The notes beneath the pieces were generated by a model, which was not told where the DNA came from, did no database searches, and worked only from the letters and a program-made list of their open reading frames with translations. Made by a program: the position numbers and the translations under genes. This document shows positions 1 through 64,000 of a DNA stretch of 64,000 nucleotides, one piece after another. How positions within the stretch are numbered: the first letter of the stretch is position 1; the number at the start of each line of letters is the position of its first letter. Source of the DNA: Enoplolaimus lenunculus. Taxonomy: Eukaryota. The stretch covers positions 62,001 through 126,000 of the forward strand of contig JASANG010000753.1 of the NCBI GenBank assembly GCA_030248215.1. The letters run 5' to 3'.

Positions 1-1238
1 CAGTCACAACAGCGGTACGGGGCCAGTAACGCTGGCATCGGTGGAAGCACGGATCGAATAATGCCAGACAGCTATTCAGGCGGCAGTGGACCGAGTTCAC
101 GAGGCGTCAGCGGTGCCGTTTCACCTCCCGGGGGGCAACAGCCACCGCGAGGAGGGGGGGTAGCGAACATGGGCGCCGGTCGGACTAATAGCCCGGTTAC
201 TCAGCATGCCGGCGGGCCACCTGGACCGGTTAATAGTGGCGGACCTGGACGCGGTGGAGGTGAGTGACCATTTTTTGAGGAATTCGGGTATTGTTTTTGT
301 TTAATTTACAATATCATCTGTGGTATGGTACAAGTTAACTGTTCCATTTCCGATGTAGTATTATTGTTAAATGCAAATTTTAAGCTGGAAGAATTTCTGA
401 CATGATTTTTTATGCATTTGAGTGTAAGCATGTGAAACATGTTTGTCCTGGTGCATGTGCAATGTGTGAGTTCGAGTCGCCCTTGTATGCTTGCTTTTTC
501 AGCTGCTTAGTTTAAAACTTGTTTCCTACATAGGCTGAATTTGGGGCTACGCCGTGAGCGGAATAGCAAATTGCTGTGCTTTGAACACGGCATGCAGTTG
601 AAATAGAGGAACCGGCCAAGGGACGCCCTTGGTGAAAATTGGACATGTAAGCATATGAAACATGTTTGTTCCGGTGAATATGCAAAGGGACGCCCTTGGT
701 GAAAATTGGACATGTAAGCATATGAAACATGTTTGTTCCGGTGCATATGCACTATATGCAATGCACATTGTGCAGTATGCTTTGCGGCAACATGCAATCG
801 ACACATATAGGTCGACAAAAAGTAGCTAGAGAGGTTGGCTCAGTGCCGCAGTGGTAGAGCGCTTGCCTCAAAATCCTATGGCAGCTAATTCGAGCCGCTC
901 CTGTATGCCTGCTTTCCTACCTGCCAAATGGGGTTGAAGTCCCGGTTCCTGCCTAGACTGACATTGAATATCATTTTTATCGAATAATAAATAAGTCACT
1001 GTGTATCGTTTTAGGCCCCGCGATGCGTGGAGGTCGCGGTGGCATGCGAGGCGGTTACCGCGGCGGAGGTTATTCTTCTGGAGGAGGGGGGCCCGCGCAA
1101 CGATCCGCATCGTATAGTTCCACAGGAAGCTCTGCCGGTGGTCCTCAGTATGCGCAACAACATAATCAACAACAGCAACAACCAGCGCGGCACAATCTGT
1201 CGGTACAAAAACAATCAAATACAGCAGTCAGCGAATAA
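1..1238 (+). CDS. 3' end (last two coding exons) of a Gly/Pro-rich, RGG-box protein gene, probably an RNA-binding protein
   Basis: Frame +1 open from 1 to 259 (QSQQRYGASN...GGPGRGG), GTGAGT donor at 260, TTTTAG acceptor ending 1014. Exon 1015-1238 splices in frame (phase 1) to GPAMRGGRGGMRGGYRGGG...NTAVSE*. Family not identifiable from the low-complexity tail alone. Confidence 0.75.
619..743. repeat. Intronic direct duplication of about 57 bp
   Basis: GGGACGCCCTTGGTGAAAATTGGACATGTAAGCATATGAAACATGTTTGTTCCGGTG at about 619 and 687; partial copy near 424-455. Confidence 0.8.
837..955 (+). mobile_element. Degenerate tRNA-derived SINE-like remnant
   Basis: GGCTCAGTGCCGCAGTGGTAGAGCGCTTGCCT resembles a tRNA 5' half/A box; decayed TTCGAG B-box; no complete cloverleaf. 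Confidence 0.4.
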
Positions 1239-4200
1239 CAACGGTTCCAATTTGATAAAACTACGGCAATAATGATAAAAATTTGGAAAAATTCACGTGA
1301 GTCAGTGCCACTGGCGACCTTAGCTAAATAGGTATTGTATGAAATTTGGATAATTCAGGGCTGAAATGTTTTACGTACGTACTCTTAGATTTGAGTTTAC
1401 TTTGGTATTTGTGGTTGGTTAAAGTATATCCATCTATACGGCAGAGTGACGAATTAAACGGGTTTTAGCTATTGGTAATTTCGTGTACGGTTATATTGTG
1501 GTAATTGTCTTTAGGCAACTACTTACAGTTGATCCGTATTGCGGTATGGTTATGGTAACTTTTGAACTGTGTGGCTGGTGTGCACGTTGGGTATACAGGG
1601 TTAATATAGAGGGTATGCGGTATTTTTGGTAGAAATCCAAAGTTGGTAAATGTGGCGAACTGTGAACGCTGGGTACTTCAAAATAGTCGTTTGAGAAACA
1701 AGCCTTGTGTCATCCTGCTGGCTCGGAATATTGTTTTTGTGGTTTTGGTAGTCGAACCCAGAATAGTTACACGCTGTAAGTTGTGAACCATTTGCTGTGA
1801 TGCAAATAACACTAATAGCATAAAACAAAATAACACTAATGAAGACACTGTAAACATAAACAAATAAAAACAATAAGGAATATCATTAAGCAACTATATT
1901 CTGATGTGTATGCTAATTTACGGAGTAGCAGACTGCTGTACTTTCCGCCGACAGGGGAAAATCTTTGGTCGGTTAGGGATGTTTTTGGGCCTTTGGGGTA
2001 CCAGAATTTGGGGAAGGTTGTTAAGAAGCGTATTGGAAGCCTGATACAGACAAGCTGTCGAAATCACTGGTTTTGGTTACGGTGATTATGGGGTAGCGAA
2101 AACTATATAAATAGTGAAACATTTTTGTGTTGTTTGGCAACCTCACCTAAATTGTATTAGGAGTCAAAGTAAACCAGTGATTGTGCTGCGATTTTTGGCG
2201 ATTCAAGGCAAAAGTGTGTGGGGTATGGAAGAGAACATTTGGTTTATCCCAGCATATTTTGGCGTGTATTCGGAAATTGTGACAGAAAACAACAACGGAC
2301 TATCATCATCAACAACAACAATACCAACAGTACGATTTAGGCGATTTGACAACAAATTAATGGTATGTCAGTAAACCACAACTTTGGCGAGGATAACCTT
2401 TGTTTTTGCGAGACCGAAGAAAAATACTTTGGTCGTTTTTTATTATAGTTTAATTAATTGAACGAATGAACTCTGCGCAGTGACCAAATCACAAAGAAAC
2501 CTATACGTACGTATATTCGGGTTTTGGCAAATACTTGTTTACTTATCCTGCTGACGCTTTGAACTGCGAAATGTAATTCGCGTTATTATGAATGGAGACC
2601 CCTAGAGAGGATGGGCGTGCTAAGACAACTATTTTAATAGGTGATGGTTAGTGCCGGCTACCAAAATGATTGAAAGCGCGTTAACTCAATAATGTTGCAA
2701 CCAACGCTTGAGTTTACAACTTAAAACGGTAAACTGATGCTGCGCTAATGTGTTTCAGTCGGGGGATTTTACCAGCCCTGACCATCGACGGATAAAAGGA
2801 TTCCGTTAGGCATCGCACGATAGATTATTCACTTCCTGCAGTTTACTCTCAAAATATCGTCGACGGTTTCTTGCTTAGTGATTAACGAACAAAAATTTTA
2901 ATTTGTCCCTCCAGGTAGTTGGTTGATTTGAAAACGTTAAGCTAATTTTTCCAACATGATAATTTTAACTAATCAAAAACTGTAAAATATTTTTAACATA
3001 TTATGTTTGTGGTTTACCTGTTTTCGGGGGCGCATGATAAATCGGCCTCATGATCCCGGTTTAGATCATACTTCGTCTTTGGGTTCAGATGCTACCGATA
3101 GCTCCTATACAGTCGTGTGGTGTCACCGTTTGAGAATATAACGCTGCGCGTTAGTATCTTTGTAATAAATCGAGTTTTTTGGTAGCCGGTGCGTGTTTGA
3201 TTGTTAAGATTATACTTATATTGGTATGAATCAGGGGCGTAACCAGGTTTTCACTTCAAGATTGTTTAGGTTAAGAATTTTTGAACTTGTATATTATGTA
3301 GTGATCGAAACAACAGTGTTGGCTCCTACAACGCAGTAGATTGGTTGAAAAGTGTGTAGAAGTAAAGTATATTTATTTTTCTAGTTTGTTTTTATTCTGA
3401 TGAGTGTTATTGGTTTGTGTAATAGCTTGTATACGCCTCTGGTTCTACGACGGAATGGGTTATAATTAACACAAACAATAATAATACAACTACTACTAAC
3501 TACTTTACCAGCCCGTAGTCAGAGGAAGGCCAGGACAAACTTAGCCCGTCTGGAATCAATTTAGCCCCGTTTGTATGTCATTCTAAATAAACCGTTTACC
3601 ACTACTAAGATTGTTTTAGCCAGTCCCTGGCATATTGACCTGGCTACGGGCATGTTACATTTATTAAATGTTACGACGCTCAACCCACCAGCTGTGCCCT
3701 TCTTGTGTCTAGTGCGAACTGTCTCGTGTATGTAATACATACGATAATATATAGTATAATACATACTATCGTTATTAATATGTGTATATCTATATATATT
3801 CGTACGTTCGTATGTGTTTTGTGGTATATGACGTCTTGCATTTCATGTGTATATTATTGATGTAGGTGAATCAGGCAAAACTGCTAAATCTGTGGACCGC
3901 CTAAGAAAATGCATCTAATCATTAGCCTATCCTTGATGGACAAGATATTAGCAGTCTTTAGTCAGTTTCAATGGCTGGTCCATATTCACTATCTCCGGCC
4001 GTCGTAAATGACGGATTCGTACAAAATAGTGAGTTGTTTAGTTTTTATCGTTTTATATATTTGGCATATAGGCATATATATGACTGGACGGTTTTGTTTA
4101 CACTATTCTGAAAAACAGTACGGGTTTAAAAAGTGAAAAGCTTACGCTCAATCTTTGGCATACGCTGAACCTAAGCATAACTGTATTAACGTGAGCGTCA

Positions 4201-4784
4201 ACTTAAGACTTAGGACTCAGCCAGAAATTTTTCTGTAAACATTTCACGGAGCGCATACGTATCTATTATATAGTACGTACTTAGGTAGCTATCTATACGT
4301 ACATGCAAGCGTTTCTTTTCTTGACACGAATTGACCAGCAAGTAATTTTGTGCGGAACACAACTAGAAATTAGATTTGACTCCGGCCGGAATTCCAATTC
4401 AAACCTGGGAGGAAGAAACGCTCGTGGTTAGCATCTGGGTTTGCCATTTAAATTTATTCTGTTGAACTGTGTATCAATGAGCCTTTTTATATGTTTCGTT
4501 TACCTGGAATGGTTTGATACCGTGTAGTTCTGTGGTAAAGAATTTTAAACAACAACAACAACAACAAACAAATCCAACTCAACCAAGCAAAACAATTATT
4601 CGAACGACGGCGCAGAAGTACGACGTTAGGTAATGTTGGTTCGGAATGTTTTTGTTGTCAGTGAAATACTTTTTACATTTTCTTTGATTTACACGTAGCA
4701 TTTAAATAAAACTTATAAGATGTGGTCCAAAAAACTTATAAGATGTGGTCCAAAAATTCAACTTACCGTGTTTCTGGCTGTAGG

Positions 4785-5110
4785 CAGGGTGCAACCGGGA
4801 TTACAATTTACTGGAACCGGAATGGAAAAAAATTACCGGAAACGGAACCTAGGTATTCACTTTATCTGCTGTACTTTAGAATTTCATAGTCTACGGAAGC
4901 GTAATCTACCCTCGACGGTTTATTTTTGGCGATTGTTAAGATTTGCACACTACTAATAAAATCTTTTGTTCAATTTTTATCCTCGTTTTTTAGTAAAATA
5001 TCTTAATTTCCTCCGACCAAATTTTGACACCGGCATTTTTAGTTCCGGTAAAAGTTTGCGGGAACTGGAAGCTCAAAAATTGCCGGAATCCGAATTTTGG
5101 TTACACCCTG
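4785..5110. mobile_element. hAT-like MITE (CAGGGTGCAACC termini, CCGG-rich)
   Basis: TIRs CAGGGTG...CACCCTG; 8-bp flanks GCTGTAGG/TCTGTAGG (7/8). Confidence 0.7.
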
Positions 5111-5328
5111 TCTGTAGGTAGTAGTATTTTTGTAATTGGTTGTTTTTTTGCAAAATTCAAATTGACCTGTATGATGATGAAAGCGTATCGCTGATTTCTG
5201 TGGTTGGTTATACGTAAGAAACGACACGGTACGTTTGTTTTATTATTTTGTGTAAATTTTACAATATGCGTTAGTTGTGTTACGGAACCTGTATTGGTAT
5301 GCACAAGCCGTATCGTCGTACTGTTGAG

Positions 5329-5505
5329 TAAGGGTTGCGCTGTACTAGTTGCACGACGCTGTCCGTCACCCGTCTGGCGCCGTCCATACCCCGTGTACGG
5401 CGCCGTCCGTCATCATACGGTATCGTATCTTAGCACCGTGACGGGCGGCGGCGCCGTTTGAGTGACGGACGACGCCGGACGTCTTCAAAAGCATAGCGCC
5501 GCCTT
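5329..5505. mobile_element. GC-rich MITE (AGGGTTGCG terminus); second copy at about 8036-8232
   Basis: Two clearly homologous copies with GACGG/CCGTC repeats and imperfect terminal inverted repeats. Confidence 0.55.
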
Positions 5506-5618
5506 TAGAGTTGGTTCTGTTTACTTGAATTTAGAGCTCAACTGCGTAGTTAGTATGGTTTAACTGGATATCCGGAAAAAAGCGACTTCCGGCACCGGTA
5601 TTCAAACCTGCCTGCCGG

Positions 5619-6008
5619 CAGGGTGCAACCGGAATTCCGGTTCCGGTATTTTTTCACCGTCTGGTTCCGGTTCCGGTAAATTTTTACCGGAACAAAAATT
5701 CCGGTATTAAAATTTGGTCGGCTTTAATTAAGATTTTTTGCTAGAGGATGACGATAAAAATTAACTAGATTTCATTAATACTGTATGCAAACCTTGACAA
5801 TCGCCAAAACTAAACCATGGATTATGAAAATCTAAACTACAGCAGGTAAAGTGAATACCTATCTTCAGCAAGGGTTATTTCATCAATGATGTTGCAAAAA
5901 AGAAAATTAAAATGAATCTTTCGGTGGCATGTATTTTATTTTCCGGTTCCGTTTGCGGTAAATATTCAAATTCCGGTTCCGATGAATGGTAATTCCGGTT
6001 GCACCCTA
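5619..6008. mobile_element. hAT-like MITE, inverted relative to the 4785 copy, nested in a related element (about 5555-6325)
   Basis: TIRs CAGGGTGCAACCGGAATT...AATTCCGGTTGCACCCTA; flanks CCTGCCGG/CCTGTCGG (7/8). Confidence 0.7.
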
Positions 6009-9000
6009 CCTGTCGGATGTTTGTTCTGAAGATCTTCAAAAATTGAATTTTTTCAGTTTATTTTTAATTGGATTTTACAAGTTTATGTTACTGAACGGAA
6101 TAACAGTAGTCAAAAATTTATGATTTAGCCTGTTGATTAGTAATATAGTTTTATTGAATCAGTTAGTAAGTTTCAAAACTCAATTATTAAAATCTGTCAC
6201 CATTTTTATGTTGCGAAAACCACGTGTACACTGAATATCCGGCTCTGGCAACTGCCGGATCCGTTTATTGAACTATATATCTGCCTCCGGCTCCGGCGTT
6301 TTTTTTGGTATCCGGTTAAACCCTGGTACTTAGCCCAATTAAGTCAAGCAGTGGAATGAACGAATTTCATTATAACTTTTTCTATTCAAAATAAGACAAT
6401 TTTATCGTAGAACATATTCAAATTTAAAATTAGGCAGCCAGGCGGTTCATATAGGATTTTTGGGGTTGTAGGTACCATAATTTTGTTATATTTTTTCTTG
6501 CTGTGTTCTATGCTTTGTGTTACATTAGTTTGCTATTGCAACGCGCAGTTGGTAGTACGGCAATATTGTATATATGTGCTACCCTTAATTACTTATATGT
6601 AATTCGGGATACGTATATATATAATTGAAGTGGAGTTGGATTACTTTGAAATTCATGCGGTATATACGTATAATAACTGATTGAGCAGAGCGAAGACAAA
6701 AAAATATAACCAAAATACGAACGAACGAACGAACGAACGAAATTTTGATATACACGTAGTTTTACAGAATACAGCTGCTTGCGCTTTGCTGGTTGTAACG
6801 CCGCTGTTAGTTTTTTGGTTTCCAATCTGATATGCGGTGCCGTGCGGCAATTTTCGACAAATTTGCCAGACGTGTCACCACTGGACAGTGTTTAAATAGT
6901 CAAAAAAAACGATTTAGCGCCACCCCCGGCGCTGTGTTGTGACATTAGTAAAAAGTGCATCCGGTTCACACGGATTTGTGTGGTTGTTGGTGCTGTTGTT
7001 GTTGTTGTTTTTGTTTTATACAGTTTAGGTTTTCATCCGAACCCAGTGTAGAGGAGCAAACAGTGAAAAATGCGGCGTAATTGCAACGGGATGCGTTTGG
7101 AAACAGTGAAAATTGAATTTCAAGCGAACTTTGCATGAATATTAGTAAAAGTGTTTAGTAGAGATGGCCCAGCGGCAGTCTCGGTACCGGGTATCGTGTC
7201 ACGCGACATTTTGTTGATACTCCCATGTTGTGAAGTTAGTGTTACTTGCCATATCGCATCGCGCGACATTTTGCCTATCGGTAATGTAATAAACTTACTC
7301 TGCTGCGTTCGGATTGTGGCTAAATGCTGCCACGGGACATTGTGTTTCCGGTACCGTCCATGGTATCGTATGGCCCCGGCCTCTCTGGCGGCGCCGCGGC
7401 CGGGACCCCCGGACATCTTTAAAGTGTAGTATATGTCGCAATTTGCTGTACACAGTAATTTACATATATTCTATCCACGATACACTGTTCAGTCCAAATT
7501 CACTGCCCATGTTAACCATAGGGACCTGATCTGTTTACTTAGCGTAAGCCTAATCATAAGCCCAAGGCTTCTCAATCTAAACCCCCCTGTGTCATAGTGA
7601 ACAGGCCCCTGTAATTAACATGGGTCAGATTTACCATGTACTGTGCTGTTTGTACTGCTTCAATGTGATGTATATCCGCATTGTATGTATTGCTATTGCT
7701 ATTTTGTAGCAGTAGTAGAAGAATTAGACAGGACTCACCCAGAAATTTTCAAAATCTGATTTTTAGTTAAAAAATATATTTGCTTTTGTGATGCAATATT
7801 TCCTAGTTACTTTAGACTAAATTCGACTGTAATATGAATCATATTTGTATGTTAAAGCAAAAATATAAGATAGTGTAATCCTACCATTCAGCTCAAAGTT
7901 TCAGATATATGTATATATATATATGATACATATATATTTTATATTTACCTATTTATATATGCGTCTTATGTTGCTAATCCTTTTGGCATTATTGTTCACC
8001 CAAGATATGAACGCTTTCGGAAACAGTACCGTCGTAAGGGTTGCGCTTGTACTTATCGTACGGCGCTGTTCGTCACCGTGCGTCGCTGTCCGTCGCCATA
8101 CGGTATGTTGCTGTGAGTAATTCGCGTACGATACAGCACCGTGACTGGCGCCGCCGTAAAGGTGACGGACGGCGTCGTTCGGATGACGGACGGCACGCAT
8201 CGGACGTCATCAAACGGTATATCGCTACCCTAACACTTATCTATAGTTGCAGCTTGTTTTGTTATATATGTGGTGCTTGTTTACTTGGCACCACTTCGAA
8301 ACAAGGTCTCCCCCACCCACGGCCCGTCTTAACCTGGTGGCAGGTATGGGCTTGTAACTCCAGCGTAGGCTCCGGAAAACAATAAACACAATATTGTGGG
8401 GGGATGCTTGTGACATCAGTGACATCAACAGTAAGTGACAACAGCTGTAGGGTAAGTAAACATGTACCATGTATTTTGCGTTAAACTCTGGTGGTTTGAA
8501 AATTAGGGTCCGCGTACAAGTTCAATATATAAACGCGAGGTTGTGGTTGCCAATGTCTCTCAGGTTCGAGTCAAAATGTGGATATTGAATTTCGGGATCA
8601 TCGAATTCAAATAAGTACGTAGTGCTAAATCGTAACTCTGGGAACCAAATGCATACGACTAGGTTTTGTTATACATTAGGGCCCATGATAATTATAGGGA
8701 CGTCGCTACTGAAGGACGGGAGACGTAGAGGCTGCGAAGCTTAGGCCTAAGGAGTTCGTTTAGGCTTTGGCAGGCCTCTGTCTAGTGAACATGGGTCATA
8801 ATTCGTATATCTATGTTTAGTGCTATAATTAGCGTTTTGGTATGGTTGTTTTGTTTAAGCATTTTTTGTGTGTGTGCTGTAGCAGATTTGCTCGAACAAT
8901 ATTTAGCTTTAACTCGATATAAGTCGAGCGCTCATTAGCTGTTTTTATATAAGTTTTAAAGAAACGGCGGACACCACACTATTGCGGGCGTGAGTTTTGA

Positions 9001-9666
9001 GAGTTTTCCTAGTTGTCTTGTGATTTAGTGCTACGACGAAACGTCGAGTTGGTTCCAATTTTGTATCTGAGTGTGCAGTTGTTAATTTTCCACGGGCTGT
9101 TGACAAATTTGTTTGAGCAAGCATATTTTATTTTTAAACATTCGATTTGACCATTTTTGCCCAAAAATTACATTAAAATATATTTTACAGCTGGATCAGA
9201 GAGGAGTTTTCGTCATTAATATATCTGTATCACTGAATCACTATTGTGTTTTATAGTCAAATGCTCTACCGTGATTTCTTCTGTGTGTAACATTATATGT
9301 ACGTATAATATAGCCTGTAAGTCTTACATTCTAAATTTGCTAACTATGTTTGCGTCATCGTTTCGTATGAAAAGTTATCAATGATTTGGTTTCAATTATA
9401 TGCCGAAATTTTAGTATCATCGGTTGTAAACCGTTTTGGTTCAACCGGTATGGGAATTGAGCGAAGTCAAGTTTAACCTCTATCCATGTATATATGTGAC
9501 AACCAGATCACGAACCAAATCTTAGGGTGTATTTTTGACGCTTAAAGGTTTCAGGTTTTACTCACATTATATATACATGAAGCGCAGGTTTTGGTTAGGG
9601 CGTATTATATGTACATGAACCGTAAAGATATGTCTACTCTGGTGTGGCGTTGATTAGAGTATATAT

Positions 9667-9910
9667 GTCGTAGGCCAGCCTGGTATTCAGGCCAATTACC
9701 AAATGGCTTAGGTCAATCTGCTATTCGAAGCAAATAGTAGTTTGGTCTAGGCCAAATATCGATTGTGAGATTTCGCAAAACAGCAGTGATCGTCTGTTCA
9801 AACAGTCGAATCTGATTGGTCCATAAGTTCAATAGCAGCTTGGCCCAGGTCACACTGCTATTACGTAAAATAGCAGATTGGCCTATCTTAATTAGTAATT
9901 GGCCTACGGT
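9667..9910. mobile_element. MITE with GTCGTAGGCC/GGCCTACGG termini; second copy at about 40235-40529
   Basis: Shared CTGGTATTCAGGCCAATTACC core and inverted termini in both copies. Confidence 0.6.
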
Positions 9911-10651
9911 ATTATATACTATGAGCAAATAAATACAAATAATAAATATACGAGCAATACAGGTAATGTGATCCGTGTTTACCAATCCTAACATATATGA
10001 GCAGTGCAAAATACGCACAAGACGTCAGAGCCTCCTCGAGCTCGAACGTCAAGCTCCTATAACTGAGTGGTAATCTTAAACGCCTCGCACCCGTGAGACT
10101 GGTGATCGACTCGTACCTTGAAATTACATCTCATATGAACTTATTCATATGAGAAAGAGTTAAGGACGTTTTGAGTTGTAGGCCGGACTTATTAATGGCG
10201 AATATAGTTGTTTGTCCTGGTTTGGTTTTCACAGTAACCCGGAACTTCAAAATCTGCCTGATGTTAACCTTAATAGTGTTTTTTTACTATTTCAATTTGA
10301 AACTTAACGCGTTTATTTAGCATGTACCTTTTACACTGAAAATCATATATAGCAAATATATACCTACCTGACTTGATTTCTTTAGTGCTATATTTCTTGG
10401 ATGAGTAAGAAAGTACTTAACATACTGTAGTTAGCAAAGAATTTTAGCCAGCTGGTGGATATTTGCTGTGTATACTCTATATATTAGGATTTAATTATAT
10501 GCATGTGAGTTTAAACTTTATGAAGGATTTGAATGTTTTCACTTTGTCGGATTAAATTTTTTTGTTTTGTGCTTTGTTTGAGCGACAAGATCTACACCTG
10601 GTCCAAGAGAACCGTAAACATATTGAATGTCCAGTGTTTTACAAAACAATA

Positions 10652-11449
10652 CACTGTAAATTCCAATGAATTCATTAATTAATTCAGCTAGCGAGCTGGT
10701 TATTTCTGAATTAATATCAGCAAACAACTCGGAGTTGAGTCGATTCTCACTCTGAGTTGGGCTGACTGGTTGAGTTGTTTAACCCCTTCTCACATTGAGT
10801 TGCCTGTAGGCAACTCAGCGCAGTGTATATACGATAAATAGTATATATCGCACGGTGTTTAACAATTGCAACACGTTGTACTAAGTCACCACAAGACGTG
10901 AGAGCCCTCTCGGGCTCGAGCGTCAAGCTCCTATAGCTGAGTGGTGATGGTGTACGCCTCCCACTCCAGTCACTGGAGTTCGAATCCTAGCATAAAGGTA
11001 GGTTTCAGGGGAAATAGAAAATATTCATGTGAGAAAGGGTTAAGCGAAAAATTTTCAGTTTACAATCTATAACCCCTTCTCACATTGAGTTGCCTGTAGG
11101 CAACTCAGCGCAGTGTATATACGATAAATAGTATATATCGCACGGTGTTTAACAATTGCAACACGTATACATAGTACTAAATCACCACAAGACGTGAGAG
11201 CCCTCGGGCTCGAGCGTCAAGCTCCTATTGCTGAGTGGTGATGGTATACGCCTCCCACTCCAGTCACTGGAGTTCGAATTCTAGCATAAAGGTAGGTTTC
11301 AGGGAAAATAGAAAATATTCATGTGAGAAAGGGTTAATTAACTCACAATGAATTGAATCAACTCAATATTCTGAGTTCTGATAGTCTTAACTCAGACTGA
11401 GTTATTCAACTCATTCTGAGATAAAATCAACTCACTGAGATTTAGAGTG
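10652..11449. mobile_element. CACTA/CMC-like MITE (GAGTT-rich family) interrupted by a piggyBac-like dimer; other copies 28800-29051 and about 57990-58227
   Basis: CACTGTAAAT...ATTTAGAGTG termini with TA on both sides; collinear with the uninterrupted copy at 28800-29051. Confidence 0.65.
10783..11333 (+). mobile_element. piggyBac-like MITE dimer with internal tRNA-derived A/B boxes
   Basis: Units 10783-11039 and 11073-11333; TIRs CCCCTTCTCACAT/ATGTGAGAAAGGG; TTAA at 10779-10782 and 11334-11337; A box TAGCTGAGTGG 10934-10944, B box GGAGTTCGAATCC 10975-10987. Confidence 0.8.
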
Positions 11450-12749
11450 TACGATAGGTAGTACTAGAATTTAAATTCAAAAGGAGCGGAAATTCCGCTT
11501 TATAACCAGTTTAAACTTTAGACTAATTTTTTTGCTTAGGCTTAGGAATGGGCTCATCCGAACGCTTAAGCTTAGGAATATGCTTATACTACTGTTCCGG
11601 CCCTGTTTTATACATGGGCCGCGTACGAATAAGCATATTCGTAAGCTGAAGCCAAGCAAAAATAGCCTTAAGCTTACTCTGTTCTACTCCCACACAAAAA
11701 CGTTCCGCTCCAGATCTTTACATGGGCCAAAATTTCGACCAATAAATTTGAATTTCTTGACATCCAAATTCGATTCAAGAGGGCAACTGTATTAAGTCAT
11801 GTCTTTGCAACCCAACCATTAACTGATTTTACTTCGTTGTGCGTACTGTGCAGGTATTTTGTTTCCCTTGCTTTAAACTACGAATCTAGGAAACGTGACC
11901 ACCGAATTAGCTTACCTTATTATATATACGCTTGTGTCGAATTGTTCTGAACCAAAAACGATTAAACCCTTTGTCCTATGGTTGTGTTTGACAGAGCTTC
12001 AGGACACCAACTTCACAACTTGGGAGTATCAACAAAATGTCGCGTGACTCGGTATAAAAACGCTACCGTATTTCCAGGTATATATGCTTATGCAAAAGGT
12101 ACTTAAAAATTGAAGTCTATATTTTGCTAGCCCCGGGTAAAATCTAGGCCTCGGGACATCTCTAGTTAGAACATGCCCGGGACATCTCTAGTTAGAATAT
12201 GCCAACTTTCCTTAAATTTACGAAGCTGAAAAATTTTCAATTCCGAAAATAAGGGCGAAAAATACCAATTTCCCTATCGGAACCGGAATTCCGTTTGCAC
12301 CCTCGAATACCGAATAGCTGAAGTAAAGTTTTAGCGTTCCGCGCAATAAAAAGTTGCATTCGTGAAACTTTGATGCATATGCATTTCGGGGCCCATGTTA
12401 CTTTAGATCGGTCCCAATTTCTGGTCGGACTGCAAGAGTGGACTAAAATGTTGACTTAACGTCAGCTAGCGTGTCGTGTAGCCATTTAGGTAACGATCTG
12501 TGTGGTCCAGAAAAGCTCCGACATAAATGAACAACCAGCCCGTTTACTGAATAAAAGCATAGTTAACTCAACAGCGATAACTCAACTTATAATAATATAT
12601 CCATATTCTAAATAGAAGCTGTAAGCAATATAGAAAAATATGGCGTATAAATGCGGAATGCAGTGATATTAAAGAAAGCATAGCACACGTGCCATAAACA
12701 ACCGAAAAAACCAAAATATTAGATTGCACAGATCGTATAAAGAATTTAA

Positions 12750-13309
12750 CCCCTTCTCACATTGAGTTGCCTGTAGGCAACTCAGCGCAGGGTATATACG
12801 ATAAATAGTATATAACGCACCGTGTTTAACAATTGCAACCCCTATACATAGTACTAAATCACCACCACAAGACGTGAGAGCCCCCTCGGGCTCGAGCGTC
12901 AAGCTCCTATAGCTCTGTGGTGATGGTATACGCCTCCCACTCCAGTCACTGGAGACGAATCCTAGCATAAAAGTAGGTTTCAGGGGAAATAGAAAATATT
13001 CATGTGAGAAAGGGTTAATCGAAAAATTTTCAGTTTACTATCTATAACCCCTTCTCACATTGAGTTTCCTATAAGCAACTCAGCGCAGTGTATATACGTT
13101 ATATAATATATATCGCACCGTGTTTAACAGTTGCAACACGTATAGATAGTACTAAATCACCACAAGACGTGAGAGCCCCCTCGGGCTCGAGCGTCAAGCT
13201 CCTATAGCTGAGTGGTGATGGTATACGCTTCCGCTCCAGTCACTGGAGTTCGAATCCTAGTATAAAAGTAGGTTTCAGGGGAAATGGAAAATATTCATGT
13301 GAGAAAGGG
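12750..13309 (+). mobile_element. Second piggyBac-like MITE dimer, same family and same linker
   Basis: Units 12750-13014 and 13048-13309; TTAA at 12746-12749 and 13310-13313; a partial inverted end follows at about 13322. Confidence 0.8.
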
Positions 13310-14948
13310 TTAAATTTGGTTTTTAACCCTTTCTCACATGAATATTTTCAATTTCATATGAGATGTATTTCATTGTATTTTTATTGAATAATTAGAAGCA
13401 GTCATCAACGTCGCAACAAAAATTCAAAGTGATTACTTTATCTGAGCAACTAAACCATCGTGTTTTCCAACTGATATTTTACAAATTTCACAAAACCTTT
13501 TTACAGAAATTAAGGTCAAAACCAAAGCAAAAAAATGCAACAGTCTAGAATCTAAGCCCACCAGAAACTTGGACGGCCCTAGAAGTAAGATATGAACGAA
13601 AATTAATTATATTTTAATTCGGGGGAATGAGGGCACGAGCTGCATTTATCTATATTAAACCTATAGGAACTAGAGCTTTAGAACAACTTTTCTAACTAAA
13701 AAATTTCATAACAAACCCTTACCTTTTAATATCAAAAATTTTTAGAGGTGAATAACATATTTCATGACATGAAAACTAAATTTGACTTACCACATTAAGT
13801 GAGTACGATATTACTAGTTTAGCAATTCAATTGCTTATTACAAATGTTGGACCAGCACTCTCACATGGCTATAATACCGACCGGCAGTTGGTAATAGACC
13901 TTGTAAGTTTTGAATAATGAATTCTGAGCATTTGGTACAATTACTAAACTTGACGCATCCCCTCACTGTGTGCAATATTAGATCTGTAGCTGTCACAGTT
14001 CGCTTGTTTGACGACTTATTTCCAGCTAGCAATAGATGCTACACGCATTTTGAGATTACCGGCCCTAATTTCCGCCTGTCCATATTATGAATACTCGACA
14101 CAAAATAACCGTAGAATAACATTATGCAAAAAGAAACGATCAATATCATAAAACAAAAGCAACAACGAATACAAAAATATACGGAAACAAAACAGTACAA
14201 TGTATATACGCAGATCCTACACAAAATAACAACGTAACGTATCTATAAACTAAATTTAATACCCTAGAAGCAATTTTGAGCATCTAGAAACACCAGTAAT
14301 TAGACAAATTATTCAAAACATTATTACAACCGTTTGGCATCTGTTGAAAACTTCCAAGTAAACGAAAACATAAAATGAGGTGATTCCTAACAAAAATGAT
14401 TAGATATATTTAAAAAAAAATAATATAAATACAAAAATCGTTCCCGTTTCGAATAAAGGCCTCACTATAATATTTCTGAATTTTTTCCTCAAGGTTCTAA
14501 CATTAACTGGTGTTCGGTCCAAGTAACGTCTTTTCACACAAAAACTGCGAAATTTTGCTATTTTGGTTATAAACAATAGTTGTATTGTACTTTTCAACGA
14601 TAACTGTATTGCAATATAAAATACTAGAGCCGGTATCTTTCCATGAACCGGAAATCCGGTTCTACCCTGTAATGAATCGCATCATTTAATTATCTATCGC
14701 ACTGAACACGCTTTAGGTAACATTTCTATTTTCCCATTTTAATTGTCGATGCGCTTGGTGCAAAATAATAAATTGTTTACATTAATTTTAGCAACAAAAA
14801 AAGAAAGTTTAATTTAATCACGTGTTCACTGCTATTTTTCTGCGGCGGTGTTACTAGAGCTCAAAATTAGTAGCAAAAAATAATAAAAATTAAAAGATAA
14901 ACAAAAAATATCACTTAACCATTGCAACAGATGAGTACCGTTCTTCTT

Positions 14949-17900
14949 TTAGCAGCCAAGCATTGTCAAACACGCGTCCCGAGCCAACGCAACTTTGTCA
15001 TCCTTAAAAAACAAATTTGCATCATAACATAAACAAGTTACACAAAAACATAAAATGACTTTATACTCTTCTTCACCCCATCCATAAACAATGAAAAATA
15101 TTTTGCAAAAATCCACAGACTTTTTGGTGCTATCCTCCCATTGTAGTTAGTTTTTGCTTCTATCCACATTAAAATGTTAATTCGGTTTCCATACAAGCAC
15201 ACGTAACATTACATTAGACATCTCAACTTATAGCAATTAGATTTATCAGCACATGCGCAACGCGCATCTGATGTAAAAAGAAGTAAAACTAATCATCAAT
15301 AAAATTGGCAGTCAGAACTTACAATTTAGCATATTAATTCAAGCAACACACAAACACTCTATGTGTTGGCGATATCGTTTTTGACTACATTAGTGGTGTG
15401 CAGCGCAGGAATTGCCGCAGTACGGCATAACAATTTGTAAACAAAAATTTTTCGACTTGCGACTGCGACGGGCCTTCGCCTTACACATACCTTCAGATAA
15501 TCGGTAATAAAATTTCCCATCGGCATTTTGTAGTGATCTTCAAACGCGTGTTTGATTTGCGGCAGATCTTTTGTTTCACGGCTTCCACAAACGCGCAACA
15601 AAACATCAGTGTGACCTTTCTGAAATAAAAATTTCCATCTTATGTAAAAATTGTTTGACTCGCAACGTTATACGCATCACCTTATACCAACCATATCAGC
15701 CAGCAATTGCTAAAACCATTCGAACATTTTAACTAGTAAAACATCTTTCGTGCATTCTAGTCATAAATGGAAATTTTCATAATTACGTTTACAAACTTGT
15801 TTGCAGTCTCTAACACTTTAAGCTCTCTCGTACCTTAACACTGTCATGAATAATCTCAGCAAAGTAGTTTGGCTTGCTTTCGGCGACCTTATCTGGAAAT
15901 AAAGTTCAGGCGATAACAAATAAACAAAAACGTTGTTTGCCTTTAATACACTATTTTTAAGTTGACTTTCACACAAAATTCTGAGGCACTTTACATCACT
16001 GAACTATTTTCTTAATGTCGACAAATAACTACAGAAATCAAATAATGTATGCAAGAACTTTTTCAGCAGCTATTATGAGTTCATTACCTGGCTTCTCCAC
16101 AGCTTGAAAATTTCCGCCGGGGGGGTGTTTCCTGGGGCCCCCAAGGAGTTTCCTGGGGGACAGCTGATTTTGCTGGGGGCAGTTTTCCTGGGCCCCCCAG
16201 ATGATCTGGGGGGTCCTGGGGGGCAGGCTTAAAATTTTGCAAACCGACTTTTCGGACCATTTTTTCATTCTAGACCGTGTTTCCAACTCAACTGAAGATT
16301 ACTCATCGCTCAACATGACAAAAATTTCACGCAAACGCTAATAATAATTCTAACTAACTGACAACTTAACCAGAAATTGAAAGAAGCACAATTATATAAA
16401 ATATAGATAATCAATAATTGAAACTGTGATTAATATACATTTTATATTAGTCACAACTTCAGCTTATCATAAGGATAAGGCTCAGGTGGGTTGAACTTGC
16501 TGCTGCAAGATACTTTCGAATGGTGTATGCCCTGAAACGGTCTTTATATAATTGTGCTTTTTTCAGTTCATTATTGAATTATATTAGTTACTACGGGTAT
16601 TTGTAACGCTATTAAAAAATTATGAGTACTAAAGTCCTGGGGCCCCCCAGCAAAAAAATTGCTGGGAGGCGGCCGAAAATTCGCCGGGGGGCCTTTCCGG
16701 GGGGCGGCAAAATTTTCGCCGGGGAGAAAATGAAAATTTCGAAAAGTGCTGCCCCCCCCGGCTGTGGAGAAGCCAGATTACTATGGGGAGTGCATTCCGC
16801 CAAAAGCCCTCCCCCCAACTCGACATTCCCCCGTTTAAAGTGCAACCTCTGCAGATTTTGCACCTCGTTGAGTATTTTTAGCCTTAAAAACTTAGATCTT
16901 TTGGGCGTCAAACAATTTTTGTGCATATCATAACTTATTTTTCTTAAATATCCCGAGTGTGTGTTGCCACATTTACAGCTTGCGTCATATTACATACTTT
17001 ATAGGTTGTTTTCTTGCTAAATATATATTTATTGGTAAAGCCAGTGCATACTAGCAACAATTTAATAAAGTCAAGTTACATATTGCTAACGCAGCGGCTT
17101 CCGCATCGCCTCCAAATTCTTTTTTCAAACCGTCTTCGAACGTTTTTCCAGCAATTTGTGCATATTCGGACGCGATTGCACAAATTTGCGGATAACTTTG
17201 CGTTGTCAAAACACTTTCAAACGTTTCTTCGTCATGCTTTTTATCGTTCAAAATCTAAAGCATTAATAAATAATAATAAAAATAATTAAAATTTTTAAAA
17301 CGTGCTGTACATCAACTATTATGACGTTGAAATGTACAGCAAATGACTCAGTAAATAATTGTCAATCAAGCCAATAACAACAAATTACTCAAAACAATAC
17401 ACTATGATAGAGATGTTCCTGGGCCCAGCCTCAGTACAAGACCTGCGGCCAGAGGGTGATGGGGTCCACAAGAAAAAATCAGATCGTAAAACAGTAAATT
17501 CCACTTGAGCACGTTGGGAAGCTTAAATGCCGCATGGCACAGAACAATTTGTAAGCAAAATTTTTCTATCTTGTCGCGCCGTCCGGTAGCGAACGCGCCG
17601 AACGACAAGCAAAGCACCATCCTTACTTCAGCTGTTGTTCGTGCACGTCCCGGATCAGCGCGTCCTCCTTCATCTCGATTTGCCTGAAACCGAATTCAAC
17701 ACATCAAAAGTTAAAACACTGTTGTTAAACGATCTATTTAAAGTGAAATATGTGGTTGTCTAGTATACACAATAATAAATGGCGAACGTAATGTATTTAG
17801 CTAACGCTTGTATATCAGCTCAATATAACCAAACAGTGCAACATTATGCAGAAACGTTTAAAAGAATAAAACAAATTTAATTACTCCAAAAACCGAGCTA

Positions 17901-20873
17901 TTTTTTGCTAACCTTAAGAAGGCCTAGCAGCAGCGTTTTGTAGTCACCCGAAATTTCGGATTCAACATCTTCTGGCAAAGATTTACCATACCCTTAAACA
18001 ATAAAATAAATGTATGTTGTGGTGCAATACAACCCAAAACAACAATACGTAGCGGAGCAAATATTCCGAGTATCATTTCAGAACCGTAACTGCAACCCAT
18101 GAAGTGTGAACACAATTATTCTGCTATATTTAACTGACATTGCCTGGATTTCTTAAACCCTATTTAAGACCGACTTCATACATAAGTATGTGTTAAGCAG
18201 TCACTAACTAGTCTCTCGTTTCTAAAAGCGTACATAAGTTAATACTTTAGTCACTCCCAAAATTTAATAAATTAAAGTCTAACAGCACTACCATATTATT
18301 TTTACAACAATTAAAAATGTATATTTATGAAACTTTCTTAGTATAAAGCAAATCTATAGCTTCCTTGATATACCACTGGCTCACATTTTTTTTGTTTTTG
18401 CCCAAAAAATTAAGTATCTATTTCAGTCAGTGACTTAAGTAGTACTTAAGCAAGACGTAAGTAACATTTCAGAAACCCAGTCATTATGTCAACCTGAATT
18501 AATAACGTCGACTTACGAATTATTCTTAGAGACGTTTCAAGGCTAGATAATTTAGGACAAAACCTTCAAAATGTCATTATAACTAAGTCCAATATAACGT
18601 AAACTAACAATGACGATATGCATAACTAGCCAATTGCAACTCGTTGTTATCACGGGAACACAAAATCTCTGTCAGTGTTGCTTCTTTAGTGCCCAGCCCC
18701 TGAAAAATATATAAAACATTGAACATTGATTCTATTGCTGAAAACGACAATTGCCAAAAAATACTGATAACAAATTCAAAGCAAAATATATAAGCGTGAG
18801 CATCCCTGCAGCAGCTGCTTAAGCGCTTACCTTCATTGAACCAAACAATTCCTTAGCATCGTAGTCTTCTGGTAAATGCAAAAGCGCATTCAAAACATTG
18901 TCATGACCTTTAAAGGCTTTGTTAGCATCCTCCATCAGCTCCTGTAACAAAGTGTGGTAAACATCAGGGTGCGATCCGTTATCCAGTTCCGAATTCACGC
19001 TGTACCGGATATAAATTTACCGGATACCGGCACCGGTTCCGTATAGCAAGCATTACTGGAACAGTAACAAAATATAACATCTAACTTATGCAGTTTTAAA
19101 AAGGCCCCGCTACCGTAAATATTCCACATCCGCTACGTTTACACCGGATACCGGATATCCAGGCGCACTCTGCGACAGGAAATACAACTAATGCAAAAAC
19201 CCTTATAAAAACAAATAATAACAAACTATGTATATATATGATGCACTACTAAATTAGGGTGATTAGGTTTACACTTTACTTTTTACTGAAATATGCACCT
19301 AAAAACCGGCTCCGATTTTTTGGAATCCGGTCGCACCAGCTGATCCACATACACATGAAACATATAGCAGGAAATTTAAAAGTACCTATATGATTTTATA
19401 TAAGTCATGTACTTGCGACCATCAAATTCGTTTCAAACCTACCGATTTAAATAAAGCTCGATACTGACGTTTGATCTTTTGGCGCTCATCCCTACTTCGT
19501 TGCTTTAACAGGTGAACAACCTCAACCATTCCTATAACAAATCCGTCAAACGCTAACATGTACGTATATATTATATACATATATGAATAGGCACGATAAA
19601 ACGTATATATCTTATTGTTAGTTTGTAAACGGTCTATACATAAAGATATATAGTCGGACGGAAAAACCTACCAACACCACCTGGTTTTGCTCTCACCGTT
19701 CGAGCGTGAACGGGAACAGGAGCCCACTTAAAGGAACGTCCTTATTTTCTGGCTGAAACAAATCAAATCACTGAACACTTACTCCAATTTCTTCTGTTGT
19801 GATCGTGTTTCTATTGTGAAATTTATTACAATAGCATCAAATTTGTGTATAAAATGTTTCAGCATACATTACGGAACTGAAAGAGCTTGGCTTTTCACGA
19901 TGTCAAAATATCTGTTTTGTTCCAAAAGCAAGACATTTGAGTAGTAAATGTGAAATTTGTGTTTTGCGATTGAATTAAGCCGGCAGCCGAAAAAGAAAAA
20001 TCAAATGAAAAATTTGGCGCCGTTGATAAAAATTTATAGCGCTACGCAAAAACTTGGTTTATGCTATAATGTTGTTGTGCTCCAAGATTGCAGGAATCAT
20101 TAAGTCAATCGTCTGCATATAACACGCTGCTTGTGAGCGGTCCCCACCGCTGATTCCTCGCAGTAAATTCGGTTAACAGAAAAACAGGTTTTCCTCTCTG
20201 GGAGGAAACCCTAGAAATAAAAGAAAAGAAGAATGAGGAATTTCGATATGGATTAAAAACCAGTTTTTAAGATAAAATTATTGTAAGAGCAAAATAGCAG
20301 GTATTTTGCTCAGAAGAACTTGTTTGATCCTAGATTGGAATTCTTATGAATTTTGTTGGTTATTGATGCCAGTCAGTCTGTAGTTTTGTCTTGTTCTATG
20401 TGGTGACAATTTTCCGGGAAATTGGAATGAATTTTAATTGTTTTCGAATTGTTTGCTTTCCGCAGCATTAATGCTGCTTTGGTTTCTTTTTGGAATTTAG
20501 ATTTAATTTCAGCTTAGTTTTTTATTTAGTTTTCAATCATGAGTATTGAAAACTAATCGTGTTGGTATTCGTAAGTTGTATTCTTACTTGTTCGTATTAA
20601 TATGTTATCTTACTTGTTATTAAAGCTTAACCCTAGTCTTGTTTATTAGCGAGTTCGACGGGCTTCTGAGTGCTAAATCGGAGATCGAAACCCCTGTTAA
20701 GGCTGGAATTGGATGAACTCGCCCAGTCCCCTAACAATCTTAATATTTAGACCCCAGTCTATTAATATATTCCTAACTCACACTGCTTATGCGTACAGTT
20801 ACTTACCGTTATCGTCTTTAGTGTCGATAATATCTTTCAAATGTTGCGCGTCCGCTTTCGGATTAGACGACAT
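14949..20873 (-). CDS. Annexin (paralogue B), 10 coding exons, 303 aa, almost no N-terminal tail
   Basis: Exons (minus): 20807-20873, 19443-19531, 18831-18941, 18609-18699, 17913-17992, 17627-17683, 17080-17254, 15834-15892, 15491-15619, 14949-15002; all GT-AG and phase-consistent (912 nt). MSSNPKADAQHLK...MKGLGTKEATLTEILCSR...ESEISGDYK...ANRDE...YFAEIIH...MLGC*. The 91, 80, 57 and 59 bp exons match the familiar annexin exon pattern. Confidence 0.92.
16088..16777. mobile_element. Intronic non-autonomous TIR element
   Basis: Perfect 16-bp inverted termini CTGGCTTCTCCACAGC/GCTGTGGAGAAGCCAG with G/C-run subterminal repeats. Confidence 0.6.
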
Positions 20874-22384
20874 TTTGCTAACTGGCAGTTAATAGTGGCT
20901 AAACCTATACGTATGACTAAACACTGAAAACAAACAAAAATGCTCGTCAGCCACACGATATAGCATATGTGCCAATCAATTAATAAAATCCACTTCAGGG
21001 TGAAGCCGGATGGACAACAAGAATACAGGAACCGGATAATTAATATTCTTCTCAGCCTGTTGCAACCGTCCAAATGTAAAACTTATCACGGTAAACAATT
21101 CAGTAGGTTTAGGTATACGTAACTTGCAATAATTTTGTTATAATTTTGTTTCTACAAGGGTTTTGAATTAACTACTTCTTGTCATATTCATTTGCCTCAT
21201 TTTCAACAAAAGTTGCTGCAACATAGTCTGACAGTAGTAATCAACAAATATATACATTTTATCTTTTCATGCATCAATATCTGGCAATTTTGAACACCGG
21301 AGACAGATCCAAGCGTCGGTTTTTTAAGAACCGGATACCAGTCGAACCCTTGTGCCCGAGAGCGGCATGTAAGAAAATTTACCAAGTGAATTAGTGAAAC
21401 CCGCCTAGGTTCAATTATCAGCGAGATCTTTCGAACAGATGTCGTGCAGACCGTGTAGGCAGATCCGAGTATTTTTCTGCACACACAAGTAGTAGTAGCT
21501 GTAAGTCTCACAACTAAACATAAAGTTAACTTGATGCAACCAGTACTACGGCTTAGCAACACAACACAAGTAATTCAGGAGTTAAATTTAAAAAACTTCC
21601 GCAAAGGCATTACAACTGACACATGACGCACTGATGGCCGTGTTACTAGCTAACTCACTTTCTCGTAGAAGCACCTATTTCTCCAAATTTGCAATACTCT
21701 AACGAATATATAGCAAAATTGAGTGTTTGCTATTTCACTCGTGCAGGAAGCGGAAAAATATTCAAAAACAACATTCTGTTGCAGTGTTTGGGTTGAAAGA
21801 CATGACCTACGCCGACTTCTGCAGACTTAAGTCGATTTCAGATTTAATACTTCAAAAGGAGTTTCACTTGATAATCTCCGGCAGATTCAACTGTTCAATT
21901 ATAAAGTTATCACTAGAAGCTAAAAATTGCCACCGGTTTCAAAAAACCAATATATCTGGAAAAAATGAAAATTCTGGCTCTGCTGCTAATTTTACTATAA
22001 AGTCTGCATACACTATTAATCCTGGATTTCAAGACAAATTGAACTTAACCCGAGTTTATTCAACTTCCGCTATTTCATCCTTAAAGCCGTTAGTCATGAA
22101 ATCACCAGAGCAATGTTTTTATTGCCTTCCAGACTTTCAGTCGTTTAAAAAAGATCGATCTATACGTATTAATCCCAAAGCGAAGGGACTGGGATTATTT
22201 AAATATAAGGAACGGAACATTTTCTGTGGAACTGCAATAGAGCAAAGCGTAAACTTTAAACAAAATTTAAAGATTTCTCTACCTGGCCCACGCTTTTTAT
22301 CGGTGGAAGTTTCAGGTTTTTAGCCGCTGGCATACCAGAGTCGAAAATTTGTGTAAGTAGGCTAGGTATACACTTTAAGCTTTA

Positions 22385-22981
22385 TGTGGGGTTCATGTTA
22401 TAACCGGGGCTGTCAAGAAGATGGAGCTCACCTAAATTTTTTCGAGCAAGCGAAGCGAGTACGAAAATTTGCCTAACCTTTGCACGTTAATATTTTACAG
22501 CTGGCAAAAGCGCATTTTTCGAGTTAAAAATTTGACGGGCCTACATCCCCCCTATTACACTTTACCTGTGCGTTGAGAGCGAGTAAAATTGGCGGCGAAA
22601 CGTATTTAAACCAATATAACATTTGCCACTACAATGGAATATCATATGATAGTCCCCGTTTGTCCATCAGACTCGTGTGACATTGCTGTATGTCTCGCAG
22701 AATATCATATGACACTCCTAAACAGTCGTGCAGAAGTCATATGATATTTCCACAAAATTTCAAATATCATATGGTATTCCCATGGTTGTCCCACAGTATC
22801 ATATGTTACTCGCGTACTTGTATGCATTGTTTGTTTGACATCCATGATTAGTAGGTGAATGTCATATGATATTCGACTTTTGTCTGTTCACTCAGTATTG
22901 GATCTTAAAATTAGACGCTGATGTCGAATCAACATGGGACAAAGCATGTCCCTGCTGCCCGGTTATAACGTGAACCCCGCA
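22385..22981. mobile_element. PIF/Harbinger-like MITE
   Basis: TIRs TGTGGGGTTCATGTTATAACCGGG / CCCGGTTATAACGTGAACCCCGCA with TTA on both flanks; internal TCATATGA repeats. Confidence 0.6.
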
Positions 22982-23081
22982 TTAGAAGCATAAATCAACT
23001 TAAACTTTAGGTTCGTGCACCTTTTATTATGCTGAAGCATCACCTAGTCTGCATAACACTCTTAATCCCCATGCCTATCAG

Positions 23082-24681
23082 CAGAGTGGGACATTACGCG
23101 CTGGTGCCCGCGGGTAAACGCGGGTTGGGCAAAAACTTCAGCCGCCGGTAGTGTGCCCGCGGGTAAAGATTTGTATCACGCGCGTAAAAAATTCAGTTTA
23201 CCCGCGCCAAGTTTTTAAGCATTTAAGGTGCAAAATATACGCTATTGTGGGTTTTAATACTTCTGGTCAGTCGCTGTTCGGTGCTTTAGTTGGGTTTCAA
23301 ATTTAGTTATTGTCACCGTCAATTCTCAACAATTGTGTGTCGAAGATGCGGCAGAATGGCTTTTATTTAAAAAGTTGTGGAATTTTTTGTTCATTCAACT
23401 GTTTTATACAAATGGTGTTTTATAGCGCCCAGATATAAAAAAACTTTGAAAATTAGTAATTCATATAGTAAAACCTAGGGCTTGTTTGTGGTTTACAATC
23501 AAAAAATTTTAATCAAAGGCAATGGTTTGCGATATTAGAATATATACAAAACACTGGATGTAATATTGAATAGGACATTCGTGCAGCCGGCGAATGGCTC
23601 TGCTTCGGTAGATTTTCCCAATGACGCCTTGCTACTTGCTGCCTCGAGAGTACAACCGCTGTTTTTGTCGTTTGTTGGAGCAATACTCGCAGGTCAAGCT
23701 CCTATAGCTGAGTGGTGATGGTATACGCCTCCCACTCCAGTCACTGGAGTTCGAATCCTAGCATAAAAGTAGGGCTCAGGGAAAATAGAAAATATTCATG
23801 TGATATAGGGTTAAATACTATATACACTTCTAGCGTACACTTTCTCCAGTCGGAGTCTTGGTTAAAAAGTTTTTTGCGCCATATTCTGGCAATTTCGTTT
23901 CTAAAATTATCCATAATTTATTCATACATGTTATATTCAGTGAGTTCGTTTTTAAACTGGGGTAATTTTTAAACTTTGGCGGGAAATTAAAATTTTGGCG
24001 CGAAATTCAAATTTTGGCGGGAAAATTGAAATTTTGGTGCGAAATTTAAATTAGGAGGGAAAGTTTAATTTTAGCGCTTGAAAAACATAGTGCCAAAATA
24101 CTTTGCCATTTTTCTTACGTGTCCAAAAAATAACATGCAAAACCAACAAAATAATGCGGCTAATTATCTCACTTGACGCTTTTCGGCGACAAGTTTAGAC
24201 TGTAACGATAAAGTCCGACAGTTCGCGCAACTCTGTATTTAATATTAACCTAATGCGCAAACTGTGCAAAAAAATGTCCAGTTAAATGCAATAAAGCCTA
24301 TGCTGAAATTTTTTAGAGATAAAATGTCCGCATACAGTTTCGCAATATAACAGTATAGCTAACCTTTTTCAAACAGTATAGAGGTACGATGGATGTCCGC
24401 AGTACACGTATGGTAATCTGTGAGTGACAATATATAAAGGCTTCCAGTAAATGACTTGTTTCTAGTGAACTGTCATGTGTAAAATTTATTGAAGATATAA
24501 CGTAACACTTCGTTAAAGTGCGAACACCAGCGATCTTTAAAATACAGGTTTAGCTTTGGCGCCGGTAAAAGGTGAATCGCGGGTAGATCTTTTTTGCGCT
24601 GGTATGTTCGCGGGTAGAAAAATTGATTTGCGTGGGTACAGCGCGGGTCGGGTAAAAAATCGTTACCCACTTCCCACTCTG
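23082..24681. mobile_element. hAT-like non-autonomous element (about 1.6 kb) with nested piggyBac-MITE fragment (23693-23814) and short AAATTTTGGCG repeats
   Basis: TIRs CAGAGTGGGA/TCCCACTCTG, CGCGGG subterminal repeats at both ends, flanks CCTATCAG/CCTTCCAG (6/8). Confidence 0.55.
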
Positions 24682-25065
24682 CCTTCCAGTGAGCAGGCCC
24701 ATATAATTAACATGGTCCAACCTTTCTGATAAAGTGGAACTCGACCCTCAATCAATCCGAACTACTTAAGAGCACCGAATGTCGAAATATAACAAAGTGT
24801 CGGATTAATATGGCTTTTGAAAAAGACATTATTCCGGATATATCCCGGACTAACTACCCTATATCCGCATTCGAATATGAAATAATATATGTTTAAAAAT
24901 TTAACACAATAAATTCAATACATTTTTATGATTTGCTAGAAATAAGCCTATTTCAATAGTAAAATAATTGAATGACAAAGAATAAAGCATTTCTATAAAA
25001 TGTTCATTGCTTTAAACCACAGGATAACAAAAAATTGACGCGATCATGAACAATTTTTAAAACAT

Positions 25066-26232
25066 TCATTCGTTTCCAACGATCAACGCAATCAAAACAC
25101 CTTTGAAAACGTCGGCTTTTTTATCCTAAAATGTTCAAATTATATACAAATATTAGCTATAACATCTGAGAGTTACTTCAAAACTGAAACGATCACAAAA
25201 AGTGATCAAATATCATTTAACGTCATTTCGATACGAGACGCAACCAGCCCGCAGCCAAGTGGGAACCATGGGGGGCGCTCAGCACCCGCCTTTGTAAAAA
25301 TTTTAGCTCCCAACTAGAAAATTTTCGATCTTCCTTGTATTTGTAATCAGCGAAAACGCTTGTATGCCTCTCTTGAAAATTTTTTAGTTCCCTAGCCAAG
25401 ATGAGCTACTACGAGGTTGATGCACAAACCTTGTAGGTTTTCAATTCGTCTACTATATTTTTTCTTTGAGTCAAATATTTTTCTTGCTCTCACCTGGCTC
25501 GCTTGCAAAAACATCCGGTATACATGTAATTTCAGAAATGCAGCGTACGCCCTATCAGTTTCAACTGCGTATAAATTATGTAACCAGCATTAAATATCAG
25601 GGTTCACCGGAGGTGAAAAATACCGGAGCCGGAGGTCAACGAAACTTGCCGGAACCGGAGTTGAGGCGAAATTAGGTAGTAGTTAATATCAGCCAATATC
25701 TGCAATGTGTTTCTAAGTTGTTTGGTTTTACGCTAATTTTCTGTAAAATTTCAGGAAATTCTTTGCTCAAAATTGCGACAAAAGTAAAAACGAAACGCAA
25801 TGAACCGATAAAATTTGCCAAAATTATGCAAAATTTTTACTACCAAAATTGCCGAAACCTCCGGCAAAAATTCTAAAGAAGCCGGGGGGTCGGAGGCCGA
25901 TTTTCTGCCGGAGCCAGAAACAGACCTCCGGTTGCACCCTGTTAAATATACAGGCATATACCTAACAGGCATTTAACTCAACAATTTTGACAGCAACAAA
26001 GAGCCAATCAAACTGGACAGCATTTTTGAACATAATCCAAATACCTTAATATTTTTGATGAAATCCTGCAACGGAATGTTGAACATTCGTTCAAATTCAT
26101 GTCGAATCTCAACCATATCTTTCTCAGATCGACTGACAACCAGACGCAACAGCTCTTTGTAATGTTTGCCCTGTAAATCAAATAAACACTTTTGGAAACC
26201 AGCTCTAAAATCCCTATATACATATACATATA

Positions 26233-26272
<40 letters not shown>

Positions 26273-27905
26273 CTATATATATACATATATACATGTATAT
26301 GTATATATGTATATATATTATATATATTTATATATATTTATATATGTGTATATAAAGTAATGTTTAGGACCCAAATATTCTATTTTTCATTCTGGTGGCA
26401 TTGACAATGAACGCTTTTACACCATATACCATTTTTATAAACTGGACCGACCAACCTTTGTATCTGTTTGTGGTTTTAGAAATTTTTCTAAAAACCGAAT
26501 CGTTTGAAAAGATAAAATGTATTCAATGATAACGGCAATATTTAATTTAATTTTCGCAACAAACATGCGTTACGTAAACATTACAATCGATATCGAAAGG
26601 GTTTTAGAAGCTTGGATTACCGAAGTCGCTATAAAATTGGACCGTTGAAAGTTTTGTGGATTTTTTACTCGAAAAATTTAACAAGAAACATTTTGTGGAA
26701 GCCAGCTTTAAAATTAAAAATATTTCTGTAAAAAACAGGTTCGTAAATATCAATTTACCTTTGCGGCATCGTGTATTCGTTCGGCAAAATACCCTGGTCG
26801 ATTTTTGATACATTTCACTGAAAAATTTGAAAAACAAATATTATTTAGCAGGCAGTAGACACCCTAATATTAGCAAAATACTAAATTATTCATGTATATG
26901 CACTATGCAAGCTACATGTTTTTATTCCAGTACGAAATCATAGGCACATACTTATACAAACCCTACTCATAATAGTAAAAAATTCCAAAAATTTTTAAAG
27001 TCTAAACCTTTTAGCCGTTTTACTACACAGTAAATCATTGGTGAATCAAATTGACTCTCTCCGAAATACGCTCTACGGGACTACGCAAACTGAGTCAAAT
27101 TCGCCTCTGCCGAAGTCAATTTCGACTCTGCCAGAGTCAACTTCGACTCTCACCGCACGTTTGTGTCTGGCGGAGTCGAATTTGACTCTCAGTTTGTGTA
27201 ATCCCGTATAGCCTATTTCGGAGAGTGTCAATTGGACTCATAAATTTTTTGCGGTTTAGGGCCATAGCCAGAGCTGTTGAAAGGAGGTTCTTGTTTTACA
27301 AATATTTCGCCGAGGGAGATTCTTGTGTTACCAACTGAAAACACTAGCGAATCCAGAAAGGATGGATTGGCGTATGCCCCCCGTCAGTAAACGTTTTTGA
27401 TAAAATGGTAAGGTCCAATACCTTAGAATTTTGTCCCAATTAAAAAATGGCAAATGTAAAGCATACAGCAAATCTTGCGTTTCATAAACTTTAGCGAGCC
27501 CGCCCCTCAGTGTTAGAAATTTTCGGATCCGCTGCTGACAACTCCAAGATAAAATCTCAAATCAGCTGTGTTTGACCCCGTATAACATCCGCAGACTACG
27601 CACCTGAGACAATTAATATATTCCTGAAATAGGACCCCCTGAACAGTGTGGAGGTACACAATCAACAAACCCCCCAAGTCTTACCAAGTGCCAGTAAACT
27701 TTTACACGTGTTCGCTGAAAATTCTTTTTTGATCGCAACTTCAATGTCATGCCCGGACAGCGTTTTGTATTCTTGAAAAACACACTGCAGCTGAGCGTAG
27801 TTTTCGGACGATAAAATTTTGAAAAATACTTCTTCGTCAGTGCCCCATTTCTTTTCGCCGGCTTTGTATAACGCCTAAAATATAATAATAACAATAATAA
27901 TAATA

Positions 27906-27944
<39 letters not shown>

Positions 27945-30900
27945 TAATAATAATAATAATAGTAATAATAATAATAATAGTAATAATAATAATTAATAAT
28001 AATAATAATAAATAATAATAATAATAGTAATAGTAAAAATAATAATAATTAATAATAATAATTAATAATAATAACAATCATTAATAATAATAAGAATAAC
28101 GTCGCCCGCCGTCACGCGGCACGGCAAAAAAAATATGCCGCGCGCTGCCGTGCGCTGCCGCGTGGCGCTGCAAAGCTTTTTATAAAAAAATTACCGCGCA
28201 CCACCAGCGGCAGCGAGCGGCAACGTGCGACGAAGAGCGATGGCGCGAGCCAACGCAACAATAATATTAAAAAATAACGCAATAATTAATAGCTTACATC
28301 AGCTTGTTGCTTTGCTTTTCCTGGATCAACATTGTGTGATTCTTCGCGTTCGGCCTAAAAACAATTCAAGCATCAAAAAAAACTTGTCTTTCTCAATTCG
28401 CAATTACTTTAACTCTGAGCTCATCAAACAACTTCGAATTTCAACGCTGAAAATATATATACGATTTTGCAAAACTTACACTAAAAATTTCAAACAGAAC
28501 AACATCAAAAACTAAATCCTTTTTACAAAATATGTACAGAAATGTTAGACTAAAGCATTAAGCATCATTTGTCATCAAAGGCCGTTAACGTTCCAAGCTT
28601 AGAGTTATTAAAACAAGTACCCCCATATCAGAATTCAGATTTCGTGCAGTCACCTTTTTTGCGTATAAATAGCCTATCCTGCCAAATGTTATGCCTGGGG
28701 TCGTAGCTAAGCGCGCGGGTGGCTCACCGCCCCTGGTAAACTTTTTAGCCCTCCTACAAAATTTTCAACTTTGCTTGTAAGTCATTGCAAACCCATGTAC
28801 ACTGTAAATTCCAATGAGTTAGTTAATCAACTCAGACGGAACGTTAGTTATTTCTGAGTTAATAACAGTAAACTTTAATTCACTCTGAGTTAACTTGATT
28901 CTCACTGTGAGTTGAGTTGACTCCGTGTGAATTGCTAAACTAAATCAGAATGAGTTGAATCAACTCAGAATTGTGAGTTCTGATAGTCCTAACTCAGACT
29001 GAGTGATTCAACTCATTTTGAGTTAAAATCAATTCACTGCAATTTATAGTGTATGCCTGTCCTGAAATAATTTTAGCACCCCCCAGCAAGGTGAACTGGC
29101 TACGGGCGTGGTTATGCCTCTGCCATCCTAGCAGAATCCTATGCCGACTAACCTTACACAGCGCTACCAGCAATTTTCGAAAGTTCCCTGACGTATCATC
29201 AATGACATCATCTGCCATTGATTTGTTGTACACTATAAAGTATAAATTGGCTGGGTTCCAGAGACATGACTTAAAATTCAATTTTGACTATAAAAGACGA
29301 CAATTGACTGAAACTTTTATATCCGGACTGCATTCAATAAACAAGTTCTGTTGCAAGTCTGTTCGATACATGCTGATTCCGGTGCCACATTCGAACTTCC
29401 GGACATGACTATGTAGTGAGATAACTATGTTGGCATGGAAATGCGTATTCATAGATACACATTTGACATTTTACCCTATGGCCGTATGCTCTAAATGTGT
29501 ATAGCACCGATTATCAGTTGGTGATAGGTCTTATAAGCTTCGAAGCAGTGAATACTGAGGCTCAAAATTTAGTACATTTCTCGCACATGATTAGCTATAC
29601 TCCAGTACCAATTTTGAGTTCAACAACTGCATGGAGACCAAAATGGTTCCAGGGGAGGGGAGCTGAGGTTTCCTTGGCACCCCTTGGCCAGGGGTTCGGC
29701 GCTGCAGCCGGAAAAATAGAATGCTTCAGCTTACAATGACGATAAGCCATAATAGCAGCTTTAATTTCGTCGTTTGTCCGACTGCACAAAATTTCAATCA
29801 GCGTTCCTTCGGTCGTCCCAAGTCCTTTCATTGCGCCGTACATTTCTTGAGCATCAAAATCGTCCGACGGCGCAAGAATCGCCACAACAATGGATTCGTC
29901 CAATCCTTTCAGCGCGTCCTTGAGTCGCTTTGTCATTTCCTGTAAAGAAATATTAATTTTACGATGGAAATTCAAATTTTTATTTTTAATACGTTGTCGT
30001 GTCGTAACTTTATGAGTAAAAGTATTAATTGTGGTACAACTCGGTTACAGGAACACAGCGAGTTTGGAATTCTACAAGCTACTGAATGTTACAGGGTTCA
30101 CAAGTGGAGCTAAAACTTTGCTAAGGGGACTGAAAATTTTGCTATTCGGGCTTACCCCCTTAGCCCATGTGTCCAATTTGTCTATGGGGCATGGAAATAG
30201 CAATATCTAAGTCAAGGAAATTAAAAACAGTAAAACAGTTTGCATGGCTGTGTAGCTGAGTGGTAAAGTATAGGATTGGTAATCCCGTTGGTTGCGGGAT
30301 CCATCCCTGCCGTACGCAATCAAAACTTAGTATTCCACAGGTATATACTCTATATACCAATGGTACTACATTAATTAATCATTTTAGTTTTGGTATTTAA
30401 TGCAGTTTGTAGAGCTGAGTTCAATGCTTGTAAATATTTTGAAATCAGACGATTGGTTAACGAGTTATTGTCAAATAACTGATTTGGCGCGCTGCCAACG
30501 ATTTGGGTTGGCGCCAAATCAGTTATTTGACCATAATTCGTTAACCAACCGTCTGATTGCAAAAAATTTAACACCGCTAGTCTCAACTCCGCAAACTGCG
30601 TCGGATGGTATAAAATTTGTGAAAGTTTTTGGATAAAAAAATTTTTGGGTCCCAAGGAGGACCTCGGGACCTTAAAAAGTCGAATTTTTCAAAAATTCAA
30701 ATTTGGGTGTGAAATAATGTTCAGGGCGAATCATGAGAAGCTCAAATATGCATCAAAATCCCACCACTTTTGGGCAAACGCGGGCTATGGGGATAACCAA
30801 AAAAACCCCTGTCTCCAAGCCGCCCGTCGCCGCTAACTGCCGCACAGGACCGTCCGGCACCACGCTTCAAAAGTTATTAGCATTCCACGCGGCGACATAC

Positions 30901-33900
30901 ATGGCGAGTATAGCGCAACCATTCTTACTTCTTGGAACATGGCTTTGTACGCTTTTTTGATTTCCTGTCGGTGTTTGTTTGATCGATGACAAAGGATTTT
31001 GAATATCGCTTCATCGTCGTATTTGTCTAAAAAATAAAAATAAACAAACAAATATATCTAAATATATTAAATATATATAAATAAATATAGAAAAAATAAA
31101 TAAAAATAATTGAGTGCACTAATGACTGGTTTCAGGTTTTCATATGTGCTTAGAGAAGTTGGTGACATTTTCTTTGAACCAAGTTGTTGAACCCAAAATT
31201 TTACACAGGCGAAAACTCAAATTTTGTCTATAGCAGTCAACAGGCAAATTCGTACAAGTTTGTAAAATTCTATACGGGGCCGTATTCGAGAGACGGGCCA
31301 GGGGTTGCTCAGCCCTTCTGGAGAAGTTTTGGTCCCCTAGAAAATTTTCAACCTTGCTTGTAAGCCAACAAAAAGCGTTGTATGGCCCTTCTGGAAAATT
31401 TTCAACCTTGCTTGTAAGCCAACAAAAAGCGTTGTATGGCCCTTCTGGAAAATTTTCAACCTTGCTTGTAAGCCAACAAAAAGCGTTGTATGGCCCTTCT
31501 GGAAAATTTTCAACCTTGCTTGTAAGCCAACAAAAAGCGTTGTATGGCCCTTCTGGAAAATTTTCAACCTTGCTTGTAAGCCAACAAAAAGCGTTGTATG
31601 GCCCTTCTGGAAAATTTTCAACCTTGCTTGTAAGCCAACAAAAAGCGTTGTATGGCCCTTCTGGAAAATTTTCAACCTTGCTTGTAAGCCAACAAAAAGC
31701 GTTGTATGGCCCTTCTGGAAAATTTTCAACCTTGCTTGTAAGCCAACAAAAAGCGTTGTATGGCCCTTCTGGAAAATTTTCAACCTTGCTTGTAAGCCAA
31801 CAAAAAGCGTTGTATGGCCCTTCTGGAAAATTTTCAACCTTGCTTGTAAGCCAACAAAAAGCGTTGTATGGCCCTTCTGGAAAATTTTCAACCTTGCTTG
31901 TAAGCCAACAAAAAGCGTTGTATGGCCCTTCCGGAAAATTTTCAACCTTGCTTGTAAGCCAACAAAAAGCGTTGTATGGCCCTTCTGGAAAATTTTCAAC
32001 CTTGCTTGTAAGCCAACAAAAAGCGTTGTATGGCCCTTCTGGAAAATTTTCAACCTTGCTTGTAAGCCAACAAAAAGCGTTGTATGGCCCTTCTGGAAAT
32101 TTTTCAACCTTGCTTGTAAGCCAACAAAAAGCGTTGTATGGCCCTTCTGGAAAATTTTCAACCTTGCTTGTAAGCCAACAAAAAGCGTTGTATGGCCCTT
32201 CTGGAAAAATTTCAACCTTGCTTGTAAGACAACAAAAAGCGTTGTATGGCCCTTCTTGAAAATTTTCAACCTTGCTTGTAAGCCAACAAAAAGCGTTGTA
32301 TGGCCCTTCTGGAAAATTTTCAACCTTGCTTGTAAGCCAACAAAAAGCGTTGTATGGCCCTTCTGGAAAATTTTCAACCTTGCTTGTAAGCCAACAAAAA
32401 GCGTTGTATGGCCCTTCTGGAAAATTTTCAACCTTGCTTGTAAGCCAACAAAAAGCGTTGTATGGCCCTTCTGGAAAATTTTCAACCTTGCTTGTAAGCC
32501 AACAAAAAGCGTTGTATGGCCCTTCTGGAAAATTTTCAACCTTGCTTGTAAGCCAACAAAAAGCGTTGTATGGCCCTCCTGGAAAATTTTCAACCTTGCT
32601 TGTAAGCCAACAAAAAGCCTTGTAAGCTCCCAAAGCAAGGTGAGCTTGCTACGGGCCTGATGTTATAGATCAGTTCTAAAATATGCTACATTACCAAATT
32701 TTCCCACATTTGAAGTTTGATTGGAGCCGTTGTGTCTGGATATCATCGGCCACTAAAAGAACCACAAGTATTAATATAAGGTCGACAACTGCGACAATTT
32801 TATTTAAAATCATTTTCTGTTCAACAACAGAGTTCAATATTTAAAAATTTAATGGCCGATGTATAACAGGGGCGGAACAGTATTATAAGCATATTCGTAA
32901 TCCTAAGCCTAAACCTAAGCGTAAGAATGAGCATATTCCTAAGCCTAAGCCTAAGCCTAAGCCTAAACCTAAGCGTAAGAATGAGCATATTCCTAAGCCT
33001 AAGCCTAAGCCTAAGCGTAAACCTAAGCGTAAGAATGAGCATATTCCTAAGCCTAAGCCTAAGCCTAAGCCCAAACCTAATCGTAAGAATGAGCATATTC
33101 CTAAGCCTAAGCCTACGCGTAAGCGTAAGAATGAGCATATTCTTAAGCCTAAGCCTAAGCGTAAAGCGTAAGAATGAGCATATTCTTAAGCCTAAGCCTA
33201 AGCGTAAGCGTAAGAATGAGCATATTTCTAAAAGCCTAAGCCTAAGCCAAGCAAAAAAATTAGTCTAAAGCTTAAGCTTACTCTATTGCAGTCCCACAGA
33301 AAACCGTTCCGCCCCTGATCTTTACATGGACCAAAAAATTCAACAACAAAATTACGTTTATTTGCATCGCCAGCAACGATGAGATCGTGGATTGCTTGCG
33401 CGTCCTGTTTTGCGTCATGATGTGGATGATGTCGTACCGTTCCACGTACCTGTCATATAAACGCCTGTATTCTCAAATGTATGTAGCACCAAGTATGGAT
33501 GATCACTTGTTAACAAGAGTGTGCAACTATCGAAATTTGTGTCCTACAAACCGAATTTGATTCAGACAGAGTCGAATTTTGACTCAGTTCGTGTAGTCAG
33601 GAAAAGCCTATTTCGGAGAGAGTTAATTTGATTCATCATTTTTTGCAGTGTACACCACCCGGCGTTGCGTTTTTGGTCGACTCCGCCAATGTGTATGGAG
33701 GTCCACGGTAACGTAATAAATGGGGAGGGGAATACTTTGCTAGAAAATATTATACGAAAACAGACCCCTCTAAAAATAAGTGGGATCGGTGAAAAATGCA
33801 ACGTGCGCTGGGTACATTGTTTTATACACAGAATGTACGCAGTTACACACTCTTGTTTTATCATTTTACTCTTAGTAGCACCTATTGCCAGTTGGTGATA

Positions 33901-36900
33901 GGTTTTGTAACTTTGGAACCCGTGAATGATGACGTTTGAAATTCCGCATATTTTCGCATTTGATTTGTTCTACTTCTGCATCAATTTTGAGATCCGCAAT
34001 TGCTGCAGTTCGTCAGTTTGAAAACCTATCGCTAACTGGTGATATAAACCGTATATACGCATTTGAGAACACTGGCCAAACTCACAAATTTTTTAGAAAA
34101 TATTTTTTCAAGCTATTAAAATTCAACTAAAATTAGAAAATATTATTTAGAATTTCAACAACCAGTGCCGCCGGAAGCAAAATAATATTGGACGGGGGCT
34201 CGTCAAACGCAGCAGACATCCGTCAGCAAATTGATCGGAGTATACGATCAGATTGAAACGACTGCCTCTACACTACACATCTAAGAACTTAATTGGGTGT
34301 GGAATGATCAGGTGAGGTCATGAAAAGCTCAAATATTCAAAAAACATTTTGCATCATTTTTAGGCGAATATTGGTAAACAAACCCTAAATTACATCTAAG
34401 AACTTAATTAATTGTGGAATGATCAGGCGAAGTCATGAAAAGCTCAAATATTCAAAAAACATTTTGCATCATTTTTAGGCGAATATTGGTAAACAAACCC
34501 TAAATTACATCTAAGAACTTAATTGGGTGTGGAATGATCAGGTGAGGTCATGAAAAGCTCAAATATTCAAAAAACATTTTGCATCATTTTTAGGCGAATA
34601 TTGGTAAACAAACCCTAAATTACATCTAAAAAACTTAGTTAAATCGGAAAGGCCAAGCGAAGCATGAAAAGCTCAAATATTCAAAAAACATTTTGCATCA
34701 TTTTTAGGCGAATGGAAACAACCCTAACAAGAACTTAATTAATTGTGGAATGATCAAGCGAAGTCATGAAAAGCTCAAATATTCAAAAAACATTTTGCAT
34801 CATTTTTAGGCGAATATTGGTAAACAAACCCTAAATTACATCTAAGAACTTAATTAATTGTGGAATGATCAGGCGAAGTCATGAAAAGCTCAAATATTCA
34901 AAAAACATTTTGCATCATTTTTAGGCGAATATTGGTAAACAAACCCTAAATTACATCTAAGAACTTAATTAATTGTGGAATGATCAAGCGAAGTCATGAA
35001 AAGCTCAAATATTCAAAAAACATTTTGCATCATTTTTAGGCGAATATTGGTAAAAAACCCTAATACATCAAGAACTAAGGGACGGGGGAAACCGCGAAAA
35101 AAACAAAACAAACACAAAACTCTCACCAACAAAAAACAAACCTAAATTACATCTAAGAGCTTAATCGGGTGTGGAATGATCAGGAGATGTCATGAATAGC
35201 ACCAATATTCAAAAAACATTTTGCATCATTTTTAGGCGAATATTGGTAAACAAACCCTAAATTACATCTAAGAACTTAATTAATTGTGGAATGATCAAGC
35301 GAAGTCATGAAAAGCTCAAATATTCAAAAAACATTTTGCATCATTTTTAGGCGAATATTGGTAAACAAACCCTAAATTACATCTAAGAACTTAATTAATT
35401 GTGGAATGATCAAGCGAAGTCATGAAAAGCTCAAATATTCAAAAAACATTTTGCATCATTTTTAGGCGAATATTGGTAAACAAACCCTAAATTACATCTA
35501 AGAACTTAATTAATTGTGGAATGATCAAGCGAAGTCATGAAAAGCTCAAATATTCAAAAAACATTTTGCATCATTTTTAGGCGAATATTGGTAAACAAAC
35601 CCTAAATTACATCTAAGAACTTAATTAATTGTGGAATGATCAGGCGAAGTCATGAAAAGCTCAAATATTCAAAAAACATTTTGCATCATTTTTAGGCGAA
35701 TATTGGTAAACAAACCCTAAATTACATCTAAGAGCTTAATTGGGTGTGGAATGATCAGGTGAGGTCATGAAAAGCTCAAATATTCAAAAAACATTTTGCA
35801 TCATTTTTAGGCGAATATTGGTAAACAAACCCTAAATTACATCTAAGAACTTAATTGGGTGTGGAATGATCAGGCGAAGTCATGAAAAGCTCAAATATTC
35901 AAAAAACATTTTTGCATCATTTTTAGGCGAATATTGGGAAACAAACCCTAAATTACATCTAAGAACTTAATTAATTGTGGAATGATCAAGCGAAGTCATG
36001 AAAAGCTCAAATATTCAAAAAACATTTTGCATCATTTTTAGGCGAATATTGGTAAACAAACCCTAAATTACATCTAAGAACTTAATTGGGTGTGGAATGA
36101 TCAGGTGAGGTCATGAAAAGCTCAAATATTCAAAAAACATTTTGCATCATTTTTAGGCGAATATTGGTAAACAAACCCTAAATTACATCTAAGAACTTAA
36201 TTAATTGTGGAATGATCAAGCGAAGTCATGAAAAGCTCAAATATTCAAAAAACATTTTGCATCATTTTTAGGCGAATATTGGTAAACAAACCCTAAATTA
36301 CATCTAAGAGCTTAATTGAACTTAATTATGTGTGGAATGATCAGGCGAAGCCATGAAAAGCTCAAATATTCAAAAAACATTTTGCATCATTTTTAGGCGA
36401 ATATTGGTGAAACAAACCCTAAATTACATCTAAGAACTTAATTAATTGTGGATGTGCGGTCCAACTTCCTTTTGCGTATTACAACCCTATATTAGTTAAG
36501 TTTGGCGCCCTACCCATGTGGAATGATCAGGCACAAAAACAAAAACACAAACAAAAAACAAACCCAAACAAACAATGCAGAGTCATGAAAAGCTCAAATA
36601 TTCAAAAAACATTTTGCATCATTTTTAGGCGAATATTGGTAAACAAACCCTAAATTACATCTAAGAACTTAATTAATTGTGGAATGATCAAGCGAAGTCA
36701 TGAAAAGCTCAAATATTCAAAAAACATTTTGCATCATTTTTAGGCGAATATTGGTAAACAAACCCTAAATTACATCTAAGAACTTAATTAATTGTGGAAT
36801 GATCAAGCGAAGTCATGAAAAGCTCAAATATTCAAAAAACATTTTGCATCATTTTTAGGCGAATATTGGTAAACAAACCCTAAATTACATCTAAGAGCTT

Positions 36901-37734
36901 AATTGGGTGTGGAATGATCAATAGAATACATGAAAAGAAAAAAAAAAAAAAAAACATTTTGCATCATTTTTAGGAGAATATTGGTAAACAAACCCTAAAT
37001 TACATCTAAGAACTTAATTTTTTGTGGAATGATCATGTGATGTCATGAAAAGCTCAAATATTCAAAAAACATTTTGCATCATTTTTAGGCGAATATTGGT
37101 AAACAAACCCTAAATTACATCTAAGAACTTAATTGGGTGTGGAATGATCAGGTGAGGTCATGAAAAGCTCAAATATTCAAAAAACATTTTGCATCATTTT
37201 TAGGCGAATATTGGTAAACAAACCCTAAATTACATCTAAGAACTTAATTGGGTGTGGAATGATCAGGTGAGGTCATGAAAAGCTCAAATATTCAAAAAAC
37301 ATTTTGCATCATTTTTAGGCGAATATTGGTAAACAAACCCTAAATTACATCTAAGAACTTAATTAATTGTGGAATGACAGAAAGATCAGGGAGGCAGAAA
37401 AGCTCAAATATTCAAAAAACATTTTGCATCATTTTACACCACAAACATAGGCGCGATTAATGAAACAAACCCTAACCCTACATTGGCCTACCAAACAAAA
37501 AACACATCATAGCGAATAAAACAAACTAATACATATATAAACAAACCCTAAATTACATCTAAGAACTTAATTAATTGTGGAATGATCAGGTGAGGTCATG
37601 AAAAGCTCAAATATTCAAAAAACATTTTGCATCATTTTTAGGCAAACGTTAATAAAAACCCTAAATTGTACCTTATTAACCGAATGATAGCCAAATTCGT
37701 ACGAATACGTTGTGCGGCATCGTATTTCATCCAT
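25066..37734 (-). CDS. Annexin (paralogue A), 10 coding exons, 343 aa
   Basis: Exons (minus): 37672-37734 (MDEIRC...VNK, least certain), 33356-33449, 30929-31026, 29735-29939, 29153-29232, 28298-28354, 27685-27874, 26759-26817, 26045-26170, 25066-25125; GT-AG, phase-consistent (1032 nt). Motifs VRGTV, MKGLGTTEGTLIEILCSR, DDTSGNF, GEKKWGTDE, PGYFAERI, VVSRSEKDM. Confidence 0.92.
25598..25941. mobile_element. hAT-like MITE
   Basis: CAGGG...CCCTG termini with perfect 8-bp TSD TTAAATAT. Confidence 0.75.
26214..26354. repeat. (TA)n-rich microsatellite
   Basis: Directly visible; a similar TA/TATG tract lies at 38512-38607. Confidence 0.9.
27881..28098. repeat. (AAT)n microsatellite
   Basis: About 220 bp imperfect AAT run abutting an annexin splice acceptor. 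Confidence 0.9.
28696..29110. mobile_element. hAT-like MITE (GGCCCGTAGC family) with a nested CACTA-like MITE (28800-29051)
   Basis: Perfect 8-bp TSD GTTATGCC; homologous copies at 44962-45127, about 25245-25417, 39273-39420, 45470-45600 and 31275-32659. Confidence 0.7.
30400..30610. repeat. Long imperfect palindrome (foldback element)
   Basis: AATCAGACGATTGGTTAACGAGTTAT...TGATTTGGCGC pairs with GCGCCAAATCAG...TCGTTAACCAACCGTCTGATT around a centre near 30500. Confidence 0.7.
31340..32626. repeat. 54-bp tandem minisatellite, about 24 near-identical copies, in an annexin A intron
   Basis: Unit GGAAAATTTTCAACCTTGCTTGTAAGCCAACAAAAAGCGTTGTATGGCCCTTCT. Confidence 0.97.
32854..33332. mobile_element. 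(GCCTAA)n-containing MITE with internally expanded subunits
   Basis: Termini GGCCGATGTATAACAGGGGCGGAAC / GTTCCGCCCCTGATCTTTACATGGACC; about 6-7 repeats of (GCCTAA)n-GCGTAAGAATGAGCATATTC. Confidence 0.75.
34278..37665. repeat. 115-bp tandem satellite, about 29 units, in annexin A intron 1
   Basis: CATCTAAG recurs at 34278, 34393, 34508 (115 bp period); two interspersed variants (TTGGGTGTGG..GGTGAGG vs TTAATTGTGG..AGCGAAG). Confidence 0.95.
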
Positions 37735-39007
37735 TACTGATCCGTACAATAACAACACTGATTAAAATGTTGAACAGTAAACCGAAATTTATTTAAGCGA
37801 AACGTTAAATCGAATAATTTAAAAGTATTTTAATTTTCACAATATCAACTGTAAATGACAATAAAATTGCAAAAATCAGCAAAAACACTGGTTTAGCGGC
37901 ACAAATCAAACGGATATTTAGCACAAATTGAACCTCTTGTATTATCCCATCCACCGTGTACGCTTAGGTTTAAGAAGCATTAGGCTTACGAAAATGCGTA
38001 CTTATGCCTAAGTTTTTTTGATTAATCGTTTACCTAAACCTAAACAGCAACATCTAATTTAATTGGCAAAATGAACCCAAATTCAATCTAAATCGTTTAA
38101 TTTATCGCTGCCAAATAAACACGCTACCGTACGGGAACCAGGCTCCATGTATACAACAGGGCCGGATCGTTTTCCGGCGAAGCTGTAAAAGAATTAGTTT
38201 AAGCGTTAGACAAACTTTTTTGCTTAGGCTTAGGCTTAGGATAGGAAATAGGCTAAACCTTACGCTTAGGCATAGGCTTAGCCTTAGGAACATGCATATA
38301 CTACTGTTCCGGCCCTGTTCTATACATGGGCGAGAACCAGGGTCGTATATAAAACGAGGTATAAGCTTTCAAGTTGAAGGTTTTATCTTTAAAGGCGAAT
38401 AGTGTAAAAGTATTACAATGTGGCTAAAAGTGAATGTAAAGTTTCTCGAACCCAACAAATCGACAAATATTTCTGAATTCGTTTTAAATACAAATTTTAC
38501 ACTCATTTTACTATATATGTATATATACATATGTATGTATATATGTATACATACATATATGTATGTATATATGTATATATACATATATGTATGTATATAT
38601 GTATATAGACCTGTTGTATAATAATATATTTGAGTCACAGATAGAAACTTCTCGAGATACGTTGAAAAATTATAGTTCAAAATCGTTTAGAGAATACAGC
38701 AAAGTTGTTTTTGTCCGTCTAAATTTACAAAAAACTGCTACAAGGAAGTTTTTTTCAATAAATATACAGTCATTTAGCAGTAGTTTCATATTAGTAATTT
38801 TTAAATGCGTCATTATGTGAGAGTATTGGAGACGCTATGACGACATAGAGGCAGGGTCGGAGCAACCACTCCCTCATACCCCGAGTTGCGGGGGGAAGGC
38901 CGCAGCCCGAAAAGGGGCCCACGACAGTGAAGAAGATTTTAAATAAAAAATTTGAAAAATATTTTGATCATCGCAACGGGCCTGCATCCTGGATTTTTTG
39001 GGGTGGG

Positions 39008-39175
39008 CACCATAGCCTGTTCCGGAAGTGCATAGGGGCGTACCGAGGGTGGTCCCGGGTGGTCACAATAGCCTGTTCCGGAACTGCGTAGGGGCGTACC
39101 GAGAGTGGCCCCGGGTGATCACAACAGCCTGTTCCGGAACTGCATAGGGGCGTACCGAGATTGATCCCGGGTGGA
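39008..39175. repeat. Three tandem copies of an about 56-bp GC-rich unit
   Basis: AGCCTGTTCCGGAA.TGC.TAGGGGCGTACCGAG at about 39014, 39070 and 39127. Confidence 0.85.
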
Positions 39176-42100
39176 CTGACAATCGAATCAAAATCACAGT
39201 GAGTTAAAATTTACATTAGATACTAAAATTACGTTTGGCTTCTGGCTCACGAGGTTATACACAGTTCAGGTCACACCCGTAGCCAGCTCAACATGCTAGG
39301 GGGGTGGGGCTAAAAAATTTTCAGGAGGGACATACAAGAGTTTTCGTTGACTTACAAGCAAAATTGAAATCTTTCTAAGGGGGGCCAAAATTTTTTCACG
39401 GAGGGAGCCTAAGCCCCCCTCTTACGAGTTTAAGTTTGCAGAAATTGCATCTGCGGATATGTGGCGTTGCGTGCAGGCAGACTCCAGAATGAAGGTTTGC
39501 ACTGAAGTTAAGGCAGTCGTGTCAGGCTTTTGGGTCGCGATATTTTCCCTCAAATCGTGTTTTGGTGGCGAACCATTTGACCATTGCCGGTTACTCAACC
39601 CGCAAAAAATTATACAGCCTTAATGAGAAATTAGAAACAACGAGCAACGGTCAACCATAGATTCTCCGACCAAAACATATTGAAAACATAATAAGCATTA
39701 TTACTTTGTCGAACTATCTTATACTTAAGTCCAAAGTGTCAACAGCCACTAATTGCCGTATATTTGACACTTTTAGATTTCACAGCTTCGGCAAGTTTTA
39801 AAATCAAAGTTTATAAATACCTCAACCTCAATAACTCAAACAATAATGTTATACTTAATTTGGGAATTTTTGCTAAATATAACAATTTTGCAAAACTATT
39901 TTTGTTTCAGCTAAAAGCTCACATAGCTAGGCGTTTTAACCGTATTTTCGGCTACTTGTGTGAGAAAATACAGGGTTGTCCCGGGGAAAAAATTTCACAA
40001 ATTTGCCGCCGAGCCTGATATATTTCCTCGAAAACAAATGACATTATTTGAAATTTATTATTTGAACATACGTCATTTATTTTAAATCACCCGTTGATGA
40101 TTCAGATACTGAGATATTTTCTCAAAATTGAGTCATTTTATGGCTTTTTTGATGCGTAATTAAAACGCTTTTTTAATGTTTTAAATGTCAGTGAAACAGA
40201 AACTTTGAAAATAAAACAACAACTTCGTACATATGCCGTACGCCAATCTGGTATTCAGGCCAATTACCTATTGGTCTAGGCGAATGTGCTATTCGGAGCA
40301 AATAGCAAATTGGCCTAGGCTAAAAAGCGATTGTAAGATGTAGCAAAACGACAGTGACGTAAAACTAACGCTGATTGGTTAACGGTGATGCGTCTGTCAA
40401 AATAATCAAATCTGATTGGTCTATAAGTTTAATAGCAATTTAGCCTAGGCGAAACTGCTATTACGCATAAATAACCAATAGGCCGAGGCCAATAGGCAAT
40501 TGGCCTGAATAGCAAATTAGCCTACGACAGATATATCACAGTTTTTGTCGAAATTTCTCAAAGCAAAGCTCTCAAAATTCGGCAATACTTTTTCCCGCAA
40601 CCCACATTTTTCCCATACGTTACTTAATAACCATGGCGTCTGTAGAAAACTATATTTGACGGAGCGTCAAATAATTTTGGGGGGGGGGGGGCGCCTACAA
40701 CTACAATTCAAGATTTGCTACTTTTAGACTGAGTCTATTTGGGAGGCACCAGCCTAGGGGAGTGGGGGTACACCCCCCAATGCCCCTCGTGGACACGCCT
40801 TTGGTTAATAAGCTTCGTTCGTCGAAGTGCTTCCTCTACTAATAATTCCAGGTTGCGCAACTGGCGAAATTTTCGGTTTCAATACATGCCCCTTTCTGAA
40901 AAGATTGCAAAATTTTCAGCGCGCCAGGGAGGGTGGGGAATGCATCGTCCATCTTCCACTGGATCCGCCACTGATGGCATGGGTGGCCCACATTAGATTT
41001 GCCAGTCACTAGCACCACACGGCCCTAACGCTTCCTACATCCAATGTATAAAACACGGTTGTAAACAGTAGTACAAACATAATACTAAGCCTAAGCCTAA
41101 GTGTAAGAATGAACGTATACATAACCCAAACACTAAGCACAAACCTAAACAAAAAATTAGCCTTCGACTTTGAATATTTTGCTGTTCGTAATCCGTACAA
41201 ATTCTGCCGAACAAAATATTATCAATAAACATCCTTCAAGCCTAAGCGTAAGAATGAGCTTACACGTTAGCCTTAGACTAAGCCCAAGCCTAACCAAAAA
41301 ATTAGCCTCCGACTTTGAATATTTTGCTGTTCATAACGCGTACAAGTTCCGTTTACAAAATATTGACTGCAAACTTAACTCCCACTGTCCTCTCAAGTAC
41401 TTTCAATATTCGTTCGTCCTAAAATCTACAAAACGAAAAAAACAGCGGCATTTCTGCTATAAATTGAAAATATTTTTGTCACACAGAGTTCGCAACGAAA
41501 CTATACCCCTCACATATTCAAAATTGCGTTTTCACTTAAACACGTCCCTAGAGAAACGCCTAAGGGTGGGTCATTCACCGTATCTTCGATGTGTTTTCAT
41601 TTCCTGTCAGGCAAAAACTCTGCTGCCCCATCGAATCGTCTGGAATGATTGAGCTACTCAATTTTAATAACCAATATTTTAGTCGTTTTTTTTCAGTGCA
41701 GGAACCCACCAATCAAAATCGCTCGATATGCCACTGCAGTTTCGTTTGCAGAGTAAAATTGCACAAATCCGCTATACACAGAATGCAGTTATATTATAAC
41801 TTTACGCGTCCACTCAAACAACTACAGCAATATACACCTTGCAAATATTGCAAGTAGTCCATGATGAGGTTTGGGAATTTACACAAAATTTAAATGTATC
41901 AACGTGTAGTGGTGGATCCAAAATGGAAGGGTTCAACGTGTGATCCCAGATACTCGTGGATCCAGAAACTTATGACGGGGGCGGCGGTCTGCTAAAATTT
42001 TTGAAATGCAATTTTTTTCTGTATTCTATGTATGTGCCAATATTCGGATGCGAAGAAATTGTAAGGCAGAAACCTTATCATTTTATCACAAACCATTGCC

Positions 42101-43867
42101 TGATGATACGGCGTACGTCTCCTGGCCATCCTTTGGATCCGCGAACGCAGCCGGGGGGTTGCCTTCGGTGACGGTAACACTGCTTTGAGCTCCAGAGTCA
42201 CTGCCGGGTTAACAATTTTCTCACGGGAGGAGACACAAAATATAATAGTGAAAAAGAACACCCAGAGAAACGAGGGACAAACCGAACGCAATTTGAGCAC
42301 TAAATCTTAACACAATGGTTTGGATTTTATTCTCCGTTGCGTGAAGGCTTATGGTCTGGGTACCCCACCTTTGATGTGCCAGGGCGGGTAGCGATTTCTT
42401 AGCGAGTTCACATCTCCATGCTCACGTTAGCACTTTTATTGGCACATCGTAGCGGCACCGTGCATTTATAATATATCTTAGAAGAACCCAAACATTAGTG
42501 AATCCACAGAAGTGTGCGGGGAGGCGTGACCCCCGGTCAGAAAATTGTGATAAAATGGTATCTACATTGTAATTCTCCCCTAGAAAAGTGGAAGCCCCTG
42601 ATCTATACATGGGCCGAAATTTGGAACACACGTACAATAAAAATTGCGTTTCATAGCTTTTGCCAGCTCGGCCCTCTGTCAGAAATTTCTGGATGAGCAG
42701 CTGGACCGGTCTACAACTTTTTCGGCACCCTCAAATAATCGAGACGGATGTTACATCCTGCCTCGTGCCGAAATCGCACAAAAACCCATTTAAATGAAAT
42801 TTTTTGCCAATAGAACACATAGCTAGCAAAAATTTAGACACAAAATTATAAACCAGTTAAATACCCAAAAATCCAAAATTCTATACAAGTCATCTCGTAC
42901 TGAAACCAAACATTAAGACCGTTTAATACTTCATTGCCATAGAAAATAGCGTAAATTTATTGTATATTAAAACTGTGATACGCACATGCCCACGCTATGC
43001 TACAGTATGAGATGACATGAATAAAGTTTGGAATAATGAATTTTGGCCAGTGTACCTACAGAACAGGGCAGTATTATAGTATAAGCATATTCGTAAGCCT
43101 AAACCTAAAAGCGCAAGAAAGAGCTTATACCAAAGCCTAAGCATAAGCAAAAAAATTTGTCTGAAGCTTAAGCTTTACTTCACTGCAGCTCCACGGAAAA
43201 ACGTTCCGTCGCTAATCTTTTACACGAGCCAGAATTTTTAACTTGTAGATTCCATGTATGAGCTTATACCTAAGCCTAAGCCTAAACAAAAAATTTAGTC
43301 TAAAGCTTAAGTTTTACTCTATTGCAGTCCCGCAGAAAAACGTTCCGTCGCTAATCATTACACGAGCCACAATTTTTAACTTGTAAATTCCATGTATGAG
43401 CTTATACCTTAGCCTAACCCTAAACCAAAAAAAATTAGCCTAAAGCTATAAGCTCAAGGATTTCTGATGAAAATAATAATGCTTAATATATTATTTAGCA
43501 TTGGATCAAAATTTCGGCCAATGTAAAGAACAGGGGCGGAACAGTATAAAAGTATATTGCTAAGCCTAAAGCCTAAGCCTAAGCGTTGCAAAAATGTGTT
43601 CCTAAGCCGAATCCTAAACGTTGCAAAAATGTGTTCCTAAGCCTAAGCCTAAGCCGAAGTTATGTGTCGGAATTTTGAAACTTTGAAATGACATTATTTT
43701 CTGCTAAAATGAAAGTTTTACTACGCACTGACAGTTATGTTTATACCTAATACTGTTCTGCCCCTATTCTTTACATTGGCCAAATTAGAAGCAACGGTTT
43801 TCAGAGTCGCGCAACTCAATGGTCAACAATTAAAACGTTTTTTGTGTTGTTCGTTGTTCGCGAGTCG

Positions 43868-46800
43868 TCAACGTTTCGTTCCGCCAACCTTTTGAATTGC
43901 TGAGTACTGGAAACAAGAACTTAATGTCAAATGTTAAGAACAGGGGCGGAACAGTATTATACGCATATTCTTGAGCCTAAGCCTGAGCCTAAACCTAAGC
44001 GTAAGAATGAGCATATTCCTAAGCCTAAGCCTGAGCCTAAACCTAAGCGTAAGAATGAGCATATTCCTAAGCCTAAGCCTAAACGTAAGCCTAAACCAAG
44101 CAACAAAATTAGTCTAAAGCTTAAGCTTACTCTATTGCAGTCCCACAGAAAAACGTTCCGCCCCTGATCTTTACATGGGCCAACTTAATCAAGCATCAAA
44201 TTTGAAAGAATTTTGTACTGTTTTCCTGCCTCTGGTTAAAAAGGTTGCAATATTTGTGAGACTAAAACATCTTAGCACAAGGCATTAACGTTCATTAGCT
44301 AGACTAAATTTTTTGCTTAGGCTTAGGTATAAGCTCATTTTTATGGTTTAGGCTTACGCTTAAAAATATACTATACTACTGTTTCAGATCTGGTTTATAG
44401 ACTGGCTTCTATATCGTTTTGGACTTCTATCATTTGATTCACATACCAAAATATAAGCGCAAAAATTATAGCTGGAACAATGCCCAAATTACGTATCATG
44501 AGCGGTTCAGGTCTGTGAATAAAAGCCATGGTCAACGATTCTTGTCAATATTTAAGTCAGAAGGTAACCAATGACTTAAAGCTATTATGGTTTTCTGTAT
44601 GTACAGGTAAATGTGCAATATATCTCATCTAAAAGTTATTTCTGAACGTCAATACATTTATACCTCAGTTTCGGCCAATGTTACTTTAAGGGGCGTATCA
44701 ACCGTATTCCTAAGCCTAAACGTAAGTGTTGCAATAATGTGTTCCTAAGCCTAAGCCTAAGCCTAAGCCTACACCTAAACAAAAATATGTAATCTAGATC
44801 CTAAATTACTCTTTTATGGACCCACCGGGAACCTGGACGCCCCACAAAGTAAACATGGGCCGCAATTTCTGACAGGAAAGCGGATGACCGTAACATATTT
44901 GAGGTAAATAGCCGGTTGCTCGTACGTTTTCCTCGACAGAAGCCTAAGTACCTTACCAAAGCGGGCCCGTAGCCAAGGGGGGCCAGGGGGGCCCAGCTCC
45001 CCTCTGGAAAAAATCGTGGCCCTCATCAGAAAATTTTCAACGTTTCTTGTAACTCATTGAAAACACTTGAATGCCCGTCCTGGAAATGTTTTTAGTCCCC
45101 TAACAAGGCGAGCTGGCTTCGGGCCTGTTTCAAAGCCTAATCCTAAGCCTAAACCTATAAAGCGTAATCCCAAGTTTTTACGCCAATAGTAGAAAGATTT
45201 GAAAGCTAAGTGCATGCTGCTAAACAGCCGGTGTGGCTAAAAAATCGGCTTAATTGTATAATCGTTTACCTGTCCTGAGGTTTGTTCATAATAAACCTGT
45301 ACCGGACTGGTGTGTGTGTCGTCGTCAAACTTTGCAGTTACGCTTTGTTCTTCAACTGGTTCAATTAAAATTACTGGTTGATGAATAACCTGAAAGTTTA
45401 ATTGGCAAATCCTAAGATTGCTATTGGTCAGATCCGTTGATCACCTTGCTATGGAAGTTAAAAAAAATTTTAAGAGGGGCGCATAAGGGATTCCGATTCA
45501 ACTTTACAAGCGAGATTGAAATTTTTCCTGAGGGAATGAAATTTTTCTAGGAGAGTTGAACTCTCACCCTGACCCCTTCTAGCTACAACTCGTAGGGGCC
45601 TTTTAAATCGACCGTCTGAAGTAAATACGAAAATATGCAAATTTGGTGCGCTCAACTATTCAATAAAGCGGTGCTGCCACCCAGGCATACCTGCGACAAA
45701 GGTACACTGCAAAAAAATGGTGAATCAAATTGACCCTCTCTGAAATAGGCCTTTCCTATTTCGGAGATAGTCAAGTTGACTCACAATTTTTTGCAGTGTA
45801 TTATACAACAAATGTTTTTGTGTTATTGTTTAACACTAAAATTGCGTTTGGCTTGTCATTCGTTTCGTTCGCGAACTGATGTAGTACGGCATATTGTGCA
45901 CTGCAAAAATTGAAACAAATCTACTCTCTCCGAAGTAGGCTATACGGGACTATAAAACACAACCTGAGTTAAATTCGACTGCGCCAGAGTCACACGTGCA
46001 ACTGAGTGAGTCGAATTTGACTCTGGCGGAGTTGAATTTGACTCCGTTTGTGTAGTCGCGCAAAGTCTTTTTCGGAGAGAGCAAATTTGATTCACCATTT
46101 TTTGCAGTGTGCGAACCTCTCCGTCCAAAATTTCTGTAACCACCATTGATGTCCCTATTATACTTAAATTATTTGAATTAAACGATACACAGCTTTATAC
46201 ACACACTGCAAAAAATGTTGAGTCAAATTGACACTCTCCGACATAGAGCCAAACGCGCCATTCAGTGAGTCGAACTTGAGTCTGGCGGAGTCGAATTTAA
46301 CTCAGTTTGTGTAGTCCTGTAGAACCTATTTCGGAGAGAATAAATTTGACTCACCATTATTTGCAGTGCATCGAAATACTAATAATTATTCTGGTAGTGA
46401 ATTAATCTAAACTTTGACAAACTTTCTAAAAATCATTTTCTTTAAAATTGTGTTGGCAGAAAAATAAAACATCATTTAAACAAATATGCTTTAACGTCCG
46501 TTTTCCGCTTTTGTTTCCGTCATTTTGATCACTGTCCGTTTTCGTTTTATACTATCCGTTTACACCCTGACTGTTGCGTCTTGTGAATTTAAATTCAAAT
46601 TGAATAAAAAGCATTTAAAACATCCTTGCATACTTCTTCAGACATTTGTCGGCTGAGCTCTTTGTATTCAGTTGTAGGAGTATCTGGAGGCAAGTAAATG
46701 ACATTGGGTGCCGGTGTCTAAAATAAAACCAACTTTTATCAGCACCATCCTAAGCGTCGTGCCTTTTGCCAGAAACCAGGTTTTATAAAACTGTACAGCA

Positions 46801-49800
46801 AAAAATGGTGAGTCAAATTGACTCTCTCCGATGTGGTGTGTTTTTAATAAATTGTAACAAACATTTTTAATTCAACACAACCAAAATTAATTTTTAATTT
46901 TTTATTCAAACGTTTGCTCTATTCTTCTTGTAGAATCTCATTTTCTTTACACTACCCCTTCCGTTTTAAAGAACAGTCATATGTATTTCACCAGGACTTT
47001 CGGACTAAAAGTAATAGCGGAATGACGTCCTTTCTTTAATTTACTGTTACTGTTAATATAACATGTTGCTAATTTCATTGCATTTGATAAACCAACATGT
47101 TTAGCATGGTGATCGGTGTAAAATGGCTTTAATTTGTCATAGTTTACCCAAGCAAACTTGTTGCTTCCGAAAAATTGAACTGCAACAGAATTTTGGTTAT
47201 GCTTTACATTTTGAAGAACATTGATATCATTACTAATAATTTTCGCTGGCCAGTATGGGTATTTAGGAAATTTTGCTAAGACAACGTCGCCTACTGACGC
47301 TTTTAGCAAAAATGATAAATCAGGCACGTTACTGTCTTGGTCTTGATCAAAAGTCGTTGAATTATCAGCTTGATCAAAAATATACGCTGGCTTAGCTCGA
47401 TCAATTGAAATTTTTTCAATATTGCCATTGATATTAACTGTCACAGTTTTTGAATCACGACCTAACACTTGAAAAGGTCCATTGTAACGATTACTTAATG
47501 TAGACTTAGGAGCAGGATTAAGTATCCAAATGCTTTTGCTAATTGTCATATCTTTCGGAATGAATTTATGAAACGGATGGCATCGTTGTGGAGCACGAAA
47601 ATTGTCGATCGTTTTTGATAAATAGTCAAAAGTGTATGCGTCGTTCGATGAATGGTGATTACATGGCATTAAAAACTGGCTTGGAAGATCAATGCTGGAA
47701 CCATATACAAGCATTGATGGGCTAAAACCCTCTGAATTAACAGCCATTCGTAACCCTAGTAGAATCATAGGTAGGGATTCAAACCAGCTACGATATGAAC
47801 AATGCGCGCGCAGTGCTGTTTTTAGAGTTCGATTGAATCTTTCAATAGCTCCGTTGCATGCAGGATGATACGATGTTGTCCGCTTACGTTGTATACCAAA
47901 GTATTGCATTAAATTCGCCCACAATGTGGATTCAAATTGGGAACCGCGATCAGTTATGATCGTACGTGGAATACCGAATCGCGATATCCACTGTTGTATA
48001 AGTGCATCGGCTACTGTTTCTGCAGATGTTTCAGAACATGGTATTACTTCAATCCACCGCGTGAAGCGGTCAATTATTGTAATTAAATACTTGTTTCCAC
48101 GAGACGGCGGCAGCGGGCCAACAATATCAATATGTATCGTGTGAAACCGCCCTGTAGTTGGAATCTGACCCGTCGGACTTTTAGTATGACGGTTAATTTT
48201 ACATTTTTGACACGTTTGGCAATATTTAGCCCACAATCTAATATCTTTATTCATTCCTGGCCAAATATATCGTTCCGCAATTGTACGTAATGTGGAATTT
48301 GGACCAGGATGGGCTAGGTTGTGAATTTGGTCAAAAATTAATTTGCGTTGTTTCGTAGGAATATATGGTCGTAGCTGAGGTTTGCTAGCGTCACAATAAA
48401 CAATGCTATCACCGATTTTAACATGTTTAATCGGGATGCTAGTTTGTTCGAAATATTTTATAAGACTATTATCTTGTTTTTGTTCCTCGGCTAATGTTTT
48501 ATCGAACATAGTTGAAATCGCAGCTATCGGGCGCGATAAAGTATCTGCAATTACGTTGTTGGAACCTGATATGTGTTTTATTTCACAACCAAATTCAGAA
48601 ATGTAGGACAGCCATCTCGATTGCTGGGGTGTTGGATTAGACATCTGTAGCGCTTTGAGTAAAGGCTTATGATCTGTTTGAATTGAAAGTTTGGAGCCAA
48701 GTAACCAATTGAAATGTTTCAAGCTTAGATAAATTGCTAAAAGTTCTCTGTCAAAAGCTGATTTTTTAGTTTCGTTTGGTGAAAATTTTGCAGAAAAGAA
48801 TGCTAATGGTTCACGTTGACCATTAACAATTTGATGTAAAACTGCACCAGCTGCCGTGGACGACGCATCTGTCGTTAATTCTAGTTTTGCGTTGCTGCTA
48901 GGAAAACTAAGTGTTACACAATTGCTTACTGCATTTTTCAATTCATTGAATGATGCAATTTGTTCTTCATTTAGTATAACTTGTTTTTTTGAGTTCTTTT
49001 GAACATTGCGAGTCAGGTCTGTTAACGGCGCCGCGATTTGTGAAAAGTTTTTGACAAACCGGTGATAAAAACCAGCCATTCCTAAGAATCGTTTTATGCC
49101 TGAAACTGTGGTAGGAATTTCCATAGTTTGGATAGCTTTTACTCTGCCCTGTATTGGACGAACGCCATTAGGTGAAATTTCAATTCCGACAAAATTGACT
49201 ATCGCAAAAATATTTACACTTTTCAGGCTTGAGTCGCAAACCTGATTGCTTTAATCGCTCGAATACAGCATCTAGATGCTTATAGTGTTCAATTTCGTTT
49301 GTACTAGCAATTAAAATGTCGTCCATGTATGCCTTAGCGAATGGTAAATCTTGCAAAATTGAGTCCATTAGGCTTTGAAATGTAGCAGATGCATTGCGAA
49401 GGCCAAATGGCATACGTCGATATAAAAATAAACCAAAGGGTGTAGTAATTGCCGTTTTAGGTTGATCTTCTAAAGCTATAGGTATTTGATTGAACGCAGA
49501 TACTAAATCTAATTTTGAGAATAAAGTGCAGTTGCGAAGTGAATTGGTAATGTCAGCAATATTAGGCATTGGATATCTGTCAGGCATTGTTTGTGTATTT
49601 AGTATTCTGTAATCTCCGCATGGTCTCCATGGGCATGACTTATCATTTTTTGGTGCCATATGCAATGGAGATGCCCAAGGAGATTCTCCGCGATAAATAA
49701 CACCTTGCTGTTCAAGTTTTTTAAAAACGGACTTTGCTATTACTAACTTTTCGCCAAATAGTCTGCGCGGTTTAGACCAGCAAGGAGGGCCTTGTGTAAC

Positions 49801-52800
49801 TATATGGTGCACAACGTTATGTGTTATTTCTTGGTTACAAGAAATTGGTTTAAAAATTTCTGCATATTTTGCTGTTAGTTCTAATATCACACGATTGTTA
49901 TTTTTTACCTGCGAATTTTGTTGAATTGTACAAACATACCAAGTGTTATCATTGCGTTCCGTTGAACTTTGACATGGTTGTAAATTTTTATTTGATCCTG
50001 GTACTAAAACTTTCCGTTTGCAGTCGACTAATAAATTGTGATGACTGAGAAAATCGTAACCAAGAATCGGGAATGAAACGTTTGCTATAACAAAATTCCA
50101 CTTGAACGTTTGCGCTAGTGGCATAATTGTGAACGTTATCACTCTGTGGCCGTTTGTTTGTAATTCGCCGCCGTTTGCAGTTTTAAAACGTTCATGTCAC
50201 AGAAATTGGCGCTTTACATCATTGTTACCAAACTGTAATGGTAAAAAACTGCGTTCGCTACCGCTATCTACCAGAAATTTACCAATTTCGGGTGCGGCAA
50301 GAAATATTGTGCTTACTCCGCTGTATGCCGCTACTGAAGCGGAGCGCTTGGGTTTCCCGGTCCGTTGTCTGCAACATTACTTCGATCTATCCAACTACAC
50401 GGAGATACGCATTTACGAGCTTCTTTTCCGAATTTAAAATGGTAAAAACAAAATTTGCCATCGGGATTGTATCGTCTCCGAGTTGTGCTGGAACTGCGCA
50501 ATCTTGAACGTGAACTTCGTTGGTTGTTGTGTTGTGATATACTTCTTGATCTGCTTGTTAATGCACAAACAAGAGCTGAGAGCTCGTTTATTCGTTGGTT
50601 TATTATTTCTAACTGTTTGTTTGTATCAATAGACTGATTCGAATTAATATTGTTCACTTGACTTGAAATTGGAATATGTTCGACAATTTTGTCTGCAGTT
50701 TCTGCTAATTTCTCAAGAGAAACACTATCAAGAGAAACTAAAACAGTTCTAACAGTATCAGGCAAAGATTACCATTGTTAGGCGCTAAGCGATGAGTGAC
50801 GAAAAGGCTGCGGGCGGGGGGCGGCAGCCGGGGTGCTACTTAGTAATTTACGTAACTTTGTTCTTGACTGTCACAGAATGCGCCACATGCAATTTTTAAT
50901 TGTTGCGTAGTCGTCAGATAATTTCGAACCACTGTCGAAAATGACACTTGTGGGAAGGACACGAATTAGACTCTGCTTTTTTACTTCATCGGTACAATTC
51001 ACCATTAATTGTTCAATTTGTTCAAACCAAACAGATGTATCTTTTTCATAAAAGTCTGGCAATTTTAACGGTCTTGTTGTTCTCTGTTAACTCAGAGCCA
51101 CAGTTATTTAATTTTCGAACAATAGTTAAGGCGAGCCTAACCGCAGTTGCATCCATATTTTCTAAATATTCAATAATAAGTCGTTTAGTTTGTGGCATTG
51201 CAAAATCAGGATCGTCCTCACTAAGTGTTTGTAAGACTAATTCTAACGTTTGTTTGCTTAGAGTACGCAAATCTTCTGGACCTGTGTTTAATTCAACGTT
51301 ACCAGACAATATTAATAACCAACGTAGTTGTGTCGCGTGATTTTGCGTCATATTTCCGCATAGCACACGGAAATTTAACAAATCATTTGTAAAAGTTCGT
51401 GAATAATGTTGCTGCAATCTAACTAAAGCTGTTGGTTGTGCAAATCGTAGTGATATCGCCAAAAATCCGCTTGAATACCAAGCGGGGGCGTCAGATTTGT
51501 AAGCACGTTGAGAAGGACTGTTGAACACAATAGCGATAACTGCCATTAGGAATCGTGTCCTAATAACGTTTACGTTTTTTGAAGCATACCTGCGATTAGC
51601 CCTCGACATCACGTCGGGGTCACCAATATGATGTGGTGTGTTTTTAATAAATTGTAACAAACATTTTTAATTCAACACAACCAAAATTAATTTTTAATTT
51701 TTTATTCAAACGTTTGCTCTATTCTTCTTGTAGAATCTCATTTTCTTTACATCCGAAATAGGCTCTACGACACTACACAAACTGAGTCAAATTCGACTCT
51801 GACAGAGTCAATGTCGACTCACTGTGTCGGACGTGTCACTCTAGCGGAGTCGAATTTGACTCAGTTTGTGTAATCCCGTAGAGCCTATTTCGGGGTGAAT
51901 CAATTTGACTCACCATTTTTTGCTGTGTGGGTGATTAACCAAAACATCGGTATGTTTAAATTACGAATCATTTGCGTTATTTATGGATCTTCCACGTTAC
52001 AATGTCTACGTTGAAGTAAAAGGTTCTACGGTATGAAGTCCCTGTTCCTACCTGTCCTAACTGGCCAAAAGACTCATCAGACACAAATTTCAAATACTGA
52101 ACCACTCACTTCCTCACGTATTCGGTCGATTTGATACGGACCAATCCAAGAATGATATTCTGATATTACCGTTGGTCGCCGGTCAGTGTCGGATTCAACT
52201 TGATCGGGGTCATTTTTCGATGAAGATACAGGTCTAAGAATTGCCTTGGTGTTGTAGTGAACTAGTCGTGTTAAACTCGAAACGTCACGATAAATTTGTC
52301 GCCATAGCAAATATGCTGATGCCAAAAATGTTACACCTGTTGAATTGAAACATTTTCCAGTTACACTGTAAAAAAATGGTGAGTCAAATTGACTCCCTCG
52401 GAAATAGGCTTTTCCTGACTACATAAACTGAGTCAAATTCGACTCCACCAGAGTCAAACGTGCGACTCAGTGAATCGAATTTGACTCTGGCGGAGTCGAA
52501 TTCTGACTCAATTTGTGTATTCCCGAAACGCCTATTTGAGAGGGTTAATCTGACTCACCATTTTTTGCAGTGTAGTATTTTCACGAGTGCATGATACAAG
52601 AGTATAAGCCCATGTATAGAAAGAGTATGCAACTGTTGGTAGTCCGCATGACGCAAAATGTACCACCGGTTATTGCGTTTTTGGCTGATATCCATTATTT
52701 AGTGGGGGTCGGTGTCATATGCAACACCCCTCAATTAAACTATAATCAGAGCGTTTTTCACACAGAATTCGCACAGTGCCAATGTTTGCCTAGGTTGTAT

Positions 52801-55488
52801 TGTCGTCTAAATAAGTGGAATCGGTCAAAATCGCAACGCGTACCAGGTACTCATTTTGCACCATGCGGAACCCAAAGAGTTGCATACAGGCCTAGGTTTA
52901 GGATTTTAGGCTTACGTTTAGGTTTAGTCTTAAAAATTTACGCTTATACTTTAGCAGATACGTCAATAATACTGTTAACGTCGTCCGAACTAAAATGAAC
53001 AATAGAAACGCATAGCCGTAAAACTAAATGAGCTAAGCTGGTCAAGGTGTTGACAACAATTTTTTCAGCTTTTTTGAGAATCCTTTGAAATTACTCTTTT
53101 AAGTTTAAACCATTAAATATAAAAAATAGTACTACATTTTACAAAAACGCAGACAAATCCAATACCAAAAATGCCAATTTGCCCAAAGATTTTACCGGAG
53201 CCAGAGGTCGATTTTTTGCCGGAACCGGATGCAGATCTCTGGTTGTTGTTTTATTTTGCTGTTAATTAATGTTTCTTTAATATTGGCTTAACCCTTTACT
53301 CATAGAGTATACTATGAGCAACTAAAAATACAATAATGTACGAGCAATACACACACACTGTGAGCAGTGTTTAACATTTATAACATATATGCACAGTGCG
53401 AAATCTCCACAAGACGTGAGAGCCCCCTCGAGCTCGAGCGTCAAGCTCCTATAGCTCAGTGGTCATCGTAAACGCCTCCCACCCGCGAGACTGGGGTTCG
53501 AATCTTACGTTGAAAATACATCTCATATGAAATTGAAAATATTCATGTGAGTAAGGGTTAATTGTAATATTAATTATGATTCATCCAAGTTTCCATTGGA
53601 AGTTCGAGTTGCATTTCAACGATATAATTCGTGATTCGCTAACCTAAAACAGTTGCCAGTATTTGTTCAGCCACCAAGAGAACGTTGATAACTGTATGAT
53701 TCCAATACATCACGTAATAGAACCAAACTGCCCTGTAACAATAGTCACTTTCTTTAGAAAATCTTACTTTGCCTTAACCTTCTAAGCCTTTTGCCTACGC
53801 CTTTGCGTGTAACTTTGTCTGTGCCTTTTAACCGCTGCCTAAGCATTGGCGTCAGCCTTTGTGTTTTCTTAAGCCGTTGGGGTAGGCTTTTACTTAAGGT
53901 GTTGCCTTCGTCTTTACTTAAGCTGTCGGCCAGACCGTTGTCTAAACCTTTGTCTGAGCCTTTGTCAAAGTCTTTGCCTAAGCTTTTAACCATAGCGTTT
54001 CCCTAAGCGTAAACATGACGCTAAATGTGCTATAAAACGTGCATAAAAATTAAAACGGTTCCAGTTTGCGTAAACGTTGAGTTTGAATAAGGTGTAACTA
54101 ATTGTTCTCGTCTATTGACAGGTATTTCAGTAAAATCAAAACAATTTGTCAACAAATTTGCAATAATTCTTACTGATAAATAACAGCGACAACGCAGAGT
54201 ACAACTGCAATTGCATGCAATACACCCAATATAGCCTGTAACCATGGTTTGCCTTTTAGCGCTTGAGTGCATGCACTTAGCAAACTGCAAGTAACCATTG
54301 CGATAAATGCACAAAACGAACTGCACCAAACTCCAGAACCTAAAAACAATTTGGAGAGCTAATGTATACATAGAACAGGGCTGTAACAGTAGTATTTGGA
54401 ACCAGATTCCTAATCCGAAGCCTAAGTCTAAACGTAACAATGAGCTTTAAAATCGAAGCCTAAGCCTAAGCTTAAGCATAAGCAAAAAAGCAGTCAAAAG
54501 CCTAAGCTTTTTACTCTATTGAAGTCCCGCAGAACAACGTTCCAGCCAAAGGGGTTAAAAAATAAAATTTTGATGTTATTGTGATGAACAAATTTCATTC
54601 CAAAAATTGGGGTTTACATTTGAACGATTCACTTTTAGGCTTGTAATCGGGCTATTACCGTACCAGTGTCTAAAGTACGGCAGCAGCGTTGATTTAAACC
54701 TAGGCGATAGCCTAAGGCTTAAGCGAAATAAGCTTGTGCCTAAACCTAAGTAAGCCTGAGATTAAAGCCTGATTCTTTGCCAAAGCCGGTCCATGTAACG
54801 ATAAGGGGCGGAACGTTTATCTGTGGGACTACAAAAGAGTAAGCTGAAGCTTTAGACTAATTTTTGTGCTTGGCTTAGGCTTAGGTTTAGGAATATGCTT
54901 ATAATACTGTTCCGCCCCTGATCTTTACATTGGTCCCAATGCCTTAGCTTTTGAAAATATCACTAAGACTGTATTCGTACGCCTACACCATAGCCTAAGC
55001 CTAACCCTAAACTATTAATCATAGGCCTTATTTTTGAAGCTGGAGTTGAAGGTCTTCGCCTTTGATTGGAATCCGTTATTTGGCCCATGTATAGAATAGG
55101 GCCGAAGCTATTAAGCTTTTGACTAATTTTTTTGCTTAGGAGGCTTAGGCTTAGGCTTAGGCTCAGGTATATGCTCATTGTTATGCTTAGGCTTAGGCTT
55201 AGGCATAGGTTTAGGCGTAGGCTTAGGAATATGCTTATACTACTGCTCCGGCCGTGTTCTATACATTGATAAACGATCGCAATTGATGTAATTTACTCCG
55301 AGGTAACTTTTACCATCGTAACAACAGGATAACGCCAACTGTGACACGAAATGCAACAATAAAACTGCAACTGCAAACAAAATCATTGATAACACAATTT
55401 GTAGTGCAGTCAACCAACAAAGCGCGTTTCGATATGAACGAACGGTGCTGGTTGCGTCGTCAGCTGATTTTTCGCTATTTTTGTTCAT
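43868..55488 (-). CDS. Four-transmembrane MS4A/CD20-like protein with long Tyr-rich cytoplasmic C-tail, 7 exons, about 299 aa
   Basis: Exons (minus): 55314-55488, 54174-54339, 53644-53732, 52110-52336, 46634-46717, 45270-45389, 43868-43906; GT-AG and phase-consistent (900 nt). TM1 [22 protein letters not shown]2 [18 protein letters not shown]3 [24 protein letters not shown]4 [24 protein letters not shown]. The last three exons are less certain. Confidence 0.72.
43926..44181. mobile_element. (GCCTAA)n MITE, Merlin-like (family has GG termini, 8-bp TSD)
   Basis: Perfect TSD AACTTAAT (43918-43925, 44182-44189); family TIR GGCCCATGTAAAGATCAGGGGCGGAAC, left end slightly decayed here. Confidence 0.75.
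45705..46368. mobile_element. Cluster of three palindromic CACTG-ended MITEs (45705-45798, 45899-46109, 46204-46368)
   Basis: CACTGCAAAAA...TTTGCAGTG termini; 2-bp flanking duplications TA, TG and CA respectively (CACTA/CMC-like). Confidence 0.75.
46832..46951 (-). repeat. 3' LTR (120 bp)
   Basis: Identical to 51632-51751; preceded on the minus strand by polypurine tract AACGGAAGGGGTAG (46952-46965). Confidence 0.95.
46977..50358 (-). pseudogene. pol: pol: protease, RT, RNase H, integrase, GPY/F and C-terminal PWWP domain; in-frame TGA at 50197-50199 and frameshift near 49200 as assembled
   Basis: [13 protein letters not shown] (PR); [24 protein letters not shown] (RT); TTDAS..DRELLA..TDHKPL (RH); H-H-CxxC and D..TDRG..E (IN); [35 protein letters not shown] (PWWP). 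Confidence 0.9.
50316..50358 (-). promoter_or_regulatory. Putative -1 programmed ribosomal frameshift signal (gag-pol)
   Basis: G_GGA_AAC heptamer in gag frame (50358-50352), 7-nt spacer, stem CTCCGCT/AGCGGAG; the -1 frame runs into the protease. Confidence 0.7.
50331..51609 (-). pseudogene. gag: gag (frameshifted at about 51062 and disrupted at about 50760-50880), with an N-terminal leader containing a 2A-like motif
   Basis: [19 protein letters not shown] resembles the KLPxFW..WF.Q.E gag motif; C-terminal [18 protein letters not shown] knuckle as in Mag-group Gypsy elements. Confidence 0.75.
51608..51625 (-). promoter_or_regulatory. Primer binding site, tRNA-Trp
   Basis: Minus strand TGGTGACCCCGACGTGAT, the 18-nt tRNA-Trp PBS familiar from avian sarcoma/leukosis viruses, 6 nt downstream of the 5' LTR. 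Confidence 0.9.
51632..51751 (-). repeat. 5' LTR (120 bp)
   Basis: Identical to 46832-46951. Confidence 0.95.
52364..52572. mobile_element. Palindromic CACTG-ended MITE; other copies about 27025-27255, 33540-33650 (partial), 56980-57199
   Basis: CACTGTAAAAAAATGGTGAGTCAAATT...TGACTCACCATTTTTTGCAGTG, TA flanks. Confidence 0.75.
53292..53557 (+). mobile_element. piggyBac-like tRNA-bearing MITE, monomeric subfamily B (related copy about 9915-10160)
   Basis: TTAA-CCCTTTACTCA...TGTGAGTAAGGG-TTAA; internal GCTCCTATAGCTCAGTGG...GGGGTTCGAATC. Confidence 0.75.
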
Positions 55489-56279
55489 TTTGATTTTAAA
55501 ATTTTAATACCTGGGTTTAAACGGTTCAAATTTATTTCAAATTGGAGACCCTAAGGCGAGCACGCTAATGGTCAATCAAGCTATTTTCGGCCGTCGAAAT
55601 CACAGTGCAAAGTGGGACATATTTTAGGGTGGCGTTATATTTTTTGTGTCCGTATGGGGACGTCTTTGAATTGTCACATGACACCGTATCTTAACAATTT
55701 GTCAACAAAAGTTGTTTACTTGCGGCGACACGCGACGAAATTGGATGCTTTATATGAAATAGAAAATATTCATGTGACAGAGAAGGCGTTAAGAATATGA
55801 TATATTTCTGAAAACGTATTTCAATTGTTTGTCTTATAAATAAGTAAAGTTTGATCAAAATGTTTGTTTCGTCACTAACAAAATTGAACTCACCAACCAT
55901 AAGAGCCCAAGTAAAGATCAGGGGCGGAACGTTTTTTCTGTTGGACTGGAATAAGCTTTAAGTTTTAGCCTAATTTTTCGCTTAGGCTGAAGCTTTCGTA
56001 TAAGCTCATTCCTACGCTTCGGCTTTAGGCTTTGGCTTAGACTTAGGAATATGCTCATTACGCGTCGGCTTACGCTTCCGGTTAGGCTTAGGAATATGGT
56101 TATACTACTGTTTTACGGTCCTGTCCCATACATTAGCCAAATACATGTATTTGACAGGGCATCAAAAGTTCCTGTGGACGCAAAAGGACATTTTAATAGC
56201 GAACGGTTTCGCTGTTTTAAAAATTGCTCAAATTAAAATTTCAAACTGTAAATTGAAACAACAAAATGTAATAGTTTTC

Positions 56280-56482
56280 GGTCCAAGTAAAGATCAGGCG
56301 CGGAACGTTTTTCTGTGGGACTGCAATGGAGTAAGCTCAAGGTTTAGACTAATTTTTTGCTTGGCTTAGGCTTACGTTTAGGCTTAGACTTAGGAATATG
56401 CTCATTTTTACGCTTAGGTTTAGGCTCTTAGGCTTAGGAATGTGCTTATAATACTGTTCCGCCCGTGTTCTTTACATTGGCC
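56280..56482. mobile_element. (TTAGGC)n MITE, Merlin-like; many further copies across the window (e.g. 38141-38331, 43517-43781, 54788-54935, 55082-55270, 55905-56139, 58863-59076)
   Basis: Perfect 8-bp TSD TAGTTTTC; the copy at 54788-54935 has CCAAAGCC/CCAATGCC. Confidence 0.75.
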
Positions 56483-59400
56483 TAGTTTTCAACGAAAAAA
56501 AGATGTTTCAACGTTTGAAAACAAGCTATGATTTAATCGATTTCCGTGCCGCGGTGTTCAAACTACAGAGAAAGCGCGTTGCGAGACTAAAAAACGTATT
56601 AGCGTTTGGGGTTGGTATAAATAGAAGTGTAAAATTACGTTGAATGCGAATGATTGATAATTTTCGGCAATTTCAAAACCTATCGTATAGTCATCGAATA
56701 TGTCCACTGCGACTCGCTGGCTACTAATGGGCGAAACGTTTTTCGGTGGTATCACTCAAAATAATATTTCTGATATTTAAGAAAACATTTCTTACATTTG
56801 AGAAATATGCTTAGCAAGGTGCACTTGAAAAGTTTTTCTGTTATAACAGAAATGTTTCAAAAAATGTTCTGAAATAATTGTCTTAAATATCAGCAAAACT
56901 TTTCAGATTTGCCACAGAAAACACTTTTCTGAATAAATTCAGAAATACTTTTTGTGTGTACTGCGATAGAGTAAGCTTACACTGTAAAAAATGTTGAGTC
57001 AAATTTGACTCTTTCCGAAATAGGCTTTTCCTGACTACAGAAACTGTGTGAAATTCGACTCCGCTAGGGCCAAATTCGTGTCAATGAATCGTTTAAGGAG
57101 TCCAATTTGACTCTAGCAGAATCGAATGTGACTCAGTTCGTGTACTCCGGAAAAGTCTATTTCGGAAAGTGTCAATTTGACTTACCATTTTTTACAGTGT
57201 ATAAACCATTAGACTAATTTTTTCGCATATGCTTAGGCTTTGGTCTATATAGCTCATTCTTACGCTTAGGCAGAATTGACGGATACCACGAATATGAAAA
57301 ATTATTCGATGCCTGCCAACAATTGATTTTGGACGCCCACAAATCTTTTCAGAGGCAAAAAACGCACTTAAAGGATCAAGAATAACTTTCTCGATTAGAA
57401 AAGTCAGAAAATTCGACTCGCTTGCCGTCAGCTGGCTCACAGAAACCTAATAGATGATGCGTTATCCACATGAAAAGAAATTTTGCCTAAACCTTCACCC
57501 TGGCAGAAGGGAAACATCAAACCGCGTGGATTTCTTCGGACCGTTTGTTATTTATTTCGATATGTGTTTGAGAAATTGGCCAATGTATGCAACAGGGCTG
57601 TAACAAGTAGTATAGACATATTCCTAAACATTAGCGTTGCAATGAGCTTTTATACCTAAGCCTAATCCTACGCGTAAACTTAGACCTAAAGCCTAAGCGT
57701 TAGCCTAATCCAACGCCTAAGCCTAAACAAAAAATATCTAAAGCTTAAGCTTACTCTATGGCAGTCCCGCAGAAAAACGTTCGGCCACTGGCTTTTAGGC
57801 CGCAGTCCAAAACGTGACCCTCGTATATAGAATACACGTTTTGCTTATATGTGCTCAACGGTAAACCTCAGCTTAACTCGTGGTATTAAGAGGTCAAACC
57901 ATGGGTTAAACTCAAGGTTATGTCGTTTTTAATGGGACTTCGGACCTTTATGTTGTGAAAGTTGCATAAGTATTTTTACCTTAAGCCTTCACTGTAAGTT
58001 TCAAGTTAATTAATCAACTCAGACGAAAGTTTAGTTATTTTTGAGTTAACAATAGGAAACTAGCTCATTCTGAGTTTCGTTGATTCTTACTCTGAGTTGA
58101 GTTGATTCCTGCGAAGTTGATTAAATGAGAATGAGTTGAATCAACTCAGTATTGTGAGTTCTGATTGTCCTAACTCAGACTGAGTGACTGAACTCATTCT
58201 GAGTAAAAATCAACTCATTGGAAATTAATACAGAGTTGATTGTGAATGCAGACAAACTGCAAGAGCCTGCAATTTTTACAATTACGTAAATAATGAGTAA
58301 TTATTTGCACAAAATGTTATTTTAAGCAATTTCCTACGCAATAGCATTTAATTGTACGATTATACTGTAGTAATTAAGCGCAGTTAATATACCCTTTGTG
58401 CTCTGTCTTACGATTATAGATAATAGACTTTAAGCTAAAATATTGACAGTCAACTATCGTTGTTATCGTTTTTTTTCTAATTCTCAGTGCTAATCGTCTT
58501 AAAGCAAACCTGGTAATTTCTAACAAAACCCTGTTTTTACTAAACTTCTTCCACATTAAATGTTCAAACTTAGGCTTAGGCTAATGCTTATCCTGGAGAA
58601 ATGGGTTCGAGGCAAACATTTTAGTGTATTAAACTTAGGCTTAAGCCTTTACTCAAACCTAAACCTACGTGCAAGCCGAGCCTAAAAGCCTAAGCGTGTG
58701 GAATGAAACGTACAACAGCCAGGAGCGCCCTAATGACAGTTAACCAAGAAGACCCTACTGTCAGCAATTAATTTACAAAAATTGCGAAAATGTTTATACT
58801 TCGCTCGAAGAATCGAAAGTCATAATTTTAACCAATGATGTATTGAGTGTGTTATCCTTTTTGGTCAATGTAAAGTACTGGAGCGAACAGTGTTATAAGC
58901 ATATTCCTAAGCCTAAGCCTAAGCCTAAGCCTAAGCCTAAACGTAATAATAAGCATATTTCTAAGCATAAGCCTAAACCTAAGCATAAGCCAAGCAAAAA
59001 AACTTGGTGTAAAGTTTAAGCTTACTCGTTTCTAGTCTCACAGAAAAACGTTTCGCCCCTGATCTTTACATGGGCCCACTTTTTCCAAACACCCGTCGTT
59101 TGATTGGCTATTAATACTTTTCAAGTTGAACTTCTTGACTGGGTTAATCTTAAAACAAACTTTGCTTCTTCGTAAAACCTAAAATATCAGTTTTGTTTTA
59201 AAATCTTTGCCTTTAATACTTTAATCGTATTAAATTTTGCTAATATTTTTAGCTTTGTAACCCTAATCAGCTTAGCAATATTAATATTTGCACATCGACA
59301 CCTGCCAGATTTTTATACATTTTTGGGTTTGCATAAAAAAGAGTTATAATTTCGGTTTGCCTAAGTAATGTGAAAATTTTTTGCCCGTCAATATTTTTGG

Positions 59401-59902
59401 GCTCTGGCTCAATTAATGATTTGAAACAAATTCATCTTACAACAATCAACCTACCAATAAACTAATTTAAGCTTAAACTAAACCAGCAGCATTAATAAGC
59501 TAATTTTCCACACTTAAGTCACTAAACAGTAATGGCTTTTATGGTTAAACTCATTTAAAATCTTAACATTTTTTGTTTAAGCCAAACATAATGAATTCTT
59601 AGATACGCATAATCTTTGGGCTACAGTTGTTACTTAACCCAAAAATAAGGTTTACTTAAACTTGTATTAAACTTAAAAATAGTCTAAGTTGAGAGCTTAC
59701 AATTCTCGTTTCGTTCGTCCATGTATATATACGCATTTCAGTTTTACTTAAACTAATATTCAAGTTTAGCTAAGCTATAATTTAAGTTGAAGTTTTTAGC
59801 GAGAAGTTATCCTATGTCAGGATATTGAAAAATTTGTCCAGAATTGACTTAGTGTCATTTTCAAACTTTAAAATTTAAAATAATTTCAGACTAAAACAAA
59901 CA

Positions 59903-62640
59903 ATGTTTCGTCTAATTTCACTTAATATCGCGTTTACATGCTGTATCGTTGGCAGTTTTGCGCTGTTTACCAGCGGTCCAGACTGGAGCGGACTACGAGG
60001 TAAAGGAACACTAAAATTGTTTAAAACTTACCCTTGTGTCTTATGGAACACGCCCACGCATTTTTTTGATCCCGTACCCAACTATTGAAAGAATTGTGTC
60101 TTATGGAACACGCCCACGCATTTTTTTGATCCCGTACCCAACTATTGAAAGAATTGTGTCTTATGGAACACGCCCACGCATTTTTTTGATCCCATACCCA
60201 ACTATTGAAAGAATTGTGTCTTATGGAACACGCCCACGCATTTTTTTGATCCCATACCCAACTATTGAATGAATTGTGTCTTATGGAACACGCCCACGCA
60301 TTTTTTTGATCCCATACCCAACTATTGAAAGAATTGTGTCTTATGGAACACGCCCACGCATTTGTTTGATCCCGTACCCAACTATTGAAAGAATTGTGTC
60401 TTATGGAACACGCCCACGCATTTTTTTGATCCCATACCCAACTATTGAAAGAATTGTGTCTTATGGAACACGCCCACGCATTTTTTTGATCCCGTACCCA
60501 ACTATTGAAAGAATTGTGTCTTATGGAACACGCCCACGCATTTTTTTGATCCCGTACCCAACTATTGAAAGAATTGTGTCTTATGGAACACGCCCACGCA
60601 TTTTTTTGATCCCGTACCCAACTATTGAAAGAATTGTGTCTTATGGAACACGCCCACGCATTTTTTTGATCCCGTACCCAACTATTGAAAGAATTGTGTC
60701 TTATGGAACACGCCCACGCATTTTTTTGATCCCATACCCAACTACTGAACGAATTGTGTCTTATGGAACACGCCCACGCATTTTTTGATCCCGTACCCAA
60801 CTATTGAAAGAATTGTGTCTTATGGAACACGCCCACGCATTTTTTTGATCCCGTACCCAACTATTGAAAGAATTGTGTCTTATGGAACACGCCCACGCAT
60901 TTTTTTGATCCCGTACCCAACTATTGAAAGAATTGTGTCTTATGGAACACGCCCACGCATTTTTTTGATCCCGTACCCAACTATTGAAAGAATTGTGTCT
61001 TATGGAACACGCCCACGCATTTTTTTGATCCCGTACCCAACTATTGAAAGAATTGTGTCTTATGGAACACGCCCACGCATTGTTTTGGTCCCATGCCCAA
61101 CTACTGAAAGAATTGTGTCTTATGGAACACGCCCACGCATTTTTTTTTATCCCATACCCAACTACTGAACGAATTGTGTCTTATGGAACACGCCCACGCA
61201 TTTTTTTGATCCCGTACCCAACTATTGAAAGAATTGTGTCTTATGGAACACGCCCACGCATTGTTTTGGTCCCATGCCCAACTACTGAAAGAATTGTGTC
61301 TTATGGAACACGCCCACGCATTTTTTTGGTCCCATGCCCAACTACTGAACGAATTGTGTCTTATGGAACACGCCCACGCATTGTTTTGGTCCCATGCCCA
61401 ACTACTGAACGAATTGTGTCTTATGGAACACGCCCACGCATTGTTTTGGTCCCATGCCCAACTACTGAAAGAATTGTGTCTTATGAAACACGCCCACGCA
61501 TTATTTTGGTCCCATGCCCAACTACTGAACGAATTGTGTCTTATGGAACACGCCCACGCATTGTTTTGGTCCCATGCCCAACTACTGAAAGAATTGTGTC
61601 TTATGGAACACGCCCACGCATTGTTTTGGTCCCATGCCCAACTACTGAAAGAATTGTGTCTTATGGAACACGCCCACGCATTATTTTGGTCCCATGCCCA
61701 ACTACTGAACGAATTGTGTCTTATGGAACACGCCCACGCATTGTTTTGGTCCCATGCCCAACTACTGAAAGAATTGTGTCTTATGAAACACGCCCACGCA
61801 TTATTTTGGTCCCATGCCCAACTACTGAACGAACTGTGTCTTATGGAACACGCCCACGCATTGTTTTGGTCCCATGCCCAACTACTGAAAGAATTGTGTC
61901 TTATGGAACACGCCCACGCATTATTTTGGTCCCATGCCCAACTACTGAAAGAATTGTGTCTTATGGAACACGCCCACGCATTTTTTTGGTCCCATGCCCA
62001 ACTACTGAAAGAATTGTGTCTTATGGAACACGCCCACGCATGTTCTTTGTCCCGTTCCCAACTATTGAAAGAATTGTGTCTTATGAAACACGCCCACGCA
62101 TTATTTTGGTCCCATGCCCAACTACTGAACGAACTGTGTCTTATGGAACACGCCCACGCATTTTTTTGGTCCCATGCCCAACTAATGAAAGAATAGTGAC
62201 ATATGGTAAACGCCCACGCATGAATTTGGTCCCATGCCCAACTACTGAAAGAATTGTGTCTTATGGAACACGCCCACGCATTTTTTTGGTCCCATGCCCA
62301 ACTACTGAAAGAATTGTGTCTTATGGAACACGCCCACGCATGTTCTTGGTCCCGTACCCAACTATTGAAAGAATTGTGTCTTATGGAACACGCCCACGCA
62401 TTGTTTTGGTTCCATGCCCAACTACTGAAAGAGTTGTGTCTTATGGAACACGCCCACGCATTTTTTTGGTCCCATGCCCAACTACTGAAAGAATTATTAA
62501 AAAGCTCAGATTGTTTTTTTTATTTTCAGTAACATTTGGAGTACCTCATATCCACGGTGCTTTTGATACGCTGCCACGAACGGTGGATGATGCTGTTTCT
62601 GCTGGATTTAAAATGCTCGATAGTCAATGTACCAGCTCAA
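59903..62640 (+). CDS. 5' part (first two coding exons) of a secreted protein of unknown function; continues beyond the window
   Basis: Exon 59903-59999 MFRLISLNIAFTCCIVGSFA-LFTSGPDWSGLR (signal-peptide-like) with GTAAAG donor. Exon 62530-62640 after TTTTCAG splices in phase: VTFGVPHIHGAFDTLPRTVDDAVSAGFKMLDSQCTSS, GTAAGG donor. Confidence 0.75.
60034..62495. repeat. 60-bp tandem minisatellite, about 41 copies, filling intron 1 of the secreted-protein gene
   Basis: Unit TTGTGTCTTATGGAACACGCCCACGCATTTTTTTGATCCCGTACCCAACTATTGAAAGAA and variants. Confidence 0.97.
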
Positions 62641-64000
62641 GTAAGGTCTTTTGATTTTTGGGACCATATACAGGAACGGATCGCTTTCGTGTGGGACTAT
62701 TCATACAAAATAAATTGTCTTGAAATTTTAAGACTCCAATTTATTTAAATTCTCAAGACAATAATGTCTTATATTTGAGACATTAATAGCCTTTAACAGC
62801 TCAGAAATTTGTGTCTGAAATGGTTAAAACATAAATGTCTGACGTTGGACGAATCTTAGGTTCTAAAATTAGTTAATTTGGTTGAGCTTAGCTCCCAATT
62901 TAAAATGTGGCTTCTCTGGCAAATCTTGTTTCTAAGAGATATATGTCTTAAAAATCAACAAATCAAGTCTTTTATTTCAGACATATAGTTCAGACATAAT
63001 TGTCTTGTATTTCACAAATATTTGTCTTAATCGTTTATGCAACACCTTCTTAAATTTAAGACATTTAAGTGTTAAAATTTCAGACACAGATTTCTGAAAA
63101 ATTTTAGAAACTGATGACTTGCATTCAAGAAATATACGTCAGGAGTCTACATTAAGACATAATGTTTTGAATTTAAGAAAATAATTCTTTAATATAAGAA
63201 AATGTTTTTGTGTTTGCAGTACGTTTAAGCTTTTTAAACTAATTTTATTGCATAGGCTTAGGATTAGGTATAAACTCATTTTTACGCTATGCTTAGGCTT
63301 AGGTATAAGATCAATCTTACGCCTAGGCTTAAGCTTAAACTTAGGCTTAGGAATATGCTTATAGCTACTTGTATGGCCCTGACCTATTGCAATGGCCGAT
63401 TTTAGAAACGAAAGGTTCGTTTAAGATGGTACTAAATTTTCAAGTGGTAATTCTTAAGCAAACAACCTAAAATCACGAATTAACAGAACAGGGGTGGACC
63501 AGAACAGCGTTTCATTTCTTAAATTTCCAAACTTGTCACCGTTTGCATTTTAGTAATTTCTGCGGGGAACATATTGCCATAGTTTTATAAGTATACGCTT
63601 TTAACGCTTCTAAACACATTTGAAAATAGTGTGAACTTGGTTTTTGAGTTCGTCAATTTTTCAAATCTACTTAAGTAAATGAGTTAGGTTTTAGGCTAAT
63701 AGTCGCAGTTTAGCTCACTGTAATGACCTGAATATGAGGGGGGACTGATATTTATTTGGCCTCTCCAGAGGGTACCCTCCCTTGTTATTTGGTTACGGAC
63801 TGTTATTTATTTTTAATTTACGCTCCGCCACCCTTCGTTACTGATATATATCCGGTACTGCAATCATCTGTTGAATTAAACGTTTATTTGTCTTGTGCCA
63901 ATAGCTTGAGCGATAATACAAGGTTATATTTAGGAATGTACTTTCAAAACTTAAGTACGCTTTTAAGTTTCGAACTCAAATTATTTGGTCCTGGAGTCAT

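Follow-up and report, generated by a model that had tools for sequence, protein, structure and literature searches.

Introduction

Chromoviruses such as MAGGY carry a chromodomain, a methyl-lysine reader of the Royal family, fused to a Gypsy integrase after its GPY/F module, where it is proposed to act as a cis tether to H3K9me heterochromatin (Gao et al. 2008, as cited in PMC6673714 and bioRxiv 10.1101/2021.11.30.470311). LEDGF/p75 (PSIP1) and HRP2 tether lentiviral integrase in trans, as host proteins whose PWWP domain becomes linked to a DDE integrase (PMC4176367, PMC3616739, PMC12336834). Lineage-restricted captures of host chromatin readers with a proposed insertion bias have also been described for CopiaMBD of a centipede and spiders and for PHD retrotransposons (PMC6673714; Grau-Bove et al.), and CopiaMBD is thought to steer to methylated repeats (PMC6673714). 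The CsRn1 clade (CsRn1, PwRn1, AgCR, Boudicca) is described as having a CHCC knuckle, a GPY/F module, neither chromodomain nor env, and, as a feature of the clade, a Trp-type primer-binding site (PMC2582038).

Here, we analyzed a window of 64,000 nucleotides from Enoplolaimus lenunculus (contig JASANG010000753.1) that contains a Gypsy element whose integrase continues in frame into a C-terminal PWWP domain, at the position where chromoviruses carry their targeting chromodomain (PMC6673714; bioRxiv 10.1101/2021.11.30.470311). As in chromoviruses, a Royal-family domain of the methyl-lysine-reader type stands behind GPY/F; the element differs from them in bearing a PWWP and no chromodomain, in its CsRn1-type features, and in its predicted mark, H3K36me of active chromatin. 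Its PWWP resembles that of LEDGF and HRP2, with W21, F44, A51, Y18, T47 and the basic K14 largely kept, but it is self-encoded and covalently joined to the integrase, is accompanied by no integrase-binding domain or AT-hook, and is basic at the Glu49 position. The CHCC knuckle, putative Trp-type primer-binding site, GPY/F module and lack of chromodomain and env recall the CsRn1 clade, a likeness drawn from these features, and the PWWP behind GPY/F sets the element apart. Its target duplication is 5 bp long versus 4 bp in PwRn1, a length not stated to be clade-defining (PMC2582038). From CopiaMBD and the PHD elements, it differs in superfamily, domain and mark.

Results

The whole Ty3/Gypsy element spans 46832-51751 (4,920 bp) and lies, with all of its parts given below, on the minus strand, and the hallmarks of the superfamily are present: LTRs bounded by TG...CA, a primer-binding site, a polypurine tract, a 5-bp target duplication and the order gag-PR-RT-RH-IN. 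The 5' LTR (51632-51751) and the 3' LTR (46832-46951) are each 120 bp long and match at 120 of 120 positions with 0 mismatches, and the duplicated TCGGA flanks them at 46827-46831 and 51752-51756. Six bases past the 5' LTR lies the primer-binding site (51608-51625), which we take to be of the tRNA-Trp type; its first 13 bases were present in 24 of 81 related loci (80 of 452 confirmed metagenome matches plus one). The leader/gag 5' frame (51049-51666, 206 codons) had no Pfam match in the profile search and includes a degenerate 2A-like motif (51277-51303), which a pattern search recovered in none of the 81 loci. Gag is present in pieces (50334-51086); it opens with a weak match to DUF7041 (E 0.039) and has, by sequence pattern, a CHCC knuckle CX2HX9CX3C (50397-50450) shared by 50 of the 81 loci. 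The protease start (50197-50328) holds LVDSG (50260-50274) and then an in-frame stop. The protease remainder and reverse transcriptase (49180-50196; RVT_1, E 5e-32; YMDD at 49318-49329) are 53% identical to P0006 across 329 aa and do not share the frame of the ORF for RNase H and integrase. The window copy is therefore broken upstream, which the preliminary description had not remarked: gag is frameshifted, the protease region is interrupted by the stop near 50198, and a further frameshift near 49.2 kb separates RT from RNase H.

Downstream, 757 codons are open in one frame (46977-49250) that encodes the RT end, RNase H, an H2C2 zinc finger, the integrase core, GPY/F, a linker, the PWWP and a tail. 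Pfam recovered RT_RNaseH, Integrase_H2C2, rve (aa 370-463) and PWWP PF00855 (aa 654-722; E 1.6e-15, 57.8-62 bits against a curated cut-off of 25.6), and no Chromo family match at E<=0.1. The preliminary description, made by eye, had placed a PWWP domain after the integrase and had proposed profile and AlphaFold checks; the profile agrees, even the lower score of 57.8 bits lying above the cut-off, and both motifs begin where they had been placed, YNGPFQV at 47486 and PYWP at 47258. Furthermore, at E<=0.01 the last 117 aa matched 45 different sequences in the PDB, every one of them from a named PWWP-bearing protein: NSD2/3, DNMT3B, HDGF/HRP2/HRP3, LEDGF/PSIP1, MSH6 and PWWP2B. The integrase core (47840-48143) retains D375, D434 and E470 at intact D,D-35-E spacing. 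Model and alignment place the GPY/F module, the C-terminal beta domain of the integrase, at 47382-47486, followed by a variable linker predicted to be disordered (47298-47381) and the PWWP domain (47055-47297), which comprises a barrel (47121-47297) and a basic helical part (47055-47120). The pol stop (46977-46979) precedes the 3' LTR by 25 bases, with a polypurine tract (46952-46967, from sequence) between. Because the stop, this tract and the identical flanking LTRs with their TCGGA duplication enclose the PWWP, the domain is borne by the element, as had been proposed.

In an AlphaFold model built from a 53-row alignment (a single-sequence run on the last 177 aa gave a mean pLDDT of 35), the PWWP barrel forms a separate block of five strands (model residues 289-342) with pLDDT 88-94. 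Its structural alignments to Tudor, LEDGF, fly PWWP and BRPF1 PWWP chains reached Z 6.7-8.3 at rmsd 2.2-2.8. PWWP and Tudor barrels score alike, and the fold alone cannot tell them apart, so the AlphaFold check bears out the barrel but is not by itself specific for PWWP over Tudor. Model residues 1-155 match the integrase cores of PFV (Z 21.3) and Ty3 (Z 17.9); a Foldseek search with the integrase-PWWP model listed only integrases among its matches, and the PWWP fold was assessed by a wide structure search. The linker falls below pLDDT 50 at residues 261-277. The C-terminal part of the PWWP has predicted helices at 346-349 and 356-363, although confidence drops below pLDDT 50 from residue 351 onward, and mean identity in this part is 28% among the six PWWP-bearing families.

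The same integrase-PWWP build occurs in five further proteins, 38-45% identical to the window protein. Pfam PWWP scored above its cut-off in all five (P0006, P0010, P0025, P0049 and P0154; 41-50 bits), and P0006 and P0154 have unbroken RT-RNaseH-integrase-PWWP frames. The six families with an in-frame PWWP come from three sources, namely the window, Logan and JGI/IMG. PWWP bearers made up 4 of the 150 best integrase matches, and the domain was found in none of the 81 related loci. Word-index homologue searches with the window protein alone gave two matches lacking a PWWP, and the domain was present in 0 of 44 candidates. In the ESM Atlas (larger clusters, all scores below 0.9), integrase clusters and PWWP clusters were separate, and none held both. 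Trees were built without the PWWP, with unnamed hits as their other rows. FastTree on 156 integrase cores grouped the six bearers as one clade with support 0.929. IQ-TREE on 32 RNase H-integrase rows did likewise at 89/95, below the starred threshold of that program, with the clade in 892 of 1000 bootstrap trees and a single change. The integrase core alone (IQ-TREE, 52 rows) did not place the window element in the PWWP clade (two changes). A single PWWP-bearing clade is thus supported by two of three trees, and six diverged families argue against the one-off capture that the preliminary description had named as its counter-case.

Mean identity among the six is 41% in the barrel (32-49%), 47% in the integrase segment and 52% in GPY/F; it falls to 13% in the linker (0 of 28 columns invariant) and 14% in the tail. 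Identity in the barrel is thus close to that in the integrase segment, conservation is confined to the PWWP domain as against the linker and tail, and the acidic character noted earlier for the linker holds for the window copy but is not a conserved property. In LEDGF, the residues named for the pocket include Lys14, Tyr18, Trp21, Phe44, Thr47 and Ala51 (PMC3616739), which we mapped via HRP2/HRP3 profile alignments. The equivalents of Trp21, Phe44 and Ala51 are invariant in all six, the Tyr18 position is always aromatic (Y, Y, Y, Y, W, F), the Thr47 position is S or T throughout, and Lys14 is kept in five of six; at the position of Met15, the six domains differ (F, F, S, W, V, F). The cage residues of the window protein, Y664 (47259-47261), W667 (47250-47252) and F693 (47172-47174), are thus kept as had been claimed, and the floor residue is A700 (47151-47153). 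The Glu49 position is K or R in 6/6, and the alignment shows no acidic residue in this loop of the window domain. Glu49 of LEDGF is listed as contributing to function (PMC3616739), and its replacement speaks against plain LEDGF mimicry. In the PDB alignment, DNMT3B also has K at this position, but with an Asp two residues ahead; an acidic pocket edge thus appears, from aligned sequences, not to be universal in PWWP domains. For the PWWP donor, the comparison covered one host protein, NSD P0155, and the PDB rankings differ: the profile search has HRP3, HRP2, HDGF and LEDGF as its best single-domain matches (42-45 bits), and the single-sequence search favours Pdp1 of S. pombe (2l89) and a related PWWP protein.

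The element sits between exon 4 (52950-53023) and exon 5 (46634-46717) of a predicted host gene, in its predicted intron 4 (46718-52949), on the same minus strand. The remaining predicted exons are 55314-55488, 54174-54339, 53644-53732 and 45270-45389. All six are bounded by GT-AG with compatible phases; joined, they read through 236 codons without a stop and encode four hydrophobic stretches, from which a four-transmembrane protein is predicted. The intronic location described earlier is consistent with this gene model, but the model is a prediction, and its exons gave no Pfam match at cut-off. The insertion interrupts a dispersed palindromic (MITE-like) repeat, of which the larger part lies at 51757-51930 and the rest at about 46790-46826; the repeat lies 115 bases from an exon and has many copies at 72-92% elsewhere in the window and a summed contig depth of tens to hundreds of thousands. 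Joints resembling an empty site were rejected as evidence of insertion polymorphism, since the interrupted repeat has these many other copies. With the element set aside, predicted gene spans take up at least 40% of the window. Because of this, and because the single site lies inside a high-copy repeat (n=1), the intronic position is weak support for targeting. At other LTR junctions in run contigs, the flanks are by eye unlike the MITE-like repeat. One run contig spans GPY/F, PWWP and the polypurine tract (46951-47511) with 3 differences at depth 197; depth is 214-272 in the rest of the element and 14-16 in flank contigs.

Discussion

Taken together, the placement and conservation of the PWWP suggest that it is likely a nucleosome tether of the insertion machinery, probably at active genes. 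We regard as evenly balanced the proposal that this built-in tether would bind methyl-lysine nucleosomes, most probably H3K36me2/3, and bias new copies toward transcribed chromatin. A host PWWP would have been captured once in the clade ancestor and would remain on the mature integrase, behind GPY/F on a flexible linker, so that several PWWP domains would be exposed on a multimeric intasome. Individually these would bind weakly, by way of the Y/W/F pocket and a basic DNA-binding face; avidity would confer selectivity, as in LEDGF, and integration near marked nucleosomes would give new copies a transcribed neighbourhood. In its fullest form, which we put forward tentatively, an old and undescribed Gypsy clade may encode its own LEDGF equivalent, an H3K36me-reading PWWP fused to integrase that steers insertion into transcribed gene bodies. 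Exchanging the reader of LEDGF has been reported to retarget HIV integration (PMC4176367). Gene-body bias alone would be no proof of the domain's role, because fly LTR elements already favour H3K36me3 regions, possibly, according to the authors, via host PWWP proteins (PMC10018349). Further points against the proposal are the K or R at the Glu49 position, the differing residues at the Met15 position, the location of the one mapped insertion inside a high-copy repeat and a merely predicted intron, and the integrase-core tree.

An unlikely but serious alternative is that the PWWP attaches by its basic face to DNA, nucleosomal or naked, with no specific mark, raising integrase affinity without steering the site. 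All six domains are net basic as predicted from sequence (pI 9.2-10.3), which fits such binding together with the K or R at the Glu49 position, as does a top structural match to a PWWP whose structure includes ssDNA (6kco, Z 7.7). The LEDGF PWWP is itself reported to bind DNA at ~1.5 uM and the H3K36me3 peptide only in the millimolar range (PMC3616739). Additionally, 68 of 112 PWWP-less relatives carry a TRSGR-like basic tail motif that none of the six bearers has, as if one basic tether had replaced another, an argument that is weak because two PWWP-less sisters also lack the motif. Retention of the aromatic pocket and Ala floor in all six across about 50% divergence counts against binding to DNA alone, although the W and F may be required by the fold. 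It is less probable still that the domain reads repeats or silent chromatin (H4K20me, heterochromatic H3K36me2/3) as a chromovirus-like tether to safe harbours. The window copy does lie within a high-copy repeat, and the PWWP of S. pombe Pdp1, among the best single-sequence matches, reportedly reads H4K20me. H3K36me2 has been reported in pericentromeric heterochromatin (PMC11076809), as has heterochromatin dually marked by H3K9me3 and H3K36me3 (PMC8860380), and active-mark readers are described as rarely fused to transposons, with the cost of hitting active chromatin blamed in the Bromo case (Grau-Bove et al., bioRxiv 10.1101/2021.11.30.470311). However, the HDGF/LEDGF family gives the best profile matches, the repeat that was struck lies in a predicted intron close to an exon, and the flanks of other LTR junctions do not, by eye, resemble it.

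A role apart from integration, in which the PWWP would occupy the H3K36-methylated chromatin of the element's own copies against silencing or act as a protease-released decoy, seems quite improbable. A protease site could lie in the long linker, which is not conserved, but the fixed place of the domain directly behind GPY/F in 6/6 families fits known integrase-borne targeting modules, and pol products are not abundant. In favour of such a role, captured chromatin domains have been suggested to help transposons evade suppression (Grau-Bove et al., bioRxiv 10.1101/2021.11.30.470311). Least credible is the reading of the fusion as a neutral passenger, as a capture by this copy alone or as an assembly artefact. 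The upstream breaks of the window copy and the rarity of the clade, in 4 of 150 best integrase matches and 0/81 loci, would suit it, but it is largely refuted by six families from three sources with the PWWP in frame, by conservation limited to the domain, and by a bridging run contig whose depth is near that of the element and far above that of its flanks.

The claim that this architecture was undescribed stands for the literature covered, selected papers on PWWP domains and chromatin readers, in which we found no earlier description of an integrase-fused PWWP retroelement. The integrase-fused PWWP represents a variation on the known theme of reader-bearing retrotransposons and is likely a nucleosome tether. 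The Gypsy integrase-borne readers described so far, the chromodomains, direct insertions to silent chromatin, and gene-body targeting is known only via borrowed host proteins: lentiviruses use LEDGF, and fly LTR elements may use dP75. That six diverged families have retained an in-frame PWWP suggests that a single lineage found an answer in cis to the targeting problem of HIV. If our preferred reading of an H3K36me-binding tether is true, the clade would provide a retroelement with a built-in active-mark reader on its integrase, a mirror image of the chromoviruses. The six PWWP domains, compact, naturally diverged and each with a basic residue at the pocket edge, are also material for studies of methyl-lysine selectivity. 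Moreover, PWWP-bearing and PWWP-less sister families in the same genomes allow a natural comparison of whether an active-chromatin reader shifts insertion sites, and the clade raises the question of whether an active-chromatin strategy is sustainable for a germ-line parasite.

Results

The pol gene of a Ty3/Gypsy LTR retrotransposon (46832–51751, minus strand; 4,920 bp; gene order gag, protease, reverse transcriptase (RT), RNase H, integrase) was found to end in a PWWP domain. Its minus-strand frame at 46977–49250 contains 757 open codons, in which Pfam identifies, from N- to C-terminus, RNase H, an H2C2 zinc finger, rve and finally PWWP at residues 654–722 (E 1.6e-15; 57.8 bits, cut-off 25.6). 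Searched against the PDB, the C-terminal 117 residues gave 45 distinct sequences at E<=0.01, every one from a PWWP-bearing protein. The assignment is far beyond chance, bearing out the preliminary description, whose quoted motifs were found where it had placed them. Because a purine tract and a 120-bp 3' LTR (46832–46951), identical to the 5' LTR (51632–51751), come after the pol stop and TCGGA flanks both element ends, the PWWP is part of the element, as had been claimed.

The integrase retains D375, D434 and E470. The primer site, which we take to be of the tRNA-Trp type, begins 6 bases past the LTR, and a gag knuckle, CX2HX9CX3C, was recognized as a sequence motif at 50397–50450 (minus strand). 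Among 81 related loci (80 of 452 confirmed, plus one), 24 contain the first 13 bases of the primer site and 50 the CHCC gag motif. The CsRn1 clade is marked by CHCC gag together with a primer site of the tRNA-Trp type (PMC2582038); the element has CsRn1-type features, a likeness drawn from these sequence motifs. Despite the identical LTRs, several breaks interrupt gag and pol: gag is in pieces, a stop lies near 50198 after the protease motif, and the RT and RNase H frames differ near 49.2 kb. These breaks reflect either a defective copy mobilised in trans or assembly errors. Upstream of gag, a 206-codon leader frame carries GNVELNTGP at 51277–51303 (minus strand) after a hydrophobic run, presumably a degenerate 2A/StopGo motif differing at two consensus positions. 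Such motifs occur in ORFs of non-LTR elements; a pattern search found a 2A-like motif in none of the 81 related loci.

The element was also found in three sequencing runs (X1–X3), representing at most two samples of one study; they are not independent, since one is possibly the source of the window itself. Compared with this copy, the run contigs show substitutions and small indels over gag–pol, most densely at about 50760–50860. In X3, a single contig over 46951–47511 joins GPY/F, linker, PWWP and purine tract with 3 differences at a depth of 197, against 214 and 272 for contigs of the rest of the element and 14–16 for the flanks. The corresponding depths for PWWP, remainder and flanks were 74, 75–91 and 7.5–8.6 in X2, and 42, 14–37 and 18–29 in X1. 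Contig depth does not equal copy number, and these values are therefore read only as indicating that the PWWP equals the remainder of the element in abundance and that one sample probably contains several copies of the element. X2 additionally contains a variant 3' end (11 differences in 182 bases) and LTR junctions with other flanks: three contigs show them on the 5' side of the LTR and one or more on the 3' side; none occurred among the matches listed for X1. These junctions, whose flanks differ by eye from the repeat interrupted in the window, could be solo LTRs.

When 1.84 billion representatives were searched by HMMER with a 390-aa query of integrase core and PWWP, 77,526 matched at E<=0.001; four of the best 150 (P0006, P0010, P0025 and P0049) carry PWWP behind GPY/F. 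Profile searching of longer proteins gave five matches among 7,994 scored candidates: P0010 once more, P0154 as an additional member, an NSD protein of a host and two pols that lack a PWWP. The five relatives (four from Logan, one from JGI/IMG, each a single-member cluster) are 38–45% identical to the window protein across integrase and PWWP, and P0006 (1,128 aa) and P0154 (1,353 aa) have uninterrupted RT–RNaseH–integrase–PWWP frames. The build is thus shared and not the one-off capture that the preliminary description had considered. It is nonetheless rare, occurring in none of the 81 related loci. In P0154, an IMPACT/UPF0029 match (residues 112–216; E 1.8e-25) lies between protease and RT, representing a second host-type capture or possibly a gene-calling read-through. 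Separately, a TRSGR-like basic motif follows GPY/F in 68 of 112 PWWP-less integrases among the best 150 matches (19 short tails left out), in 0 of 6 PWWP bearers and in 0 of 2 scored PWWP-less sisters; we take it to resemble nucleosome acidic-patch anchors.

All trees were built without the PWWP and without a named outgroup. FastTree, applied to 156 integrase cores (165 matches minus 9 with <60% cover), joined the six PWWP bearers with P0012, a protein that terminates at the GPY/F motif (0.929). A quick IQ-TREE run on 52 of these cores grouped the five relatives with P0012 (87) and did not resolve the window element (two changes). A careful run (LG+G4, RNase H plus integrase) used 32 rows, four to six of them less than half filled. 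They comprised the six and P0012, their three sisters, 16 non-redundant sequences out of 54 full-length matches, and six more. The resulting tree recovered the six plus P0012 at 89/95 (892 of 1000 bootstrap trees; one change), nested in a starred clade (99/97) that also includes three proteins lacking PWWP. The relationship of the relatives, raised earlier, holds in FastTree and the 32-row tree and lapses for the window element in the 52-row tree. Placing the window element with its PWWP-less sisters was rejected (p-AU 0.004), for a grouping named after the trees were seen. A single PWWP capture would be the simplest reading and is supported, though not proven, by these trees.

Mean pairwise identity among the six reaches 47% for the integrase segment and 52% for GPY/F and falls to 13% over the linker; within the PWWP it is 41% across the barrel and 28% for the helical part, and the tail has 14%. 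Pocket residues were mapped using LEDGF residues from the available parts of PMC3616739 and HRP2/HRP3 alignments. The W21, F44 and A51 equivalents are invariant; Y18 corresponds to Y in four, W in one and F in one; T47 to S or T; K14 is retained in five of six; and the M15 position varies. E49 is replaced by K or R in all six, and all six domains are basic. A profile from five C-termini gave its top per-domain scores with HRP3, HRP2, HDGF and LEDGF (42–45 bits). The AlphaFold model proposed earlier (53-row alignment, six with PWWP), unreliable beyond residue 351, shows the integrase core and the GPY/F domain, followed by a linker predicted to be disordered and a barrel modelled with confidence, which aligns to PWWP and Tudor structures at Z 6.7–8.3. 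These scores show the Royal fold and do not tell its subfamilies apart.

The element sits in predicted intron 4 of a predicted host gene (45270–55488, minus strand), on the same strand and 115 bases from exon 5. The gene model has six exons with GT–AG ends and matching phases, which join into 236 codons free of stops and include four hydrophobic stretches, and we take its predicted four-transmembrane product to resemble the MS4A/CD20 layout. Pfam gave no match at cut-off over the predicted exons, no RNA run was among those listed, and the exact insertion site is a dispersed repeat. The earlier intron claim holds as a prediction from this gene model. At least 40% of the window beyond the element lies within predicted gene spans, and one insertion conveys almost no information on targeting. 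Elsewhere, one or more multi-exon annexin genes lie at about 15362–33452 (minus strand; PF00191 in 7 exon frames, 5 above cut-off). TTAGGC/GCCTAA, the former being the nematode telomere unit, occurs 151 times against 48 for TTAGGG/CCCTAA, in dispersed repeats, which points to a possible nematode host. Two long tandem arrays, at about 31140–32660 and 60015–62650, produce spurious long open frames.

Discussion

The integrase–PWWP fusion is real and conserved within a small old clade, and it is apparently undescribed so far. The earlier suggestion of novelty held within the literature found, whose scope leaves out Repbase, GyDB and subscription journals. No element-encoded PWWP appears in the available parts of PMC10018349, PMC12147562, PMC4176367, PMC2582038, PMC3616739, PMC6673714, PMC6673722 or PMC12336834. 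The survey that comes closest, by Grau-Bove et al. (bioRxiv 10.1101/2021.11.30.470311), reports 823 transposon–chromatin fusions, mostly PHD and Chromo; its section 10 does not name PWWP, and its Supplementary Table 6 might include cases. Like chromoviruses, the element carries a reader behind GPY/F, but it lacks a chromodomain and is therefore not a chromovirus. It is similar to the LEDGF–lentivirus pair, except that its PWWP is in cis.

The usual PWWP ligand is H3K36me2/3. The fusion, its retention and its residues are observations; the ligand, the tethering and any insertion bias are inferred. The most likely mechanism, to which we give an even chance, is one in which the PWWP would stay attached to the mature integrase, several copies would be present per intasome, and these would bind methyl-lysine nucleosomes through pocket and basic face, as does the PWWP of LEDGF (PMC3616739; PMC4176367). 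The boldest reading, that the element has a built-in LEDGF equivalent, falls somewhat short of an even chance. The change of E49 to K or R favours mark-blind binding of DNA or nucleosomes, a distinctly less probable account. It is less probable again that the mark read by the PWWP leads to repeats or heterochromatin, and a role separate from integration appears very unlikely. With the domain retained across the six, a passenger or artefact is scarcely credible. Fly LTR elements already favour H3K36me3 regions, possibly via host PWWP proteins (PMC10018349), and PWWP-less sister families are therefore the needed control. The fusion adds a PWWP variant to the reader-bearing retrotransposons, and the predicted target of this element would be active chromatin, opposite to that of chromoviruses.
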